From positions 1 to 64,000 of the IMG/VR virus record IMGVR_UViG_3300014205_000002: 64,000 nt of DNA. One strand, written 5' to 3'. Positions within the stretch are counted from its first letter, which is position 1, and each line of letters begins with the position of its first letter. The notes under the pieces were generated by a model. It had not been told where the DNA came from. It searched no databases and saw nothing but the letters and a program-made list of their open reading frames with translations. The stretch comes from a virus. Its lineage: Duplodnaviria > Caudoviricetes. The position numbers and the translations under genes are program-made. Below are positions 1 to 64,000 of this stretch, piece after piece.

Positions 1-1065
1 AACTTCCAGTTCTACAACGTGCGCTTCGGGCCCCAGGCCTTTGCGATGAAGATGGTCTTCAACCCCTACATGATCGTGGGTTACCCCTCGCTGATCCTCG
101 ATGACTCAGACGCGCGCTACCATCTGCTCGCGCACGTCCATGCGACGACCCACATCCTCACGCCGACCGACGCCTACACTCAGGCCACCATGACCCATGT
201 GCGCAACGCGCGCCATGAGAAGCTGATGCCCTACCGCGAGGCTCAGGACCAGTACTTCTTCTTCCACCTCACCGACGCCCACAAGTACCGGCTCGACACG
301 CCCAGCGGGCTCACGAAGTACCAGAAGCTACTCAAGAGCCAGAACCCGCCACTCTACGCCAAGAGCTTCGTGCCCTGGGAGTTCCTCGATGTCGAGAGCA
401 AACTCCCGCCGCCCTTCATCTTCCATGGCGGCTTCGGTCTGAATGCGAAGAACGAGCGCGACTTCTCATGGTACGCGAGGCTCCTGGGGTTCGTTCAGGA
501 CAACGGCGCGCCGAACCCCAACTTTGAGGACGGCGACTTCATCTTCGCCGAGAACCCGATCATCAACTTTGCCGAGGACGCCGACTTCGACCTCGCGACT
601 GGGGCCAGCTCCGCTGCGGCCGTGAAGCTAAACATCGACACGCGCACAGCGCTCACGCGCGTGTACCGACGCATCCAGCGGGTCGGACAGAATGACCCGA
701 GCCGCTCCCAGGCGAGCCTGGTGGCCTTCGACCTCGACGGCGAGGAGCCCGAGACCCAGCCCGCCGTGTTCTCGCCGGCGGAGACCCTGGCGAAACTCTC
801 GGCCGCCACGGCGGCGGTCAACAAGGGTCTCAAGGCGGCGCTCAACCCCGGCACGCCCTTTACGCCCGGGCAGAAAGTCGAGCACGAGATCCCCTCGCCC
901 GATACCCCGCCCGAGCGCATCAAGGTCTACACCATTCCGCCCACCTTTGACGCCAAAGGCGTCCAGACCGACAAGGGCAAGCTCATGCCGTTCGATACAG
1001 CCATTCAGGCTCGGGTGCTCGCGCACACGGCCAAGTGCCGCAACCGTGAGGCCGTGATCGGCTAG
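1..1065 (+). CDS. hypothetical protein, 5'-truncated (possibly baseplate/tail related)
   Basis: Frame is open from base 1 to TAG at 1063-1065 with GC3-rich codon usage; no clear motif. Confidence 0.6.
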   Translation, partial: NFQFYNVRFGPQAFAMKMVFNPYMIVGYPSLILDDSDARYHLLAHVHATTHILTPTDAYTQATMTHVRNARHEKLMPYREAQDQYFFFHLTDAHKYRLDTPSGLTKYQKLLKSQNPPLYAKSFVPWEFLDVESKLPPPFIFHGGFGLNAKNERDFSWYARLLGFVQDNGAPNPNFEDGDFIFAENPIINFAEDADFDLATGASSAAAVKLNIDTRTALTRVYRRIQRVGQNDPSRSQASLVAFDLDGEEPETQPAVFSPAETLAKLSAATAAVNKGLKAALNPGTPFTPGQKVEHEIPSPDTPPERIKVYTIPPTFDAKGVQTDKGKLMPFDTAIQARVLAHTAKCRNREAVIG

Positions 1066-1417
1066 GCCGCACCACGACCTCGCGCTGCAAGAACGTGTCA
1101 AGTTGGGGTACGCGGTACACGGCCACGAGCAGATCGTCAGCCTGGAATAGTTGACTGACCAACTGCCGGTGGGGGCCGCCATAGCGCGCCGCTATCAGTG
1201 GACATTCGCTCCAAGCGGTGTAGCGACGATACTGCCCAGGGTCGTCTGGATACTCGTTCCGCCAGAGGCGCAGAGGCAGCTGGCCGGGCAGCAGGCCTGC
1301 GTAAATGTGGGGGTGAGCGTCGAAGAAGGCAGCGCATGCGTCATGGACGTCACCCCCGACGACCCAGCGCTCAAGCCAGGCGATCGCCTCGGGCGCGATC
1401 AATCGTGCCACAGGCAT
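983..1417 (-). CDS. putative ADP-ribosyltransferase-like protein
   Basis: LRLWR...YTAWSE...QREVVV resembles the R / S-x-S / Q-x-E layout of small phage ART-fold proteins; last gene of an overlapping minus-strand run; start uncertain. Confidence 0.4.
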   Translation of the reverse strand: MPVARLIAPEAIAWLERWVVGGDVHDACAAFFDAHPHIYAGLLPGQLPLRLWRNEYPDDPGQYRRYTAWSECPLIAARYGGPHRQLVSQLFQADDLLVAVYRVPQLDTFLQREVVVRPSRSRPHGCGTWPCARAPEPEWLYRTA

Positions 1418-1737
1418 TGCGGATCCGCGCATATGCGGCCCGCGTGCAGCTCCACGAAGTCTCGCGGCAACGGGATGACTTCGAGCGCTGCGACCTCGAA
1501 GTCCTGGCCCTCGTCCTCGGGGCAAAGGTAGTCGACGTCGAGGTAGTAGTGGATGTCCAGCGCCAGGTTGTGCAGGCTGCTACCGCCACCCTCGCGCAGG
1601 TAGTAGTTCGTTGCCTGGACGAAGGTCGGGAAGTCCCCGTCGGTTGGGTTGCCGTGGAGCGGCCGAACCAGGTGGTAGTCCACGCCGGCCAGGCGCAGAT
1701 GCAGCTGGGCGGCGTAGGGCTTGCGCGCCTGCGTCAC
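1399..1737 (-). CDS. hypothetical protein
   Basis: GTG start overlaps the upstream stop (GTGA coupling). Confidence 0.55.
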   Translation of the reverse strand: MTQARKPYAAQLHLRLAGVDYHLVRPLHGNPTDGDFPTFVQATNYYLREGGGSSLHNLALDIHYYLDVDYLCPEDEGQDFEVAALEVIPLPRDFVELHAGRICADPQCLWHD

Positions 1738-2153
1738 GGGGTTTTGTCGGCCACGAGCGTGAGGACGGGCTGCCTCACCTCGGCGTAGAGGGCCTCGGCA
1801 AAGGGCACGGGCAGCCAGATGCGCGTCGGCCCCACGATCAGCGCGGCCGTGGGCGGCAGGGTGGTGTCCCCGGTCGCGTCGTGGTATTCCTTTGCGAAGA
1901 TGACCAGGCTGGCATTGAGCGGCCGGCAGCCGCGATTGCCATTGGCGTCCTCGCGGAACTCGGCGCGCAGCCACACGCGCTCGTCGCTGACGTGACGCTC
2001 TGGGTCGGGCTTGAAGCAGCCCTGCGTGTAGGGCGAGAGCGAGGCCTGCGCACGCCCCCCGACATCGACCGTGAGCTTGTACTCGTCGCGCTCCGCCTGG
2101 TGGGTGATGCCGAAGGTCGCCCCCTCGATCGTTGGGCTGCACATTTCCCTCAT
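1734..2153 (-). CDS. hypothetical protein
   Basis: ATGA coupling to the upstream gene; MREMCSPTIEG... Confidence 0.55.
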   Translation of the reverse strand: MREMCSPTIEGATFGITHQAERDEYKLTVDVGGRAQASLSPYTQGCFKPDPERHVSDERVWLRAEFREDANGNRGCRPLNASLVIFAKEYHDATGDTTLPPTAALIVGPTRIWLPVPFAEALYAEVRQPVLTLVADKTP

Positions 2154-2482
2154 GGGTCGCAGGTACAGGTTCCGGGGGCGTGCTGCTGGTAGGGGCAGCA
2201 GGTATGCACCTCGTGCTCGCCTGGCGATCGCTCGGAGGGTCGCAGGCATCCCCGGCATGGGCCAATGCTGCGTTGGGCCCAGCGCAGATCGCGCGCGTAG
2301 GCGAGCACGTAATGAATGGGCAGCAGCATGCATAGGAGCAGTGGCAGGGCCGCCCAAGGGCCTGGTGCCGGCAGCCAGCCGAAACCAGCCCCGATCACGG
2401 CGACGATGGTCCCGAGGGGAGCGAGGAAAGAGACGGCAATGTTGCGCTCGGCGGCGCGCAGTCGACGTTCGTATAGCAGCAT
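2150..2482 (-). CDS. small membrane protein
   Basis: Two hydrophobic segments; start overlaps the upstream stop. Confidence 0.55.
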   Translation of the reverse strand: MLLYERRLRAAERNIAVSFLAPLGTIVAVIGAGFGWLPAPGPWAALPLLLCMLLPIHYVLAYARDLRWAQRSIGPCRGCLRPSERSPGEHEVHTCCPYQQHAPGTCTCDP

Positions 2483-2832
2483 CAGAGGGCCAGCGCCTTT
2501 CGGAAGACGGCCAGCGGCACGGGGCCGGTGAGCGCCTGTGTCAACAGGGGGATGGTAAGCGGCGAGCAGACGGAGAGGAAGCGAGGTGTCCTCATGCCGT
2601 TCGCCAGCTCCACCATCGCGGTGAAGTCGTCGATGGTTCGGTGGTGCTGATTCAGCGTGTCGCTGTTCTCGACCACGGGCCAGTAGAACACGAGACAGGG
2701 GCCATCGGGATTGGACTGGTCGATCGAGGGGCCGTGCGTCATATAGAGCGCCCCCGACTTCACATGGAGGTACATACCCGCGCGCACACGCTCGCGGGCG
2801 CTGGTCAGGCGGTGGATCGTCTCCGAATTCAT
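2482..2832 (-). CDS. DUF1653-like protein
   Basis: GMYLHVKSGALY...LVFY...RTIDDF...PRF pattern; GAGG upstream of ATG 2832. Confidence 0.55.
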   Translation of the reverse strand: MNSETIHRLTSARERVRAGMYLHVKSGALYMTHGPSIDQSNPDGPCLVFYWPVVENSDTLNQHHRTIDDFTAMVELANGMRTPRFLSVCSPLTIPLLTQALTGPVPLAVFRKALAL

Positions 2833-2849
2833 CGCGTTCCTCTCAGAGC

Positions 2850-2880
2850 AAAACCCCTGGTGCCAGGGGCTCCAGGGGTT
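2850..2880 (-). terminator. putative intrinsic terminator
   Basis: Minus strand CCCCTGG-CA-CCAGGGG followed by TTTT. Confidence 0.45.
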
Positions 2881-2884
2881 CCGT

Positions 2885-3395
2885 CGTGGTGTGGGAATGC
2901 CGATATTTCCTAGCGGGAGGCCGGTAAAGGCCAGAACCGTCGGCACCTAAACCCATCAAGCTTTCGCCCGAAGTCACCAGGTGCGCCTACATTTACTGAG
3001 TTGAGCCGTGAGGCCCATCAGTCCGGTCAGTGCGTTGACCGGGTGTCCGGTGTCACCAGGGGTGTGGGCCCCAAGCTCTCCCAGTTCGCTCTCGCAGCCC
3101 GTTTCAAGGGGGCAACGAGAGTCCCCAGTAAAGGGGTCGAGTGGGAGTCCGGCGTCGACTGAGTCAAGAGGTGGGCCGATATGACACACCGAGCGAGACC
3201 CAGGAGAGCTGGCCCGAGGGCCGTAACCGGAAACCGGACTTCGACGCGGCGGTTAGACCACCGTATCGCGGACAACCTCGGCAAGGAGGTGGCCCGACCA
3301 CAGGGCCCGAAAGCCCGGTGATTGCGACGGAGTGTTTCCCTTGCGGGCAGCGCCGCCGTCGATGAAGACAGGTTAACCCGAAGTTATCGGAGTCG
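2885..3395 (+). ncRNA. candidate large structured non-coding RNA, unclassified
   Basis: ~500-nt gap without a credible ORF, with more than 10 hairpins and long-range helices; G-U pairs favour the + strand. Confidence 0.5.
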
Positions 3396-3977
3396 TCAAG
3401 TGGTAATACCAAGTTCTCGGCAAATTTCTTTGTGGATATTGGTGTGTGTGCGCCGAGACTGGCGCGCCATGTTTATCGTGGCCCCCGTTCCCCCGCCTCC
3501 TCCATTCCAGCACACGATCAGATGGTCGGTCCGCTTCACGATCTCGCGGTTGCGGGCCATATAGCCGGGGGTGCCGCGCGTCGTCGAGACGATCACGGTC
3601 TGGTCGGCGCGCTTACGCAGCGACCAGTACAGCCGCCAGAGCGGATCGTTCTCGATGTCCGCGGCGGTGATGTCGCGTGGATGCTTGCCAGTGTACCAGC
3701 CGAACTCGTTCTCGGGTGTCAACTCATGGCCCTCAAAAGGCACCATGGCGACCAGCTGGATGTCACACCCCTCCTGATCGCGCAGCTTGAGGACGGCCCC
3801 GGCGAACATCATGTCAAAGCCGTTACCGAAGCCCGAATACGCGATCGTTGGGCCTTTCCAGGCACGCAGCCGTGTGGCAACGTACTCCACCGCCGGAACC
3901 CATAAGCGGGGATCCCGGATGTGACCCAACTTGCTGGGTCGATGCCCTGTACAGCCTAGTCTTGCGCGCAGAACCAT
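3396..3977 (-). CDS. SLOG-family (YspA/DUF1273-like) protein
   Basis: CTGHRP, SGFGNGFD, YMARNREIV, GTGATINMA motifs. Confidence 0.85.
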   Translation of the reverse strand: MVLRARLGCTGHRPSKLGHIRDPRLWVPAVEYVATRLRAWKGPTIAYSGFGNGFDMMFAGAVLKLRDQEGCDIQLVAMVPFEGHELTPENEFGWYTGKHPRDITAADIENDPLWRLYWSLRKRADQTVIVSTTRGTPGYMARNREIVKRTDHLIVCWNGGGGGTGATINMARQSRRTHTNIHKEICRELGITT

Positions 3978-3998
3978 ACAAGCAGTATATCACGCCAG

Positions 3999-4009
3999 TT
4001 GGTCGGTCC
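3999..4009 (-). promoter_or_regulatory. GG[AT]CCGACCAA operator-like motif
   Basis: GGACCGACCAA in the divergent intergenic gap; recurs at 53826, 61429 and 63565. Confidence 0.45.
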
Positions 4010-4019
4010 AGGTTTCGAC

Positions 4020-4025
4020 TATAAT
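4020..4025 (+). promoter_or_regulatory. TATAAT promoter element for the sigma/RNAP operon
   Basis: CTATAATG about 32 nt upstream of ATG 4058, which has a GGAGG RBS. Confidence 0.55.
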
Positions 4026-4057
4026 GATCGTGGACGTAAATGCTCATGGAGGACGTC

Positions 4058-4933
4058 ATGGCCGCACCCGTACACCCCGCTGTCGCGGCCCTCAGTCGCC
4101 TTGAGAAGCAGTCCGCACGCGACCAGCCCTACGTCTACCATGAGAATGGCAAGCGTCAGAGCGAGCTGTACCAGGCGCACGTCGACAAGGCGCGATCGAT
4201 GCGCCGTCGCCCGCTGGGCTCTGGGCACGTCGCCAACATTATGCGCGATCCACGCTACCAGGTCACCTCCGAGAAGCACGGTCCCAGCGAGGGTCGCTTC
4301 ACCGTTGGCGGTGCAGCCCTCGGCGCGGCTGCGACCACCGCGGGGGCGCTCGCGCTTGGCCGCACACCTTTGCGCAGCATCCAGGTTGAAGCGTTACTGG
4401 TCGCTCCGACCATGGGTGCGCTCGCCGGAGCTGCGGCCGGCCGCGCGCTCTCTGGTGCTCCCTCCAAGATGCGCGGCGAGTGGGCGACGGCGGTCGATCG
4501 CAACCGGCCCGGCACCGACGGCCGGCCGCGGGTGCCGCATGTCGACCCTAGGCCCTACCTCAAGAGCGACAAGCCGATCGAGCGCGAGTACGGCCAGTAC
4601 ATGATGGGCGAAGAGGCACCGGTCGATCGCCAGCACTTCGGTCGGGCGATCGGCGACGACGCTTACATTCACCGCATCGAGGAGATTGGCGGCGTCGAGG
4701 GAAAGAACCGCGCGGCAATGGGTCACGCCACGGCCATCGGGGCCGCTGCCGGCACCTATGCGGGGCTGGCCGCCGCCTTCAAAGGTGGTCCTGCTGGCGC
4801 TGCACTCGGGGTCGGCCTGCCGATCGCGGGGATGCTGGCCGGTCACATGGCGGGCAAGGCCATGGGGCAGGATGCTGGCAGCCGTGACGCAGAGCTGCGC
4901 GCGGCGATCGCGCGCACATCGAAAGCGATCTAG
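4058..4933 (+). CDS. glycine-zipper protein, putative internal head protein
   Basis: GGAGG at 4048-4052; two G/A-rich hydrophobic hairpins; LEKQSA near the N-terminus. Confidence 0.65.
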   Translation: MAAPVHPAVAALSRLEKQSARDQPYVYHENGKRQSELYQAHVDKARSMRRRPLGSGHVANIMRDPRYQVTSEKHGPSEGRFTVGGAALGAAATTAGALALGRTPLRSIQVEALLVAPTMGALAGAAAGRALSGAPSKMRGEWATAVDRNRPGTDGRPRVPHVDPRPYLKSDKPIEREYGQYMMGEEAPVDRQHFGRAIGDDAYIHRIEEIGGVEGKNRAAMGHATAIGAAAGTYAGLAAAFKGGPAGAALGVGLPIAGMLAGHMAGKAMGQDAGSRDAELRAAIARTSKAI

Positions 4934-4936
4934 CCC

Positions 4937-5647
4937 ATGGCGATCGCGTTGTGGCAGGCTTGGGATCAGGATCGCAGGACCGAGCGCCTGCGGCCCCTGC
5001 TGGCTGCGCACGCCACACTGATCGACCACGAGATCGGTCGCTGGGCGGGCTCGGGGCTGCCACCGGTGGCCTTGCGCGCGGAGGCGCGGAGGCTGACGCT
5101 CAACGCCTACAGGTCATTCGATCCCAGCAAGGGCGCGAACGTTGGAACCCATGTCGTCAACCATCTGCGCGGCCTCGACGCCTACGTCAGCCAGCACCGC
5201 GACCCCGTGCGCTTACCAGTCGAGCAGGCCCGAGTGGCGGACAAGGTCTACCGCGCGAAGCGGGAGCTGGAACTGGAGCTCGGACGCGAGGCGACGGTCG
5301 GCGAGGTGCGCGAGCGCGCGGGGGTCGGCAGCATCAACCTGGGCAACCTAGGGCGGCAGCAGGCTCGGCTGTACTCGCAGAACGAGGCCAGCGGCTACGA
5401 GCAGCCCGTGCGCGAGGACCTCACGCATGACGAACTCGTGCGCGACTTTCTGTATCACGACCTCACGCCGCGCCAACAGCTAGTGTTTGACCACATCACC
5501 GGCGGCAACGATCGCGAGGAGCTCGGCACTGTGGCGATCGCCGAGCGCTTGAACATGACCCCTGGGCGCGTGAGCGCCATCCGCAACCAGATCCGCACCA
5601 AGGCCGAGGGCTACCGCCTCGCCGTCAACAACCTGATGGAGGCTTAA
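4937..5647 (+). CDS. sigma70-family RNA polymerase sigma factor (FliA/WhiG-like architecture)
   Basis: Region 2 AYRSFDPSKGANVGTH, region 3 ELGREATVGEV, region 4 HTH LTPRQQLV...IAERLNMTPGRVSAI. Confidence 0.85.
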   Translation: MAIALWQAWDQDRRTERLRPLLAAHATLIDHEIGRWAGSGLPPVALRAEARRLTLNAYRSFDPSKGANVGTHVVNHLRGLDAYVSQHRDPVRLPVEQARVADKVYRAKRELELELGREATVGEVRERAGVGSINLGNLGRQQARLYSQNEASGYEQPVREDLTHDELVRDFLYHDLTPRQQLVFDHITGGNDREELGTVAIAERLNMTPGRVSAIRNQIRTKAEGYRLAVNNLMEA

Positions 5648-5649
5648 GC

Positions 5650-7107
5650 ATGAACGCGAAGGTACTGGGCGGTGCTGCGATCGGGGCGGTGGCTGGCGGG
5701 GCTTTTGGTTTAGGCCATGACCGAATGATCCCTGGCGCTCTGGCGGGCGCGGCGCTCGGGGCGATCGCTGGTGCGGGGGCGGCTAAGCTCCTGCGCAAGC
5801 CCCCGCCAAAGCGAACCTCCGCCTTCGTGCAGAATGCTGACAACGTTAGCGATGACCATGTCTTTGAAAATGGCGTGAGGGTCGATCGCGATGGACCCAC
5901 AGGGGATGCGACAGAACAAGGCACGCGAGTATTCAATCACCATGTACGTATCGGCAGAAAAGGCAGAGAGCTTCATAGGTCCAGTAATTCACGTATCGCC
6001 CACCATGGTGACGACATCTTTGTGAACGTTAGAAACCAGGAACTGGATGTCGTCGGGAGGGGCATGAGCACGAGTTACGCCACGACCATTCACGATGCGT
6101 TCCATTCCGACGACGTCGTGGACGACATAGTCAGCCACGCCGCTCAGCTCGGCCGCACCATCTCCCCTGAGCATCAAGACGAGATCCGCGGCGTGCTACG
6201 TCGGTTCGATCGAAAGAAGAAAGAGGCATCCATGCGTCCCTATGACCTATTTCTCAAGACACTGGAGGCTGAGGCATCCACCAAGTCGGCGCTAGGGCCC
6301 GACATAGCCGAGGCTGCCATGCACTTCGCTCGGGGCGTTGGTCACAACGCGAGCGGCATTGCTACCAAGGTCAAGAATTCTGTCGGTCGACATGTTGACG
6401 ACATCAAGGGTCGGATCGCCGAGTCGACAGCAGAGCGCATCGCAGGCCAAGCCGCCCCCCACATCCAGGGCCTAATCAGTCCCGAGGGCGTGGGGCGTAT
6501 GGTCGAGCAGCCGGGCGTGAAGAACCTGATCCGCGAGCATGTGGCCGAGGCGGCGGTCAGCCCGCTCGACCTGCTATTCGGCAAGCGCAAGACAGCCTCC
6601 GTTTCCGCTTGCGAGACGCGCTCCTACGACCTTTTCATGAGTCAGTTTGAGCTGAGCAAGAGCGCAAGCGCGCGCAACGCGGCGATCGACCGTCATGGCT
6701 TTGCGCCGACCGGTCCCGTGTTCGCGGCTAGGGAGCGCGCGCCCGTTGGCGAGAACGTCCGCGAGACCACGCAGGCATCGACGCCGATCTCGATGGCCCA
6801 GGCTACCAGGTACGACGAGAAGCAGGCGAACGCCTTACTCAAGGGCCTGGGTGGCGGCTTCTTGCTCGGAGCTGGCGGCGTGGCCGCGGCCGACAAGCTG
6901 AGCGACAACAAGCAGAAGGCCACCGCGGACATCCTGCGCTCGAAGGCCACCTACAACCGCAACCGTATTCGCTACCAGCAGACGTTCCAGAAGCTCGCGC
7001 CAGCGGCCCAGCGCGAGATCCTCAAGTCCTATGACGCCTATGCGGGCTCGGTCGCCCAGGGGGCCGAAGAGGGCCTCTACCCGGTGAGCGGGGCCTCGTT
7101 GTTCTGA
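5650..7107 (+). CDS. multi-module putative internal head protein
   Basis: Gly-zipper N-terminus; internal MRPYDLF and RSYDLF tags flanked by KEAS/KSA and KTAS/KSAS. Confidence 0.7.
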   Translation: MNAKVLGGAAIGAVAGGAFGLGHDRMIPGALAGAALGAIAGAGAAKLLRKPPPKRTSAFVQNADNVSDDHVFENGVRVDRDGPTGDATEQGTRVFNHHVRIGRKGRELHRSSNSRIAHHGDDIFVNVRNQELDVVGRGMSTSYATTIHDAFHSDDVVDDIVSHAAQLGRTISPEHQDEIRGVLRRFDRKKKEASMRPYDLFLKTLEAEASTKSALGPDIAEAAMHFARGVGHNASGIATKVKNSVGRHVDDIKGRIAESTAERIAGQAAPHIQGLISPEGVGRMVEQPGVKNLIREHVAEAAVSPLDLLFGKRKTASVSACETRSYDLFMSQFELSKSASARNAAIDRHGFAPTGPVFAARERAPVGENVRETTQASTPISMAQATRYDEKQANALLKGLGGGFLLGAGGVAAADKLSDNKQKATADILRSKATYNRNRIRYQQTFQKLAPAAQREILKSYDAYAGSVAQGAEEGLYPVSGASLF

Positions 7108-9305
7108 TGGATACCCGGCATGTCTTTGAGCGCTCGTTTGACGCGCTGATGCAGAACCCGCGCGCGAACGACTCCGCGATCCGTCGCCAGGTGCTGGGGG
7201 AGTTCGAGGACATCCCCCAGCCCGCTAAGCCGCCCGAGGGCAAGGCCGACTACCCCAAGGCGATCGGCCCTGATGAGGCGCTGCATCGCGTCATGGCGAG
7301 CAAGAACCATCAGCACAACCTTTCTGCGATGCCGCCCGCCGAGCGCAAACAGTGGATGGACATGTACGCCCACCGCTGGCTGGAAGGTCGGCACTTCACC
7401 CTGGTCGACCTGGCCCTGGAAAAGCTCGACCGCAAGGCCTTCGACCTCGACGAGCAGAAGGTCCAGAGCCTGGTCGACAAGCCGCCGAAGGACGACGGCA
7501 ACTTCCCGATCGTCAGCGGCTTTGATAAGAACGAGGGAGCCGAGCACGTCATCCTGGATGGCAACCACCGGGCCGAGGCGGCGATTCGCCGGGGAGACAA
7601 GACCATGCGCGCCTATGTTCGCGACGACCTGATCGAGGGCGGTGGCGCGTTTGCCGAGACCTGCGCCAAGGTCGCCTTCGACTTCCTCAAGGGCCTGGTG
7701 CCCGCCGCCAAAGCCCACATCAACTACATCGCCGCGACTGCTGGCGAGGCCCGCGCCCATGAGGTCGCGGACCTTGCGCACCACATCGTTGAGGGGCGCA
7801 AGAACCGCAAGGACAAGCGGGTTAAACTCAACGACGTCCTGGCCGTCCACCGCCAGGCCATGCTGAGCAAGAACGCCGCGCTCCTGCAAGCCGAGGACCT
7901 CGACGCCATGGCCGGCAAGGCTGACCTCCTGCGAGAGGTCGAGGCAATTCATGGGGGATGCGTGGCGGACCATGCCGCAGAGCTGGCGGGCGATGGCCCA
8001 GTCACGCGCGAGCATATCCAGACGGCCTGCTTCGCGAAAGCCGATGCGCCCAAGCCTGGCGAGAAGGGCTACTCGGACTACTTCTCCCGCGTCCTGAAAG
8101 AGAAGCTCGGCCAGAGCGAGAAGACAGCCGCGCTATTTGATCTGCCCGGCGTGGCTGAAGAACGCCAGCACCATGCTGACGACATTCGCCGCCATGCCGA
8201 AGCTTTAATCGCCTCTGATGCCAAATTCAAGGGGCACACGGCCGAGGTGGACGCAAACCCAGTGCGCATCCTCGGACTGTGGCACAGTCGCAAGCCGCGC
8301 TACTTTATTGACGTCAACATCAAGGATCCGGAGGGGAAGGCCATAACCGCCCCCGCTGGCGACGTCATTCAGCCAGGCCTTTCACTCACAATCGATCCCG
8401 ACAAGAGCTATCTGGATGGACTTAGCATTGCACCAGGGTTTCATGGGCGCGGCTATGGTGCGGCGTTGATGGGGATCTCCGAACGTCTGGCTTCCGATTC
8501 GGGCACCAAGCGCATCGGCGCGCATTCCGTCAACCCGATCTCCGCGCGCATGGCGCTCGGGGCTGGCTACCAGGTAGTAGGTCGACCAGAGGTGAAGGCA
8601 GAGCACATTCATATCGAGCGTGACAAGGGCCAAGAGTGGGACCTGGAGCGTCCAAACACCAGTCGCGGGCCGATTGGCCATGTGAGCGAAGGCCGCGAGA
8701 ATCCGTTCTCCTTGCTCACGCCCATCCGGAACCACTGGGGGCGCACGGCGGAAAAAGCGGCCGCAGACGACAGCGAGCGCCCCACCGTGTTCCTCGGCGG
8801 CAAGGTCTCTGGGCCTGACGGCAACTGGCGCAAGTCGATCGCCGACGGCATCCGCGACGCCGGCTGGGATGCCATCGACCCGAAGAAGAAGACCTGGACG
8901 CCCGAGAAGGACATCTACAAGGAGGTCGAGGGCATGCTCAATGCTGACCTGGTGGTATTCCATGAAGGCGGTACCTTCACGAAGCGTGAGAAAAAGCTCC
9001 TAGACGCTGTGGGCAAGCCCTACACCGAGGTCGATACCCCCGACGAGGTGCGCGAGCTCGTGGGCGACCCAGCGACCGCAGGCATGCTCGCCAAGGCCGC
9101 CTTCAATGCATCCTTGATCGTCGATCCGATCCGAAAGTTTACGCCCTCGGTATTCCCCCAAGACGCATTCGGTCACCCCATCACCAGCCTGCGCGCGGCC
9201 GCCGCCGGGGACAGCGCCATGCTGATCCTGCTGCGGCGCATCCGCGAGAACCCTGCCGACTTCCATGGCATCATCGCCCTGAACGCGATGCTCGCCGCCC
9301 GCTAA
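7107..9305 (+). CDS. polyvalent protein: ParB/Srx-like + GNAT acetyltransferase + nucleoside 2-deoxyribosyltransferase-like domains
   Basis: ILDGNHRAEAA (ParB-like); IAPGFHGRGYGAALM (GNAT motif A); VFLGG...WR...IDP...EVEGMLNADLVVF (NDT-like). Confidence 0.75.
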   Translation: MDTRHVFERSFDALMQNPRANDSAIRRQVLGEFEDIPQPAKPPEGKADYPKAIGPDEALHRVMASKNHQHNLSAMPPAERKQWMDMYAHRWLEGRHFTLVDLALEKLDRKAFDLDEQKVQSLVDKPPKDDGNFPIVSGFDKNEGAEHVILDGNHRAEAAIRRGDKTMRAYVRDDLIEGGGAFAETCAKVAFDFLKGLVPAAKAHINYIAATAGEARAHEVADLAHHIVEGRKNRKDKRVKLNDVLAVHRQAMLSKNAALLQAEDLDAMAGKADLLREVEAIHGGCVADHAAELAGDGPVTREHIQTACFAKADAPKPGEKGYSDYFSRVLKEKLGQSEKTAALFDLPGVAEERQHHADDIRRHAEALIASDAKFKGHTAEVDANPVRILGLWHSRKPRYFIDVNIKDPEGKAITAPAGDVIQPGLSLTIDPDKSYLDGLSIAPGFHGRGYGAALMGISERLASDSGTKRIGAHSVNPISARMALGAGYQVVGRPEVKAEHIHIERDKGQEWDLERPNTSRGPIGHVSEGRENPFSLLTPIRNHWGRTAEKAAADDSERPTVFLGGKVSGPDGNWRKSIADGIRDAGWDAIDPKKKTWTPEKDIYKEVEGMLNADLVVFHEGGTFTKREKKLLDAVGKPYTEVDTPDEVRELVGDPATAGMLAKAAFNASLIVDPIRKFTPSVFPQDAFGHPITSLRAAAAGDSAMLILLRRIRENPADFHGIIALNAMLAAR

Positions 9306-9315
9306 GGAGTAGCCC

Positions 9316-9888
9316 GTGAACCAGCACATCTCGCCCTACCGGGCCTTCTTGAACCACGCGATGGCCGGCCACAACATGGCCCCGCCGACGGTGCCGTTCG
9401 ACCACCAAGAGTCGGTCAGCAACCAGGACAGCACGGCGATCGCCAGGCTCCTGCCCGTCGTCGACGACGTCATCCTCGCGGGCGGGCGTATCGCCAAAGG
9501 ACTCGTGAAGATGAAGTTCGCCAAGGTCGACGAAGCGAGTGGGCTTCCAGAGGTGGTCGCGCACCCTTACCGGCATGCGCTGCCAAAAGAGCTGATCGGT
9601 GGTGCGGCTGCGACTCTCGTTGGCGCGACGCCTTTCGGTATGTGGGCGGGCCGGGCCATGGCCGCGCGCGATCACTCGCGTGCGATCCGTGGAATGGGCG
9701 ACAAGGCGAACGATCTGCCGACGAGCGTTCGCCACCCCTACGCCGTCCAGACCGCGCTCGACTTTGCGGTGACACCGTTGCTCTCAGGCCTCGCCGCATC
9801 CGTGATTCACCGCGGCGAGAAGCAGGACTATGTCGCCGATCAGCAGCGGCTGGAGAAGTCCAAGGCTGCCTACCAGCTGTACGCATAA
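9316..9888 (+). CDS. glycine-zipper protein, paralogue of 52738-53241
   Basis: AAGGAG RBS and GTG start; ISPYRAF tag-like segment; HPY...GGAAA...HSRAI...VRHPY. Confidence 0.65.
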   Translation: MNQHISPYRAFLNHAMAGHNMAPPTVPFDHQESVSNQDSTAIARLLPVVDDVILAGGRIAKGLVKMKFAKVDEASGLPEVVAHPYRHALPKELIGGAAATLVGATPFGMWAGRAMAARDHSRAIRGMGDKANDLPTSVRHPYAVQTALDFAVTPLLSGLAASVIHRGEKQDYVADQQRLEKSKAAYQLYA

Positions 9889-9897
9889 GGAGCCCCG

Positions 9898-12800
9898 ATG
9901 CGCACACCCCAAGAAGTCCACGCGGCCGTCATCGAGCAGGTCAAGGAAGGCCTCAAGACCGCCTTCCCGATCGGCACGGTGAACCGCCAGCTCCACCTCG
10001 TGGATGTCCATGTCGACGAGCAGGCGTCACACGACGACTACGAGAGCCAGAAGATCGCAATCATGGGCAGCAAGACCTGGGGCGCGCCGATGTCAGCGAC
10101 CGTCGAGCTGCGCGACGCCGCGGGCCGGGCCATCGACCAGAAGAAGGTGCGCCTGGGCCTGCTGCCCACCGTGACCAACCGGCACACCTACATCGTCAAC
10201 GGCAAGGAGTACCAGGTCAGCCACCAGCAGCGGCTGCGCTCGGGCGTCTACACGAAGCTCAACCGCCTGGGTGAGCCCGTCGCCGACTTCAACCTCGCCA
10301 AGGGCCGCAACTTCTCGGTGGTGCTTGATCCGGCGTCGAGCCGCTTCGACCTCAAGTACGCGAACACCCACGTGCCGCTCTATCCCGTCGTCAAGCATGT
10401 CTTCGGCTACCCCAGTCTGGGGATGGGTGACGAGAGCTTCAATACGCCCATGAGCGAGGAGCAAGAGTTCACGGCGCTGCGCACGCTGCATGCGGAGGTG
10501 CTCGCGGGCAAGCCCGTGCCCGAGGAGAACGGCGCGCTGGTGAGCAGCCTCAAGGAGGCCTTCGGTAAGACCATGCTCGACAGCGCGATCACAGAGAAGA
10601 CGCTGGGCACGGGCCACACCATCGTAAACGGCGACGCCCTGATCGACGCCGCGCACCAGGTGCTGCGCATCCATCGCGGCGAGGTCGCGCCGACGACCAA
10701 GGAACAGATGGCCTACGCGGAGATCCATGGCGTCGAGGATCTCCTGCGCGAGCGCCTGGAGAAGAACCGCTTCGCGATCGCGGGCAAGGTCCGGCGCACG
10801 CTCGATCGCGCGCAGAAGGTCGGCGAGGTCAACCTCCAGTCGGCGGTCCAGCCTCTGCTGACGGGCTTCTTCACGCAGAGCGCGCTCTCCAGCAACCCCG
10901 TTCAGGTGAACCCGTTGGAGATGCGCGAAAACGCCTACAAGATCACCCGCCTTGGCGAGGGCGGCATCTCCGACACCAACGCCATTCCCACAGAGGTCCG
11001 AAACGTCCACCCGAGCCAGGCGGGATTCATCGACCCTGTGAGGACGCCCGACAACGCCCGGGCAGGCATCGACGTGCGCGCAGGCCTGGGCGTCACCAAG
11101 CGTGGCAAGCAGCTCGTCGCGACGGTCGTGGACGCGCGCACCGGCGACAAGGTGCAGCACACGCCCGTGGAGTTGTTCGACAAGGTCGTCGCCCATGACG
11201 CCGAGTCCGCCGAGGATGGTCGCATCCGGGCGATTCACCGCGGCAAGCTCGTGAGCGTGCGCCCCGACCAGGTGGACTTCCACATCCCCACCGAGCAGAT
11301 GTTCACGGTCTCGACCGCCATGGTGCCGTTCGTGCCGAACTCGCATGCGCACCGCGTCGCCATGGGCGCGAAGATGTTGGGCCAGGCGCTCTCGCTGACG
11401 GATCGCGAAGCCCCGATCGTCGACACCAATCACTCGGACGAGAGCCTCAAGGGCATCCTGCCGGTGGCTCCGGTTGCGGGCCTGGTCCGGGCGATCGCCC
11501 AGGGGCACCTGGTGATCGCCGGCGAAGACGGCAAAGACCACCGGGTCAACTTCCCCCACGAGTTCCCGCTCAACGGCGGCAGCTACCTGCACACCGATCT
11601 GCATGTGAAGGCGGGCGACCAGGTGACGGCGGGCCAGGTGCTCGGCGACAGCAACTTCTCGAAGGATGGCCGCATCGCGCTCGGCAAGAACCTGCACGTG
11701 GCCTACATCCCATACAAGGGTCTGAACTACGAGGACGGCCTGGTCTTGACCGAGTCTGGCGCGCGCAAGCTCACGAGCAACCACCTCCACACCGAGGAGT
11801 TGGAACTCGACGGGCGGACCATGCACGACATCGAGAAGTACCGCGCGCACTTCCCCGGCGCGCTCGGCCGCGACCAGGTGGCGAAGCTCGACGCCAAGGG
11901 CGTGGTTCGCGTCGGACAGACCCTGTCGGCGGGCGACCCGATCATGGCGGTACTGCGCCAGCGGCCGCAGAACCCTGAGCAGCTCGTGCTCGGCAAGGTC
12001 CATAAGTCGCTCGCGGAGCCCTACAAGGACGACTCAATCACCTGGGACAAGACCTACGACGGCCGGGTCACCGCGGTCCACCATGACGGATCCAACATCA
12101 AGGTCACCGTCGAGGCTCAGGCACCCGCCCAGGTCGGCGACAAGCTCTGTGGCCGTTATGGCAACAAGGGGGTTGTGACAGCAATCATCTCCGACGACCA
12201 CGCGCCCCACACCGCGGACGGCAAGGTGCCGGATCTGCTGATTAACCCGGCCGGCCTGATCTCGCGCATGAACAACGGCCAAATCTACGAGGTCGTGGTC
12301 GGTCGCGCGCTCCAGAAGCTTGGCATCCCCAGCCGGCGCTTCGATCAGTTCGGCAAGGGTGACACGCATGAGCAGGTCACGCGCCTGGTCGAAGCCGCGG
12401 GATCGGGTGACGGCGACGAGATGTTCGACCCCGACACCAAGCGATCGATCGGTCACGTCATGAACGGCCCGATGTATGTGCTCAAGCTGTTTAAGCAGGC
12501 CGAGAGCGGGTTCAGCGCGCGCGCCGGCGGCGAGTACGATCTGGATCTCAGGCCGGCCAAGGGCGGCACCGAGGGTGCGAAGTCGGTGGGCCACCTCGAC
12601 TTTTTCGGCCTGCTCGCGCACGGTTCCAAGAACCTGCTGCGGGAGGCGGCAACCTACAAGGCTGAGCGGAACCCCGAGGTGGTGGCCCAGATGTGGCGAG
12701 GGGCTCCTTTGCCTCCACCTAAGCCCACCTTCGCTTACCGCAAGTTCGAGGCGATGCTCAAGGGCATGGGCGTGAACGTCGCCAAGGACGGCTCCAAGAT

Positions 12801-15765
12801 GACGCTCCTGCCGATGACCGACAAGGATGTCCTGGCCGTTTCGTCTGGGGCCATCACCAAGCCGTTGATGGTAAACGCGAAGCCCGACCCTGTCACCAAC
12901 CTGCCATTCCGACCCGAGGAGGGCGGCATCTTCGACCCAGTCGCCACCGGCGGCCTGGTCGGCAATCGCTGGAGCCACATCCCTCTGGCCGAGGGCGTGG
13001 TCAACCCCATGTTCGCGAAGCCCGCGCGCACGATCCTCGGCCTGGGCAAACAGGAGTTCGAGGAGATGCTCGCCCGCGAGGGCGCGCATGGGATCGGCCA
13101 GCGCCTCGACGCGATCGACCCCGCCGCTCGGATCGGCGTGCTCCAGCGCGAGCTCGTGAACACCAATGCGGTCGCGCGCAGGGACACGATCCACAAGCAG
13201 ATCAAGTACCTGTCGGCCCTGGAGCGCAACGGCCTGCGACCGAAGGAAGCCTACATCCTGAACCATCTGCCGGTGATCCCGCCGTCGATGCGTCCAGTCT
13301 ACCCGGACGCCAACACGGGCGACCTCGTGACCTCCGATGCGAACCAGCTCTACCAGCACTTGCTGATGATCAACGAGCAGCTCGCGAAGCACACCGCCGA
13401 CGGCGATCCGGACATGGTGCGCGAGCTGCGCCAGGGCCTGCACGAGGCGGTCTCGCGCGTGCAAGGCCTGGACGCGACGACGGCGGCCGCCTCGGGCGAA
13501 CGTGAACCCCAGGGCTTCCTGCGGGTGATCGCCGGCGCGCGAGCGAAGGATGGCTTCTTCCAGAGCAAGCTGATCTCCCGCCGGCAGGACATCGCTGGCC
13601 GCGGCGTCGCCGTGCCGAGCCCCACGCTCGGGCTCGACCAGATCGGGCTGCCCGAGGACATGGCCTGGAAGCTCTACCGCAACCACGCGATGGGTGAACT
13701 CTCGCGCGCGGGCGTGCCGCTCAAGGATGCAGCCAAGGACGTCGCCGAGCGGACCGATCGCGCGAAGAAGGCCTTGGAGGCGTCGATGAATGCGAGCCCC
13801 GCGATCATGACGCGCGCACCCAGCCTGCATCGCTTCAACGTCCAGGCGTTCAAGCCGCAGCTGGTCGCGGGCAAGTCGATCGAGGTCAACACCCTGATCC
13901 ACAAGGGATTTAACCTTGACCACGATGGTGATTGCTGTCTGGGAACAGTGGTTATAGCGCGCAAATCGGCCGATTTTGAGTTGACAAATTCCACATTTAA
14001 TCGCACACTGAATTCGTCGCCCAAAATAATGGCCGGGGGTGTCGCGATGTTGCTCAAAGAATCTTATGTGCCGGTGGTGAGTGGCTACACGTACGAGGTT
14101 GTCGATCTCGCTGACTTCCCACGCCTGGAAGACACCAAACGCACTAAGGAGAACGGCAACTCGTTCTACGACGTGCCGGAGGGCATCCATGTGTTCGCCT
14201 ACGACCCCGCCGATGGCCGAATTAAGCTGTTCCCGGTAACGGAGTACAGCGTTCACCCCAACCTCCAAATGGTGAAGGTGACCACCCGTTCTGGTCGCAC
14301 GGTGGATTGTTCCGAGGATCACTCGCTCTATGGCATCGATCCCCGGACGCTCGTCGTTCAAAAAATGAAGCCGCCTGAGTCATTGGGCTGCCTGATTCCT
14401 CGCCCGCGCAAGGTGACGACGACTGAGTCCGTGAGCACGATCCCGATGGGCACGAAGCACAACGCGAACGAAGGTCACGCCGGTCGTTACGTGATCGCCG
14501 ATCACCTGGAGCTAGATCTTGAGTCTGGCTGGTTTATCGGCGCTATGGCGGGGGATGGATACGCTTCACGGGAGGGTGGCCGGCTTGGTTTCTGTAACGT
14601 CGCGCAGCCCACTTTCGATCGCATCAAGGAGTTCCTGCTCATTCGTGTCTGCGCTGGGTTGTCCTTCTCGGAGCATGACAACCCCCACGACTTCGACGGC
14701 CATGCATGTTTCAGTCGCAAATTGCACTGGACGAGCAAGTCGCTCAATGCCTTCGTGGCGGAGCAGATCGGCCAGGACTCCGAGAACAAGCACCTTCCGA
14801 CTTACTGGATCGCCTCACCCGAGTCATTCCGCTGGGGCCTATTGGCTGGCCTGCTCGATACGGACGGCCGCGTGATGAAGACCGTCGCCCAAGGTGGCCG
14901 GAAAATAAACTGGCACGTGGGCTACGACTCGAAGAGCGAGCAACTCATTGACGAGGTATTGATGCTCTGCTCGACGCTCGGCGTTCGCGCTACCAAACGC
15001 GCCTATAAGAACAAGAAGGGCCTAGCCTACTATCAGGCAGCCATGTCGGTGACGGACGTCCGCACGTACGCGAATAAGATCCTGCTTTCGACGCCCGCCA
15101 AGGCCGGGGCCCTCTTGGAGATGGTGGCTGCATCGCCGGAGAACCAGTCCACGCATGACACGATCCCGGTGCCGCGCGAGCTGGCCCTCGCGCTCAGGAA
15201 GACCTTCGGTGCTCCGCGGGATGCCGACGGTCGCCACAAGAGTCTCTACATCTTAATCGACAAGGCTACGAAGAAGGGCGGCATGAACCGCGACACAGCC
15301 AAGGAAGTCATCCGTCGCATCGGCGATGCTCGTGTGGGTGAGATGCCGCTCGGTGCGCGTTGGCTCACGATCGTCAACACCGACGAGACGCTCTGGGACG
15401 AGGTCGTCAAGATCGAAAAGAGCGAGTCCGGCGTGACCGCCTACGATATGACCGTTCCAGGCTCCTGGACTTTTATGCTCGCCAACGGCCTGGTTGTCCA
15501 GGATTGCGTAACCATCCATGTGCCCGTCACGCCCGAGGGCGCGAGCGACGCGTTCCAGATGTTGCCCTCGAACAACCTGTACGCGACCCTGAATGGCGCG
15601 CCCGTGCATGTGCCGACGCAGGAGACTATTATGGGTCTCTACAAGGTGACGAGCGTTGGCCACAAGCCTCCTGTCGCCAAGTTCGCTTCCCGCGCGGATG
15701 CGGTCGCCGCCTATCAGCGTGGCGAAGTGCGCGTCCACGACCCGATCGAGATCCTGGAGGGCTGA
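9898..15765 (+). CDS. rpoBC: DNA-directed RNA polymerase, beta subunit fused to the N-terminal half of beta', intein-containing
   Basis: beta motifs GDKLCGRYGNKG, NPAGLISRMNNGQ, GPMYVLKL; beta' motifs LPVIPPSMRP, TSDANQLY, RAPSLHR, catalytic NLDHDGD. Confidence 0.95.
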   Translation: MRTPQEVHAAVIEQVKEGLKTAFPIGTVNRQLHLVDVHVDEQASHDDYESQKIAIMGSKTWGAPMSATVELRDAAGRAIDQKKVRLGLLPTVTNRHTYIVNGKEYQVSHQQRLRSGVYTKLNRLGEPVADFNLAKGRNFSVVLDPASSRFDLKYANTHVPLYPVVKHVFGYPSLGMGDESFNTPMSEEQEFTALRTLHAEVLAGKPVPEENGALVSSLKEAFGKTMLDSAITEKTLGTGHTIVNGDALIDAAHQVLRIHRGEVAPTTKEQMAYAEIHGVEDLLRERLEKNRFAIAGKVRRTLDRAQKVGEVNLQSAVQPLLTGFFTQSALSSNPVQVNPLEMRENAYKITRLGEGGISDTNAIPTEVRNVHPSQAGFIDPVRTPDNARAGIDVRAGLGVTKRGKQLVATVVDARTGDKVQHTPVELFDKVVAHDAESAEDGRIRAIHRGKLVSVRPDQVDFHIPTEQMFTVSTAMVPFVPNSHAHRVAMGAKMLGQALSLTDREAPIVDTNHSDESLKGILPVAPVAGLVRAIAQGHLVIAGEDGKDHRVNFPHEFPLNGGSYLHTDLHVKAGDQVTAGQVLGDSNFSKDGRIALGKNLHVAYIPYKGLNYEDGLVLTESGARKLTSNHLHTEELELDGRTMHDIEKYRAHFPGALGRDQVAKLDAKGVVRVGQTLSAGDPIMAVLRQRPQNPEQLVLGKVHKSLAEPYKDDSITWDKTYDGRVTAVHHDGSNIKVTVEAQAPAQVGDKLCGRYGNKGVVTAIISDDHAPHTADGKVPDLLINPAGLISRMNNGQIYEVVVGRALQKLGIPSRRFDQFGKGDTHEQVTRLVEAAGSGDGDEMFDPDTKRSIGHVMNGPMYVLKLFKQAESGFSARAGGEYDLDLRPAKGGTEGAKSVGHLDFFGLLAHGSKNLLREAATYKAERNPEVVAQMWRGAPLPPPKPTFAYRKFEAMLKGMGVNVAKDGSKMTLLPMTDKDVLAVSSGAITKPLMVNAKPDPVTNLPFRPEEGGIFDPVATGGLVGNRWSHIPLAEGVVNPMFAKPARTILGLGKQEFEEMLAREGAHGIGQRLDAIDPAARIGVLQRELVNTNAVARRDTIHKQIKYLSALERNGLRPKEAYILNHLPVIPPSMRPVYPDANTGDLVTSDANQLYQHLLMINEQLAKHTADGDPDMVRELRQGLHEAVSRVQGLDATTAAASGEREPQGFLRVIAGARAKDGFFQSKLISRRQDIAGRGVAVPSPTLGLDQIGLPEDMAWKLYRNHAMGELSRAGVPLKDAAKDVAERTDRAKKALEASMNASPAIMTRAPSLHRFNVQAFKPQLVAGKSIEVNTLIHKGFNLDHDGDCCLGTVVIARKSADFELTNSTFNRTLNSSPKIMAGGVAMLLKESYVPVVSGYTYEVVDLADFPRLEDTKRTKENGNSFYDVPEGIHVFAYDPADGRIKLFPVTEYSVHPNLQMVKVTTRSGRTVDCSEDHSLYGIDPRTLVVQKMKPPESLGCLIPRPRKVTTTESVSTIPMGTKHNANEGHAGRYVIADHLELDLESGWFIGAMAGDGYASREGGRLGFCNVAQPTFDRIKEFLLIRVCAGLSFSEHDNPHDFDGHACFSRKLHWTSKSLNAFVAEQIGQDSENKHLPTYWIASPESFRWGLLAGLLDTDGRVMKTVAQGGRKINWHVGYDSKSEQLIDEVLMLCSTLGVRATKRAYKNKKGLAYYQAAMSVTDVRTYANKILLSTPAKAGALLEMVAASPENQSTHDTIPVPRELALALRKTFGAPRDADGRHKSLYILIDKATKKGGMNRDTAKEVIRRIGDARVGEMPLGARWLTIVNTDETLWDEVVKIEKSESGVTAYDMTVPGSWTFMLANGLVVQDCVTIHVPVTPEGASDAFQMLPSNNLYATLNGAPVHVPTQETIMGLYKVTSVGHKPPVAKFASRADAVAAYQRGEVRVHDPIEILEG
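13933..15504 (+). mobile_element. intein (524 aa) with LAGLIDADG homing endonuclease
   Basis: Starts with Cys after DHDGD; block B CSEDH; GAMAGDG and LAGLLDTDG; block F/G YDMTV...LANGLVVQD then Cys; removal gives DHDGD-CVTIHVP, matching cellular DFDGD-QMAVHVP. Confidence 0.9.
13981..14009 (+). promoter_or_regulatory. possible sigma70-type promoter inside the intein
   Basis: TTGACA-17 nt-CACACT in an AT-rich insert, upstream of GGGGGTG and in-frame ATG 14047. Confidence 0.35.
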
Positions 15766-16001
15766 TGCTCCATAACCTGTTTTCCGTGCCCCAGGCCGTC
15801 AGCACCGCGCAGGCGCGCGGGCAGTCGCACACCGACGGCATCCTGACCTGCTCGGGCTGTAGTCTGGTCAGTCCAAAGGTCCAGATCCCCACCGGCAGTC
15901 TGCCCGAGAGCGAGTGGAAGGGGTACGCCCTGCGCTTTACGGGATGGATCGACGACTGTCCGGCGTGCGAGGCCAAGAAGGCTGCTGGCCGGGCGCTATA
16001 A
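15765..16001 (+). CDS. small zinc-finger protein
   Basis: TGATG coupling to the RNAP stop; CSGC...CPAC. Confidence 0.6.
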   Translation: MLHNLFSVPQAVSTAQARGQSHTDGILTCSGCSLVSPKVQIPTGSLPESEWKGYALRFTGWIDDCPACEAKKAAGRAL

Positions 16002-16003
16002 TA
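15997..16003 (+). promoter_or_regulatory. TATAATA phage promoter
   Basis: GCTATAATACCC about 30 nt upstream of ATG 16034. Confidence 0.7.
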
Positions 16004-16033
16004 CCCTTGCCCGTTCACGAGGAGCTACCGCTT

Positions 16034-16780
16034 ATGCGTCCCTACGACCTGTTCATCAAGGAAGCCGCGGGCGGCATGGTGCCCTTCGACGGGGTCTTCG
16101 CCTTCCAGCAGCTGCGCAAGATGCGCGAGGGTGTCGGCGCGGCGCGGGGCATTCACCAGGGTCGCGTGCTGCGCGCGGGCGGCGTTGGTGCGGTCGTCGG
16201 CGGCGTCGGAGCAGCGGGCGCGGGTGCTGTCCACGATCACCACCAGGGCCAGGAGGTCACGCTTGGTCAGACCGCCTTGCGGGCCGCCGAGGGCGCGTTC
16301 ATCGGTGGCGCAGCCGGCGCGGGCGGCAAGGCCGTGCTCGATCTCGGGCGTCAGGGGGCTGCGGCGGGCGCGCGAATGGCGGCGGACGCCGTGGAGGCAA
16401 CCAAACGAACAGCCAGACCCCACAGCTACGTGATGCCCACGGGGCACGCTATCGAAGTCGTGAAGGTGGATACCGATGCCGCCCATCAGGCGTTCCACAA
16501 CATCCGGACGAACCCCGACATCGCGGCGATCGGCGACTTCGAGGGCCGGTACGGGCGCAAGGCGATGGCCCAGACGCTCCACCCCGACCACCTGGCGCAC
16601 GCAGGCATCGACGAGGCCGACCAGACGCGCATCAACCGCGCCTACCAGCTCTACAACGGCATAGGCGGAAACGCTGGCTCCTCGCTCAGCAAGGAGGTCG
16701 AAAGCAGGTTCGATGCGGCCTCTGGGGCGGCCCGCCTGTTTGCGGTGAAGATGGACCAGGCCCAAGAAGGCCTGTTCTAG
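16034..16780 (+). CDS. glycine-zipper putative internal head protein
   Basis: GAGGAG RBS; starts MRPYDLFIKEAA; G/A-rich hairpin. Confidence 0.7.
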   Translation: MRPYDLFIKEAAGGMVPFDGVFAFQQLRKMREGVGAARGIHQGRVLRAGGVGAVVGGVGAAGAGAVHDHHQGQEVTLGQTALRAAEGAFIGGAAGAGGKAVLDLGRQGAAAGARMAADAVEATKRTARPHSYVMPTGHAIEVVKVDTDAAHQAFHNIRTNPDIAAIGDFEGRYGRKAMAQTLHPDHLAHAGIDEADQTRINRAYQLYNGIGGNAGSSLSKEVESRFDAASGAARLFAVKMDQAQEGLF

Positions 16781-16781
16781 G

Positions 16782-18350
16782 ATGCGGGCCTGCGATCTGT
16801 TCTACGAGTTGTCGAAAGCCGGCGCTCTCAAAGAAGACTTCAAGCTGCGGCCGCACCAGCAAGTGGCGATCGACAAGCTGCTCGCCAACAAGGGCTCGCT
16901 ACTGATCGCCCATGGGCCGGGCACGGGTAAGACACCGACGAGCTCCGCGGCGATCGAGGTGATGCGCGAGAAGGGCATGGCCGGCAAGGCACTGATCGTC
17001 ACGCCCGCGAACTTGCGCGATAACTTCCTCGACGGCGGCATCCACAAGTTTACGACCAGCAAGGGCATCCGGCTTGGCCCCAAGGGCGAGGCCGGCTCGC
17101 ACCACATCGACCAGGCGACGATTCCGGACGCCGACAGCTATGTGGTTTCGGTCGAGATGTTCCGCAAGGATCCGCACAAGTACCTCGATCGCACTGGGGC
17201 CGACACCATCGTCTGGGACGAGGTCCACAAGCTGCGCGACACCGGCTCCAGTAACTACGCTGCGGCGATGGCGGTCCGCTCGCGCGTGAAGAACTTCGTG
17301 GGCCTCACGGGCACGCCAGTCATGAATCACCCGCGCGACATCGTACCGATCCTCGACGTGATCACCAACAAGAGCCATGGCCTTTCCGGAAAGGGCTCCG
17401 ATACCTTCGACAAGCGCTACATCGGCAGCGAGGTCAAGCGCGTCGGCCCGCTCGCCATGTTCGGCATCGGCCGCAAGGAAAAGCACACAGTCTTCCATCG
17501 CCAGCACGAACTCAAGGCGCTGCTCGGCAATGTCGTCCATCACGTCTCGACCGAGGATGTAGCTGCGGACATGCCCAAGAAGAAGGTTGTCGACGTCGAC
17601 GTGGAAATGAGCAAGCCTCAGCACAAGCTCTACAACTTCGCGATGCAGAAGGTCGATCCGATCACGCGCTGGAAGATCCGAAACAACTTACCAGTCAACA
17701 CGCGCGAAGCACAGCACGTCTTTTCGATGATCACCCAGGCCAGGCAGGCATCAAACTCCCTGCATGTGCTCGACAGCACCTACGACGCAGCGCGCTCGGC
17801 CGAGGACACCCCCAAGAGCCGGCGCGTGCTCGACGATGTCCATGAGCACCTGGGCAAGAACCCCACGCACAAGGCGATCGTCTACACCAACATGGTGCGA
17901 GGTGGCGTCGACCAGATGGTCGCCGGCCTCAAGTCGCGTGGGCACGATCCCGGTGTATTCATCGGCGCTCAGCAGATCAGCAAGAAGGAGCGCGCCCAGC
18001 ACGTCGAGGACTACCTCGCCGGCCGCAAGCGCGTGATGGTGATCAACACGGCGGGCACCGAGGGACTAAACCTGCCGGGGACGACGCTGCATGCGACCCT
18101 CGACGGCCATTTCAACCCTGCGGTGATGGAGCAAGCCGAGGCCCGTGGGATCCGTGCGGGCTCGCCGGTCAAGGAGGTCGAGGTTCGGCGCTACCGCAGC
18201 CTCGTACCGAAACCATTCGGTGTGCCCTTCCTGCCTCGCGAGACCTCGACCGATCAGTGGATCCACGGTATCGCCGACCGCAAGGAAACGCTCAACAAGA
18301 AGTTCATGGGGCTCATGAAGTCGGCGGCGCTATCCGGTGTCCGCCAGTAG
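16782..18350 (+). CDS. SNF2-family helicase/ATPase
   Basis: LRPHQ, HGPGTGKT, DEVH, LTGTPVMN, AGTEGLNL, FNPAVMEQAEARGIR. Confidence 0.9.
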   Translation: MRACDLFYELSKAGALKEDFKLRPHQQVAIDKLLANKGSLLIAHGPGTGKTPTSSAAIEVMREKGMAGKALIVTPANLRDNFLDGGIHKFTTSKGIRLGPKGEAGSHHIDQATIPDADSYVVSVEMFRKDPHKYLDRTGADTIVWDEVHKLRDTGSSNYAAAMAVRSRVKNFVGLTGTPVMNHPRDIVPILDVITNKSHGLSGKGSDTFDKRYIGSEVKRVGPLAMFGIGRKEKHTVFHRQHELKALLGNVVHHVSTEDVAADMPKKKVVDVDVEMSKPQHKLYNFAMQKVDPITRWKIRNNLPVNTREAQHVFSMITQARQASNSLHVLDSTYDAARSAEDTPKSRRVLDDVHEHLGKNPTHKAIVYTNMVRGGVDQMVAGLKSRGHDPGVFIGAQQISKKERAQHVEDYLAGRKRVMVINTAGTEGLNLPGTTLHATLDGHFNPAVMEQAEARGIRAGSPVKEVEVRRYRSLVPKPFGVPFLPRETSTDQWIHGIADRKETLNKKFMGLMKSAALSGVRQ

Positions 18351-18361
18351 GCGAGCTAGCT

Positions 18362-18481
18362 ATGAACCGGCGTCAGACGTTCGCGAAACTCATTGGCGTC
18401 CTGCGTCGACTGGCCGCCAGGTTGCGCGGGCGTGGCGGCGGGGCCACCGGCGGCATCATCAGCAACAACGGAGCATCGTAA
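18362..18481 (+). CDS. 39-aa basic peptide ending TGGIISNNGAS
   Basis: ATG 18362; its TAA overlaps the next ATG; C-terminus shared with the next ORF. Confidence 0.55.
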   Translation: MNRRQTFAKLIGVLRRLAARLRGRGGGATGGIISNNGAS

Positions 18482-18636
18482 TGAACAAGCAAGCTTTGCT
18501 TACTGGAGAGGCCGCGGAGGCCGTCGCCAAGCTCAAGGCTCTCAAGGTCGGCCAGATCGCCGCATCGGCTGCGCGCAAGATCCTGGCTCCGCGAGCGGGT
18601 ACGGGCGGCGTCATCAGCAACAACGGGGCCTCATAA
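18446..18636 (+). repeat. 36-nt imperfect direct repeat (18446-18481 and 18601-18636)
   Basis: accggcggcatcatcagcaacaacggagcatcgtaa vs acgggcggcgtcatcagcaacaacggggcctcataa. Confidence 0.8.
18481..18636 (+). CDS. 51-aa peptide ending TGGVISNNGAS
   Basis: TAATG coupling; same C-terminal motif encoded with different synonymous codons. Confidence 0.6.
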   Translation: MNKQALLTGEAAEAVAKLKALKVGQIAASAARKILAPRAGTGGVISNNGAS

Positions 18637-18639
18637 CCC

Positions 18640-19017
18640 ATGGCGAACCCTGTCTACGCCCAGTCCCGTGAACGCGATCAGCACCGCTGCCAGTTCCCGC
18701 TCGATGCCGATCACCGCGGCGACAGCTGGCGCAAGTGCGGCTCGAACAAGGAGCTGGCATCCCACCATCGCCAGATTCGCGGACAGGGCGGGCAAGACAC
18801 CCTCGACAACCTGATCTCGCTCTGTAAGCACCATCACGACTGGTGCCATACGCACCCCGAGCAGGCGGCCCAGCTCGGCCTGATCGTCATGATGGTAGAC
18901 GGACGCTACGACACGAGCCGCCACCACTGGATGGACGACCAGATCCCCGAGGACGGCCACTTCGCCGACGAGGACCAGGTGTTCGCCGGGCAGGATCCGC
19001 CGCCGCTGGTATGGTAA
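18640..19017 (+). CDS. HNH endonuclease
   Basis: RDQHRCQ...CG...HHRQIRGQGG...NLISLCKHHH. Confidence 0.85.
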   Translation: MANPVYAQSRERDQHRCQFPLDADHRGDSWRKCGSNKELASHHRQIRGQGGQDTLDNLISLCKHHHDWCHTHPEQAAQLGLIVMMVDGRYDTSRHHWMDDQIPEDGHFADEDQVFAGQDPPPLVW

Positions 19018-19019
19018 TC

Positions 19020-19030
19020 TGGTCAGACCA
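19020..19030. promoter_or_regulatory. palindromic TGGTC-A-GACCA operator-like site
   Basis: Perfect palindrome in the gap before the AGGAG RBS of 19050. Confidence 0.45.
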
Positions 19031-19049
19031 AGCGACCAGGAGACCACTC

Positions 19050-19733
19050 ATGCCCATACCCCCGTTGCCTCCGCTGCTGATGCCCGCACCAGAGCCGCTG
19101 TTCATCCCCGATCCGGAGCCGGATGCACGGTTGGAGCTTCCGCCCGTCCGTTCCATGCAGCCGGTGCTGATCGAGGCGGGGTTCTGGCTACAGGGGCAGT
19201 TCTCCGACGAGCAGTTGCTCAGTCAGATCGTCTATCTGCTCAAGCACAACCGCAAGCGCATCGGCCTGGTCCAGCAGGCCATGAGTGGCGAGCTCGCCTG
19301 TGACGACGGTGCGCTGCTCGCGCGCCAGCTCTCCTGGCTCGACTCCAACCTGTACTTCATCGGCCAGCTCGTGAGCGATGCGAACATGCTGCTGGATCTG
19401 GCCGAGAACCACTTCCGGGTGCCCTCGGGGCGCAGCGTTCTATGCACCGACGCCGAGGGTCGGCTGATTCCCGCCGGCGGCAAGGGTCGGGCGGTCGACC
19501 CCGAGAACGTCGACCCCGAGAAGGACAAGAAGTTTGAGCCGAAGTGGCAGACCCTGACCGACCACGATCGCAAGGGCGAATTGGCGGCGAAGTGCGTGCC
19601 GTTTCGACGGCTTCGCGACGAGTACCAGGCACTCGCGACCGCGATGGAGAGCCGGATGTACCTCGGCAAGGATGTCTTGCGCGACATCTCCTCGCGCGTG
19701 CGCGCCGCCGGCATGGGAGATCAGCGCCATTGA
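19050..19733 (+). CDS. hypothetical protein, Pro-rich N-terminus
   Basis: AGGAG RBS; helical composition. Confidence 0.65.
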   Translation: MPIPPLPPLLMPAPEPLFIPDPEPDARLELPPVRSMQPVLIEAGFWLQGQFSDEQLLSQIVYLLKHNRKRIGLVQQAMSGELACDDGALLARQLSWLDSNLYFIGQLVSDANMLLDLAENHFRVPSGRSVLCTDAEGRLIPAGGKGRAVDPENVDPEKDKKFEPKWQTLTDHDRKGELAAKCVPFRRLRDEYQALATAMESRMYLGKDVLRDISSRVRAAGMGDQRH

Positions 19734-19816
19734 GCGATCCGGGAAGCCTTTGCGAAACGCCATATCATAACTCCAGGGGTGGCCCAATCGTAGATGGGGA
19801 CGAGGCCTTGGAGAAA

Positions 19817-20068
19817 ATGGCGACCAAGTGTTACGCATACATCCTGGAAGGCATGACCGAGGCCGACCGAATCAGGCTTCACGAGATGATTCTCGCGGAG
19901 AAGCTGATCGCGAAGGCCGCGAGTCTCCAGACGTCCCGCGACAGCACTGGCCGCATGGTCCATAAGATGGAGGTGGTCGTCGACACAAAGACCACGCTCC
20001 AGTACATCGTGGACACCTTCTACACGGCCACGGATCGGGCGCTCGCGCCGGTGGAGTACCGCGGATGA
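19817..20068 (+). CDS. hypothetical protein
   Basis: GGAG RBS; ATGA coupling to the beta' C-terminal gene. Confidence 0.55.
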   Translation: MATKCYAYILEGMTEADRIRLHEMILAEKLIAKAASLQTSRDSTGRMVHKMEVVVDTKTTLQYIVDTFYTATDRALAPVEYRG

Positions 20069-21915
20069 TCACGACCGTCGGCGAGATCATGCTGCATGAG
20101 GCCTTGCCCGAGAACGTTCGCCCGACGGGCCCGATGAACAAGGGCGGCCTCTCCAAGCTGCTGCGTGCGGTCGCCGATCTGCATCCGAAGGACTACGGCA
20201 CGATCGTCGGGGCCATCAAGACGATCGGCAACCACGCGGCCTACGAGTCCGGCACCTCCTTTACCCTGGCCGACTTCAAGCCGCATGCAGCCGCGCGTGA
20301 CGCCGCCTTCGCCGCCCATCAGCCCGAACTCGACGCCCTGCATGCCGTGACCGATGCGACGCCGGCGCTCCAGCACGATCCCGCCCACCAGGGCCGGGTC
20401 GCGAGCGTCCACGCGCGCATCGAGGAGCACGTCAACCAGGGCGTCGCCCAGCGCATCCACGACGCCCCCAACGACTTGACGGCCTGGGTTGCCTCGGGAG
20501 CCCGTGGCGACGCCGCCACGGCCCGCCAGATGGTCGCGATGGCAGGCATGAACATCGACGTGACCAACAAGCTCGTACCCGGCATCGCCCGGCGCTCGTT
20601 TTCCGAGGGCCTCAGCCCGATCGACTTCCACATTCACGCCAACGGCGCGCGCCGGGGCGTCGTCAACACCTACACGAGCGTGCGCGAGCCCGGAGCCTTC
20701 GCCAAGGAGTTGAACACGCTGACGATGGACATGGTCGTGACCCAGGCCGACTGCGGCACCACCCAGGGCGTCGTCCTGCCGCCGGGGCACCCCGACGCCC
20801 TGGATCGCTGCCTCGCGCAAGACGTGCCAGGCATCGCGCACCGCAACGACATCTGGACGCCGGCGCTGGCCGAGGCCGCAAAGAAGCTGAACGGCACCAA
20901 GCCCGCCTTCCGCTCGCCGCTACACTGCCAGGCCCACGAGGGCGTCTGCGCGCGCTGCTACGGCCTGAATGAGGCCGGGCGCATGCCGCCCGTGGGCGAG
21001 CATGTGGGGCTGCGCGCAAGCCAGGCGCTGACCGAGCCCTTGACTCAGCTCGCATTGAATACCAAGCACACCGGCGGCGTCGTGGGCGCGGGCAAGAGTC
21101 CCTTCCAGCAGATCATGCAGGTCATGCACGCGCCGAAGAACTTCTCGGGCGTGGCGGTGCTTGCCCAGCGCGATGGCCCGGTCAAAGCGATCGAAGCTGC
21201 GGCCGCCGGCGGCTCACACGTGACGATCGGCGACGTGCGTCACTACGTCGCACCCGATCGCCAGCTCCAGGTGAAACTGGGTGACGTATTGCGCCGCGGA
21301 TCCGTACTGACGGACGGCACGCCGCACCCGGCCGAGGTCGTGCAGCACATGGGCATGGAGGCCGGCCGGGCCTACTTCGCGGGCAAACTCCAGCAGCTGT
21401 ACGGCGACGCCGGAATCCGCGGGCACGGCAAGATCTTCGAGACGATCGCCCGCTCCGTACTGAACCTCGGCCAGGTCGTGCATGCGGGCGACAGCGAGTT
21501 GATGCCCGGCGAGGTCGTGAACTGGAACTCCGTGGCCGCCCAGGTGGACGCCGCGCGCATTCAGACGGTGCCGATCGCCCAGGCCCAGGGGCGCATTCTC
21601 GCCTCGCCCGCAGGCAATCTCGACCGCTACCAGGTGGTCTCACCGAAGGCTGCGGGCGACCTCCAGCGCAAGGGCGTGAATCAGGTGCATGTCTACGCGC
21701 CCGACGCCCTGGTGATCAAACCGATGATGCTTGGCACCGAGCGTGCGGCCATGCACAAGGGCGACTGGATGGCCTCGCTCGGTTACCGCTTCATCGGCAG
21801 CCAGTTCAAGGAGAACGTCGCGGCCGCGGCCAGCGCAGACATCCACAGCTGGAACCCAATTGCGGCTTATGCCTACGGCGCTGAGTTCGGCCGCGGAGCC
21901 GAGGGGAGGTACTGA
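20065..21915 (+). CDS. rpoC: DNA-directed RNA polymerase beta' subunit, C-terminal part
   Basis: TTVGEIML, SGARG, SFSEGLS...GARRG (bridge helix region), DCGT, RSPLHC...VCARCYG, QALTEPLTQLALNTKHTGG (trigger loop). Confidence 0.92.
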   Translation: MITTVGEIMLHEALPENVRPTGPMNKGGLSKLLRAVADLHPKDYGTIVGAIKTIGNHAAYESGTSFTLADFKPHAAARDAAFAAHQPELDALHAVTDATPALQHDPAHQGRVASVHARIEEHVNQGVAQRIHDAPNDLTAWVASGARGDAATARQMVAMAGMNIDVTNKLVPGIARRSFSEGLSPIDFHIHANGARRGVVNTYTSVREPGAFAKELNTLTMDMVVTQADCGTTQGVVLPPGHPDALDRCLAQDVPGIAHRNDIWTPALAEAAKKLNGTKPAFRSPLHCQAHEGVCARCYGLNEAGRMPPVGEHVGLRASQALTEPLTQLALNTKHTGGVVGAGKSPFQQIMQVMHAPKNFSGVAVLAQRDGPVKAIEAAAAGGSHVTIGDVRHYVAPDRQLQVKLGDVLRRGSVLTDGTPHPAEVVQHMGMEAGRAYFAGKLQQLYGDAGIRGHGKIFETIARSVLNLGQVVHAGDSELMPGEVVNWNSVAAQVDAARIQTVPIAQAQGRILASPAGNLDRYQVVSPKAAGDLQRKGVNQVHVYAPDALVIKPMMLGTERAAMHKGDWMASLGYRFIGSQFKENVAAAASADIHSWNPIAAYAYGAEFGRGAEGRY

Positions 21916-22673
21916 TGTCGGAGTCGAACGCGATCATCGCCAACCAGGGCCTGTCGATCCCCGAGAACCCCGATGCGTTCGGGCCGCGGATCGACTCCGA
22001 GTTCGCCCAGAGCGGCCCGCGCAATGTGGTCCAGCGCGCGGCCGACGTCAAGTCGACGAGCTTTGAGACGCTCGCGATCTACTTCAAGATCGCCGCCATG
22101 AGCATCATTCAGACCCACCTGGAAGACGACGAGATCTTCCGCTTTATCCCCGGAAACCCCAAGGACTCCGGCTGCGTGATCACGACGGCCTACAACCGCA
22201 AGACCATTGAGGCCCGTGACCACAAGCCCCTGATCGCGGTGATCGGCCAGGGCATGCAGCCGCAGGAGGTGGTGCTGCGCAACGCCATCAAGGGCGCTGA
22301 GAACGTTGGTCCGATGCGTGAGGAGCGCGGCGTGGTCTGCACGCTGGGCGTGCGGGTGGCGATCATCCACCACAACCCCAACATCACGGACATGCTGGGC
22401 GGCTTCATTCAGGCCTGGCTCGCCGCCGACTCCCAGCTCATGCGCGAGATGTTCAAGTTCCAGAAGATCCACATGCCTGCGCTCTCGCCGACCGGGGCCG
22501 TCGAGGAGTTGCCCGACGTATTCAGCTGCAACGTGACCCTGAATGCCGAGGCGATCCCGCGGTGGATCCAGACCAAGGATCAGCGCATCATTCGGCGCAT
22601 CTACGGCACGATCAACGCGAACATGGGCGCGCTGGTGCAGGAGTTCATCTTGCCGACAGACGCCCCCGGCTGA
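21915..22673 (+). CDS. hypothetical protein, possibly tail completion/terminator-like
   Basis: Coupled to the rpoC fragment; alpha/beta pattern only. Confidence 0.5.
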   Translation: MSESNAIIANQGLSIPENPDAFGPRIDSEFAQSGPRNVVQRAADVKSTSFETLAIYFKIAAMSIIQTHLEDDEIFRFIPGNPKDSGCVITTAYNRKTIEARDHKPLIAVIGQGMQPQEVVLRNAIKGAENVGPMREERGVVCTLGVRVAIIHHNPNITDMLGGFIQAWLAADSQLMREMFKFQKIHMPALSPTGAVEELPDVFSCNVTLNAEAIPRWIQTKDQRIIRRIYGTINANMGALVQEFILPTDAPG

Positions 22674-22909
22674 TGGCGGGCCGACCTGGGATGCTCCGCT
22701 ACAGGCGGGCGCGCACGCGAGAGCCGGGCTTCCGGGGCCGCAAGTGTCCCGACTGCAAGCAGTTTTTGCCGAACGCACGCAAGCTCGACTACTGCACGCC
22801 CTGTTTCAATCAGCGCAAGATCGCGATGGGGCGCAGGGAACAGGAACGCGATCCACGCTGGCTCGGGCCCGAGGCCGCAGGGTTGCTGCGCGCGTGCGCC
22901 TGGCGCTAG
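22673..22909 (+). CDS. small zinc-finger protein
   Basis: TGATG coupling; CPDC...CTPC. Confidence 0.5.
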   Translation: MAGRPGMLRYRRARTREPGFRGRKCPDCKQFLPNARKLDYCTPCFNQRKIAMGRREQERDPRWLGPEAAGLLRACAWR

Positions 22910-23553
22910 AAGCGCAGTCCGGTCGCCACGAAAGTGCCCGAGCCGCCGGCGAACCCGCCGTACATACCAGCGCCGAAGAACCACTTGCCGCCGGTTGCCG
23001 CCATCACGCCGGCCTGCTGACCGTTCGCCTCGATGTCGAGCGACAACTCCATCGCGTGGACCTCCTTCGGTAGCACGCCCCAGCGGTCGAGCGTACCCAG
23101 GGGCTTGCCGCGCAGCAACTGAATGTCGCCTGCGAGCACGCCAGGCACGGTCGCGAGCATCACGCCGAAGCGGGCATGTCGAATGACCTCAGAGACCTCG
23201 GGGTCGATCGCCACGACAATCGGCTGGGGCGTCACCACCGGAGCCGTCGCCTTGGTGGCCTGGTCGAGCGTGATCGTGATCACCTCGTCCTCCTGGGCGG
23301 GCGTGAGCGAGGCGATCGCGCCTGGGCTCGCGTCGGGCAGGATCCGCGTGCGCTTGATCACGACCGTTGCCGTCTGCTTGGCCTCGGCAGTGGCAACGGG
23401 CGGCGACACCGAGGGGTTCGGGGCCGGTCCAAAGGTCGGTAAGGGCTGCTGCGGCCGCACGGGGTCCGGAAAGAGGTAGCTGCTGAGCAGACCGCCGACG
23501 ATCAGAAGGGCGACGAGGGCGGCCAGGATCGACAGCCAGGAGAACTTGGGCAT
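22906..23553 (-). CDS. membrane-anchored protein, possible spanin-like lysis protein
   Basis: N-terminal TM helix, Pro/Thr linker, C-terminal amphipathic beta strands ending in Phe; downstream of the holin. Confidence 0.5.
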   Translation of the reverse strand: MPKFSWLSILAALVALLIVGGLLSSYLFPDPVRPQQPLPTFGPAPNPSVSPPVATAEAKQTATVVIKRTRILPDASPGAIASLTPAQEDEVITITLDQATKATAPVVTPQPIVVAIDPEVSEVIRHARFGVMLATVPGVLAGDIQLLRGKPLGTLDRWGVLPKEVHAMELSLDIEANGQQAGVMAATGGKWFFGAGMYGGFAGGSGTFVATGLRF

Positions 23554-23560
23554 GAGAACC

Positions 23561-24142
23561 TCAAAGGAAGGGGTAGGGGGTGGGCTTGGGCACCAGGCGC
23601 TTGCCGTACCACTTGAAGAAGAGGTCCTCGACGGGCCCCTCGATGCGCTGGAGGCCGTTGGCGTCGAAGATAAAGTGGCCGTCGGCCGCAGTCTCGATCA
23701 GCACGCTCTCGTGGAAATACAGCCAGCAGGGGGCCTTCGCCCGCACGTTCGCCACGAGGTCGACGAGCGCGGCAAGAATGCTCGGGTAACACCAGACCAC
23801 CATCTGGATCCGCGTGACGCCAGGGATGGAGCTGGCGGCCGCATAACCGAAGGCGGCAAAGTCATCGCAATCGCACTCGATCGGCCAGGGTTGGCCCTCG
23901 CCGTCGAAGTCAATTTCCTGGTTGCGTGTCGCCACGAAGTGGATCGCCTCGGGGTGTGTGTAGCGATCATCAAGGCCGCCCAGGGCGTCGGGCACATACA
24001 CCATGTTCGCGGTCCGGTAGTTTTCAAGCTCCGCGAGCGACGCGAAGCCGGGCAACTCCCGGCGAAACTGGAGCCTCGCGCGCTCGCGGCTGCGCCAACC
24101 CTTGGCGATCATCCAGCTCTTGACGAGCAGGCTCAACAGCAC
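23561..24142 (-). CDS. transglutaminase/papain-like Cys-His-Asp protein
   Basis: CDCDDFA...FHESV...IFDAN; start uncertain. Confidence 0.55.
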   Translation of the reverse strand: MLLSLLVKSWMIAKGWRSRERARLQFRRELPGFASLAELENYRTANMVYVPDALGGLDDRYTHPEAIHFVATRNQEIDFDGEGQPWPIECDCDDFAAFGYAAASSIPGVTRIQMVVWCYPSILAALVDLVANVRAKAPCWLYFHESVLIETAADGHFIFDANGLQRIEGPVEDLFFKWYGKRLVPKPTPYPFL

Positions 24143-24146
24143 GGCG

Positions 24147-24773
24147 CTACCCCCCCATGGGGCCGACGGGCCCGGTCGCATTCGGGTCCGACGGAGCGTC
24201 CGGCCCTGTCGTGGGCGGCAGGCTCGGGACGTCTCCCATGGGCACAGGGTTCGCGCCCATCATGAACGGCGTCGGGAACTTTCCGGTCGTGAGGTAGGTC
24301 CGGATCGAGTCGAAGATGGCGAGCTGGCGCACGTCGAAGGGCAGGGTGCCGGCGTCGTAGAGGTTCTCGGCGATGCTCCAGAGTTCCCACAGTGCCATCA
24401 TGAACAGGACGCTCTTGAAGCCCCAAGTGTCGCCCATCAGGGGCACGGTGCAGGATCCGGCGATGTAGAGGATCATGTAGTCGCGCAGCTTGGGGAAGCC
24501 TTTCTCGCGCATCTGCCGACTGGTGAACGGTCGGCCCTGCTTCTTGCAGGCTTGCATCTTGGTGTACCAGTCGATCAGGCAGAGCATGAACAACGCGCCG
24601 ATCGAGATCAGGTGATCCGGTAGGCCGGCAGCGACCTTCACGAGCGCCTGGCTGACGAGTGCTGAGGCCGCGACCATGATCGGCTTCTCGCGAACCAGGT
24701 GCATCAGGTAGGAACTGTTCGCGATCAGTTGCTCGGCGCTGTGCTGGAGGTCGGTGCCGGTCTTATTCATCAT
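24147..24773 (-). CDS. phage holin (holin_4_1-like)
   Basis: LIDWYT...TSRQMREKG..K...ELWSIAENL with TM helices; AGGAG RBS. Confidence 0.8.
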   Translation of the reverse strand: MMNKTGTDLQHSAEQLIANSSYLMHLVREKPIMVAASALVSQALVKVAAGLPDHLISIGALFMLCLIDWYTKMQACKKQGRPFTSRQMREKGFPKLRDYMILYIAGSCTVPLMGDTWGFKSVLFMMALWELWSIAENLYDAGTLPFDVRQLAIFDSIRTYLTTGKFPTPFMMGANPVPMGDVPSLPPTTGPDAPSDPNATGPVGPMGG

Positions 24774-24808
24774 GGCGTCTCCTGCGCACTATCGGGTGTG
24801 GCTGAGAC

Positions 24809-24815
24809 TATTATA
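24809..24815 (-). promoter_or_regulatory. TATAATA phage promoter
   Basis: CCTATAATAG about 35 nt upstream of the holin start. Confidence 0.7.
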
Positions 24816-24847
24816 GGTTTCAGCGAGCGCCGCCCATTCCAGGCAAC

Positions 24848-25474
24848 TCAGGCAACCATTGGCGGACAAGATGTAAGCCAGCGTGGCGACCATTCAAGGC
24901 GACTGACGGCTACACCCCGGTCGTTCAACGGACCGCGCAGATCGAAGGGCAACGTGTCGCGATCCTGGACGCCCGGCGCAGCGTCGAAATTGGTGCCGGT
25001 TTGCTGACCCGCACGCAGGTAGCCCATGCCGATCGTCTCTGAGCAGACCTTGCGCCGACCGTCCTGGCTGACGTCGTTGTCCATGCCGGGACGCGCGCGC
25101 CTGCCGAGTGGATAGCCGATCACAATCTCCGCGAGCCGGAAGTAGCCATAGCCCTCGCCCAGATGGCCTCGGATCCAGGCGATCGCGGCGTCGACGGTGG
25201 CGGCATCCGTCAGTGGCCGCCAGACCTCATAGTTCTGGAGGTCATAGGCGTCGATCTCAACAAGGCCCACCAGATGGTTCTCCATGAACCGCACCTGGTG
25301 CCCCTGGTAGATGCCGTACGCCAGATCCGTGAAGTCGGAGGTGTAGGGGATGCCAGGCACCACCTCGCTGATGATCGCCGCATGCGGGAAGGGATGCTTC
25401 GTCACCAACTCCGCAAGGAAGCACCAGGGCTCCCCCTGGCACTGGACGAGGATGTCACCTTTTTCGTAGCGCAT
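24848..25474 (-). CDS. permuted papain-like NlpC/P60 (YiiX/YaeF-like) enzyme
   Basis: GDILV...HAAI...GEGY...VCSE with His before Cys. Confidence 0.75.
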   Translation of the reverse strand: MRYEKGDILVQCQGEPWCFLAELVTKHPFPHAAIISEVVPGIPYTSDFTDLAYGIYQGHQVRFMENHLVGLVEIDAYDLQNYEVWRPLTDAATVDAAIAWIRGHLGEGYGYFRLAEIVIGYPLGRRARPGMDNDVSQDGRRKVCSETIGMGYLRAGQQTGTNFDAAPGVQDRDTLPFDLRGPLNDRGVAVSRLEWSPRWLTSCPPMVA

Positions 25475-25510
25475 CGCGATCCTCTTTCTCTCGGTGGGGC
25501 TCCGGGGCGA

Positions 25511-26578
25511 CTAGAAGGTGCGGATGTTCATGCCGATGTGGGTAGCGTTGGCATAAGTGGTGCCGGTGACGCGCTCCGTAGTCTCAAGCTCGATCTCGAT
25601 GCGCTGACTGTAGCGGGAGTCCACGACGATCGAGCAGGTTCTCGCATAGTCGAAGACCCAGGAGCCGTCGACGTCCGTGTAGTTGGCTAGCCGCTGGAAC
25701 TCGGCCGGGGTGTTGTAGACGAAGTCCTTCACGACATACATGCCCGTGTAATAGCCTCCTGTTGGCTCAGGTAGGCCCATGGTCTGCGCGATGTCGGCTG
25801 TGAGCATGGTCGGCACGCCGCCCACGAGGTAATAGCCATCGTAGTATCCTGGGCCAGGCGCAGGCAGACCCTTCGCCTGCGCGAGCGCCGCGGTGAGCGC
25901 GGAGTGGAAGCGGAAGTGGAGCGCGCTAGCGATCTGGGCCGTTGCCTGGGCTGCGACCTTGGTCTGGTTGATCTTGATCTTGTAGCCGTAATAGGGCTCG
26001 ATTACCACGAGGCTGTTGGTGACAACCACACTGTCGGAGACGCGTTTCCAGTCGCCGTCCGGATCCTGCGGGTTCTGAGCGTCTTGCGGGAAGTAGGTGA
26101 TGTAGTTGGGGTCGTTCACGGGATTGGTGCCATCGCCGATCTTCCAGTAGCCAGGCTTTTCCCGACCGTTCGGCATGTAGAGGTAGACGATCGTCTCGTC
26201 GTTGGCGTTCTTCCAGCGGAAGTTGACGTCGTCGTAAGGCAGCACTGCGCCGGCGGGCCGGTGGTTACGGAAGCCATGAGTGCGGCAGTCCCAGGTGCTC
26301 TTGTTCGCCCAGTCCATGACCGGCGCGAAGCGCACCTCCTCCATCTCCACGGACGCATCCAGCAATCCCGTGTCGATCAGGGCGGGCTTAGCCTTGTTGA
26401 TGTAATCGCTCTCGCTCTCGTCTAGGTCGCAAAAGCGCAGGATGCCGTCAACCCGAATGGCGAAGCGCCACTGAGTGCCGAATGGATCGATCTTGCCGCC
26501 TTGCGGGATCAAGTCGAGGTCGCTACGCAGCGCCAGGAGTTTGTCGATGCCGATGGGAATGCTTATGGGGTTGCTCAT
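25511..26578 (-). CDS. hypothetical virion-associated protein
   Basis: Long ORF in the fibre cluster; aromatic/Pro-rich. Confidence 0.6.
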   Translation of the reverse strand: MSNPISIPIGIDKLLALRSDLDLIPQGGKIDPFGTQWRFAIRVDGILRFCDLDESESDYINKAKPALIDTGLLDASVEMEEVRFAPVMDWANKSTWDCRTHGFRNHRPAGAVLPYDDVNFRWKNANDETIVYLYMPNGREKPGYWKIGDGTNPVNDPNYITYFPQDAQNPQDPDGDWKRVSDSVVVTNSLVVIEPYYGYKIKINQTKVAAQATAQIASALHFRFHSALTAALAQAKGLPAPGPGYYDGYYLVGGVPTMLTADIAQTMGLPEPTGGYYTGMYVVKDFVYNTPAEFQRLANYTDVDGSWVFDYARTCSIVVDSRYSQRIEIELETTERVTGTTYANATHIGMNIRTF

Positions 26579-26582
26579 GGGG

Positions 26583-27968
26583 CTACCAATCCTCATACCA
26601 GCGGGAACCGAAGCGGATCGTGCTGGTGCCGCCGCTCAGGTTGGTGACCATTACGGCGAAGGTGTCGCCTGGAGTCAGGATCACGTTTCCCCAGTCTGCG
26701 GGGACCGTGTCGGAGCGGCCCTGGGAAGCGACCAGTACCGACATCAGCTCGATTCCGCCGGTGACGGTCACGCCGCTGGTCGCATCGATCTCGCAGGCGG
26801 TCTCGCCAGTTGCCATGCCTGAGGGCGTCACATAGTTCTGCGCGCTGCCACCGAAGGTCGGGTTCATGACCATCTGGACGTCGACATCCTTGGACGCTGT
26901 CAGCGTGTCGATCCCCTGCATCATGCAGCGGATGGCGTTGAAGCTCGCGGTATCCTTGTGGCGAATCGTCATCACATACTGTGGCGCGGTTGTGCTTGCG
27001 AGCGCGTAAGCACCAATAGTGTGGCTGACCAGGCGCTGGTAGGGTGCGTAATTGCCCAATACCGAGAAGGCTCGCCCGCCGATCACCAGCGAGAATGCGG
27101 TGGTCGCGGTGCCATTGCTCGTACGAACACGCAAGGGCATGTTCGGGTTCTGGGTGTTGAGCGCGCCATCGGTTTTGTAACGGTGGACCACGACCTTACG
27201 CTGCCGGCCGGAGTCGTCTTGAATGAGCATCGTCCACTCCACGATGCCGTAGCCGAAGTAGGTGAGGTCAATGACGAAGACGTTTCCGAGGCTCATGGTG
27301 AGCATGACACCCGAGTGCGTGGTGCCGTCGATCTTGTCGACGTTCCAGTCGGCCTGGCTGATCTTGGTCTTCACGCCGGCGGACTGGTGAAAGACATAGA
27401 CGCCGGCGGGCTCGACGCCGAAGCCGAAGCCATCGTTGTCGTCGAAATAGCCCCACTCGCCGAACTGCTGTCCCACAGGGACGGTCGGCATCCGGCAGGA
27501 GACCTCCGCCATCGCACCGAGCCCACAGACGTAGCTGCCGCGCTCGCGCGAGCGAAGATCCGCCGTGGAGTTCGCCTGGGCTCCGGTGGTCACGACGTAC
27601 TCGGCGTTGACCTGACTCACGCTACCGCCGCTGGCGACCGTGACCTTGTCACGCACTGCGGAGAGCGGGAAGCGCGAGAGCAAGGAAATGAGGGTCGACT
27701 TCCCGGCAATCGGAACCTCGCCGTGCTGGGTGAACAGCGACTTGTGCAGATGGTGGAGCTCATGACTCAGCGTCGAGAGGTGGCCGAGGATGCCAACTCC
27801 GCCAGCGTCGATCACCTCCTTGGTGACGACCTGGCCGTTGGCCGTGACGAGCTGCGCGAGTTTCGCGATCGCATCGGCGTCGGTGGTCTTGAGCTCGTTG
27901 TTCGCGCTGCTCTGGATCGGCAGCCCGTTGGGGCCGAGAAGCCTGACAGCGCCTTCAAACAGTTGCAT
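26583..27968 (-). CDS. putative virion structural protein, beta-rich
   Basis: EWGYFDDNDGFGF, QADWNVDKIDG; GAGGAG RBS. Confidence 0.7.
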   Translation of the reverse strand: MQLFEGAVRLLGPNGLPIQSSANNELKTTDADAIAKLAQLVTANGQVVTKEVIDAGGVGILGHLSTLSHELHHLHKSLFTQHGEVPIAGKSTLISLLSRFPLSAVRDKVTVASGGSVSQVNAEYVVTTGAQANSTADLRSRERGSYVCGLGAMAEVSCRMPTVPVGQQFGEWGYFDDNDGFGFGVEPAGVYVFHQSAGVKTKISQADWNVDKIDGTTHSGVMLTMSLGNVFVIDLTYFGYGIVEWTMLIQDDSGRQRKVVVHRYKTDGALNTQNPNMPLRVRTSNGTATTAFSLVIGGRAFSVLGNYAPYQRLVSHTIGAYALASTTAPQYVMTIRHKDTASFNAIRCMMQGIDTLTASKDVDVQMVMNPTFGGSAQNYVTPSGMATGETACEIDATSGVTVTGGIELMSVLVASQGRSDTVPADWGNVILTPGDTFAVMVTNLSGGTSTIRFGSRWYEDW

Positions 27969-27977
27969 GGGGGCTCC

Positions 27978-28298
27978 TCAGGTGACGGCGATCGCCGAGC
28001 TGACGATCAGGCCGTTGCCGTCGCGGGTGAAAGTTTCGGTCTCGGTGAAGGTGCGACCATGGCCCGTGTAGACACGCGTTTCAACCGTAATCGCTTGCGT
28101 GGTGCCGTCTCGCGTCCAACTGGTGGTCACCGTATAGACAACTCCGTCGGGCGCGGCCTGGGAGCGCACGATCTGGGACAGGTTGCCGTTCACGTCGCGG
28201 GTCACGCCGGTGATCGGCATGCGCAGGAGGTCGGCATCCGTGATCGAACGATCACGGATGTCCGTCGAGTCCTTCTTGTGGGCTCCCTCCAGCGGCAT
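27978..28298 (-). CDS. small protein with YD-repeat-like beta hairpins
   Basis: TRDVNGNL...FTRDGNGLI. Confidence 0.65.
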   Translation of the reverse strand: MPLEGAHKKDSTDIRDRSITDADLLRMPITGVTRDVNGNLSQIVRSQAAPDGVVYTVTTSWTRDGTTQAITVETRVYTGHGRTFTETETFTRDGNGLIVSSAIAVT

Positions 28299-28312
28299 GC
28301 TTGATCCTCAGG

Positions 28313-29977
28313 CTAGAGCGAGAACCACTTGAGCTGGATGCGATCGTCTTCTTCCAACGGATCCGTGGGATCGAAGTAGAAGCGGACCACCGTGGCCGAT
28401 TCCTCGGTGTAGGCGCGACCGAGTTCTTCCACCGAGCCGTTGTAGAACACCGTCATCATGTCCTGGCCGACCTCGTAGGTCTGAGCGCCCGGCAGCGTGA
28501 TCGCGATGTAGCGCAGCGCGCCGTCGACGGTGGCGTTGTCGATGTCCGCCTGGACCAACACCTTGACGTAGGTGCGGTTGCGGCTGGCGTTCAGGCGACG
28601 CACCACCGACTCGACCGCCTCCTGGCCGTCGGTGACGAGCGTGACGCCGTCCACGAGGGTCAAGGGGTTGTTGGTGTTGTCGTAGGTGATGTTCGCGAGC
28701 GGGTGGGCCGTTGCTGAGGCCGCATGGGCGTTCAGCGCGGCTTCGACGTCATAGACCTTCTGGTCGAGCTCGACGAGCGCCAGGTGGTCGTCGACCACGC
28801 CGGTGACGATGGTCGCGTTCGTGGTCACCCGCCCGAGCTTCGCGATCAGGCTGAGGTCGCCGGGGTAAGCGGCACCCTGCTGGGCACCGCCGGCGGCGTC
28901 GACCCACAGGTAGGTGGTGGTGTTCGCCGGCACGGCCTGCGAGGTGAGCGTGCGCACGAAGCGATCGCCCTTCACGTAGGCGGTCATCGCGGCGATGCTG
29001 ACGTTCAGGCCAGCTCCGGCGGAGAGCAGGCCACTCAGGCCGAGCACGCCGTTCGAGCGCAGCTCGTCGGTGTAGGTCTTGAGGGAGGTCGAGCCCGCGA
29101 GCGACACCGCGTCGATGTTGCTCTGGAGCTGGTTGAGCGCGGTCGTCAGCAGGCCACTGTCGGTGAAGCCGCTGATGTTCACGTCCACGTGACAATCGAC
29201 GTCCGAGGTGTCGTGGCGATCCGACGTGGCCGCGATGTGATCGATCAGGCGCAGTACGACGCTCTTGCCGTTGGCGAAGGGATCGGAGAACACGCCCGTG
29301 TTGGTCAGGGTGATGCCGAGGTCGCTCGCGAGCTGAGCCAGGTCGTTGTGCTCGGAGATGTCGACCGAGCCAGGCGCACTGACGATCGCCTTGCCCTGAT
29401 CTTCCAGCAGCGAGGAGCTGCCGGTGACCCAGTGCTTGTAGAAGACGTAGGCGGTGACTGTGGCCCCGAACGAGTAGGCGGCCTCGACGCCCGCCGGCGC
29501 GTGGTAGAACGTCACCGTCCAGACACCGAGCGCGTGCGTCAGACGGCCGTAGATCTCATTGCCGTTCACGTCTGCGATCGAGTCGGAGCCTGTGGGTTGG
29601 CCGCTCGGACCCTTCTGGCGCAGCAGGACCTTGTTGTCGGGTGCGTAGACGACGGCACCCAGATTCGACCAGGTGCGCGTGCCCGCGTTGTAGGTTGGCA
29701 CGGCCGTCGACGGGTTGACGCCCGCGAAGTCCGCCGTGACGATCGTGGAGCCAGCTGCGGGCAGGACCTTCGTGTCGCCGCCGATCAGCGGGTATACGGC
29801 GCGCTTCTGCGTGTCGAGCAGGGCCGTGGCGAAGGCTGCGTTCGTCTTGAGGAACGACAGCGTCGCGTCCAGCACCTTGTCATCGGTGATCGACTGGGCA
29901 GCGTACAGGGGGTTGGTGATGCTACCAACCTTGACCTGGAGATGGGCGACCTTCTTATTTAGCAACGTCTGACTCAT
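28313..29977 (-). CDS. putative tail fibre/appendage protein
   Basis: Coiled-coil stretches plus a C-terminal beta module; paralogous to 34328-35461. Confidence 0.7.
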   Translation of the reverse strand: MSQTLLNKKVAHLQVKVGSITNPLYAAQSITDDKVLDATLSFLKTNAAFATALLDTQKRAVYPLIGGDTKVLPAAGSTIVTADFAGVNPSTAVPTYNAGTRTWSNLGAVVYAPDNKVLLRQKGPSGQPTGSDSIADVNGNEIYGRLTHALGVWTVTFYHAPAGVEAAYSFGATVTAYVFYKHWVTGSSSLLEDQGKAIVSAPGSVDISEHNDLAQLASDLGITLTNTGVFSDPFANGKSVVLRLIDHIAATSDRHDTSDVDCHVDVNISGFTDSGLLTTALNQLQSNIDAVSLAGSTSLKTYTDELRSNGVLGLSGLLSAGAGLNVSIAAMTAYVKGDRFVRTLTSQAVPANTTTYLWVDAAGGAQQGAAYPGDLSLIAKLGRVTTNATIVTGVVDDHLALVELDQKVYDVEAALNAHAASATAHPLANITYDNTNNPLTLVDGVTLVTDGQEAVESVVRRLNASRNRTYVKVLVQADIDNATVDGALRYIAITLPGAQTYEVGQDMMTVFYNGSVEELGRAYTEESATVVRFYFDPTDPLEEDDRIQLKWFSL

Positions 29978-30009
29978 TGTATCCTCCGCTCCTCATGGGG
30001 TTTCAGGGC

Positions 30010-30318
30010 TCACGCGTAGATGTAGTTGACCAGGATCACCCAGCCGCTGGGCAGTTGTTCACGCAGGGTGAAGATTCCAGCTCCTGGATCGGTCTCCTGG
30101 TAACAAGGGGGACTTTCACGGTGGACACCCTCTTCACCCTGGGGCGCGGCCCCAATGTAGACCTCAAGGGTGCCAGGCAGGTAAAGGTCGTGGGGGACAC
30201 GGTAGACGAGGCGGCCGATGAATTCCTCGGGGGTGACCATGCCGCTGTGGCTGTGCCCGTTCGTCTGGGGGGGCGGAGGCGGGGGCGATGGCGGCACGCC
30301 GATGCGGGTGATGCGCAT
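30010..30318 (-). CDS. small structural protein (shared fibre beta module)
   Basis: YLPGTLEVYIG...YQE...VILVNY resembles the C-terminal modules of neighbouring genes. Confidence 0.6.
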   Translation of the reverse strand: MRITRIGVPPSPPPPPPQTNGHSHSGMVTPEEFIGRLVYRVPHDLYLPGTLEVYIGAAPQGEEGVHRESPPCYQETDPGAGIFTLREQLPSGWVILVNYIYA

Positions 30319-30767
30319 CAGAGCTTCCTGCCTCGAACCTGGAGTTTGACCCGATCCGTGCCGGTCCCGCCGATCACGATCTGATCCTCTGCACCGAGTG
30401 TGAGCGGTCCGTCGATGACGAACTGGGTGCCGATGAAGTCGACCTCCTCGGCGATCTTGAAGATCTCTCCGCCCATGCGGATTCCGACGTAGAAGGTCTT
30501 GGGGTCTTGGCTCTCGACGTATTCGGCGGGCGCGCCGGGGACGTCCTTGAGGAACTTGAGCGCAATGATCGTGGCTTCCCAGGGCCCTTCAAAGGCCGTC
30601 TCATACTCCAGCGCGCCCGACTGGAGTTCGTGGGTTGTGCCACCCTTGTAGACCGTCGGCGTGACCTGGATAGCCAGGACCCGCAGAACGAGCTGTAGGT
30701 TGGTCGGGTCACTCGGAGCCAGGGCTTGCGTCAGCCGTTCCAAGTTCACCTGGTCGAGTTCCGCCAT
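30318..30767 (-). CDS. hypothetical structural protein
   Basis: GAGGGG RBS; downstream of TATAATA. Confidence 0.65.
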   Translation of the reverse strand: MAELDQVNLERLTQALAPSDPTNLQLVLRVLAIQVTPTVYKGGTTHELQSGALEYETAFEGPWEATIIALKFLKDVPGAPAEYVESQDPKTFYVGIRMGGEIFKIAEEVDFIGTQFVIDGPLTLGAEDQIVIGGTGTDRVKLQVRGRKL

Positions 30768-30790
30768 GCGGTCCCCTCACGCTCTCTGGG

Positions 30791-30811
30791 GCTTCCGAGG
30801 TTATTATAGGG
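30791..30811 (-). promoter_or_regulatory. extended TATAATA promoter CCCTATAATAACCTCGGAAGC
   Basis: Identical 21-mer at 39551-39571; near-copies around 61483 and 47352. Confidence 0.8.
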
Positions 30812-30826
30812 TCAAGTCCAAAGCGC

Positions 30827-30854
30827 TCCGGCCCCACCAATAGGCGGGGCCGGA
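30827..30854 (-). terminator. putative terminator hairpin
   Basis: TCCGGCCCCGCC-TATT-GGTGGGGCCGGA after the 30866 stop; weak U tract. Confidence 0.45.
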
Positions 30855-30865
30855 TGCGGAGCTGG

Positions 30866-31249
30866 CTACGTCTTGGCGGACGCCTTCTCTTTGGTTGGCT
30901 GATCGAGCGTAGCGTCGAACTCGGCGTGCAGGAACCTCATGATCGTCTCGACCACCGGCTCGTCTGGGTTGCCGCGCAAGTCGAAGAAGGCGTCGAGCGT
31001 CTCGGCTCGCAGGTTGGCCGTGGCGAAGTTCCGGCGCTTCTGAAAGCCGAAGGCGGACGTCGTCTTGCCTTCGACGACGGAAAAGGTGACTTTACCCTCG
31101 AATGGATCGAGAGCCAATTGCTGGATGCGTAGTTCACCCTTGACCTCGTCGCGCATCGTGCGTACGGGGCGCTTCTTTACCGGGGCCTCGCCGGCGGCGT
31201 CTTGGGCACCGATAGGGGCGACGGGATCGGTTCCAGATTCAGGTTTCAT
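30866..31249 (-). CDS. hypothetical protein
   Basis: AAGGAG RBS. Confidence 0.7.
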   Translation of the reverse strand: MKPESGTDPVAPIGAQDAAGEAPVKKRPVRTMRDEVKGELRIQQLALDPFEGKVTFSVVEGKTTSAFGFQKRRNFATANLRAETLDAFFDLRGNPDEPVVETIMRFLHAEFDATLDQPTKEKASAKT

Positions 31250-31355
31250 CGGGACTCCTTCTCAATGTGGATGCGCACCCTGGCATGATACCAGGATGCG
31301 CATGGTGTTGCGGTCGACAGTGGGCTGTTCCGAATGACGCTTGGTTAACCGCGGC

Positions 31356-31652
31356 TTACGCGACGGCGACACCGTCAATCGTGCTCACGGGCGTATCGCC
31401 TCCTGCGGTTGGCCCAAGCAGCAGCACCTGAATGCCGTCGATCACGACGCGGTTCCCGGTTGACTCCATCACTGGCGCTAGTTCGGTGCCCGTGTTGGTC
31501 ACGGCATTCTGCCAGGACTTCACGGCTTGTCCTTGCTCGCGCGTAACCTCGACCGCAGAGGCACCGGCGAGAATGGCCTGCCAATCGATAGCATCATGGC
31601 GGGAATTGACAAGAAAACGCGCAGAGACTGGGGTGTCCTGAATAATAATCAC
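31356..31652 (-). CDS. small protein, possible fibre chaperone
   Basis: AAGGAG RBS; follows the large beta-rich gene and shares its lower-GC character. Confidence 0.55.
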   Translation of the reverse strand: MIIIQDTPVSARFLVNSRHDAIDWQAILAGASAVEVTREQGQAVKSWQNAVTNTGTELAPVMESTGNRVVIDGIQVLLLGPTAGGDTPVSTIDGVAVA

Positions 31653-31663
31653 GTTCTACTCCT

Positions 31664-33544
31664 TTATGGGGTGACGATTTCCCACTGACCGTTGACGCCA
31701 ACGATCAGCAGCTTGGTTGCAGCGGCGATGGCCTGCACAGGGTTGTCGATGACCGTATCGACCACGCCATTGCCCACGAAGGTTCCGAAGTCTGTACGGC
31801 TACGCTTCTCGACATAGGCCCCTGTCGGGTAGTACCAGCCTGCCGCATTGCCGTAGATCACGCCGTTGGTGCGGCGCTCCTGGCCGGTGGCACCCTGCAA
31901 CATGAACTGACCGTTCTCTGTGCCGACCTCCTCGTCTGTGGCGTCATTCTTGTTGAAGTAGCTACCCAGCTTGGTGGCCGTGGGGGCCTCAATGGCAAGC
32001 GACGGCAGCCCCGTGCTCGGCAGCCACGTCAACTGGTGCGCCAGCGCCCCGTAGCCCGTATCTGTGCCAGGGATATTGGTGTTGTCCACGGCAATTGAGG
32101 GTGTCCCGCCCGCGACATGTGAAAAGTGCGTCTGGTGCAAGCGTGCGCGCCCGTTGGTGTCGAGACAGATGGCGTATAGCGCCATCGTGCGGTCGGAGCC
32201 GGCCGCCTCGTCGGCGATGCCAAAGATGGCAGGCGCTACGTTAGCCTGTCCTGCGATGGTTGTTGCGGCAGCATCCATGACCTTACCCAGCGTGGTGAGT
32301 GAGCCAAGCAGTGTTCCGGCTGGCCCGACCACCACCGTGAGGTGTTCAAACGTATTGACCGACGGGGCGGTGGAGTTCCCGTTACAGGTATGCATGAATA
32401 GATAGAGACGGCCGCCCTGCCCACGCACAGCACGCACCCTCGCGAAATAGTCATTTACGTAGGTCGTGCGGTAGGCCGCAAGCGGCGTCTGATCCAACTG
32501 GGCGGCAAGAATGATCGTGGCGACGGTTACGGTGCCGCTGATGTTGTGAACCGTGACGGCCCCGGTGTTGAGCTGGGCTGCGCCAGAGTTTACGTTCGAC
32601 GTATCAACAGTCACGAGGTAGTCGATACCGGCAAAGCCCATCACCTTCTTGCCCGAGACGGTCGAACGCCCATTCACCACTGTCGGGATCAGGCGCGTCA
32701 GGCTACGCACACGGAAGTCGCCATCTGCACTTCCACTCATGAGGTCGATCACAAGGGACGTACAGCCGCCGGGGGTCGTGAGCCCGCTACCCGCCGGTAT
32801 TGCCCCCATGGCAATGCGGACCATGCTCTTGCCGCTACTGTAGTTAGCTTGATAAGCGGCATGCATGTAGGCATAACCAGAGACGTTAAAACTCTCGACA
32901 CCGGTGTAGATGGCGGTCTGTACGCCTGTCTCAATGTCCAGCAACATGGTTGTGCTGTCGATCGTGTTCCCGAAGATCATGATCGCCTTGCCGTCGCCAA
33001 GAGGGATTGCCCGCGCCGTCTGGCTTGACGAGTTGAGTACATTTAGGGCGTTGGTACCCCACCAGACAAGTGGCTCAGGCTCGGCGAAGCTCGGACTGCC
33101 GTTGCCTGCTGCGCTCCCAGCGATATCGATCAGCACGCCCGTCACGATGCCATAGGCGACCCCGGACGCCGATCCGCTGTACCTGTTCACAGCGGTCACG
33201 GCGATAGACTCGCCAGCAGCGAAATTCAGGTCAACCGGAATCGTCATGTTCCCCGCGTTTGTCGTTGATGCGTCCGTGCTGGTCGGGGTGTTATCCATGG
33301 ATGACGCAGGCGACAGGAATACCGTTTCACCATTGATATACAAGGCGGCATTTTGAAGGTTGCCGGCATTTACGGTATCCATGAACGCCGTCACGGTGCG
33401 AATCGCGAGCACCTTGCCAGCCGGAACAACGTAGGTCTCGCCCTGCTGGATCGAGACGAGTGCGCCTCCGACAGGGACTTGACCCGAGTTGACGACGGCG
33501 GTCAGATTGCTGGTGGACGCGCCACCGATATTGACTGAAGGCAT
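31664..33544 (-). CDS. putative receptor-binding/fibre protein
   Basis: 626 aa, G/T/S/N/V-rich; atypical AT-richer codons; AAGGAG RBS. Confidence 0.65.
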   Translation of the reverse strand: MPSVNIGGASTSNLTAVVNSGQVPVGGALVSIQQGETYVVPAGKVLAIRTVTAFMDTVNAGNLQNAALYINGETVFLSPASSMDNTPTSTDASTTNAGNMTIPVDLNFAAGESIAVTAVNRYSGSASGVAYGIVTGVLIDIAGSAAGNGSPSFAEPEPLVWWGTNALNVLNSSSQTARAIPLGDGKAIMIFGNTIDSTTMLLDIETGVQTAIYTGVESFNVSGYAYMHAAYQANYSSGKSMVRIAMGAIPAGSGLTTPGGCTSLVIDLMSGSADGDFRVRSLTRLIPTVVNGRSTVSGKKVMGFAGIDYLVTVDTSNVNSGAAQLNTGAVTVHNISGTVTVATIILAAQLDQTPLAAYRTTYVNDYFARVRAVRGQGGRLYLFMHTCNGNSTAPSVNTFEHLTVVVGPAGTLLGSLTTLGKVMDAAATTIAGQANVAPAIFGIADEAAGSDRTMALYAICLDTNGRARLHQTHFSHVAGGTPSIAVDNTNIPGTDTGYGALAHQLTWLPSTGLPSLAIEAPTATKLGSYFNKNDATDEEVGTENGQFMLQGATGQERRTNGVIYGNAAGWYYPTGAYVEKRSRTDFGTFVGNGVVDTVIDNPVQAIAAATKLLIVGVNGQWEIVTP

Positions 33545-33558
33545 CTCTATACTCCTTG

Positions 33559-34302
33559 TTATTCGTAGGCTTCGCAGCGAAGGTCGGCTGCTCCAGCGGG
33601 AGCGGAAGTAATCTTGAGCGCGAGGAGTTCACCCGCCGCGATGGCGTCGCCAGCTCGTGCAATCTCCGTGGAAGCAACTCCACCATTACATGCAAGCGTG
33701 CCTGAGAACAACAGTGTCTGAGCGCCGCCTGCGACCACTTTGTAGACGTCAAAGCCGATCGTGCCGGAGGCCGGCGTGGCCCAGCTTGTGACGGCGAAGC
33801 CGCACAGGGTTCGTGCGCGCCGGACTCGCTTGGAGTCTACGAATAGACCTACGAAGCCATCCAAGTATCCGGTTGCGAGGAAGTCTACGAACGGTAGATC
33901 GCCCATGTTTTCGACCTCCGCGAGGTCGCCGTTTCCATCGCGCTTGGCGATCGCACCTGCGGTCGCGGCCGTGGCCGGCGCTGCTCCCTGGAGGGTCTGC
34001 GCGTCGGTGCCATTCGAGGTGAGCGGCTTCCATGCGCTGATCGGAGCCCCCCGCCAGACGTAGCCGACGGGGTTGTCCGAGCCATCGGAGTCGAGGACGA
34101 TCACCCAGTCTCCGTCGGAGAGGCCCGAGAGCGCGTTTCGAGCCGTGAGGGTGGCGACCTTGCCCTTGTAGTCGCGGCGCAGATCGAGGTACGTCTGCAC
34201 GTTCGCAGACGCGCCCCCGGTCGCGTCGTTGATCTCGTTGGCGGGGAAGCCTTGGACGCGCCGCCAGGGCAACGTCCAAACGCGGGAATCTCCAAACGGC
34301 AT
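33559..34302 (-). CDS. putative tail fibre protein
   Basis: YKGKVATLTARNAL...GDWVIV; DAQTLQG; IAKRDGNGD fibre-type motifs. Confidence 0.7.
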   Translation of the reverse strand: MPFGDSRVWTLPWRRVQGFPANEINDATGGASANVQTYLDLRRDYKGKVATLTARNALSGLSDGDWVIVLDSDGSDNPVGYVWRGAPISAWKPLTSNGTDAQTLQGAAPATAATAGAIAKRDGNGDLAEVENMGDLPFVDFLATGYLDGFVGLFVDSKRVRRARTLCGFAVTSWATPASGTIGFDVYKVVAGGAQTLLFSGTLACNGGVASTEIARAGDAIAAGELLALKITSAPAGAADLRCEAYE

Positions 34303-34327
34303 GAGGGGCTCTCCTTCGGCTCAGGGC

Positions 34328-35461
34328 TTACTTGCGGTAGCTGATGCGGTGCGTTTCGCCGGCGATCGGCTCGTAGCCAGCGACGTACGTCAACACCGTG
34401 CCCGCGACCGAGTAGTGAACGCCCGACACCAGCGAAAGGCCGTAGGCTTCGAGGTGCGTACTCCCCGCGAGAGGGGTGAACGCCAGGGAGAAGACCAGGG
34501 TGGCCGCCGCGATCACGCCACCGGGCGTCTCGTTGTCGACGATCACGCCGTTCGCGGCGTTGTTCGCCTCCAGTGCATCGAGGCGACCGTCCAGCGCGAC
34601 GTTGATCAGGTTGAGGTTATTGTCGAGCTTGCCGATCGCAACCAGCAGGGTGTCGTTGTCGGCGACGAAGGTGTTGAATGCGTAGTTGTTCGGGGTCGCG
34701 GCAGTGATGCCGGTGCGCGCGAACAGATCGGCGGTCTGGGTGCTGCGCGTCGAGATCTCCGAGGTGAGCGAGCCCTGGGTCGTGAACAGCTGTTGGTCAA
34801 TCTTGTCGATCGCCGCGATCAGCGTGTCGCCATCAACGATATAGCGGTTGTTCGCGTAGCCGTTGGTCGCGCCCTCGACAATGCCGGCTTTTGAGTAGAT
34901 CTCAGCGATGTCCGCGAGCATCTCGGCCTCGCGTTCGGTGAAGTCCAGGCCCTGGAACTTCTTGCGGGAACGGATCTGCGAGAGTGCCGTCAAGCTCAGG
35001 CGGCTCGGCAACTCGACGACGCCGATCGTTGCGCCCATCGTGCCGGTGTTCCAGGCCACGGCTGCGGGGGCCGCTGTGGTCATGTCCAGCACGTCGTGGA
35101 CGGTGACGGTGTAGACGTAAGGGCCCGTGCCCGCGACGCTGGTCACGCGACCCCAGACCGGACGAGCGTTGGGCCCGATGATCGGGTCGCCGTTCGCCGT
35201 CACGAGGCCGACGTTGGCGTACTCCTTGACGGTCTCGTTCGCGGCTACCACGATGCCGGCTGCGGCCGGGCCGGAAGAGGACGCGGTCGCATCGGATACC
35301 GTGAAGGTCGTCTGCGCGGTGACGGGTGACGTGACGGCCGCCTTCTCCAGCGGGCCGACCTCGAAGATGCGGTTGAGGATCTCGTCCATCGCCACGGCCT
35401 TGAGGACGCCGATGGGAACCGAATCGGGAAGAAGGCGGTGACCGCCGAGCAAGCCTGCCAT
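34328..35461 (-). CDS. putative fibre/appendage protein with internal repeat
   Basis: YANNRYIVDGDTLIAAIDKIDQQL and YAFNTFVADNDTLLVAIGKLDNNL. Confidence 0.7.
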   Translation of the reverse strand: MAGLLGGHRLLPDSVPIGVLKAVAMDEILNRIFEVGPLEKAAVTSPVTAQTTFTVSDATASSSGPAAAGIVVAANETVKEYANVGLVTANGDPIIGPNARPVWGRVTSVAGTGPYVYTVTVHDVLDMTTAAPAAVAWNTGTMGATIGVVELPSRLSLTALSQIRSRKKFQGLDFTEREAEMLADIAEIYSKAGIVEGATNGYANNRYIVDGDTLIAAIDKIDQQLFTTQGSLTSEISTRSTQTADLFARTGITAATPNNYAFNTFVADNDTLLVAIGKLDNNLNLINVALDGRLDALEANNAANGVIVDNETPGGVIAAATLVFSLAFTPLAGSTHLEAYGLSLVSGVHYSVAGTVLTYVAGYEPIAGETHRISYRK

Positions 35462-35494
35462 GATGGAATCTCCTTGTGGAAGAGGGTCGGGGAA

Positions 35495-36493
35495 CTAGTT
35501 GCGCCAGAGGTATTGAACGAAGACCTGTTCCCCCACGATCGGCTTCTGGCCGGGGAGAATCGTGATGGTGTTGTTGATCCAGGTGAAATGCTCGTTCGGA
35601 TGCAATTCCAGGGTGCCGGCGACGAAGACGCGCGGCACGGTGCCGGTGTCGATGTCGTGGGCGAGGGTAAACGTGCCGTTGCCGTTGAAGCCGTCGGTCG
35701 AGTCGACGACGCCGGCCGCTGGCTGGGTGGCGATGAAAAGATCGAGCTGGGATACGACCGTGCTCTGGTCGTCGGATCCGCGCTGGAACTCGATAATCTC
35801 GACGACCTCGCCGGCCTCGCGGGGCTCGGTGAACTCGATCTGGGTAGCAGAAAGCTCCTCCCAGTGGACGCCCTTGCTCTGAATCAGGCCGCCGGAACTA
35901 ACCAGCAGATGGTGGATGCCGGTCTGGTAAGGCTCCGGCAGGGTGATCACGGTCTCGCCGCCCAGCATCGTCTGCGGCGGATGCACCTTGATGCGGGCCG
36001 CCTGGAGGTCGAGCGTCGCCAGCGCGCCGGTGATCGCCGAGAGCTGGGTCGCGATGTCGTAGCCGTCGACCTGGTTGAGGTTGCCGTTGATGTTGACGTT
36101 GCCGTTGATGGTGACGGTGCCGTCCTCGTCGACGGCGAACAGATCGGTGATGCCGGCGTTCGAGCGAATAAAGAAGCGCGTGCCAGTCTGGTTGGCGTTG
36201 CGATCGAGCATGACCCCGAAGCCCTGGGTGGACTCGAACACGATGTCCACGTCGCCAGCTCCGACGACGGTGCCGGCGGTCAGGCCGCCGGTGATCTCGA
36301 CGTCGCCGATGATCTTGAGCGCGCCGCCGGTCTCAAGATCCCCGTCCCCGTTGAGCCGCACGAGCATCCCCGCAGATGCGGCCGTGCCTAGGATGGCCGG
36401 AGTCGCCACCTTGAGACCGTGGACCTCCTCGGCGTCAGTCATGACCCGGTGGATGTGGTTCAGCGTGTAGACTTCCAGTTCGACTTCCAGCAT
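35495..36493 (-). CDS. putative fibre/appendage protein
   Basis: Repeat unit shared with 36504-39128; two C-terminal beta modules. Confidence 0.7.
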   Translation of the reverse strand: MLEVELEVYTLNHIHRVMTDAEEVHGLKVATPAILGTAASAGMLVRLNGDGDLETGGALKIIGDVEITGGLTAGTVVGAGDVDIVFESTQGFGVMLDRNANQTGTRFFIRSNAGITDLFAVDEDGTVTINGNVNINGNLNQVDGYDIATQLSAITGALATLDLQAARIKVHPPQTMLGGETVITLPEPYQTGIHHLLVSSGGLIQSKGVHWEELSATQIEFTEPREAGEVVEIIEFQRGSDDQSTVVSQLDLFIATQPAAGVVDSTDGFNGNGTFTLAHDIDTGTVPRVFVAGTLELHPNEHFTWINNTITILPGQKPIVGEQVFVQYLWRN

Positions 36494-36503
36494 CGTTTCT
36501 CTC

Positions 36504-39128
36504 CTACGCCACGTTCTTGTCGCAGCCGATCAGCTCGCCGTTGACGTCGTAGCTGAAACTCTCGGTGATGGTCCTGCCGCCGATGGTCGTCACCCGCGTC
36601 GCCACCCGATTGAGTGGGCCATAGGTGTAGGTGCGCTGCCGAACTTGCGTCACCCCGTCGCTGACCGTGGCCGTTGCTATCCGGCCCTGGGGATCCTTGG
36701 CGACCACCGTGCTGCGCGTGTCGATCGCCGCAACGATCGCCTTGAGGTAGGCCACGTCGGTCCCCGCATCGCCCAGATGAACGTCGCCGGCCAGCGTGGT
36801 CTCGCCGTCGATCACGATGTCGCCGGCGACGAAGGTGTCGCCGTTCTCGTAGACGGCGAACAGATCGAAGGAATCAACGCCGTCCTTGCGGATGGCGAAC
36901 CGACCGTCGGTCCCTGTGTCGTCGGCATCGAGCATGACGATCGCGTGGCGCTGTGTGTGCAGGCGCGTGTCGCTGCCGACGAAGTGCAGGTAGTGGTTGG
37001 TGAGGTTGCGCCCCACGAAGTGGTCCTGGCCGTTGACGACGTTGCCCGCATGGGTCAGCCCGCCGTACAACGTCATCCCAAGCGTGTCGAGTACGGCGAC
37101 GGTGTCGCCCTCGCTGCGCAGATGCAAGGCCCCGCCGACGAGGCCGATGGTCCAGGTGAAGTCGGCGTTGTCGCTCTCGACGAGCTGGAGGTGGTCGGCG
37201 AGCCCGCGCAGGATCGCGGGCCCCGTGACGTCGAGGCCGTCGCCGAAGGTGCCCTTGCCGGCCATCTCCGCATCACCCTGCTCGGTCACGAAGAAGACGT
37301 CGACGTCGCCTCCGTTGCGCACGATGAAGCGCGCCGTGTCGGGGGTGATCAGCTCGTCGTCGTCGAGGTCGATCACCACCGCGCGATTCGAGGTCAGATA
37401 CAGATCGCCGCCGGAGCCGGAGGCCGAGAGCGAGCGCGCGAACATGAGCCCGTCTGGCGTGACGTAGAACAGATCGTCGCCGCCGGAGTCGCGCAGATGG
37501 ATCGGGTTGCGCGTCTGGCCTGCGGCCGCGTCGATCACGAGGCCCGCATCGGCTGCGAGGCCGAGCGATAGACCGCCCGCTCCAGGGTCGACTAGGCTGG
37601 TAAGTGAACCCCCGAGCCGGAGGCCCTTGGCGTGGATCTCCTGCGCGTTGCTCGCCCAGTCGCGCACGGTCAGCGGCGACTGGGCGAACATCGAGCCCGA
37701 GAACTTGTGCGATCCCAGAACCTCCAGCGTGCCGTCTTCCTTGAGCGTGAAGATCCGCGTGCCGACGCCGTTATTTACCGCGAACTCGGCGATGCCGTTG
37801 TTGTTCGCGTCGAGGTTGATGATCAGGCCATGGCGGCTCGTGACGGTGAAGTCATCCTCGCCAGTGTCGTCCTGGACGATGCCTGAGCGGACCGTCAGCG
37901 CGCCGTCGAGCGTCAGGCCACCGGTGGCCATGTCGAAGGTGGCGCGCACGGCGGGAACGCCCGTCGCGTCGATCAGCTGGAGCAGATTGTCTTGCAGACG
38001 TGCGCGCACCTTGCGGGTGGACGCGACAGAGTCGGTGTCCTCCCAGACCAGGCCCGGCGTCGCACCCTGGAGCGTAAGTTCACCCTGGGCCGTCAGTGCG
38101 CCGTCGCGGGAAACCACGACCATTCCGTTAAAGAGGTCGACGGAGCCTGCGGTGGCGGCGTTCTCGCGCTGGAGGTAGAGCGCGGAGCTGGCGGCCGCCC
38201 GGATGGACAGGTCGGACGCATCGGCGACAATCGCCGGATCAGCGCCCGTGAAGACGAGGTTGTCTCCCTCGACCCAGAAGTCGCCGGCGACGCCCATGCC
38301 GTGGCTCGCGCGCCAGCGATCGAGGCCCTCCATCCACATAAAGGAGGCCGTCGCCTGGTTGCCGCGGTTGATCTCGACGCCGGCGTCTTCGGTGGGTGGG
38401 TTGAGCGCTGGCAGATCGCTGTTCAGCGTGATCAGGTTGTCGCCGATCAGGAGCTGCTGCGTCTCGATCTGCGTGACCTGTCCGTTACTGATGAACAGCT
38501 GACCGTTGACGACCACGTCGCTGTTGAATGTTGAGGTGCCCTCGACATTCAACATGCCGAGGATGTGGACGTCGCTCGCGAACTCGGCCAGGCCGCCGAA
38601 CGCGACCCCCGCCTCAAAGACAGTCCTGGTCGCCACCCGGATGGTGGGATCGGCGGGCGTGTAGGAGAGCGAGTCATAGTCCCACTCGCCGACGACCAGC
38701 TCGGTCGCCGGGTGCAAGTAGCCGGCCTTGTCGCGCACGGCGAGCTCGCCCGTCACGTCCACGACCAGATACTGGTTGACGACGCCGAACTCTTCCTCCC
38801 AGCCAATCCAGCTCACGCGGCGGCCAAGCTGATAAGCCGCGCCGCCGGTCAGCGCGATCCGGCGGGTGACGACATTCACGGGGCCGTCGAAGGCCTCGAT
38901 CACGAAGCGATCGGCGTACAGCTCCCGATTGGAGGCGACCAGCGCAACGTCGATGTTGCGCCGACCGTCATCCAACCTGGAGAATAGCCCCTTGTAGAGG
39001 CTCTGGCGCTGATTAAAAGTATCGGCGTCGACGCGCTCGCCGTCGGCGTAGTCCAGCAGATCCATCGGATCGCCGTACGCGCGGTTATCAAGCTCGTCGA
39101 TGTAGGTCTGCTGGTCGGTGGTGTACAT
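36504..39128 (-). CDS. long tail fibre protein
   Basis: IGDNLITLN...DAGVEINRG fibre motif; three LD..RF..F.V.E.G repeats; YD-like C-terminus. Confidence 0.75.
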   Translation of the reverse strand: MYTTDQQTYIDELDNRAYGDPMDLLDYADGERVDADTFNQRQSLYKGLFSRLDDGRRNIDVALVASNRELYADRFVIEAFDGPVNVVTRRIALTGGAAYQLGRRVSWIGWEEEFGVVNQYLVVDVTGELAVRDKAGYLHPATELVVGEWDYDSLSYTPADPTIRVATRTVFEAGVAFGGLAEFASDVHILGMLNVEGTSTFNSDVVVNGQLFISNGQVTQIETQQLLIGDNLITLNSDLPALNPPTEDAGVEINRGNQATASFMWMEGLDRWRASHGMGVAGDFWVEGDNLVFTGADPAIVADASDLSIRAAASSALYLQRENAATAGSVDLFNGMVVVSRDGALTAQGELTLQGATPGLVWEDTDSVASTRKVRARLQDNLLQLIDATGVPAVRATFDMATGGLTLDGALTVRSGIVQDDTGEDDFTVTSRHGLIINLDANNNGIAEFAVNNGVGTRIFTLKEDGTLEVLGSHKFSGSMFAQSPLTVRDWASNAQEIHAKGLRLGGSLTSLVDPGAGGLSLGLAADAGLVIDAAAGQTRNPIHLRDSGGDDLFYVTPDGLMFARSLSASGSGGDLYLTSNRAVVIDLDDDELITPDTARFIVRNGGDVDVFFVTEQGDAEMAGKGTFGDGLDVTGPAILRGLADHLQLVESDNADFTWTIGLVGGALHLRSEGDTVAVLDTLGMTLYGGLTHAGNVVNGQDHFVGRNLTNHYLHFVGSDTRLHTQRHAIVMLDADDTGTDGRFAIRKDGVDSFDLFAVYENGDTFVAGDIVIDGETTLAGDVHLGDAGTDVAYLKAIVAAIDTRSTVVAKDPQGRIATATVSDGVTQVRQRTYTYGPLNRVATRVTTIGGRTITESFSYDVNGELIGCDKNVA

Positions 39129-39137
39129 GCGCGACCT

Positions 39138-39536
39138 CTACGAAACGCCCCTGGAGACCGACTGGATCTCCAGAGTGTTGCCGACGTAGATGAATGTGTC
39201 CTCAATGGCCTTGCCGCCGATCAGGACCGTGCGCTGACCCACCCGGCCGAGGGCGTCGAGGGCGTAGCTCTTGTCCTTGATGACGTCGAGCCCATCCTTC
39301 TCGGTGAGGCCGGTGAGGCGGGCGTTGCCGTCGAATACCAGCGAGCGCTGGCGGGTGTCGGCGCTCTCGCTGGCCGCGATCAACAGCAGGACGTCGTTGT
39401 CCTCGGTGCCGAGGGTCGGCGGCGGATCGCCCACGGCTGGATCGGCGAAGACCAGGCCGCCGACGTTGAAAAGCGTCTGGCCTTGGCAGTCCAGCGGTTC
39501 GTCGATATTCAGCTGCTTGGAACGAATGCCACTCAC
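39138..39536 (-). CDS. small protein with YD-like C-terminal module
   Basis: GGAGG RBS and GTG start; C-terminus similar to that of 36504-39128. Confidence 0.65.
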   Translation of the reverse strand: MSGIRSKQLNIDEPLDCQGQTLFNVGGLVFADPAVGDPPPTLGTEDNDVLLLIAASESADTRQRSLVFDGNARLTGLTEKDGLDVIKDKSYALDALGRVGQRTVLIGGKAIEDTFIYVGNTLEIQSVSRGVS

Positions 39537-39550
39537 GGCGCGCCTCCCCT

Positions 39551-39571
39551 GCTTCCGAGGTTATTATAGGG
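39551..39571 (-). promoter_or_regulatory. extended TATAATA promoter heading the fibre operon
   Basis: Identical to 30791-30811. Confidence 0.8.
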
Positions 39572-39596
39572 AGGCGGCGGGAACGTTCACGGGCGG

Positions 39597-40064
39597 CTAG
39601 AACGCCTTGTCCATCACGATCCGCTGGAGCACGGTGGCGCTCTGGTAGTAGCCACCGGGGCTGACGATTACCACGAGCTGAAAGTTGTTCGTCAGTAGCG
39701 GCATCTCGCCCGGCCCGAAGACCCGCGTCGACAGATCGACATAGCTCTTGGTCAACTCGTAGCTGAGGCCCTGGCCTTCCAGCACGACCTTGAGCAGGGT
39801 GAGATCGTAGGGGTAGGTCACGGCGGGGAAGGTGATGCGCCCATCAACCAGGGAAAGCGCGTCCACCGAGAGCCGATCGGCCTCGGTGACGATCGCCGAC
39901 GACTTGACCTGCACCTCCTCGCCCAGGCCGAAGTGCAGGTAGCGGCGATCGCTGAGCACCTGGATGATCGCCTTGACGCTGGCCGACATCGTGCGCGAGA
40001 AGTTCATCTTCTGTTCGGCATGGCCGAGCATGTTCAGCATCAGGGTTTGGAAAAACTCGAACAT
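39597..40064 (-). CDS. hypothetical protein
   Basis: GGAGG RBS at the end of the upstream gene. Confidence 0.65.
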   Translation of the reverse strand: MFEFFQTLMLNMLGHAEQKMNFSRTMSASVKAIIQVLSDRRYLHFGLGEEVQVKSSAIVTEADRLSVDALSLVDGRITFPAVTYPYDLTLLKVVLEGQGLSYELTKSYVDLSTRVFGPGEMPLLTNNFQLVVIVSPGGYYQSATVLQRIVMDKAF

Positions 40065-40067
40065 CGG

Positions 40068-40628
40068 CTAGTCCTCCAGGGACGCGAGGTAGAGGGCGGC
40101 GGCGTACTTGAGCCGGGGTTGGCCCGGCGGCAGATCGGGCGTGGGTGATTCCGGCGGCAGCGGCGAGGGCGCGGCTTTGGGCGCGACCATGTCGACGACG
40201 CTCTTGATGCCGAGGGCATTCCCGCCGATCACCAGCGCCCGCTGAGGGGTGATCACGCTGGGGCGCTTCGTGTTCACGCCGAGCACGCTCAGGGGCAGCT
40301 TCGCGAGCCCCGGCAGCTTTGACGCATCCATCGGGATCCCCAGGCCCGAGCCGAAGTCCTTGTCGAGAAAGCGCTCGACGGCACCCTCGCCCTTCGCGCC
40401 ACTCAGCGAGACCTTGCGGCCCGCATTGTAGATGCGCTGGGACATCTGTGAACGCAGGCCGTTTCCGTTGAAGCGGCTACCGGTCCGTCCCAGGCCGAGT
40501 CCGACGGCGCGACCCAGCATCTTGATTCCACCGCCGACGATACCGGCGAGGCCCGGCGCGCCGGCGATGCCTGCGGCAATCTGGGCGACCCCCCCCAGCA
40601 GCGCAGCTTTTTCCAGATTCTCGTTCAT
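40068..40628 (-). CDS. glycine-zipper putative internal head protein
   Basis: MNENLEKAA at the N-terminus and LKYAAA at the C-terminus; G/A-rich helices. Confidence 0.65.
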   Translation of the reverse strand: MNENLEKAALLGGVAQIAAGIAGAPGLAGIVGGGIKMLGRAVGLGLGRTGSRFNGNGLRSQMSQRIYNAGRKVSLSGAKGEGAVERFLDKDFGSGLGIPMDASKLPGLAKLPLSVLGVNTKRPSVITPQRALVIGGNALGIKSVVDMVAPKAAPSPLPPESPTPDLPPGQPRLKYAAALYLASLED

Positions 40629-41704
40629 GCGGTGATCCTCGCCTTTCTCAACAGGATTGCCAGAACAGCATCGGCGATGCGACCGCTGACGGCGGCCCTG
40701 GTCTCAAGCTCGCCGTCCCGCCCGCGCTGCACATAGAAGCGCGGAAGATCCAGCAGGTGGTGGTAGGCCCAGTCGACCAGGTCGTAGGGCACCTCGAAGA
40801 TCTGGGCGATCGCCGCCCCGACCACGGCGCGATCGAGGGCCAAGCGCAGGGGCTCCCCCTCGCGCAGCTCAATTGACAGAATGTGGCCCTCGACAGACGC
40901 CCCCGTGATGCGCTCGGCGAGCTTGGTCTCGATCGCCTTGTAGAACTCGCCCTCGCGGCGGTAGATCGAGAAGTCGTCGGGCAGGTACGGCGAGAAGTCG
41001 AGCCCGGTCTCCGCCCGGATGCGCTGAATCACCGCCATGCGCTGGAGTGAGACCATCGGTGTGATCAGCGCAGTGAAGCGCCCAGCCACGACGGAGACGC
41101 CCAGGTTGTCGTTGTGCATCCGTACGACCACCTGGGTGACGTACTCGACCACCGGCAGGCCGTCTATCTCGACGTTCAGGCCGAAGCGGGCGAGGGCAAT
41201 CATCTGCTCGACCCAGGCGGGATCGGTGCCCTTCACGTTGACGATCGGCGTCGCGCGCCGAATGGCCTTGATCATCCAGGGCCGCATCTCCGAGATGGCG
41301 ATCACGTTGCCATGCTTCATGACGAACTCCTCGTCGTCCGTCAGGACCATGCTCGGATGCTTGCGCTTGAGGCGATCGCCCCCGAAGACGCCGCCCTGTC
41401 GCCTGGAGCGTGAGCCCGCGAGCAGCACGCGCTTGCGCGCGGAGAGGCCGCCTTCGTCCTTGAAACCGACGATCCGGATGTGCGAGAGCTCGCCGTGCTC
41501 GCCCAGATAGGGGAAGACCGCGCCGGGGAACTCCGGCAGCGCACGCACCAGGGTGGGGCCGCAGTTCTGCTCGCCGAAATGCCGGCTGGCATACCAGCCG
41601 ACATCCAGTGCATCCGCATAGGCGTAGCCGGCCAGGCAGTCAGGATGGTACTCCTTGACCACCTCTACCGTGCGCCGCCAAAGCGTGTGGACGGGATTCT
41701 TCAT
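40625..41704 (-). CDS. hypothetical protein, faint primase/TOPRIM-like resemblance
   Basis: VFPY..HG...GVFG...MVLTDDE; canonical catalytic motifs not clear. Confidence 0.55.
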   Translation of the reverse strand: MKNPVHTLWRRTVEVVKEYHPDCLAGYAYADALDVGWYASRHFGEQNCGPTLVRALPEFPGAVFPYLGEHGELSHIRIVGFKDEGGLSARKRVLLAGSRSRRQGGVFGGDRLKRKHPSMVLTDDEEFVMKHGNVIAISEMRPWMIKAIRRATPIVNVKGTDPAWVEQMIALARFGLNVEIDGLPVVEYVTQVVVRMHNDNLGVSVVAGRFTALITPMVSLQRMAVIQRIRAETGLDFSPYLPDDFSIYRREGEFYKAIETKLAERITGASVEGHILSIELREGEPLRLALDRAVVGAAIAQIFEVPYDLVDWAYHHLLDLPRFYVQRGRDGELETRAAVSGRIADAVLAILLRKARITA

Positions 41705-41765
41705 GCGGGACTACCGGGTAGACGAGCGTGGGCGATCGGTACTACCATAGTGGATGCACCACGGG

Positions 41766-41772
41766 TATTATA
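41766..41772 (-). promoter_or_regulatory. TATAATA phage promoter
   Basis: GTATAATACCC about 60 nt upstream of 41704. Confidence 0.6.
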
Positions 41773-41795
41773 CGTCTGGAAGGCGGTGACCCCGC

Positions 41796-42254
41796 ATGCC
41801 CTACGACGAAACCGGCTACGATCTGTATCTCGTCACCCGCGCGAAGGCCCCCGAACCCCCCGGTCGCCTTGCGGTCATTGCGATGGGCGGCCTGGATGCG
41901 TATGGCGAGACCGTCGTTCAGCATGTAGAAGAGGTGGATCGCCCCACGCTCCTGCTCGCTCAGTACGAAGCGGCGATCGTGGGGCTTGAGCAGGCGGTGC
42001 GCCGCGGCGCACAGATTGTCGAGCTGCTTGTCGACTCGCCCGTTCTGCTGGCCCAGTACCTCTCGACGGAGACGCCGGCCGATCCAAGCGTCGCCAAGGC
42101 GCTCATTCGGCTGCGCTGGCTCGCCCGCGGATTCAACAAGCTCGTAGTGAGCGCGAATCCCGCCCCCGACACCCCCCACGGCGTGCCCGCGCACCTGATC
42201 GACTTCTGTCGCGTCAAGCGCCAGGAGCAGGATGCGGCCGTCCTAGCCCCCTAG
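41796..42254 (+). CDS. RNase H-like protein, degenerate
   Basis: AQYEAAIVGLEQA...LLVDSPVLLAQ. Confidence 0.55.
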   Translation: MPYDETGYDLYLVTRAKAPEPPGRLAVIAMGGLDAYGETVVQHVEEVDRPTLLLAQYEAAIVGLEQAVRRGAQIVELLVDSPVLLAQYLSTETPADPSVAKALIRLRWLARGFNKLVVSANPAPDTPHGVPAHLIDFCRVKRQEQDAAVLAP

Positions 42255-42263
42255 GAGATCCGA

Positions 42264-42749
42264 GTGAACAGCTACCACATCACGAGCAAAGGCACCGCCG
42301 CGACCACCGAGATCACGGTATTCTCCAAGGCGGACGGCGGGATCGAGTCGATGGCGATCCCGTCTGGCAACCTCCAGGGCCTGCGCCTGGCGGTAACGTC
42401 TGAGGTCGATCGCCCGATTCTGGAAGTCTTCTTCATCGGCAACGGTCAGATCGGTGCCGACGGCCGGATCGCGAAGTTGGTCGGCCTCAACCCCCACGAC
42501 ACCCTGGACTTCTCGCTCGAAGTCGAGAAGGACGGCCAGACCTACCTCGCCGTGGTCGCGAGCGATGAATACTCGCTGCGCATCGACGGCGTGACCGTGC
42601 TCGACTCGCGCAAGAAAAACGGCGGGTTCGCGCTGAATCTCTCGGCCGACGGCTTCGGGGTCGAGTTCGCGACCTTCTTCAATCTGGTGGCTCCGGCCCC
42701 GGGCGATGCGATCGCGCAGCCCCCGCAGCCTGCGGGTGCCGGCGCATGA
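42264..42749 (+). CDS. hypothetical protein
   Basis: AGGAG RBS and GTG start. Confidence 0.65.
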   Translation: MNSYHITSKGTAATTEITVFSKADGGIESMAIPSGNLQGLRLAVTSEVDRPILEVFFIGNGQIGADGRIAKLVGLNPHDTLDFSLEVEKDGQTYLAVVASDEYSLRIDGVTVLDSRKKNGGFALNLSADGFGVEFATFFNLVAPAPGDAIAQPPQPAGAGA

Positions 42750-43444
42750 GCATCAAGACCCTGACGCCACACTACCCGACCCTCGACGCCTCGGACCTCT
42801 TTCGCCGACAGGCGACGGTCCCATTTATCGGCATGTCGATCGGCCTCAAGGCGGCTAACAAGCAGCGCCATGAGGCCGCCGGCGCGCCTGTCGCGGTGTG
42901 CTTCCACTGGAGCGCTGGCGACTGGGACGACGTCTACGACGACTACCGGTTCGGCGTGGTCTGGAACAACGTCAGTCGCCAGACCGGCCTAATCAAGACG
43001 CTCGACTGGAAAGAGAAAGAGCAGGCCGTCTGGGGTCGCAACACGGGCGTCGTGAATATTGGCTTCGCTGGCATGATGGATGCGTATCAGGACGCCGCAA
43101 GCAACCTGGTCACAGGTCCGCGCCCGCTCAACACCGACATGATCACGCTCGGAGCCCTGATCGGGGCAGAGGTCTGTGCGTGGAAGCGCATCGATCCGCG
43201 CGCCAAGATCACGGTGCCTGAGAAGCGCCCGAACGCGGACATGACCCAGCTGATTCCGACCGGCCGCATGATCAAGGTGCCGACCGTATGGGATCACGCT
43301 GGCTGGGCCAAGGTCGACGGCTACGCCCGCCATCGCTGGGACATCCATAAGTACCAGCCCGAGGTCAATAAGAGGCTCTTGGAGTTCTACGACGAACTCA
43401 AGGCCCGCACCCGCCAGTTTCAGTTTGAGACATTCCTGAAATGA
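42746..43444 (+). CDS. N-acetylmuramoyl-L-alanine amidase (amidase_2-like), putative endolysin
   Basis: FHWSAG...WGRNTGVVNIG...DH...RWD. Confidence 0.7.
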   Translation: MSIKTLTPHYPTLDASDLFRRQATVPFIGMSIGLKAANKQRHEAAGAPVAVCFHWSAGDWDDVYDDYRFGVVWNNVSRQTGLIKTLDWKEKEQAVWGRNTGVVNIGFAGMMDAYQDAASNLVTGPRPLNTDMITLGALIGAEVCAWKRIDPRAKITVPEKRPNADMTQLIPTGRMIKVPTVWDHAGWAKVDGYARHRWDIHKYQPEVNKRLLEFYDELKARTRQFQFETFLK

Positions 43445-43517
43445 TGACCAAGGACGGCAAGCTGCGCTGCCCCTGCTGCGCCAGCGATCAGGTGAACGTG
43501 ATCGGCGACGCGGCCAC

Positions 43518-44126
43518 GTGTCAGCCGTGTCTACACGTATGGACAATCTCATGAGTGCCTGGAGTTGGTGGCTGCGCTGCCTGGGTCTCGTTGGCTACAT
43601 GGCGTTCGTGTTCGCGATCGCGCCGGCCAGCGCGACCGCGGCCCGGCCGATCCACAGCAGCGGCGTCGTGATCGATACGGTCGCAATGGGCGTACATGAC
43701 GGCGACACCTTCACGATCAACCTCTACGGTCTGGTCGATCATGTCCGGCTCTGGGGCGTGGATGCGCCGGAGCTGGCTCAGGCTCCCTGGGGGAAGCGTG
43801 CGCGCGACAAGCTGGCCGCGCTCGTTGGTCGCCAGGGCGTCCGGGTCGAGGTGCGCAGCGCGGCTCGACCTCGGGACGGCTACGGGCGCATCCTCGCACT
43901 GGTGTACCTGCCGGACGGCACCTGCGTGCAGCACGAGCTTCTGAGGGAAGGCCTCGCGCTCACCGCCGACTACGGGGACGCGCTCCCCACCTGGGACACC
44001 ATGTGCCTGCTGGAAGACTCGGCCAAGCGCTTACGTAAGGGGGTATGGGGCGATCCCTTGTTCGTGGTCCCCAAGGCCTACCGCCGCAACCACGGCGTCG
44101 GCCGCCTCGTGGGTGGCAACCACTAG
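43518..44126 (+). CDS. thermonuclease (SNase-like) with N-terminal hydrophobic segment
   Basis: DGDT, VRLWGVDAPE, DGYGRILA, LLREGLA, KGVWG; start uncertain. Confidence 0.9.
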   Translation: MSAVSTRMDNLMSAWSWWLRCLGLVGYMAFVFAIAPASATAARPIHSSGVVIDTVAMGVHDGDTFTINLYGLVDHVRLWGVDAPELAQAPWGKRARDKLAALVGRQGVRVEVRSAARPRDGYGRILALVYLPDGTCVQHELLREGLALTADYGDALPTWDTMCLLEDSAKRLRKGVWGDPLFVVPKAYRRNHGVGRLVGGNH

Positions 44127-44384
44127 GCTCTCGGGGACCGCATGAACCTGGACGGTCGCGAGGTCGTCGCTGAGGTAAGCCAGCAGAAGCGCCAGTTCCC
44201 TGAGTGCCGTCTTCGCGGTCTCGATATGAACGGGGTCTACCAGAACCGGTAGACCCCGTTCAGCCAGGTACGCGCGGAAGGTCTCGACGTCGGAGACCGT
44301 GTTGACCAACTCCAGATAGCAGCCATTCATGCTGTGACGCAAGAAGGTTTCGCTCTTGGGGTTGAAGATGTGTTCTTTGTTCAT
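44031..44384 (-). CDS. hypothetical protein
   Basis: GAGG RBS; 3' end overlaps the convergent nuclease gene. Confidence 0.45.
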   Translation of the reverse strand: MNKEHIFNPKSETFLRHSMNGCYLELVNTVSDVETFRAYLAERGLPVLVDPVHIETAKTALRELALLLAYLSDDLATVQVHAVPESLVVATHEAADAVVAAVGLGDHEQGIAPYPLT

Positions 44385-44411
44385 GGTGCCTCGTGGGTTA
44401 AGTCATCCGCG

Positions 44412-44420
44412 TGTTATGAT
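44412..44420 (+). promoter_or_regulatory. extended -10 promoter (TGnTATGAT), probably leaderless
   Basis: TGTTATGAT is followed 6 nt later by ATG 44427; no SD. Confidence 0.5.
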
Positions 44421-44426
44421 GTCGTC

Positions 44427-45191
44427 ATGATTGACGACGAGACCATCATCAAGGCCTACCTGTCAGGCCTGAGCATCCTGGACACGGCGCGCGAGACCGG
44501 CGCGTCCAAGTGGATGGTTGAGAAAACATTGAAGGCTGCGGGCGTGATGCGCGGTCTCTCCGAGCAATATGCCACCGGTGCATCCGCCTCCGGGAAATTG
44601 ATCGGCCGACCAGCGAAAGAGTTGCCGGAGGGCACCCTGGAAGAGATGCTGCGGCTTTACGATGGCGGCAAGAGCGCCAAGGCGATCGCAAAAGTGATTG
44701 GGATCGATCACCACCGGGCCACGGATATCATTCGTGAAGCAAAGGGCCTGACGTCCTTAAAGAAAGGGGGTTACGGGTGTGGCGGCCTCAAGCCCGGCGC
44801 GATCAAGCGCAAGGCTGTCGGTGGCGATCTGCGCCAGTGCGCCGACTGCAAAGTCGAGAAGCCGTTGGGAGAGTTCAGGAAAAACGGAACGCGCGTCGGT
44901 GGTCTCGCTATTTACTGCAAGCCTTGTTTCTCTGAACGCAGTAAATGGGTTGGCATGAAAGCACTCTACGGCGTCTCGCGAGAGCAGTTTGAAGACATGC
45001 TGCGGAAGCAAGAAGGCGTCTGCGCAATATGCCATAAGCCATGCAACTCAAAGCGCCGGCTATCGATCGATCATTGCCATGCGACCGGGAGAATAAGGGG
45101 ACTGCTTTGCATTAACTGTAACCATGGTCTCGGCCACTTTAAAGACAGTGTTGAATTATTAACAAATGCGCGCGACTATCTATCAGTGTGA
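44427..45191 (+). CDS. endonuclease VII-family (His-Me) putative homing endonuclease with N-terminal HTHs
   Basis: CADC...YCKPC; QEGVCAIC...IDHCHATGRIRGLLCINCNHGLGHFKD. Confidence 0.85.
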   Translation: MIDDETIIKAYLSGLSILDTARETGASKWMVEKTLKAAGVMRGLSEQYATGASASGKLIGRPAKELPEGTLEEMLRLYDGGKSAKAIAKVIGIDHHRATDIIREAKGLTSLKKGGYGCGGLKPGAIKRKAVGGDLRQCADCKVEKPLGEFRKNGTRVGGLAIYCKPCFSERSKWVGMKALYGVSREQFEDMLRKQEGVCAICHKPCNSKRRLSIDHCHATGRIRGLLCINCNHGLGHFKDSVELLTNARDYLSV

Positions 45192-45194
45192 AGG

Positions 45195-46805
45195 TTAAAT
45201 CTTTCCTGTTCGATGTAAAGTAAGAATTAAATTTGCGTACACTGCACAGTGAGCGAAATCGTCCGGGCTATCATCTGAATGGTCGTATTTAAACTTATCA
45301 TTGTTGTTTCTGTCTTCGATCGGTTCTTCTCTGATACACAGAATCATATCCGCGAACAACTTGAAGAACGACCAATGTGGAAACCAGTATTTCAGCGTGC
45401 GCATCTTCGTGAACGTCTCGCTCATGGCTTTCGTTCTATTGACCTTCCAGAGCCGCGAGTTCGGATCCCAGTGGGTCAGTTCATGCTGCTCGGAGACGTA
45501 CATGAACATGTGAACCGGCATCTTGATCTTCGCCTTGAGCAGCTCAGACTGGAGCAGGCCCGCACCCCAGTCGACGCCCACGTGGGTGACGCAGAAGTCC
45601 CGGATCTTGAGGGCGATCTCGTCGATCTGCTGGAAGAGGTCGGGGTTCGTAAACTTGTGGATGTAGATGGCCTGGAGCCTGTCGTCTCGGGTCAGCCCCC
45701 AGATGGCGAGCACGGTGAACGAGCGCCTGGCGGTCAGGCCCCAGTCGACAGTGGCGTAGATCGCAAGGAAGTCGTCGCGGCCCGGCATGAAGTAGTCGTA
45801 TGGCTCGAATTCGGGCTCGCAGCAGGCCTTGAGGTGATCCTCGTCGAGGATCGAGATACCGGAGCCCGCCGCCTGGCCCATCACCTCATTCAAGAACGTG
45901 ATGTTGTCGGCGTTGTGCAGCTTCCAACAGATCTTTGCCCACTTCTCCTCGTACTCGGTGTGACCGGGCATGATGATCTGCGGAATGCGGAAGCCGATCC
46001 ACTCCTGATCGAGCCCGGCCATCGCGCGCCAGTAGCCGGCCCGTACGTCGCAGACGGCCTTGCAGCGCTTGCAGCAGAAGCCCTTGAGCTGGATGTTCTC
46101 GATCGCCGGTAGGTTGTGGTGACCGCTCGGACAGATCACGATCCACTCGCACTGGCTGGAGCGCCGGAAGGTCTCCTCTAGCACGTTGCCCTTGGTCTTG
46201 GCCGTGCCCGTGCGCAGGATAAATTGCATGTCCGGCTTCTGGCCCGAGAGCGACTCCTCGACGATCGCGAGGTCATCGCTGACCATGTCCTGAACTTCGT
46301 CTTCAAGGATGCGGTTGGCCGACAGGCCGCGCAGGCTTTCTAGCTGGGAGGTCGCGCCGAAGTACATGACCGAGCCGTTGACGAAGCTGCGGTCGGTGAC
46401 GTTCTTGCGGCAGTTGTTGTCGACCCACCAGTTCTTCACGTCCGGCGAGGCGATGATCTTGCCGATATTCTGCGAGTAGCGGCGCATCTGCATCAGCGAC
46501 GGCAGGACGGCGATCGACTCCCAGTGATGCGAGCCGAGACACTCGGCGGTCTGGAAGTTCCGGGCCGTGACCGACTTGCCGACCTGACGCCCCGAGCAGA
46601 TCACGGTGTACTTCGCGCTGACGTTGTAGATGTCGGCGAACGGCGGATGCTCGTCCAGCGAAAAGCTTTCGCCCTTCAACTTGAACATCGACTCGGCGAT
46701 CGTTTGCTTGTTCGTGATGATGATCTGGCGACCATCCTGGTCAGTCGAGACCAGGGCCGGCCGGCCGTGTTCGTCGCGTATCAGAACCGGCGTGGATGCA
46801 CCCAT
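45195..46805 (-). CDS. terL: terminase large subunit
   Basis: Walker A GRQVGKS, LRGLSA, Walker B DEVQD, GTAK, nuclease VDWG and DDFAH; AGGGAG RBS. Confidence 0.85.
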   Translation of the reverse strand: MGASTPVLIRDEHGRPALVSTDQDGRQIIITNKQTIAESMFKLKGESFSLDEHPPFADIYNVSAKYTVICSGRQVGKSVTARNFQTAECLGSHHWESIAVLPSLMQMRRYSQNIGKIIASPDVKNWWVDNNCRKNVTDRSFVNGSVMYFGATSQLESLRGLSANRILEDEVQDMVSDDLAIVEESLSGQKPDMQFILRTGTAKTKGNVLEETFRRSSQCEWIVICPSGHHNLPAIENIQLKGFCCKRCKAVCDVRAGYWRAMAGLDQEWIGFRIPQIIMPGHTEYEEKWAKICWKLHNADNITFLNEVMGQAAGSGISILDEDHLKACCEPEFEPYDYFMPGRDDFLAIYATVDWGLTARRSFTVLAIWGLTRDDRLQAIYIHKFTNPDLFQQIDEIALKIRDFCVTHVGVDWGAGLLQSELLKAKIKMPVHMFMYVSEQHELTHWDPNSRLWKVNRTKAMSETFTKMRTLKYWFPHWSFFKLFADMILCIREEPIEDRNNNDKFKYDHSDDSPDDFAHCAVYANLILTLHRTGKI

Positions 46806-46881
46806 GGGGCTCCCTTGTAGATGCGCCTCCGAAGTGGTAGCTTGGTACTGCCAGTTTAGCATACGAGCAGGAGGAACCCCC

Positions 46882-47328
46882 ATGGGATTCGAGCTTCCGA
46901 CCGTCCAGGGCCCGCGCAATCGCACCGGCGAGCTCAAGCCCAATGGTCTTTTCGTCAGGCAGCATGCCAAGTCTCGCGTCAACGAGACGATCCCCTACGA
47001 GAACATCAAACGTGTGATCGGCACGGACAAGGACCTCGAAGTGATCTTTCACGACGGCGTCATCGACCCCGAGACGCAGGCGGTACGCAAGCCGATCGTC
47101 TTTGCGATCATGGAAGGCTCCAGTCACCAGATTCTTGACATGGAGAAGTTCATCGAGGGCTACGTGCTCGCGCAGAACCGCGGCAAGATGGACGAGCACG
47201 GCGAGGCGATCGTCGGCATCATCACGCAGCGCGCCAGTGCGCTGGAGAAGGAAGTGGTCTCGCCGTGGCCCGAGTTCGACATGGATCGCGTGCAGAACCG
47301 CCTCGACAACGCGTTCAGCTTCGCCTAG
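46882..47328 (+). CDS. hypothetical protein
   Basis: AGGAGG RBS; divergent from terL. Confidence 0.65.
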   Translation: MGFELPTVQGPRNRTGELKPNGLFVRQHAKSRVNETIPYENIKRVIGTDKDLEVIFHDGVIDPETQAVRKPIVFAIMEGSSHQILDMEKFIEGYVLAQNRGKMDEHGEAIVGIITQRASALEKEVVSPWPEFDMDRVQNRLDNAFSFA

Positions 47329-47351
47329 GGCGACTCGTTTCCCAGGCCCCC

Positions 47352-47358
47352 TATAATA
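47352..47358 (+). promoter_or_regulatory. TATAATA promoter heading the head operon
   Basis: CCCTATAATACCCTCGGA. Confidence 0.75.
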
Positions 47359-47398
47359 CCCTCGGACATCGACATGTCGGCCCCGAGGTGAGAGTGGC

Positions 47399-48160
47399 AT
47401 GAACAACATCCGACCCGATCTGGACGCCATGGCCCGCGAGATTGCATCCGCGCCACTTGCATCCAACCGTGACCTTGAGGACGCGATCACCAAGATCGCG
47501 TCCGAGCGGGGTCTGTCGGCCGGGGTGATTCAGGCGCTCACGCCGCTGGTGAACCGGCATGTATACAAGCGCGCGATGCTCGATGGGCGCAAGGACGAGT
47601 CTCCGCTCGCCGACGCCGGGGCGATCTTGCACCGGATGCGCCCCGCTGCCACCAAGTCCGCCGCAGCGACCGCAGCTCCCACGGGCTTCGGCTCGGGCGG
47701 CATCGGCGTCGGCGGACAGTTCTCGGGCGCACCCAAGCCGCTCAATGTCGGCCCGATGATGACGGCCAAGTACGCGAGCCAGGAGCGCGGCCTGGAGACG
47801 GAAGTCAAGGGCTTGAACGCCCAGGTTCGCCAGGGCAAGCAAGAGATGATCGGCCTCGCCAAGTTCGCGCGGCAGGTCGGCCTGGTCGGCACCGCTGGCT
47901 TCGACGACCTGATCGCAGCCCAGCCGGAGTACGCGCAGTCGCTCATGCGCGAAGCGGTTGAGAAGTGTGCGGCCACGGTGTGGCCGTACTCGCCCGAGCA
48001 GCTCAAGCTCTACCTGCCCACCGCGATCGCGCAGATCGAGAAGATGGCGGCGATCGCGGGCTCGATTCACGACTCCGAGGTCGCGATCCTCGACGCCAAG
48101 GAAAAGCTCGACCATGTCCGTGCGGAGTTGGGCGTGTTTCGTGGAGGGTATCGCCTGTGA
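47399..48160 (+). CDS. putative prohead core protein
   Basis: Six K-x-A sites; helical composition. Confidence 0.65.
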   Translation: MNNIRPDLDAMAREIASAPLASNRDLEDAITKIASERGLSAGVIQALTPLVNRHVYKRAMLDGRKDESPLADAGAILHRMRPAATKSAAATAAPTGFGSGGIGVGGQFSGAPKPLNVGPMMTAKYASQERGLETEVKGLNAQVRQGKQEMIGLAKFARQVGLVGTAGFDDLIAAQPEYAQSLMREAVEKCAATVWPYSPEQLKLYLPTAIAQIEKMAAIAGSIHDSEVAILDAKEKLDHVRAELGVFRGGYRL

Positions 48161-48594
48161 GCTTCAACAAGGAAGCCTTCTGGGATCGCATTGCCGCTGG
48201 CGTCAAGGCTACGCTCAGTCAGCCAAAGATGCAGACCCAACTCGCGGTAGCGGCCGGCGTTGGCGCATTCGGTCTCGGCCAGATGGCCATGGGTCGGCTC
48301 GCCGAGCATCGCTCCTACAATCAGATGCTCGATCTCTACCCCGAGCTCAAGCGCGAGAACCCCGAGCAGGTCAAGCTCTACTTCGACACGATCCGCTCCT
48401 CCGCCCCCGGGCTCGCGAGGCAGCCGCTGGTCGCGGGCTCCGTGGTCAAGCGACTGGTGAACTTCGGCGGATTCGATCATGCCGTCTACAAGGATCTCCT
48501 CTCCGCCCAGAGCGTCATCAACGGTAACTCGGGCCACTTCGGCGAGCAGTTGCTGGGCCTCAACAAGACCGTCAACTCAATGCTCTCTCCCTAG
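48157..48594 (+). CDS. putative head-associated protein with one hydrophobic helix
   Basis: GTGA coupling and GGAGG RBS; NKEAFW near the start. Confidence 0.65.
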   Translation: MSFNKEAFWDRIAAGVKATLSQPKMQTQLAVAAGVGAFGLGQMAMGRLAEHRSYNQMLDLYPELKRENPEQVKLYFDTIRSSAPGLARQPLVAGSVVKRLVNFGGFDHAVYKDLLSAQSVINGNSGHFGEQLLGLNKTVNSMLSP

Positions 48595-48630
48595 CGTCCG
48601 CATCCCCAAAGCCCACCCACCCGGTCTCCC

Positions 48631-48637
48631 TATAATA
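48631..48637 (+). promoter_or_regulatory. TATAATA phage promoter
   Basis: CCCTATAATAC about 32 nt before ATG 48670. Confidence 0.75.
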
Positions 48638-48669
48638 CGGGTAGACAAGCGTCCACTCAGGAGGAAACC

Positions 48670-49152
48670 ATGTCCGCATTTGATCTGTTCATGACGATCC
48701 AGAATAAGAAGGCGAACGAAGCCGTCGGTGCCGGCTCCGTCGGCAACGGTCCCCAGAACATGGGGATGCAGGATTCTGACCCAGCCACCGCAACCAACAG
48801 CGCCCTCTCGGCCCAGCGCGCCGCAGCCTCGGCCGCACCGGTCGGCGTCGGCCTGGAGCCGGACGGCGGCATGGGCACAAACAAGTCTATCCCAACGGCG
48901 ATGCCTGGCCAGAACCTGTTCCAGGCCGTCGAGCAGGCTGCCGCCACCGGCAAGGTCGCCACGATCGTCGAGTACGCCAAGGGGTTCGCCGAACAGTGCA
49001 TGAATGTCAACATGCAGAACTACGCGAACACCAAGTCGGCATCGAGCGCCGAGCAAAACGCCTGGTTCGACAAGCTGGCTTCGAGCACGATCGAGGACGG
49101 CTACGAGATGGGCCGTCGTTTCGCGCTCCAGCGCCTGGCCGGCAAGGCGTAG
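48670..49152 (+). CDS. putative prohead core/internal protein
   Basis: AGGAGG RBS; MSAFDLF tag; KKA, KVA, KSAS, KLAS. Confidence 0.7.
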   Translation: MSAFDLFMTIQNKKANEAVGAGSVGNGPQNMGMQDSDPATATNSALSAQRAAASAAPVGVGLEPDGGMGTNKSIPTAMPGQNLFQAVEQAAATGKVATIVEYAKGFAEQCMNVNMQNYANTKSASSAEQNAWFDKLASSTIEDGYEMGRRFALQRLAGKA

Positions 49153-49169
49153 GCGTCAATCCGTCATGA

Positions 49170-49193
49170 GGGGCGGCGGGCAACCGCTGCCCC
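49170..49193 (+). other. GNRA-capped intergenic hairpin
   Basis: GGGGCGGCGG-GCAA-CCGCTGCCCC directly before the AGGAG RBS. Confidence 0.55.
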
Positions 49194-49206
49194 AGGAGTT
49201 TTCACG

Positions 49207-49860
49207 ATGCAGAAGCCCACGATCGGGGTCATCGCGCTCGCGGCGGCCGCCAAGGCCGCCAATGTCGGCGATCCCTACGATCAGATCGTCAACCCCGTCG
49301 CGAACACCGCTTCAACAGCGGCTCGCCATGCGGTGACGGGAGCTGGCATCGGGACCGGCCTCAGCACAGCCCTCGCGATTGCGACCAAGGGAAAGAAGAT
49401 CGGCATGCCCGGCATCGGCACCGCCGCCGTCGCCGGCGGCACGCTGGGCGGCATCTCCGGCGTGCATAATTCAAACCAGCATCGCCGCGAGGCCATGCTC
49501 CAGATGGGCATCCCCAAGATGGCCGGCCTGCTCGCGCTCGCAGCCACGGCCAAGAGCGCCGGCATGTGGGACGAGGCCGCCCGCGGCTGGAAGGCCTTCG
49601 ATTCGCGCCTCGTCCATGTGGGCACGGGTGTGCGCCGGGCGACGGAGATGGTCGGTGAAGGTCTTGAGAGCGTCGGGCGCGCCGGCACGGCGCTCAAGGG
49701 CGTGGGCGCGCAGATGAACGACCAGATCGCTGGCCGCATCGCCACCGGTGCCGCCTGGACACTGGGGATCGGTGCGGTCGCGAAGAACGTGGCCGAGCAG
49801 AAGATCCTCGACGAGCAGATCACCGCCCGCCGCCGCCAGGCTGCGGCCTACTACGGGTAG
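49207..49860 (+). CDS. glycine-zipper putative internal head protein
   Basis: Two LALAAxAKxA units each followed by G/A-rich helices. Confidence 0.65.
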   Translation: MQKPTIGVIALAAAAKAANVGDPYDQIVNPVANTASTAARHAVTGAGIGTGLSTALAIATKGKKIGMPGIGTAAVAGGTLGGISGVHNSNQHRREAMLQMGIPKMAGLLALAATAKSAGMWDEAARGWKAFDSRLVHVGTGVRRATEMVGEGLESVGRAGTALKGVGAQMNDQIAGRIATGAAWTLGIGAVAKNVAEQKILDEQITARRRQAAAYYG

Positions 49861-49866
49861 GCCGCC

Positions 49867-51252
49867 GTGGGCGAGTGGCAGGAAAAGATCATCCCATCGG
49901 GTGATCGCACATTCTTGAACGAGGGCGAGCAGCGCGTGACGCCGCTCGTGTCTTGCCACGGCCGCCTTGAGATCGACGATCGACGCGGGCGCACCAAGGT
50001 CGCCGCCGCCGAAGAGGCGCTTGAAGCCGCCGCCAAGATCACGCCGGTGGCCGGCCGCGTCTACATCCTAAACGTGGCGCTGGGCTCGTTTGAGTTCTGG
50101 GGCGACAACAACAACGGCGACGCCTTCCCCGAAGCCGGCCTCCTGGGCCTGCCACCGGCGGACGTGCCGATGTCGTTCTTCGACCGCCTCGCCGCACGCA
50201 TGAAGGGTAAGGACTGGGGGCACAAGACCTTCCTGAACGGCCACACCTTTGAGGAGCACCGGAACACCGATCCGTCACTCGCGATCGGCGGCATCGCAGG
50301 CACCTACTGGAACGATCGCATGCACCGCTGCGAGAACATCCTCTGGATCGACCGCAAGAAGGGTGCGAAGTGGGCCACCCGTATCGACGCCGGCGAGCCG
50401 GTCGGCACCTCAATGGCCTGCAAGATCCCCTTTGATCGCTGTTCGCGGTGCGGCAACCTCGCGGTCACCCGCGTGAGCTACTGCCAGCACCTCAAGCCGG
50501 GCATCAACTCCCAGAACCGTCACATCCTCGCGGACGGCCTGCGCGTGTGCATGATGAACGACTTCCCCTGGTTCTTCGACGACTCGATGGTCGAGAACCC
50601 CGCTGCCCCAGAGGCCCTGACGCTCATGAAGATCGCGAGTGCGCCCGCCGTCCCCGCCAAACGCGCCGAACTGACCAAGGACACGCCGGACCTCCCCAGC
50701 GACGTGATGGCCGACGAGGAGGCCCTGGCCCTCTATGACGCCGAACAGCGGCTGCCGATCGAAGCCCTCGCAAAGCTCGCGGGCCTCGGCCTGCCGTCGA
50801 TCCTGGAGGCCAGTGAACGACTAGGCATGGCGCTGCGCCCGAGTGAAGTCTTCGCCCTGCACTTCGGCCTCAAGTACGCCAGCGACGACACCATTGACCT
50901 CGATCGGCTCGCGGTGCGCCGCCCGGTTCGATACGATGACGTCGATCTCTCTGCGCTCAAGTCCGCAGGCCAGCCACTTGCCCCCAGCTGGGACTTTCGC
51001 AAGGTCGCGCGGGCCCAGGCGCTGCTGGCCCCCTTCGCGCCCAGCCGCTCCTATCTACCCGAGCACCTGGTCGGCCGGCTTGTCCGGCTCGCGAAGTCTG
51101 CCGCCAGACTTTCTCCGCCGATCATGAGCGAGCGCGCCGACAGCCAGCTCGCGATCTACCACGCGCTTTGCAAGCTCGCATCGGGTCGCGTCGGCGTCGC
51201 CAGGCCGAATGCGGCCGCGATCACGCGCCTGCTCGCCGAGGGGCCAGCATGA
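49867..51252 (+). CDS. putative prohead maturation protease with Zn finger
   Basis: NNNGDAF, EEH, TSMAC...CSRC...YCQH, DDSMVENPA; located upstream of the capsid genes. Confidence 0.7.
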   Translation: MGEWQEKIIPSGDRTFLNEGEQRVTPLVSCHGRLEIDDRRGRTKVAAAEEALEAAAKITPVAGRVYILNVALGSFEFWGDNNNGDAFPEAGLLGLPPADVPMSFFDRLAARMKGKDWGHKTFLNGHTFEEHRNTDPSLAIGGIAGTYWNDRMHRCENILWIDRKKGAKWATRIDAGEPVGTSMACKIPFDRCSRCGNLAVTRVSYCQHLKPGINSQNRHILADGLRVCMMNDFPWFFDDSMVENPAAPEALTLMKIASAPAVPAKRAELTKDTPDLPSDVMADEEALALYDAEQRLPIEALAKLAGLGLPSILEASERLGMALRPSEVFALHFGLKYASDDTIDLDRLAVRRPVRYDDVDLSALKSAGQPLAPSWDFRKVARAQALLAPFAPSRSYLPEHLVGRLVRLAKSAARLSPPIMSERADSQLAIYHALCKLASGRVGVARPNAAAITRLLAEGPA

Positions 51253-51551
51253 GCCGGCCCTACGACGCCTTCATGGCGCACATGAAGCGCGCCGCCGACG
51301 AGGAGGCCAGCCTGGCCGCCTACTTCCAGCGCAGCAAGGGCGAGCTGGCGCACAACGCCACCAGCAATGTTCTCTACGGACTCCTTAGCAACCCCCGCGG
51401 GGGCGGCCCGGTGTCCGTGATGGGGGCCAGCGCAGGGGGCGTCATCGACGGCCTGCTGTTCAAGCCCATGGTGGACGCCACCGCCCACGCGATCGGCAAG
51501 GGCCTGGCCCTGGTCGACCGCAACCGATCCCCGAAGCCAGACGCCCTATAA
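51249..51551 (+). CDS. small tagged putative internal head protein
   Basis: ATGA coupling; MSRPYDAFMAHMKRAA. Confidence 0.65.
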   Translation: MSRPYDAFMAHMKRAADEEASLAAYFQRSKGELAHNATSNVLYGLLSNPRGGGPVSVMGASAGGVIDGLLFKPMVDATAHAIGKGLALVDRNRSPKPDAL

Positions 51552-51553
51552 TA
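51547..51553 (+). promoter_or_regulatory. TATAATA phage promoter
   Basis: CCCTATAATACC, overlapping the upstream TAA. Confidence 0.75.
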
Positions 51554-51577
51554 CCTTCAAGGGAGGACACGACCGCC

Positions 51578-52063
51578 ATGACGACCCTCAATATCGAATC
51601 GCTGATCAATCAGATCACCACGAAGCGCGCCAGCGAGGATTCCGCCGCCGCCCCTGCGGCCCCTGCGCCCGCAGATACCAGCACCCCCCAGAAGCAGGCC
51701 TCGGTTGACCTCGGCACGCCCGAAGGTCTCAAAGCCAGCATCGACGCACTGTCGCCCGAGGTGAAGGCGGCCTGCATGGTCGAAGCGCTCACCATGCTCC
51801 AGGCCGACGACGCCCGCCTGGGCCTCGCCACCGCTGTCGGCGAGAAGTCCGCTGGTCAGACGGTCGACTTCCAGACGCTGACTGCCGAGGAGAAGGCATC
51901 GTTCGAGAATGCGTTCAACGACCACAGCGCCAAGCTTGCGTCGGAGAACCCAGACTACGCCCTGTTCCTGAATATCGAAGCCGTCAAGATGGCTTTCGAT
52001 CAGGGCGCAGAAGACGCCGAGCAGGAGGTCCTCAAGCGGGCCTCCGAGAAGACCGGCCAGTAG
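51578..52063 (+). CDS. putative scaffold/core protein
   Basis: GGAGG RBS; acidic; 7 of 10 Lys are in K-x-A. Confidence 0.7.
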   Translation: MTTLNIESLINQITTKRASEDSAAAPAAPAPADTSTPQKQASVDLGTPEGLKASIDALSPEVKAACMVEALTMLQADDARLGLATAVGEKSAGQTVDFQTLTAEEKASFENAFNDHSAKLASENPDYALFLNIEAVKMAFDQGAEDAEQEVLKRASEKTGQ

Positions 52064-52086
52064 GCCGGGCGCGAAGGAGAACCCCT

Positions 52087-52431
52087 ATGTCCGCTTTCGA
52101 TCAGTTTTTCAATGGCATCACCGCTGCGCCCGCAACGCCCGCCGTCAAACAGGCCGCCGAGACCCAGGTCAAAGTAGCCTTCGACTCGCCGGCGGAAGAG
52201 GCCTTCTGGGAGGGCCTCGCCAGTGGCGACAAGCAGGCGGCCCGCTCCGGCGACGACACCATCGCCGCCAAGGACCTGTTTGAGGACATCTTCGACCTCC
52301 ACACGACCAAGTTGGCGTCAACCAACCCCGAGTACGCCCATGTCCTGCGCGTCCTGGCCGTGAAAGAGGCCTTCGAGGCCGGGCACGACGAGACGATAGC
52401 CTCGGCTCAGGCCGTCGGCATCGTCCAGTAG
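52087..52431 (+). CDS. putative scaffold/core protein, paralogue of 51578-52063
   Basis: AAGGAG RBS; MSAFDQF tag; 5 of 6 Lys are in K-x-A. Confidence 0.7.
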   Translation: MSAFDQFFNGITAAPATPAVKQAAETQVKVAFDSPAEEAFWEGLASGDKQAARSGDDTIAAKDLFEDIFDLHTTKLASTNPEYAHVLRVLAVKEAFEAGHDETIASAQAVGIVQ

Positions 52432-52441
52432 GGGCGCGCCG

Positions 52442-52735
52442 ATGAAAACCTGGCAGACCGATGTCGACGACCTGCGAAAGCAGGCGTCTGACAAGATGCG
52501 GGAAGCCGCAGACATACTCGCGGTCGCCAGCCAGGAGAAGGCAGCGAGCCAGGACGAGTCCGATCGGGCGATCATCGACAAGAAGCTCGCCTCGATCTAC
52601 ACGAACCTGCTCTATGCGGATCTGGCGAAGACGGCAACCGAGGCCATCAAGTCGGCCAGGCAGATCCCCGCTGCCGCCCCCGGCATGGCCCATGCGGGCC
52701 TGGTCGCCCAGGCTCTACTCTTGAGGGCCGTCTAA
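52442..52735 (+). CDS. putative core protein
   Basis: MKTWQ start; 5 of 8 Lys are in K-x-A. Confidence 0.65.
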   Translation: MKTWQTDVDDLRKQASDKMREAADILAVASQEKAASQDESDRAIIDKKLASIYTNLLYADLAKTATEAIKSARQIPAAAPGMAHAGLVAQALLLRAV

Positions 52736-52737
52736 AC

Positions 52738-53241
52738 ATGGATCGCGCGACCAGTCACTGGCTCGCCAAGGCCGCCGAGGCACTCGCCCCGGCGGTCGAT
52801 CCTGCCTGCACGGCTGCCGACGCGCTGACGCTGATCGCCTACGGTGAGATCGCCAAGCGCGCGGCGATCGATCTCGGCAACGAGATCGAGCATCCTTTTA
52901 AGCGCTACTGGCTCCACCGGGTCGGCGGAGCCGCCGCAGGCGCTGCGGCCGGAGCTGGCGTATCAGCGCTTGCGGGCAGCCGAGGCCTGGCCCTGGTGCC
53001 CGGCGCGCTCGCCGGTGCATTCGTGGGTGAAAAGGGCGGGGAGATCAAGAGTCTCGCCAACCACGCCCGTGCGGTCGATGAACTGGAACTTTCGGGGCAC
53101 CATGTGCCGGATGCGGTACGCCATCCCCACCTCTATGGGACCGTGGCCCACCATGCGGCCGTTCGCGGAATGAAAGATCGCGTCGCAGCCGCCCAGGCGA
53201 TGATGCTGTCCGCCATGCCGATCGAGCCCCCAGCGCCATGA
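52738..53241 (+). CDS. glycine-zipper protein, paralogue of 9316-9888
   Basis: HPF...GGAAAG...HARAV...VRHPH. Confidence 0.65.
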   Translation: MDRATSHWLAKAAEALAPAVDPACTAADALTLIAYGEIAKRAAIDLGNEIEHPFKRYWLHRVGGAAAGAAAGAGVSALAGSRGLALVPGALAGAFVGEKGGEIKSLANHARAVDELELSGHHVPDAVRHPHLYGTVAHHAAVRGMKDRVAAAQAMMLSAMPIEPPAP

Positions 53242-54191
53242 TCAACCCGCAGATGCACCGTGCCATCGTCCGGCCCGAGAACAGCAGCCTGATCCTCGGG
53301 GGTCTGCATCACCTGGCGTCCGGTGCCGCCAAGCTTGTCGGCAAGGAACTGCCAAAGCATCTCGACCCCGCCGAACTGGGGGCCGCTGCCGCACGCGGGG
53401 CGGAGCGGATCGACTTCCATGCGGGACGTGCGGCCCAGTCGATCGCGCGCCACGCCGGCCTGGATGCGCATCTGCCCAAGGGGCTGTTCGCGCGCAGTGA
53501 ACAGGCCACTCTGTCGAGCAAGCGGATCCGCGCCCTGGGCGACGAAATAGACGGCCTGCGCACCACCGATGCGACCAAGGCTAAGGCCCTTGAGGACGAT
53601 CTGAATACGCTCGTGAAAACTCACTATAATAAGGGCGAGACCTTCCAGGGACTGCGGGACTTGGCGAGCGACGACTCATTCGCGGCAACGCTCCACAACG
53701 TGGAGGTGCCAAGCCTCACCGGCGAAGCCGGCAAGATGGTCAAGAACGTCGGAACCGACGTCGCCGCCATCTACGGAGCGGGTGAGATCACCGAGAAAGT
53801 TCGCCAGGCCCGTGCATCTGGTTCCGGACCGACCAATCTCCCATCGCGAGGGAAACCCGATATGACTGATTCCTACGCCAAGGCCGCGACCCTCATGAAA
53901 GAGGCCGCCGAGCTGTTTGATGCCGCATCCGTGAAGGAGCGTGCGTGCAAGCAGGCCCAGCAGCTCCTGGACGAGAGCGCGATCGATGCGGGGGAGTTCC
54001 CGAAGTATGCGGCACTGTTTGAAAAGCAGTCCGCGGAGGACGCCGACACGATGGTTGCGGGGATGCTCCGCGGCCATGCGGGCTCTAGCAAGAGCGCGAG
54101 TTTTGGTGATCCCGTTCCCATTTCCGATGCTCAGGCCGAAGGCGGCCAAGGCCGCTTTGAAGCCCTGTGTCGGTCGAAGGCCGGCCACTGA
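53238..54191 (+). CDS. putative scaffold protein, likely with an internal start at 53862
   Basis: ATGA coupling; the C-terminal 109 aa are helical and K-x-A rich with their own RBS. Confidence 0.6.
   Translation: MINPQMHRAIVRPENSSLILGGLHHLASGAAKLVGKELPKHLDPAELGAAAARGAERIDFHAGRAAQSIARHAGLDAHLPKGLFARSEQATLSSKRIRALGDEIDGLRTTDATKAKALEDDLNTLVKTHYNKGETFQGLRDLASDDSFAATLHNVEVPSLTGEAGKMVKNVGTDVAAIYGAGEITEKVRQARASGSGPTNLPSRGKPDMTDSYAKAATLMKEAAELFDAASVKERACKQAQQLLDESAIDAGEFPKYAALFEKQSAEDADTMVAGMLRGHAGSSKSASFGDPVPISDAQAEGGQGRFEALCRSKAGH
53826..53837 (+). promoter_or_regulatory. GG[AT]CCGACCAAT operator-like motif
   Basis: Upstream of in-frame ATG 53862; leader similar to 63565-63599. Confidence 0.45.
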
Positions 54192-54249
54192 CCCGCTCTA
54201 GCGAGCAACCCCACAACCCTGCATTCCCACTGATTCAAGGAGGACCCTG

Positions 54250-54801
54250 ATGTCTGCCATCAGCTTCGGCACCCCCGGCATGCCCAAGAAGACTTTCAAG
54301 GACGGCGGATTCGATCTGCTGACCTCGCCCCTCGCGAAGGTGCCCTGCAAGCTCGCGCCGTCGGCTCTCGTAGCCCCGCTCGCGATCAAGGATGGCCTGT
54401 TCGTCGCGCCTTCGGCGGTCGTCGGCGAGGAGGGCCACTTCGTACTGGCCTCGGACGCCGAGCGCTCGCTCTACCTGGTCTTCACCGGGAACACCCAGGT
54501 GATCCTCGGCAACCCGTTGCCGACGGACAACTACCCCGGCGAGGAGCGGACCGATACCGTCACCGGTATGCTCGGCTCCGTGGTCGGAATTTTCCCGGCT
54601 GATCGTCTGACGATCGGCCTCGTCGGCGGCGCTGCCGTCGCGCTGAGCACGTATGCCGCCAACTTGCCCCTCACGGTCAAGAACGGCAAGCTCTGCCCAG
54701 CCAACCACGGCACCAACACCGGCGAGCGGGTGGTGGCCTATGTCGAGTTCGATTCCGCCCAGATCGGCGACAACTCGATTCAGGTCCGGACGCTCGGCTA
54801 A
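54250..54801 (+). CDS. putative capsid decoration/cement protein
   Basis: AAGGAGG RBS; beta-rich 183 aa directly before the MCP. Confidence 0.55.
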   Translation: MSAISFGTPGMPKKTFKDGGFDLLTSPLAKVPCKLAPSALVAPLAIKDGLFVAPSAVVGEEGHFVLASDAERSLYLVFTGNTQVILGNPLPTDNYPGEERTDTVTGMLGSVVGIFPADRLTIGLVGGAAVALSTYAANLPLTVKNGKLCPANHGTNTGERVVAYVEFDSAQIGDNSIQVRTLG

Positions 54802-54831
54802 CCCCCCACCCGCATCAACAAGGAGACCGTG

Positions 54832-55785
54832 ATGTCTTTCGCGAATACCAGCGCATCCCCGAACCCCATGGATGCGCGCATGATGAACCAGGGCTTCCTG
54901 AACCTGGTCAAGGAAGGCCCCGACGGGGTCAAGCAAGCTGCAACGGGCATCAACGAGGACATCATCCTCACGACGCTCCGTGAAGACGGCATCGCGCGCC
55001 GCGTGATGCCCTTCGCCCCGATCACCGCAGATCAGCTCGTGGTGGACATCAATAATCCTGATGTCCCAATGACAACAGTACCAGTGGAACCCTCTTTTGG
55101 CGAGTATATCGCCATGGCCGTCGACTACATGCAGGCGTCGAAGGATCTCTGGTTCCGCACCCAGGTCGCTCCCGTCTACTTCAAGCCGATCAAGACGAAG
55201 ACCCTCAAGATGCACGAGGCGCAGCTCCTGGCGTCGCCTTTCCCCATCAAGACCTTCATCGAGTCGGTCGCGCGCAACGACATGCTCGCCGTCGAGGACC
55301 ACTTCCTGATCGGTGCCATCGAGCGCTGCGTCGCGAAGTACGCCGCGACGAACAACATCAGCTCGCTGGGCACCCTCGACAAGGACCACATCGCCGACGC
55401 CACGCAGGCGATGGTCAACAACCGCCTGTCTGCGGAGATGATTCTTGTCAATGAGGTAACTTACCTCGATATTTTGCGCTGGAAGTCCGATACGTACGGT
55501 AGCCATGTTGTCAAAGACCTGGTCGACTTCGGACCCAAGGGCGAGGCCCTCAAGTACAAGTCGTGGATGGGCTTCCGCTGGATCCTGACCAACAACCAGG
55601 ACATCATCGCGAAGGACACGCTCTACTACCTCCCCTCCCTCAAGTACCTCGGCATCGCGTACATGTTGGCGGATGCGGAACAGTGGATCGAGTACCGCGA
55701 CGGCGTGCTCAGCACGAACACCCGCGAGATCATCGGGCGCAACCTGGTGAACGCCCGTGCGCCGATCAAGCAGAACCTGACCTAA
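54832..55785 (+). CDS. major capsid protein (presumed HK97 fold)
   Basis: Position after protease/scaffold/decoration genes; LREDGIARRVMP, ILVNEVTYLDILRW; strong RBS; stem-loop follows. Confidence 0.75.
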   Translation: MSFANTSASPNPMDARMMNQGFLNLVKEGPDGVKQAATGINEDIILTTLREDGIARRVMPFAPITADQLVVDINNPDVPMTTVPVEPSFGEYIAMAVDYMQASKDLWFRTQVAPVYFKPIKTKTLKMHEAQLLASPFPIKTFIESVARNDMLAVEDHFLIGAIERCVAKYAATNNISSLGTLDKDHIADATQAMVNNRLSAEMILVNEVTYLDILRWKSDTYGSHVVKDLVDFGPKGEALKYKSWMGFRWILTNNQDIIAKDTLYYLPSLKYLGIAYMLADAEQWIEYRDGVLSTNTREIIGRNLVNARAPIKQNLT

Positions 55786-55795
55786 CGGGTCCGAC

Positions 55796-55829
55796 CGATG
55801 GGTCACGTGCTGAGGCGCGTGGCCCATCG
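55796..55829 (+). terminator. stem-loop after the MCP gene (attenuator or mRNA stabiliser)
   Basis: CGATGGGTCACGTGC-TGAG-GCGCGTGGCCCATCG. Confidence 0.6.
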
Positions 55830-55864
55830 TCTCTGCTGTCCTTTCAAGACAAGGAGTCTCTCTC

Positions 55865-56329
55865 ATGCGTGAGCGCGAACGCAATCAGAACCAGGTTTGG
55901 TTCGTCAAGAACCACACTGGTGGCGCAATTCAGGTTGCCAACAAGCAGATCCCAGGCCACCAGGAGGCTCCCGTGACGGAGAAACTCCTGCGCCCGTGGG
56001 ACGAAAGGGGCGGTCACCGGATGCGTGACGCCGGCAAGATCAGCTACCATGACAAGGCGTCCGAGCCGGATGAAAGCGTGACGGTGACAGCCACGACCGA
56101 CCCCGACGAGGACGAGAACCAGCGCCGCCGATCGGCCGAGGCCTCGATTGCCGCAGACGCCCAGCGGGATGCGGAGATGGCCGCCGAGAAGCGACGCGAA
56201 GAAGAACAACAGGCCGAAGCCGAGAAGAAGGCCGAAGCCGATCGGATCGAGGCCGAGAAAAAGGCCGAAGCCGAGAAGAAGGCCAAGACCGACGCCGAGG
56301 CCGAGAAGAAGTCCAACAGGGGCAAGTAG
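55865..56329 (+). CDS. hypothetical protein with EKKAEA low-complexity tail
   Basis: AAGGAG RBS; charged repeats. Confidence 0.7.
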   Translation: MRERERNQNQVWFVKNHTGGAIQVANKQIPGHQEAPVTEKLLRPWDERGGHRMRDAGKISYHDKASEPDESVTVTATTDPDEDENQRRRSAEASIAADAQRDAEMAAEKRREEEQQAEAEKKAEADRIEAEKKAEAEKKAKTDAEAEKKSNRGK

Positions 56330-56344
56330 CCCAGGCTGCTGCGG

Positions 56345-56380
56345 AGCGCCCCGCCGGTGACGGCGCGGGCGCTTCTTCGT
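56345..56380 (+). terminator. putative terminator
   Basis: AGCGCCCCGCCG-GTGA-CGGCG(C)GGGCGCT followed by TCTTCGT. Confidence 0.5.
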
Positions 56381-56427
56381 GTCCGAAGAAGTGAGCAAAC
56401 TTCGGACACCCTGCAAGGAGAGACGAC

Positions 56428-56889
56428 ATGGCCGCCAAAGACGACCTAATGGCGAATGACCCCGCCTGCGCGGTGACCGTCGAGCAGCTGCGCAGTCAGC
56501 TCCGCGACAGACCCCAGTTCAACGAGGTCTGGCCCGAGTGCTGGAGCGACGGCGATCTGGCAGGCTGCATCATCGACGCGATCGCCGATTTCAACGGCTC
56601 GCCGCCGATCGACACGGGCTTCGATCACCTCAACTTCCCCGACCGCAAGCTGCTCACGGACATGGCCGTCGTGCAGGCGCTGGAAGAGGTGATCATCTGG
56701 CATGCGCGCAACCAGAACTCGACGACCGACGCCGGCCTCCAGATCAACATCCACGAGCAGTGGCAGGGCCTCCAGGCCATCGTCGATCGCCTGACGCCGC
56801 GCATCGACAAGCGCGTCGCCGACAAGAAGAACCAGATCAACATCGCGCGCGGCTGGGGCGGCGTCCGCTCGCCGCTCTGGTATGGCTAG
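56428..56889 (+). CDS. putative head-tail adaptor (neck) protein
   Basis: LRSQLRD...WSDGDL...AIADFNGSPP; position after the MCP. Confidence 0.6.
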   Translation: MAAKDDLMANDPACAVTVEQLRSQLRDRPQFNEVWPECWSDGDLAGCIIDAIADFNGSPPIDTGFDHLNFPDRKLLTDMAVVQALEEVIIWHARNQNSTTDAGLQINIHEQWQGLQAIVDRLTPRIDKRVADKKNQINIARGWGGVRSPLWYG

Positions 56890-56928
56890 GCCCATGCGCG
56901 CCTCCATCCAGTCTTAGGAGGTCAGGTA

Positions 56929-57876
56929 GTGAGTCTGCGTCTGGACGTCCTGTTCGTGGGCGACGATCGAGTGGCGCTGCGCTGGCGGCTCCAGGACATC
57001 GTCTTCGCCCCGGTGAGCTACGCGCTCTTTCGTTCGGGGAACGCTGGGACCGGCTTTGAGCCCGTCGCCGAGGGCCTCGCCGTCGAGAGCTACCTCGACG
57101 GCATCGAGCTGCGCAGCAAGTTCAAGCCAGCCTTCTACCGGGTCGTCGCGACCATCGGCGCGGTGGTGGTCGAGAGCAATACCGTCGCCATCACCGCGCG
57201 CCCCAATGAGGATGTCCTGATGCTCCAGCGCCGCGAGCGCTGGAAGCTCGGGCGCTCCGAGGGTGCCCCGGCCATGCTCTACACGCGCCGGCGCTCGGGC
57301 CCCTTGTGTCCGGTCTGCGTGACCACGCGTGAGCAGGGTGCCTGGGACAACGACTGCCGGACCTGCTACGGCACGGGCCTGCGCCGCGGCTACTACCCGC
57401 CCTTGCCCATCTACGTGGCCCAGCAGAGCCTCGACCAGGAGGGCTCGAACATCACGGCCGAGCGCGTGATCGAGAGCAGCCCCGCGAACCTCTGGACCAG
57501 CAACTGGTCGATCATCAACCCCGAGGACGTGATCATCGAGATGACGCCGCCCAACCACGTCTGGATCGTCAACGGCGTGCAGCGCACGAGTCGACTGCGT
57601 GCGGGCGTGCGCCAGCTCCTGAACGCCAAGCCGGCCGACAAGGGTGGCGCGCTCCACCACCTGCCGATCCCTGACTTCCCGTTCCCCGATCGCTCAGAGG
57701 TCTTCTTCCAGGACCTCCAGGGCCAGGGGCGCGACTTCGACACCCTCTTCGCCGAAAGGATCCGCGTCTATGTTGAAAATATCCTGCCGGACGCTCCGGA
57801 TGGGCCCCAAGCTTACCAGCCTCCAGCTCCGCCAGTCGCTGGCCCCCGCAACCCCGACAGCGGGTTCTTCGCTTAG
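56929..57876 (+). CDS. putative neck/head-closure protein with Zn finger
   Basis: CPVC...CRTCYGTG..GYY; GGAGG RBS. Confidence 0.6.
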   Translation: MSLRLDVLFVGDDRVALRWRLQDIVFAPVSYALFRSGNAGTGFEPVAEGLAVESYLDGIELRSKFKPAFYRVVATIGAVVVESNTVAITARPNEDVLMLQRRERWKLGRSEGAPAMLYTRRRSGPLCPVCVTTREQGAWDNDCRTCYGTGLRRGYYPPLPIYVAQQSLDQEGSNITAERVIESSPANLWTSNWSIINPEDVIIEMTPPNHVWIVNGVQRTSRLRAGVRQLLNAKPADKGGALHHLPIPDFPFPDRSEVFFQDLQGQGRDFDTLFAERIRVYVENILPDAPDGPQAYQPPAPPVAGPRNPDSGFFA

Positions 57877-57888
57877 GCCTGCACTGGT

Positions 57889-58641
57889 TCAGGCGACGGC
57901 GTTGTTGCCTGTGCCCTGAATCGAGAACGACGCGCTGCCGCCTGGCCCCTGGGTCGGGCTGTCGATCGCGTCGTTGTTGGCCCCGACGTTGAAGGCCTGC
58001 TCACCGCCGACAGCGATCACCATGTTCTTCATGGGCACGATCCGCGAGAACGCGATCTGGCAGTACTCCATGATGATGATCTGGTCGGTGCTGATCGGCT
58101 TCGCGTGCTGGCCGATCATGCAGCGCTCCCAGTACTCGGCGCTGATGGGCTCCAGGTTCTCGGTCATCATGACCAGGTAGAGCCCGAACGGCACGTTGAG
58201 CAGATCCGAGTCGAGCCCGACCATCTGCCGGTAGGTCCACTGCCCGCCGGCGGGGTCGGAGTGGTATTTGGAGTCGAGGTTGTAGGCCCAGCGGTAGAGC
58301 ATGCCAACCAGGTTGGCGTCGCGGCCGAGCACCCGGTTGAGTGTGACGGCATGCTGAAAGGCCCCGCCGACGTAGCGGGTGTAGCGGTTGCCCAACTCCT
58401 TGATGCCTTGCAACTGGCGGGAGCTGGTTGGGTTCACGCTCGTGATCATGCCGATCGGCGTGATGAACTTCTGTAGCTCAAGGGCCGCCGGCACCGTCGG
58501 CGGCCCTGAGAACAGGAAGGTGTAGCCGGGCTGGGCGAGCTCTTGCGGTAGCTCGTCCTTCCACACGGCCTTCTCGAACGGATTCGCGTCCGAGATCGAC
58601 CGCATGGCGTCATACCGCAGCTGGTTGAGGAAGTTCGCCAC
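57889..58641 (-). CDS. putative tail tube protein 2
   Basis: Paralogue of 58657-59385; downstream of the sheath. Confidence 0.6.
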   Translation of the reverse strand: MANFLNQLRYDAMRSISDANPFEKAVWKDELPQELAQPGYTFLFSGPPTVPAALELQKFITPIGMITSVNPTSSRQLQGIKELGNRYTRYVGGAFQHAVTLNRVLGRDANLVGMLYRWAYNLDSKYHSDPAGGQWTYRQMVGLDSDLLNVPFGLYLVMMTENLEPISAEYWERCMIGQHAKPISTDQIIIMEYCQIAFSRIVPMKNMVIAVGGEQAFNVGANNDAIDSPTQGPGGSASFSIQGTGNNAVA

Positions 58642-58656
58642 GTGTGGGTCTCCTCG

Positions 58657-59385
58657 TTACGCGACGGTGCTGTTGCCCAGCTCCATGATGTACTCAATGT
58701 TGTGCAGATCGGCGACGTTGAGCGTGATCGTGTCGGCGGGGACCTTGCGGGTCACACGCATCGCGACCTGCTCGACGATCAGCGGGTTGCCGGCCTGGAC
58801 GGTCTTGCCCTTCTGGGCGATCAGGCAGCGCTCGTAGTACTCCTTGGAGACCACGTTGCCGCCGGCGGTCACGGTCACGAGCAGCATGCCGAACGGCACG
58901 CGGAACAGATCCGAGAACATGCTGGTGAGGTGCGCCTTGCCGGGGCCGTCCTTCTCGCCAGGTGCGAACATGAACTGGGTCGGCTTCTCGTTGAGCTTGG
59001 CGATCCAGGCGTACAGCGCATGGGGCAGGTTGGAGTGGTAGGTCAGCACGCGGCCCATCTGAGCCTGGGTCTGCGGGGTGCCGGCCGCCTGGCGCTCCAG
59101 CACCGAGCCCATCTCATTGAAGGGCACGATGCGCGGCACCTCGGTGTCGTTGAAGTTCTGCACCGCGCCGATCGGCACGAGCAGATCCGAGATGCTTTGC
59201 GCGTTCGCGCCGCCCGGGTTCAATACCGGCGGGCCCGAGAACAGGATCGTGGCCTCGCCACTGGCCACGTTGTTCGGGTCGTCGTCGAACTGGACCACGC
59301 GGTTCATGAAGTCGTAGTCGTTGACGCCGGTGGTAACGGGGTGCAGCAGGCCCTGGTTCTTGAGGAACTGGCTGATGGTCGTCAT
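58657..59385 (-). CDS. putative tail tube protein 1
   Basis: PIGAVQ...FNEMGS; directly after the sheath; AAGGAG RBS. Confidence 0.65.
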   Translation of the reverse strand: MTTISQFLKNQGLLHPVTTGVNDYDFMNRVVQFDDDPNNVASGEATILFSGPPVLNPGGANAQSISDLLVPIGAVQNFNDTEVPRIVPFNEMGSVLERQAAGTPQTQAQMGRVLTYHSNLPHALYAWIAKLNEKPTQFMFAPGEKDGPGKAHLTSMFSDLFRVPFGMLLVTVTAGGNVVSKEYYERCLIAQKGKTVQAGNPLIVEQVAMRVTRKVPADTITLNVADLHNIEYIMELGNSTVA

Positions 59386-59423
59386 CGTGGGTTATCTCCT
59401 TCTGCGGGGGAAAGTCCCGGGCC

Positions 59424-61370
59424 TTAGCCCAGGACCTCCACGGTGGCGCGGATGCGGTTGATGGGCGTCGGGATCTCGACGTCGGTGACGAGCCGGACGG
59501 CATCAGCCTCGAACTCGTCCTCGATCAGCTCCTTGATCACGCCCGAGATGATCGGCGAGCCGATGTTCGGGTAGCGAATCTTGAGCAGGCCCGAGTGGTA
59601 CCCGTCGATGTCGTTCTTCATGTCCGTCAGCGTGGCCGCGATGCGGTTGTACGGACCGATGTACTTCCCGAGTCGGGCCTTGAGGCCGATCGAGTAGAAG
59701 TCGAGCGTGCGGGTGATCGAGAGTTCTTGGCGCTGGACCGTCGAGTTGTCGGTGGTGGTCTGGATGTACATGGCCGGCAAGGAGGTGTCGGAGTCCTGGA
59801 CCACCAAAGCCGCGCCCGAGCCCGCGATCAGGCCCATCTGATCGTCGGTCCAGTAGCGCGAGGCGTAGCGCACGCGCTCAAAGCCGATCACCGCCAGGTT
59901 CGTGAAGCCCTGGTGGGGCGGGAAGCCAGCGCACATGCCGCCGTAGGCCGCGCACAGGTAGAAGCCCGGCAGGACCACGCCCGACGTCGCGCCGACCTGG
60001 GCTTCGACCTCGTGGTTGGGGATATAGACGATGCGGCGCGAGTTGATCGAGCTCGCGAGAGCTGCGATCGCATCGGCCTGGCCGTCCTTGTCGAGCACAC
60101 GGAAGACGCGCAGATCCACAAAGTCGTCGGCGAAGTCGACGGCCACGGTGTTGACCGTATCCTCGACGTAGACGCCCTCACCGACCTCGCCCAGGTACTT
60201 CGCGCTCTGGAGTTTGAGGGTGGTCTGGTTCTTGACCTCGGTGACGCGCCAGAAGCCCGCATGCGCGGGAGTGGACGTGGGGCTCGTGCCCGTGCGCAGG
60301 ATCGCCTCGATGAAGTCGCCCACGAGCACGCTGCCTGCGAAGTCGGCTACCGGCTGGGTGATCGTGACCTCGCCGGTGACGCGCTTGATCTTCGCGAGAT
60401 CCAGCTGGGAGACGACGAGCGACTCCCGCGGATGCGGGTAGTTCACAAAACCGATGCGGAACTTGCTCTTTTCGGGGGTCGAGAGCTGCTCGACGTGGGT
60501 CTTGAGGAAGCCGTGGATCGTGGGGTTCTGCGTGAGTAGCACGATGCAGTGGACCGGCTCGTTCTGCAAGAAGTCCAGCGCGGTGAGCCAGCCGATCGGG
60601 GTGTCCTCCTCGACCGCCATCGCGAGCACGGAACTCACGGTGTTGGCCTTGGCGAAGGCGGCACCCAGGGCGAGCGGGTTGTCGGTATTGGCCGCCATCA
60701 GCTTCGCCTCGATCTCGGTGGCGAGGTTGATGTTGGTGAGGCGGTTGGCGGTCAGCTGGCGGACCGCCTTGAACGTGATCAGCACCTCGCCGCGCAAGAC
60801 GGGCAGGGTGGTGATCAGGAGGCCGTTCGAGAGGGTCACGTCGTCAGCGCCGACCGTGTATGCGGTCGAGGGCAGCGTGGTATCTGCGGCCTTGCGCTCG
60901 ACGACGAAGGTCGCGGGCGTCGCGAACGGGATGTCGCGATCGAGCGTCACGACGGAGGCGGAGTCAACGCTCGTGACTTTCGCGCGGTAGGTGACGCCGC
61001 CCGAGGTTACGACCGCCTCGTCGCCGACGGCGACAGCCTTGGTCGTGAAGTCGTTGCCGCCAGCGGGCACGATCGTCATCTTGTCGCTTGCGAAGGTGCC
61101 GGTGATGGCCCCGCCGTCGAAGATCTCCAGAAACACCGCGCGCAGGCGCACGGCGACCGTGTCGGGCTCGACGACGGCTGCGACCTCGATGCCGGGGTAG
61201 GCGACCGTGAGGTCCGAACCCTTCGCATAGTCGCCCGCCACCGCCTGGCTCACCACCTGGCGGTTGATGCCCACCACGACGGTCGGCAACTCCGGCGTGG
61301 TCAGATTGGGGTTGGCCTCAAGGAAGATCTGCTGAATCTCCACTCCGGGCCGTACGATGCGACGGATCAT
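59424..61370 (-). CDS. tail sheath protein
   Basis: RPGVEIQ N-terminus; PHQGFTN, QELSITRTLDF, PTPINRI; GAGGAGG RBS. Confidence 0.85.
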   Translation of the reverse strand: MIRRIVRPGVEIQQIFLEANPNLTTPELPTVVVGINRQVVSQAVAGDYAKGSDLTVAYPGIEVAAVVEPDTVAVRLRAVFLEIFDGGAITGTFASDKMTIVPAGGNDFTTKAVAVGDEAVVTSGGVTYRAKVTSVDSASVVTLDRDIPFATPATFVVERKAADTTLPSTAYTVGADDVTLSNGLLITTLPVLRGEVLITFKAVRQLTANRLTNINLATEIEAKLMAANTDNPLALGAAFAKANTVSSVLAMAVEEDTPIGWLTALDFLQNEPVHCIVLLTQNPTIHGFLKTHVEQLSTPEKSKFRIGFVNYPHPRESLVVSQLDLAKIKRVTGEVTITQPVADFAGSVLVGDFIEAILRTGTSPTSTPAHAGFWRVTEVKNQTTLKLQSAKYLGEVGEGVYVEDTVNTVAVDFADDFVDLRVFRVLDKDGQADAIAALASSINSRRIVYIPNHEVEAQVGATSGVVLPGFYLCAAYGGMCAGFPPHQGFTNLAVIGFERVRYASRYWTDDQMGLIAGSGAALVVQDSDTSLPAMYIQTTTDNSTVQRQELSITRTLDFYSIGLKARLGKYIGPYNRIAATLTDMKNDIDGYHSGLLKIRYPNIGSPIISGVIKELIEDEFEADAVRLVTDVEIPTPINRIRATVEVLG

Positions 61371-61428
61371 GTCATCCTCCTCAAGAAGCGAAAGCGTTCT
61401 GTTATAATGGCCTGAGCCGGTTGGCACT

Positions 61429-61439
61429 TTGGTCGGTCC
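61429..61439 (-). promoter_or_regulatory. GGACCGACCAA operator-like motif
   Basis: Lies between the sheath promoter and the sheath start. Confidence 0.45.
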
Positions 61440-61482
61440 CACATCCGGGATGGGGCCACACGAAGCCAGCGCCTTTCGAGGT

Positions 61483-61489
61483 TATTATA
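61483..61489 (-). promoter_or_regulatory. TATAATA promoter of the sheath/tube operon
   Basis: CCCTATAATAACCTCGAAAG; faces an opposing TATAAT at 61403-61408. Confidence 0.75.
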
Positions 61490-61492
61490 GGG

Positions 61493-61960
61493 ATGCCAGA
61501 GAACGGTTCACCGATGACGCCCGAGGAGGCCAGCGCGCACCTCACGGCCGTGCTGTGCGCGGCGCGCGAAGAGGCCCCTGCGGCCTGGCGCGACATCTGC
61601 GTCTGCTTCGAGGCGGAGTTGAACGGGCTCGCCAAGCGCAAGATCTGGCTGGGTGGGTTCGTGATCGAATTGTTCGCGGATGCCATCCGGGTGCAGGTCC
61701 TCAGCGTGCTAGGCAAGAAGCCCGAAGGCTACAACCATCGCGGTATCTGGGCGGTCCTCTACACCCTGGCGATGCCGCGCGTGCTGCCGGTCCAGGCGGA
61801 TCCGTTCCGCATTTCAAGCATCCGCATCGCCCACGGCGAGGACCCCCAAGTTTCCTACGATCGCGGCTTCAAGATAGGCCTGCCTTTGAGCCTGACCGAG
61901 GCCTACGATCCGGATGCGTTCAAGAAGCTCGTGCAGACCCCGGAAGCCAGCTCTACATGA
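61493..61960 (+). CDS. hypothetical protein
   Basis: ATGA coupling to the sigma gene; start uncertain (61493 or 61514). Confidence 0.55.
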   Translation: MPENGSPMTPEEASAHLTAVLCAAREEAPAAWRDICVCFEAELNGLAKRKIWLGGFVIELFADAIRVQVLSVLGKKPEGYNHRGIWAVLYTLAMPRVLPVQADPFRISSIRIAHGEDPQVSYDRGFKIGLPLSLTEAYDPDAFKKLVQTPEASST

Positions 61961-62919
61961 GTGAGTGGGAGGACATGGAGGAAGCCGAAGCGCTTGAGGT
62001 GATCCTCGTGCCGGCCCGCGAAGTCGTCTTCCATGAGAAGGGCCTGAGGCTCTCGGCCAGCGAGGAGCGCGAGCTAATCCGACGCGCCCAGGCCGGCGAC
62101 AAGAAGGCGATGCAGATGCTACTGGATGCACATGCGCCCTTCGTCACGATCGTGATGCGCCAGTTCACAGTACCCTCCTGGGTGCCGCAGGAAGACATCC
62201 GCCAGGAGGGCCTATACGGCCTCATGGATGGGATCAAGCGCTTCGACCTGGTCAAGCGGAAGACGCGACTGCTCTCCTATGCCGCCTGGCGCATCCACAA
62301 GGCGCTCGTGAGCTACTTCGGCGAGATGGCCTACCCGGTCAAGATGCCATTCCCCGACGTCGTAAAATTAAAGAAGGTCATGAATCGGCTTGAGATGGGG
62401 CACTCCGCCGAGCCTGAGCTGGACGAGACCTTCGTCAACCACCAGCGACACCTGAACATGCTCTCCTTGCTCGGCGGCTGCCTGCCGCTCGGCTCGGACG
62501 GCTGCGGCGAGTACGTCTTCGGCACACCCGGTGAATCCGACACCCACGCCCATCGCTCCAGCCGCGAGTTCTCGGTGCCAGACCATGCGGACGCCGTCGT
62601 CGGCACGATGGTGATGGGGGCGATCATCGACTGCCTGCGCAAGCTGCCGCTCTCCGAAGGGTTGCTGCTCGGCCAGTACTACGGCATCTACGTCGCGAGT
62701 CAGCCCGTACCGATCAAGTATATCGCCGGCGAGGCCCCCAAGGCCACGGCGGACGGACGCATCGGGGCCGGCTGGAACGGATATGGAGTCCAGATCGGGG
62801 AGTCCTATAATAGTTGCAGCAAGCTCATACGGCAGGTCGAAGCGAAGTTCCGCCTGATGCTGCTGGAACACCTGGGCCGTATCTACGCCGACTACACGGG
62901 GAGAAGCCATGACGCCTGA
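61957..62919 (+). CDS. sigma70-family RNA polymerase sigma factor
   Basis: LSASEERELIRRAQAGD (region 1.2), EDIRQEGLYGLMDGIKRFD...LSYAAWRI (region 2); divergent region 4. Confidence 0.85.
   Translation: MSEWEDMEEAEALEVILVPAREVVFHEKGLRLSASEERELIRRAQAGDKKAMQMLLDAHAPFVTIVMRQFTVPSWVPQEDIRQEGLYGLMDGIKRFDLVKRKTRLLSYAAWRIHKALVSYFGEMAYPVKMPFPDVVKLKKVMNRLEMGHSAEPELDETFVNHQRHLNMLSLLGGCLPLGSDGCGEYVFGTPGESDTHAHRSSREFSVPDHADAVVGTMVMGAIIDCLRKLPLSEGLLLGQYYGIYVASQPVPIKYIAGEAPKATADGRIGAGWNGYGVQIGESYNSCSKLIRQVEAKFRLMLLEHLGRIYADYTGRSHDA
62806..62812 (+). promoter_or_regulatory. TATAATA promoter inside the sigma gene
   Basis: CCTATAATAG about 96 nt before 62909. Confidence 0.55.
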
Positions 62920-63562
62920 GAAGAACGACCCCTTCGCGTTCCTGGAAAAAGCACTCGCGGATGCGGCGTGCGGCGACGGCCCCCAGCTGGAGGTGCGTGT
63001 CCACGCCCCCGACCCCATTTTGCCCGCGACCCCCAATGTGGTACCGGTTCTCGCCGGGGAGTTGGTCTTCGCGGGCGACATCGACGACTACGCGATGGAC
63101 TACCCAGAGAAGGCCAAGGCCCCATGCATGGGCCGCGTCGAGATCAAGGCGATCGTCGACGACCCCGGTGCGCCCGATCACGGCCAGGTCGTCTCGCACG
63201 TCTTCTCAAACACCATCACCTTCGATGCGCGCGGCATCATGGCGCGCGCCCTCGCGGGCCTGGCCGAGGCCAAGATCACGACCGTCGGCTGGGGCTCCGA
63301 CAACACGCCGCCCGATCGCTCGAACACCCAGCTTGGCAACGAGCTGATCACCTCCGGCGTGATCGAGCCCGCATCGTTCCCGACGCCGGACTCGGTTGTA
63401 TTCTCCAGCACGCTCGCGCCCAACGTCGGCACCGGGCAGACCTACACAGAGGTCGGGCTCAAGAGCGCCGGCGGCGATCTATTCGCGCGCTTCACCTTCC
63501 CGCCACAGGAGAAGTTTCCGCGCTTGCGCCTGAGCGTCAACTGGCAGATCATCTTCATCTAA
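62909..63562 (+). CDS. putative baseplate/tail-collar protein
   Basis: NTIT...GWGSD.TPP...TQL...TEVGL...LFAR pattern. Confidence 0.65.
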   Translation: MTPEKNDPFAFLEKALADAACGDGPQLEVRVHAPDPILPATPNVVPVLAGELVFAGDIDDYAMDYPEKAKAPCMGRVEIKAIVDDPGAPDHGQVVSHVFSNTITFDARGIMARALAGLAEAKITTVGWGSDNTPPDRSNTQLGNELITSGVIEPASFPTPDSVVFSSTLAPNVGTGQTYTEVGLKSAGGDLFARFTFPPQEKFPRLRLSVNWQIIFI

Positions 63563-63564
63563 AC

Positions 63565-63576
63565 GGTCCGACCAAT
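63565..63576 (+). promoter_or_regulatory. GGTCCGACCAAT operator-like motif
   Basis: Intergenic, just after the stop at 63562. Confidence 0.45.
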
Positions 63577-63596
63577 CTTCCAATGAGGGAACCCCC

Positions 63597-64000
63597 ATGA
63601 TCCTCGGTACCTTCGGCATTTTCAGCGGCGGCGAGCTGACCAAGAACGCGCTCTCGACCTCGATCGATATCGCGCCGACGACCCTGCGCACCGAGGACGG
63701 CCGCAACGTCGGCTTCGGCCAGGGCGGGAGGCGAATTCAGGTGCGTTTCAATCGCCCCACGTTTGAGTGGCTGTCGACGCGCCCGTCGGATCTCGATGCG
63801 CCGATCTATGCGCTGGAGCTCGACGGCCAGGCGGGCTTTGCCTACATCGCATTCGATGCCGAGAGCACCAACGACATCATCGTGATCCCAGCTCCCCAGA
63901 CGAACTATGTGGTCTTCGCCAAGGTGAGCTGGCCCGTCGACGCAGCCTCGCTTGACGATCTGACGCTGACCTACGTCGAGCGCCAGGAGAGTCGCCTGCT
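63597..64000 (+). CDS. hypothetical protein, 3'-truncated
   Basis: GAGGG RBS; frame is open to the window end. Confidence 0.6.
   Translation, partial: MILGTFGIFSGGELTKNALSTSIDIAPTTLRTEDGRNVGFGQGGRRIQVRFNRPTFEWLSTRPSDLDAPIYALELDGQAGFAYIAFDAESTNDIIVIPAPQTNYVVFAKVSWPVDAASLDDLTLTYVERQESRL

Follow-up and report, generated by a model that had tools for sequence, protein, structure and literature searches.

How is a phage RNA polymerase of cellular type built when beta is fused to only the first part of beta', the rest of beta' is encoded 4.3 kb away, and neither alpha nor omega is found beside them? Every cellular enzyme has been said to use the alpha platform, and what keeps phage enzymes together in its absence is stated to be unknown (PMC7598289). 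We analysed a stretch of 64,000 nucleotides (the window) from a complete 208-kb uncultured phage genome, whose sole RNA polymerase consists of two chains, A and B. We tentatively propose, with a confidence that falls a little short of even, that this is a minimal, virion-delivered, sigma-70-dependent polymerase of a widespread phage lineage, one that would do without alpha and omega owing to the fusion of beta with beta' and whose chain, after that fusion, was cut again a single time at a new site.

The two chains and the block between them

Chain A was found to be a compact beta (aa 1 to ~965) joined in frame to the N-part of beta', up to E. coli beta' ~557, and it alone carries both catalytic barrels. 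Its Pfam domains follow the order Rpb2_3, Rpb2_6, Rpb1_1, Rpb1_2, intein/LAGLIDADG and Rpb1_3. The beta' barrel with DxDGD and the beta barrel with two catalytic lysines, the marks of a two-barrel polymerase, are both present, and chains A and B would be expected from sequence to carry out DNA-dependent RNA synthesis. The three Asp and the Gly of the DxDGD loop are invariant across the lineage, as are beta K1065/K1073 and beta' H936, and the loop variant in the window is, judging from this alignment, ordinary drift within the lineage. The intein starts with Cys, ends in Gln-Asp and is followed by Cys; with its splicing domain and endonuclease it has the features of a LAGLIDADG intein that is predicted to splice, and its GC3 is 0.74 versus 0.89 for the host gene. 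The N-terminal Zn-binding domain of beta', a loss that the earlier note on this DNA had missed, is absent from the window and from 88 lineage rows, except for two of its cysteines retained in the early-branching single-chain form L145.

Chain B contains the funnel, bridge helix, second Zn site (C230/288/295/298), trigger loop (H335) and jaw, with no SI3 insert, and matches Rpb1_4 and Rpb1_5 in Pfam. It starts at the TTVG strand and aligns with Streptomyces beta' from residue 661 (E 2.6e-47). Seven of the eight ORFs in the gap came from the gene caller and the 39-codon ORF at 18362-18481 was read from the sequence.

The earlier note, made from the letters alone, had described this arrangement accurately: a single ORF passing from beta into beta' through the catalytic loop and stopping about 85 aa past the intein (86 aa were found), the motif NLDHDGD in place of NADFDGD, a second ORF resuming at TTVG with bridge helix, second Zn site and trigger loop (borne out to the four Zn cysteines and the trigger-loop His), and a separation of 4.3 kb with eight ORFs in between.

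Table 1. Positions of the polymerase genes, their parts and associated genes in the window.
Feature	Position	Strand	Remarks
Core sigma-70-like factor, 236 aa	4937..5647	+	Orthologue of Arash gp10; likely RNAP partner
Chain A gene (ORF A)	9898..15765	+	1955 aa; 1431 aa once the intein is removed
Beta/beta' fusion junction, ~aa 960-971	12775..12810	+	Short linker without stop; same in all lineage members seen
Deletion site of beta' N-terminal Zn-binding domain (E. coli C70/72/85/88)	12940..12965	+	
Catalytic loop NLDHDGD, aa 1339-1345	13912..13932	+	All three Mg-binding Asp intact
LAGLIDADG intein, 524 aa, aa 1346-1869	13933..15504	+	Directly after the third catalytic Asp
C-extein, 86 aa	15505..15765	+	Ends at the first strand of the beta-hairpin completed by chain B
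Intervening block, eight ORFs	15765..20068	+	Gap from A to B 4,299 nt
ORFs in the gap	15765-16001, 16034-16780, 16782-18350 (SNF2), 18362-18481, 18481-18636, 18640-19017 (HNH), 19050-19733, 19817-20068		
SNF2-type ATPase between the chains	16782..18350	+	Orthologue of Arash gp217; possible accessory factor
Chain B gene (ORF B)	20065..21915	+	616 aa; beta' C-part from E. coli ~569
Second sigma-70-like factor	61957..62919	+	Region 2 above the Pfam cut-off; possible later-stage specificity factor

Relatives, the conserved cut and the order of events

The split layout was detected in at least 60 distinct relatives, with the same hairpin turn cut in those examined, and at least 33 distinct relatives have beta-beta' as one chain of ~2,050 aa; the loci were located with patterns drawn from split forms, at most 80 per scan, so both counts are minimum values and their 60:33 ratio is not a frequency. 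The split forms include the cultured Salmonella phage Arash and Vibrio phages D69, D148 and D181. In most of them chain A ends 82-91 residues past DxDGD (a few tails reach up to 132), and at the matching position the single chains make a short turn that contains Gly. The window has all the marks of the lineage, namely the beta-beta'N fusion, the lost Zn domain, the cut at the hairpin turn and the gp10-like sigma. Extra breaks elsewhere in L004, L005, L029 and Vibrio D181, where the junction is in frame wherever covered, are read as mobile-element insertions or errors and not as three-chain enzymes. Viral contigs scanned with a single-protein pattern of chain B gave no match, and alignment was needed to find relatives; GGxISNNGAS peptides, considered as a hint to the host, had no copies in other loci. 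No description or test of the layout was found in the literature searched, a coverage that excludes subscription journals, and within it the Arash-like fused polymerase lineage is undescribed.

In the trees, which contained no Archaea, eukaryotes or cyanobacteria and omitted duplicates, fragments and D181 (and, in the second tree, the junction columns), the lineage was monophyletic (SH-aLRT 100) and placed outside the bacteria (98). The bacteria formed their own clade (FastTree 1.0 with 24 taxa, SH-aLRT 98 with 7 taxa), and the nesting inside a bacterial clade that the earlier note had considered was not seen. The lineage was sister to Carin-5/YerA41 (95) with long branches between; here the Caudovirales that encode a multi-subunit RNAP (mReC; Weinheimer and Aylward 2020, PMC7481178) are represented by stand-ins of like size, L277-L280, Carin-5 and YerA41. 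All split forms grouped in one clade (FastTree 0.98 with 55 taxa; SH-aLRT 92 with 18 taxa, below the 95 star level), with single-chain forms on earlier branches. This nesting suggests fusion first and a single re-cut later, an order that we consider quite likely from the sequences, and the single-chain relatives speak against a re-partition in one step. The order rests partly on parsimony because the AU test fell just short of rejecting single-chain forms as one clade (p 0.052) and the short deep branches have support of 78-92.

The AU result and the modest support of the split clade would also suit a reverse order, with the split form ancestral and the single chains made by later fusion, or repeated cuts at a permissive loop, and the region is prone to fission, since cyanobacteria, AR9/phiKZ, YerA41 and RP13 likewise have beta' divided after the barrel. 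We regard these alternatives as unlikely: two trees each give one split clade with single-chain forms earlier, the split forms examined are all cut at one turn, and, with intact beta' in bacteria and most mReC-like outgroups, fusion followed by fission takes two events versus three. It is very improbable that A and B are re-joined into a single-chain mature enzyme by RNA splicing, trans-splicing or a split intein. In favour of such re-joining, the relatives include single-chain forms as well as cases where introns or inteins break into these genes (Vibrio D181, L004), and the gap contains an HNH gene; against it, across relatives A has a stop and B its own Met at the equivalent place, no intein domain occurs at the end of A or the start of B, and the gap spans ~0.2-6 kb (loci fetched with both chains) with variable and unrelated genes, which in Arash lie on both strands. 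Arash gp216 was moreover detected as the product of its own gene, at 89% coverage (PMC10585845), although peptides alone are compatible with joining. An artefact of assembly or sequencing can practically be discounted, as can a degenerating rpoBC fragment derived from a host, and nothing was found in favour of either. An artefact does have a precedent in the database protein P0027, where a similar cut was rejected as a natural split beta' because it lies in a frameshifted bacterial contig, and which was left out; the layout in question, however, is conserved in cultured phages and dozens of independent genomes of 32-69% GC, the catalytic residues are invariant and the contig is unbroken. The suspicion of an artefactual fusion voiced in the earlier note is thereby refuted. 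A contig of the probable source run also spans 9000-23000 with zero differences and even depth, which is not independent evidence. Among the sequencing runs listed, no RNA run carrying the sequence was seen.

Sigma factors, virion proteins and alpha

Both sigma genes in the window had escaped the earlier note. Orthologues of the gp10-type sigma were found in all 19 near-complete genomes (19/19), and the model of the 236-aa protein resembles sigma-70 chains (best E 1.5e-6). When modelled with the clamp it scored 0.75 versus 0.00 for the best control, with at least 45% of contacts shared between runs and a partner pLDDT of at least 69; the score mark is reached by 58 of 80 solved pairs and 2 of 110 mismatched pairs. 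Since like complexes are already solved, the model is one of likeness and not of binding. It is probable that the enzyme uses the sigma factor of the phage itself. In the Arash study, mass spectrometry of particles gave 3516 spectra for gp206 (100% coverage), 1210 for gp216, 467 for gp10 and 1148 for gp217 (PMC10585845). We computed from these data 2.0-2.4 spectra per residue for all four, compatible with equal amounts in the particles; the authors caution that abundant enzymes may co-purify with particles (PMC10585845).

The absence of alpha and omega from the window, already remarked upon in the earlier note, extends to the complete genome, where neither had a match and 14 of 14 controls were positive. 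By Pfam, which a divergent alpha substitute would escape, no alpha turned up in 50 genomes of related phages, of which 22 are 90% complete or better. Two alpha-sized neighbours were rejected as candidate substitutes, both conserved in close relatives only: 21915-22673 resembles virion/tail-terminator clusters (a lead, score <0.9) and 19050-19733 resembles UvsY-like clusters (also a lead). At beta G1215, the same in all 24 bacteria, 94-98% of the lineage has Pro; D1084 is mostly lost, and both D1084 and R1216, near-invariant in bacteria, are replaced across the lineage. We take G1215 and D1084 to be residues that touch alpha. The beta' 527-545 segment, which in bacteria is turned towards the second alpha, remains conserved across the lineage. 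None of the literature searched confirmed the numbering of the alpha-contact residues.

On these sequence grounds the enzyme is, on balance, fairly probably alpha-independent. The same two-chain enzyme with its sigma could instead borrow host alpha (and omega), in which case only newly made enzyme would be active or host alpha would be co-packaged. We think this unlikely, if still a serious alternative. Sigma-70 use, the retained alpha-facing segment and an enzyme far nearer to bacterial RNAP than those of phiKZ/AR9 (30-41% identity in the best blocks) speak for borrowing, and host alpha or omega would be invisible in the Arash data because the search database consisted of phage proteins only and left out those of the host (PMC10585845). 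Against it stand the lineage-wide substitutions at beta G1215, D1084 and R1216, a beta-beta' link that makes bringing two subunits together unnecessary, and the activity of AR9-type phage enzymes without alpha (PMC7598289).

Proposed history and comparison with known systems

The best overall explanation, which we judge probable, is an Arash-like myophage with a single two-barrel RNAP, fused and then re-cut, using a phage sigma, delivered in the virion and with alpha replaced by the covalent link. An ancestor would have fused rpoB and rpoC into one chain of ~2,050 aa and lost the beta' N-terminal Zn domain and lineage-specific inserts, and one descendant clade would have cut this chain at a surface beta-hairpin tip into A (beta and beta'N) and B (beta'C). 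In the enzyme so formed, the intein would splice itself out of chain A and restore the catalytic loop; chain A would provide both barrels, clamp and flap, and chain B would dock in trans by completing the cut hairpin, bringing the bridge helix and trigger loop. The 236-aa sigma would bind the clamp helices in the manner of cellular sigma 2.2. The holoenzyme is probably packaged, injected and used to start early transcription, the second sigma probably redirects it later, and the covalent beta-beta' link probably takes over the role of the alpha dimer as assembly platform.

If true, no other enzyme that can be aligned with bacterial RNAP over its whole length and that initiates with a sigma-70-type factor would be as simple, at two or three polypeptides. 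The separate subunits of the outgroups, the single chain and the re-cut chain form a natural series, so near to bacterial RNAP that residues can be compared one by one, and the cultured members make it testable whether covalent linkage replaces alpha. The lineage also bears on the need for the beta' Zn domain in sigma-dependent initiation and on the tolerance of beta' to cuts, and a compact two- or three-gene polymerase is a possible tool.

Among known systems, Arash gp206 (1525 aa) and gp216 (606 aa; OQ632216) have the same layout and cut point as the window and are 34% and 27% identical to chains A and B, with orthologous sigma (gp10) and helicase (gp217) genes and a place in the same tree clade; layout and cut point are also shared by D69, D148 and D181. 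The window differs from Arash in the catalytic-loop intein and the NLDHDGD variant. In its accessible part, the Arash paper names gp206 and gp216 simply beta and beta', mentions neither fusion nor cut and reports no biochemistry (PMC10585845).

With the mReC the lineage shares a bacteria-like two-barrel RNAP, large tailed phages and branching outside bacteria, and mReC-like enzymes also have Pro at beta G1215; they retain the beta' Zn domain in 5 of 6 cases, unlike the lineage. The mReC definition asks for beta and beta' hits each of at least 800 aa with NADxDGD, and each row examined lists two separate proteins (PMC7481178). In the window beta is fused, chain B has 616 aa and the motif is NLDHDGD, and the filters of the mReC survey would miss the lineage. 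The mReC capsid marker PF07068 matched nothing in the complete genome at E 1, and the terminase best matched PF05876 (E 1.7e-8), with PF03237 below the cut-off (mReC marker PF03237/VOG01069). Membership in this deep-branching set, raised earlier, does not hold by the published definition.

The likeness to cyanobacterial and plastid RpoC1/RpoC2, also suggested earlier, stands for the region, beta' being cut soon after the catalytic barrel, but not for the site. The cut in the window, at E. coli beta' ~557-570, precedes the cyanobacterial one (~585-589, taken from PDB ranges) by 20-30 residues; RpoC2 starts near 589 and chain B near 569, and the TTxG(R) strand and next helix belong to the N-part in cyanobacteria and to the C-part in the window. 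In cyanobacteria beta is separate and alpha and omega are used, whereas in the window beta is fused.

The phiKZ/AR9 enzymes also lack alpha and omega, have beta' cut after the barrel and an SNF2 helicase linked to the RNAP genes (PMC7598289, PMC7824862), and share a virion-packaged form, in the window lineage reported for Arash preparations only (PMC10585845). The phiKZ/AR9 phages possess two enzymes, built of 4-5 chains, in which beta too is split, and they lack a recognisable sigma (PMC7598289, PMC7824862), whereas the window genome has one enzyme (a single beta barrel match) of two chains, a whole beta and two sigma-70-like genes.

Both barrels also lie on one polypeptide in bacterial fusions and in single-chain phage enzymes. 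The beta-beta' fusions of Helicobacter and Wolbachia still have a complete beta' and the Zn domain, and alpha and omega as well. Among phages, the single-chain enzymes crAss phi14:2 gp66, YonO and P23-45 form a separate, far more divergent group (PMC10770324), and unlike them the window lineage can be aligned with bacterial subunits over the full length. The streamlined viral two-chain RNAP that the earlier note had envisaged holds, as a lineage outside the bacteria and not an artefact.

A two-chain RNA polymerase in one phage lineage

The phage genome is complete (208,264 bp, terminal repeats, 64% GC) and has one RNA polymerase (RNAP); its first 64 kb form the window. As the earlier note had claimed, beta and the N-terminal part of beta' share one ORF with no stop between them (chain A), a second ORF aligns with bacterial beta' starting at the TTxG strand (chain B), and the 4,299 nt that separate them contain eight further ORFs. 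NLDHDGD is present as the catalytic motif, and the reported lack of alpha and omega genes extended from the window to the complete genome (no match; 14/14 controls positive).

Features of the window in and around the RNAP genes
Feature	Position	Strand	Product	Remarks
Sigma-like gene	4937-5647
Multi-domain protein gene	7107-9305	+	732 aa	GNAT and nucleoside deoxyribosyltransferase-like domains; shortly before RNAP gene
Chain A gene	9898-15765	+	1955 aa	beta domains, then beta' domains
NLDHDGD	chain A aa 1339-1345
LAGLIDADG intein	13933-15504		524 aa	directly after third Asp of NLDHDGD; 86 aa of chain A follow
Two tandem short ORFs	18362-18481, 18481-18636	+	39 and 51 aa	N-terminal part basic; each ends in GG[IV]ISNNGAS
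227-aa gene	19050-19733	+	227 aa	kept between chains A and B in close relatives
Chain B gene	20065-21915	+	616 aa	bacterial beta' match from TTxG strand onward
252-aa gene	21915-22673	+	252 aa	overlaps chain B stop; position conserved in close relatives

Chain B has at least 25 relatives of about 600 aa, and profile scans yielded >150 loci. Among loci with both halves readable, 60 distinct sequences had the window layout (split forms) and 33 encoded beta plus the entire beta' as a single chain of about 2,050-2,200 aa; a stop at the beta/beta' junction was found in none of them. The inter-chain gap differed among relatives in its genes and in its length (about 0.2 to 6 kb). Split and single-chain genomes have related terminases and a common core sigma, and thus represent one phage lineage, of which the two-chain layout is a trait. 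The earlier note had also considered an assembly artefact, which is contradicted by a single contig (not independent) that spans the region unchanged in a landfill metagenome run, the probable source, and by the same layout in cultured members (Salmonella phage Arash; Vibrio phages D69, D148 and D181). The layout is real and conserved, and apparently undescribed: our literature search found no publication describing a fused-then-split arrangement, and the Arash paper, in the part covered, names the counterparts of chains A and B (gp206 and gp216) simply beta and beta' (PMC10585845). The window genome itself is peculiar in two respects only, its catalytic-site intein and its His motif.

Several further features were also recorded. 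A response-regulator/GGDEF gene separates the two RNAP genes in some close relatives (L014, 7767-8669; L020, 7364-8284), and a ribonucleotide reductase gene occupies the gap in L001 and L018. The GG[IV]ISNNGAS ORFs had no further copies in the genome or fetched loci. Atlas leads hint at a UvsY-like product for the 227-aa gene and a tail-terminator-like virion protein for the 252-aa gene. In eight loci (L038, L039, L041, L051, L061, L111, L112, L169), chain B continues well past the usual C-terminus, reaching 1,060-1,350 aa in total. In D181 (L178), the beta part is broken (5617-6565) by an insert of about 0.95 kb that carries a homing endonuclease and is missing from D69, probably a self-splicing intron.

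Order of events and position of the cut

Phylogenies were built with FastTree (118 taxa) and IQ-TREE (LG+C20, 44 taxa, junction columns removed). Bacteria formed one clade in both, and the fused lineage (one clade, support 100) lay outside it, contrary to the nesting within bacteria that the earlier note had named as a refutation; its sister group, across long branches, was Carin-5/YerA41 (support 95), a possible kinship with mReC-like enzymes. The earlier note had mentioned those deep-branching Caudovirales (mReC), for which the published definition asks for NADxDGD and for beta and beta' hits no shorter than 800 aa; every row examined has two separate proteins (PMC7481178). By these criteria the window phage is not mReC, because its chains are fused or short, its motif differs and the mReC capsid marker had no match in the complete window genome.

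Split forms were one clade (FastTree 0.98; IQ-TREE 92) and single-chain forms branched earlier in both trees. An ancestor would thus have joined beta and beta' into a single chain that a later fission divided into chains A and B, an order we consider quite probable. Single-chain monophyly was not quite rejected (AU test, p 0.052), but even with sister groups this order needs two events versus three for the alternative, because outgroups have a whole beta'. Two Zn-domain cysteines are kept in one early single-chain form and lost in the rest of the lineage. Those of the second Zn site are also lost in about eight split forms (L038-L041, L051, L061, L094, L169 clade, assigned from counts, not row by row).

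In E. coli/Salmonella beta' numbering, chain A stops at about residue 557 and chain B begins at about 569. In single-chain relatives this site is a short Gly-containing turn joining two strands, the first of which ends chain A and the second of which starts chain B in split forms, so that a single hairpin most likely forms in trans between the two chains. Two single-chain forms (L075, L172) lack the whole hairpin segment. The earlier suggestion of a cut similar to cyanobacterial rpoC1/rpoC2 holds for the region after the barrel but not for the site: RpoC2 starts near E. coli 589, 20-30 residues later, and the TTxG strand lies on chain B in the phages whereas it lies on the N-part in cyanobacteria. 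AR9 and phiKZ reportedly use the cyanobacterial site (PMC7598289), and beta' is also split in YerA41 and RP13, making this region a repeated yet not identical fission zone. The split in Yersinia phage YerA41 (L274, 4928-8151; 556 + 518 aa) is another independent fission, as its relative Carin-5 has a whole beta'.

Catalytic core and intein

Missing from the enzyme in the alignment are, in beta', the N-terminal Zn domain, SI3 and the tail and, in beta, the inserts near 241-330, 961-1050 and 1141-1170. The lineage shows no variation at the catalytic Asp triad, at beta K1065/K1073 or at the trigger-loop His. The first four motif positions vary widely among split forms (His at the fourth in 4/55), which makes NLDHDGD unremarkable. 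GC3 is lower in the intein than in the gene around it, and in distant relatives (L004, L080, L106) the catalytic DxDGD is immediately followed by related inteins, indicating a recent homing arrival where splicing would be compulsory; the window's intein ends in Gln-Asp, versus His-Asn.

Alpha, sigma and comparison with known enzymes

Alpha genes were absent from 50 phage genomes, and no alpha-like gene was found among the RNAP neighbors examined. Beta G1215, invariant in bacteria and presumably an alpha contact, is replaced by Pro in 94-98% of the lineage. Against alpha-independence, the beta' 527-545 segment is retained, and the Arash mass spectrometry search database contained no host proteins (PMC10585845). 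On balance, the sequences make an alpha-independent enzyme somewhat likelier than an alpha-dependent one.

Two sigma-like genes in the window had been missed by the earlier note. The one at the upstream end of the table, orthologous to Arash gp10, occurs in 19/19 near-complete relatives, split and single-chain, and its predicted structure matches sigma-70 chains. In a modeled complex, helix 41-52 of this sigma sits on the beta' clamp helices (score 0.75 versus 0.00 for the best control; at least 45% of contacts common to runs; partner pLDDT at least 69), reaching a mark attained by 58/80 solved and 2/110 mismatched pairs; since solved structures of this type exist for cellular enzymes, the model indicates likeness only. 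The gap also holds an SNF2 gene orthologous to Arash gp217. In Arash particle preparations, no protein was detected more than gp206, and 2.0-2.4 spectra per residue (computed here) were obtained for gp206, gp216, gp10 and gp217; the other Arash sigma, gp196, had no entry among the table rows examined, and the authors caution that co-purification is possible (PMC10585845).

The lineage enzyme, known here from genes, is proposed to work like the bacterial sigma holoenzyme minus the small subunits, and is alike in strategy to the phiKZ and AR9 virion enzymes.

Follow-up and report, generated by a model that had tools for sequence, protein, structure and literature searches.

Prohead proteases determine the fate of each head protein: retention, trimming or removal. 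To our knowledge, the sequence rules known for the prohead proteases of large phages (T4, phiKZ, and SPN3US) all end in Glu. T4 gp21 (MEROPS S77), phiKZ gp175, and SPN3US gp245 are encoded in the head module and recognize short motifs of the P3-x-P1 type (L/I-x-E, S/A/G-x-E, and A-x-E, respectively). Scaffold and core proteins contain many such motifs, and the capsid protein has one close to its N-terminus. These enzymes cut after Glu, cleave their own C-termini, and favour Ser at P1′ (PMC5694885, PMC10052503). The herpesvirus assemblins (HSV and PrV pUL26, HCMV pUL80a; MEROPS S21) are fused to the scaffold and cut after an Ala that in most cases precedes Ser or Thr, as in the PrV sites YLQA-T and VQA-S (PMC4498786). 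In the genome paper of Bacillus phage G, gp19 is named head maturation protease, without cleavage sites. A literature search for a maturation or prohead protease with K-x-A or Ala-Ser specificity found no paper, many subscription papers lying outside its coverage.

The locus described here belongs to a 208-kb caudovirus genome (IMG/VR record IMGVR_UViG_3300014205_000002), of which the first 64,000 nucleotides constitute the window. It resembles the T4, phiKZ, and SPN3US systems in several respects: the protease is a head-module gene, situated between the large terminase (45195-46982; PHROG 675, E 7e-43) and the major capsid protein, and a short motif of the same type occurs repeatedly in candidate scaffold/core proteins, a single time close to the capsid protein's N-terminus, and in the C-terminal tail of the protease itself, with Ser favoured directly after it. 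The motif differs, however, and here consists of Lys and Ala, K-x-A, in place of a terminal Glu. The features of the locus are collected in Table 1. The proportions of Lys residues found in K-x-A in the protease tail (from M253 on) and in genes 51578, 52087, and 52442 agree, on recount, with those given in the original prediction, which had also placed TKVAA (K44) and MKIAS (K255) at the two flanks of the protease core and VKQAA (K35) in the capsid protein, as they indeed are. The ten operon proteins have almost no matches in Pfam and PHROG, and the candidate substrates are orphans.

Table 1. Features of the head module (positions in the window; genes are named in the text by their first position; A1, alignment of 19 close homologues; A2, wider alignment with Arash, D69, and phage G).
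Feature	Position (strand)	Length or residues	Observations
Candidate scaffold/core substrate	47399..48160 (+)	253 aa	7 sites; predicted fragments 25-38 aa
Head protein	48670..49152 (+)	160 aa	4 sites; central 82 aa without sites
Gly/Ala-rich head protein	49207..49860 (+)	217 aa	3 sites vs 2.2 expected; unenriched taken alone
Prohead protease gene	49867..51252 (+)	461 aa	11 K-x-A vs 2.7 expected; propeptide, core, and helical tail
Predicted N-terminal propeptide	49867..50004 (+)	residues 1-46	Ends T-K44-V-A46, then A47
Protease core	50005..50637 (+)	residues 47-257	Ends M-K255-I-A257, then S258
Candidate catalytic His codon	50257..50259 (+)	His131	Invariant in A1 and A2
Candidate catalytic Ser codon (T-S-M-A-C)	50410..50412 (+)	Ser182	Invariant in A1 and A2
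CCCH cluster	50440..50490 (+)	C192-x2-C195 ... C206-x-H208	Invariant in 19 homologues, Arash, D69, and phage G
Helical C-terminal tail	50638..51249 (+)	residues 258-461	8/9 Lys in K-x-A; predicted fragments <=38 aa
Candidate scaffold/core substrate	51578..52063 (+)	161 aa	7/10 Lys in K-x-A; predicted fragments <=29 aa
Candidate scaffold/core substrate	52087..52431 (+)	114 aa	5/6 Lys in K-x-A
Candidate scaffold/core substrate	52442..52735 (+)	97 aa	5/8 Lys in K-x-A
Head protein	52738..53241 (+)	167 aa	N-terminal sites K11 and K40; C-terminal 125 aa without sites
Head protein	53238..54191 (+)	317 aa	Residues 1-214 without site; five sites within 215-287
Major capsid protein	54829..55785 (+)	318 aa	PHROG 2522 'major head protein'; 21% identity to Arash gp226
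Predicted capsid-protein maturation site	54931-54939		V-K35-Q-A37, then A38

The nine head-operon proteins (47399-54191) contain 49 K-x-A, while 18.7 are expected from shuffles within each protein that keep its Ala and Lys content (z 7.9), and K-x-A ranks first among 1,600 combinations of residue pair and spacing. In the same set, K-x-x-S, equivalent to K-x-A-S, is also in excess (z 4.9), and the control patterns are at expectation: KA (13 vs 18.5), KxxA (18 vs 18.6), AxK (18 vs 18.5), and RxA (20 vs 18.2). The comparison of head with non-head genes, proposed in the original prediction, shows that the excess is confined to the head operon: the remaining proteins of the window have 64 K-x-A for 72.5 expected, the genome outside the head operon has 241 for 238, and the density of K-x-A-[SAG] is about 15 times higher in the operon (31 in 1,947 aa) than elsewhere (59 in 55,537 aa). 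The 12 pairs that rank highest in the head set include none with Glu as second residue at spacing 2, as would be expected of a specificity unlike that of the Glu-directed enzymes. Elsewhere in the genome, K-x-A is mildly in excess in a PhoH-like gene (69509-70243; p 0.013), which is taken as chance.

The fuller form of the motif is [L/M/I]-x-K-x-A-[S/A/G]. Its logo shows preferred residues in alternation (Leu or Met at -2, Lys at 0, Ala at +2), the hydrophobic residue two positions ahead of Lys being enriched 2-3 fold and Ser at +3, directly after the motif Ala, 4-6 fold (16/49 sites here and 201/725 in relatives). Such alternation fits an extended peptide lying in a protease groove and does not fit helical periodicity. 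In orthologues of about 37% identity, the motif Lys is conserved in 56% of cases and the motif Ala in 60%, compared with 25 and 34% for other Lys and Ala residues. Two sites of gene 48670 are conserved in its orthologues, as are three or four of gene 53238 in four orthologues, and, of 14 aligned capsid-protein homologues (20-58% identity), 12 have the N-terminal K-x-A in one and the same column. The sites are also evenly spaced: the largest predicted fragment measures 25-38 aa in five substrates (combined P 7e-9 against random placement), and for gene 47399, which has no internal repeats, placing the sites at random 20,000 times never kept the longest fragment to <=38 aa (P < 5e-5). Some K-x-A are located inside folded parts, namely K165 and K168 of the protease core and K170 of the capsid protein; these are probably uncut, so that the motif by itself is insufficient.

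The only curated family that matches the protease is PHROG 18299 'head maturation protease' (E 3e-4). A Pfam-A search gave no family at E 0.01 or better, a search of PDB sequences with a profile of the protease alignment gave nothing at E 1 or better, and, in this regard, the protein differs from gp21, gp175, and gp245, to which it has no detectable sequence similarity (no Pfam match). In a structural search, the model of the isolated core (pLDDT 87.5, pTM 0.83) finds T4 gp21 as its top match among 48,161 chains (5jbl_A, Z 9.0, 131 aa aligned, 3.4 A; Z 9.0-9.2 over ~130 residues across comparisons), followed by the VZV protease (1vzv, Z 8.2), with HCMV at Z 6.3 and the next unrelated fold at 5.4; across comparisons, PrV has Z 8.3. 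The full-length model gives the same ranking. Foldseek E-values are weak (0.055-0.07), even with the isolated core, and the assignment therefore leans on the Z-scores and the ranking. As modelled, the protease core folds like T4 gp21 and herpesvirus assemblin, that is, like MEROPS clan SH (S21, S77, S78, S80). In the aligned ranges, the offsets of His131 and Ser182 fit those of His85 and Ser140 in gp21 and Ser132 in HCMV, and Ser182 would be the equivalent of the two serines. Another histidine, His126, is replaced in phage G gp19.

The invariant CCCH insertion, together with the 200-residue helical tail, distinguishes this protease from gp21, gp175, and gp245. The original prediction spoke of a zinc finger; the four residues are invariant, and, judging from sequence, the cluster is a candidate zinc knuckle. 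Alternatively, H208 could complete the catalytic triad. It lies about 26 residues past the candidate catalytic Ser, as does His157 in HCMV, which makes a Ser-His-His triad possible.

The two bracketing sites, K44 and K255, mark where the confident part of the core model begins and ends; residues 1-45 have a pLDDT <50. K44, A46, and A47 are nearly invariant in the 19 homologues, G-L-x-K-x-A-A is common to Arash gp222, D69 0270, and phage G gp19, and K255 and A257 are invariant, phage G included. Within the tail, K265 and K436 are conserved in the alignment of 19 homologues.

Homologues of the protease are found in cultured phages, namely Bacillus phage G (gp19), Salmonella phage Arash (gp222), and Vibrio phage D69 (VPHD69_0270), with 28-38% identity and E-values from 1e-10 to 9e-30. 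All of them share the His, the Ser, the CCCH residues, and both core-bracketing K-x-A sites; phage G gp19 differs in having no long C-terminal tail. Arash and D69 keep the gene order terminase/protease/capsid protein, and K-x-A ranks first in their head modules (39 vs 17.7 expected and 44 vs 16.5, respectively). Among 24 metagenomic IMG/VR loci gathered with the protease alignment (GC 0.36-0.68), K-x-A is first in 12 and second or better in 15, low-GC relatives with less Ala likewise presenting the excess. The enrichment is weaker in three distant relatives (L022-L024), and the excess is weak in the phage G head proteins other than gp19 (20 vs 11.2, z 3.0). This co-occurrence of K-x-A with one protease family over a GC range of 36-68% supports a link between motif and protease. 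A BLAST search of Arash gp218-228 against the 208-kb genome for portal and scaffold orthologues gave no match. The Arash virion proteome paper and its supplement, consulted for measured termini, provide coverage values and a feature table only, with no peptides; Arash gp221, gp223, and gp224 have 100% coverage there, in a particle preparation of uncertain purity, a result hard to reconcile with the pieces being removed completely.

Several explanations of the excess have to be considered. The head-operon proteins contain 14-25% Ala, as the original prediction itself cautioned, and genes 51578 and 52087 are paralogous over ~65 aa with three aligned sites, which might suggest a functionless by-product of composition, paralogy or internal repeats. 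The probability of such an origin is close to nil, and it is refuted computationally: the enrichment stays after composition-keeping shuffles in which other spacings are flat, it recurs in low-GC relatives with fewer Ala, and the motif Lys and Ala are conserved above other residues of their kind. Moreover, the fragments between sites have no homology to one another, which discards a tandem-repeat artefact, and codon usage at the motif Lys and Ala equals the background, so the excess is not a DNA-level repeat. A distinct proposal is that K-x-A-S remains uncut and serves as a tag for binding or targeting, such as a repeated scaffold contact with the shell or the portal, or marks helix ends and N-caps. 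In T4 internal proteins, capsid-targeting sequences adjoin the cleavage sites, which gives some credit to a tag; in the protease model most tail sites are at helix ends or loops, and helices often start with Ser followed by Glu. However, a helix cap has no need of a Lys exactly three residues ahead of Ser, nor would one expect it to be confined to a single operon of a 208-kb genome, to track one protease family over so wide a GC range, or to fall precisely where the protease core begins and ends. Even spacing that leaves five proteins without a long site-free stretch is, on the other hand, a requirement of degradation to small peptides. An uncut tag or cap thus seems quite improbable.

It is also conceivable, but unlikely, that the motif is a cleavage code with the cut after Lys, [L/M]-x-K being recognized before the bond and x-A-S following it, as a charge-reversed copy of the T4 [L/I]-x-E. 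The enriched hydrophobic residue two positions before Lys would then match the hydrophobic-x-charged format of T4 gp21 (PMC5694885), and MxK or LxK is top-ranked in several relatives (L009, L010, L016; LxK has z 4.7 in Arash). Nonetheless, K-x-A outscores [LM]-x-K in nearly all genomes, and a near-obligatory Ala at P2′ with an enriched Ser at P3′ would be unprecedented in this protease clan, whereas Ala at P1 with Ser at P1′ is the herpesvirus rule and Ser at P1′ is favoured by SPN3US gp245. On balance, [L/M/I]-x-K-x-A-[S/A/G] is probably recognized and cleaved by the prohead serine protease that the phage itself encodes, most likely after Ala. That the protease recognizes K-x-A, as originally predicted, is supported by the co-occurrence, the core-bracketing sites, the capsid-protein site, and the modelled gp21/assemblin fold. 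A cut after Ala is favoured since the P3-x-P1 format would then be that of T4 and phiKZ, and the bond, Ala-then-Ser, that of the assemblins; most likely, P5 would be a hydrophobic residue and P3 Lys, with Ala (P1) and Ser (P1′) at the bond.

If the motif is the cleavage code, we infer the following maturation pathway. The protease would join the prohead by co-assembly, and its core would be freed through cuts at K44-V-A46 and K255-I-A257. Its own helical tail and the scaffold/core proteins 47399, 51578, 52087, and 52442 would then be chopped to peptides of <=38 residues, able to exit the shell. The capsid protein would lose ~37 residues and stay, as would 52738 without its N-terminus and 53238 without its C-terminal 100 residues.

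Such an enzyme would have much in common with the herpesvirus assemblins, its second-best structural match: a protease fused to a C-terminal assembly domain and presumably released right past the core, and a putative cut after Ala. The differences are also clear. Herpesviruses have two or three sites per precursor, whereas here there are dozens over about ten proteins; their P3 is hydrophobic, whereas Lys would occupy P3 here and the hydrophobic residue P5; and the host is here a bacterium. It is possible, although we put it forward tentatively, that the lineage comprising phage G, Arash, D69, and many uncultured jumbo phages retains the herpesvirus mode (fused assembly domain, release just past the core, Ala-Ser cuts, and perhaps a Ser-His-His triad), with the addition of a P3 Lys and the shredding of a multi-protein core. 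In that event, it would be the closest counterpart of assemblin in bacterial viruses, and the mature head proteome of a jumbo-phage clade would be readable from sequence alone.

If true, K-x-A would constitute a second rule for prohead proteases, common to a wide and almost unstudied clade with phage G, Arash, and Vibrio phage D69 as cultured members. One could then predict from sequence where capsid, scaffold, and internal proteins begin and end once mature, which would help in building cryo-EM models and in searching mass-spectrometry data and would provide a concrete test of how specificity has evolved between the capsid proteases of phages and herpesviruses.

The tripeptide K-x-A, proposed as the recognition and cleavage code of the prohead protease of this phage, is strongly concentrated in the proteins of the head operon. 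When the residues were shuffled inside each protein and all residue pairs were scored at spacings of 1–4 (1,600 combinations), K-x-A was the strongest outlier of all combinations in nine operon proteins (49 observed vs. 18.7 expected, z 7.9); K-x-x-S reached a z of 4.9 in the same shuffles, while KA, KxxA, KxxxA, AxK, and RxA were found at expectation. The motif is also close to expectation in the 49 remaining ORFs of the window (64 vs. 72.5) and in the whole genome outside the operon (241 vs. 238), and the density of K-x-A followed by Ser, Ala, or Gly is about 15 times higher inside the operon (31 in 1,947 aa) than outside it (59 in 55,537 aa). The original prediction had placed in K-x-A 8 of the 9 lysines of the protease tail, 7 of 10 in gene 51578, 5 of 6 in gene 52087, and 5 of 8 in gene 52442 (operon genes are named by their start), with the protease core bracketed by T-K-V-A-A and M-K-I-A-S and V-K-Q-A-A near the N-terminus of the capsid protein, and all of this is correct, the capsid motif being at residue 35. 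It had also warned that the head proteins are Ala-rich. Ala-richness is ruled out as the explanation by the within-protein shuffles, under which the excess persists and the contrast between head and non-head genes holds. A DNA repeat or a tandem duplication was rejected as the source as well, because the codon usage of the motif equals the background and the stretches between sites have no homology to one another. Gene 51578 is paralogous to gene 52087 along some 65 residues, and the two have three sites in common.

The genome has 208,264 bp and 64% GC, the window being its first 64 kb. Apart from the putative protease and the major capsid protein, the operon genes had no family match. The F-N-K-E-A-F of one small ORF resembles an S-K-E-A-F-F-N site in Arash gp219 and D69 0267, from a Salmonella and a Vibrio phage, respectively. 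Upstream, the stretch 44001-46000 has a GC content of 0.56 vs. ~0.64 elsewhere and includes a Cys/His-rich ORF (44334-45191) that runs towards the terminase gene and meets it at its 3′ end.

Coordinates of the head region and of one distant ORF rich in K-x-A
Feature	Position	Strand	Remarks
Large terminase gene	45195-46982	minus	PHROG 675, E 7e-43
Head operon	from 47399 to major capsid protein at 54829-55785	plus	downstream of terminase gene
Small operon ORF, one K-x-A (F-N-K-E-A-F)	47965-48594	plus	start uncertain; absent from filtered gene set
Putative prohead protease, 461 aa	49867-51252	plus	head operon gene
Small operon ORF, one K-x-A (H-M-K-R-A-A)	51168-51551	plus	start uncertain; absent from filtered gene set
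Operon gene, 317 aa	53238-54191		
Major capsid protein	54829-55785	plus	PHROG 2522; 21% identity with Arash capsid protein
Orphan ORF, 386 aa	73025-74185	minus	same genome, outside the window (L028:7026-8186)

Relatives of the protease are few among cultured phages, namely Salmonella phage Arash (gp222, 37% identity), the Vibrio phages D69, D181, and D148 (38–39%), and Bacillus phage G (gp19, 28%); about 20 further homologues are metagenomic. In unbiased scans of their head modules, K-x-A came top again in Arash (39 vs. 17.7, z 5.8) and in D69 (44 vs. 16.5, z 7.4). Among 24 IMG/VR loci retrieved with a protease alignment, whose GC content ranges from 0.36 to 0.68, the motif ranked first in 12 and first or second in 15; the excess is equal in AT-rich, Ala-poorer genomes, which settles the composition caveat. 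In the most distant loci, L022, L023, and L024 (GC 0.36–0.39, protease ~23% identical), K-x-A is only weakly enriched (rank 112, 5, and 13, respectively) and the top pairs are G-M and A-x-G, so a shift of the cleavage rule in this lineage is possible.

The residues of the motif are also better conserved than other Lys and Ala. In alignments with orthologues of five contigs (overall identity 37%), the Lys of the motif is kept in 56% of the comparisons vs. 25% for other Lys, and the Ala in 60% vs. 34% for other Ala. Fixed sites occur alongside ones that were lost and replaced nearby, as expected if density outweighs exact position. A logo pooled from 725 sites extends the motif on both sides of the Lys (position 0), with L/M/I at −2 and Glu at −1 and −3, followed by V/L/T/I at +1, Ala at +2, Ser at +3 (enriched 4.3 fold, and 5.7 fold in the present phage), and Glu at +4. 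The preferred residues alternate at −2, 0, and +2, a pattern characteristic of an extended strand that an enzyme reads, and not of helical periodicity. In phage G (L003), residues 16–23 of the portal protein gp14 (7236-9182), Q-M-A-K-Q-A-A-S, fit the extended motif, which suggests from the sequence that this portal is trimmed N-terminally; the capsid protein gp27 of the same phage has no such site. Among homologues of the present capsid protein, some only ~21% identical, 12 of 14 have K-x-A at one alignment column, 27–35 residues from the N-terminus, which fits a short propeptide that would be removed at maturation. A second capsid K-x-A, at residue 170, lies within the folded part and lacks conservation; some K-x-A cannot be cleavage sites.

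In the protease, the residues invariant in 19 homologues include His126, His131, Ser182, Cys192, Cys195, Cys206, His208, Lys255, and Ala257; Lys44, Ala46, Ala47, and Ala438 are nearly invariant, and Lys436 is present in 17 of the 19. With Arash, D69, and phage G added, His131, Ser182, the CCCH cluster, and both bracketing K-x-A sites are still kept; His131 is a better catalytic candidate than His126, since phage G lacks the latter. AlphaFold models show a confident core at about residues 46–258, disorder at 1–45 and 262–282, and a helical tail, so that the fold begins and ends exactly at the two conserved K-x-A sites. A search of 48,161 PDB chains with the core, independent of Foldseek, placed T4 gp21 on top (Z 9.0, 131 aa, 3.4 Å), followed by the proteases of VZV (Z 8.2) and HCMV (Z 6.3), the next hit being an unrelated fold (5.4); the full-length model gave the same order, and Foldseek put the same proteins on top with weak E-values. 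By linear alignment offsets, Ser182 falls near Ser140 of gp21 and Ser132 of the HCMV protease, and His208 near Asp165 and His157, respectively, a placement by which His208 may complete a catalytic triad, coordinate zinc, or do both.

The sites are evenly spaced when compared with random placement of equal site numbers (combined P 7e-9). For instance, the gene 47399 protein, cut everywhere, would give pieces of 34, 25, 29, 38, 31, 34, 26, and 36 residues, and the longest predicted pieces are 29 residues in gene 51578, 26 in gene 52087, 25 in gene 52442, and 38 in the protease tail. Site-free pieces of 82–99 residues occur in genes 48670 and 49207, and longer ones comprise the last 125 residues of the gene 52738 protein and the first 214 of the gene 53238 protein; all of these look like trimmed and retained parts. 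All five K-x-A of the latter protein lie within residues 215–287.

In the most likely mechanism, the enzyme would enter the prohead together with the scaffold/core proteins, its core would be released by cuts at A46 and A257, and it would then break down its tail together with the four small proteins that are saturated with sites, and trim the capsid protein along with a few others that stay. The Arash proteome gives coverage values only, with gp221, gp223, and gp224 at 100% (PMC10585845), which would argue against complete removal if the sample consisted of mature virions only.

By analogy with related enzymes, the cut most likely falls after the Ala. The motifs recognised by the proteases of T4 (L/I-x-E), phiKZ (S/A/G-x-E), and SPN3US (A-x-E, where P1′ is preferably Ser) have the format P3-x-P1 (PMC5694885, PMC10052503), which the phage enzyme would share with such a cut. 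The other structural relatives, the herpesvirus assemblins, which are fused to their own scaffold, cut between Ala and a following Ser or Thr (PMC4498786), and the enriched Ser of the phage motif directly follows its Ala. If the motif is a cleavage code at all, a cut after the Lys, giving instead [L/M]-x-K, is less likely but has an appreciable chance.

A further substrate of the protease may be encoded elsewhere. In the orphan ORF 73025-74185, 14 of the 20 Lys belong to K-x-A (3.0 K-x-A expected, binomial p 4e-8); no other single gene of the genome has so strong an excess, and all other strong cases lie within the head operon. This ORF has no PHROG match and may, judging from its sequence, be an internal head protein, for example. 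Literature searches for the K-x-A motif with prohead or maturation proteases found no description among the papers covered. The type of enzyme is already known and the type of system is not new; the new part would be the cleavage specificity.
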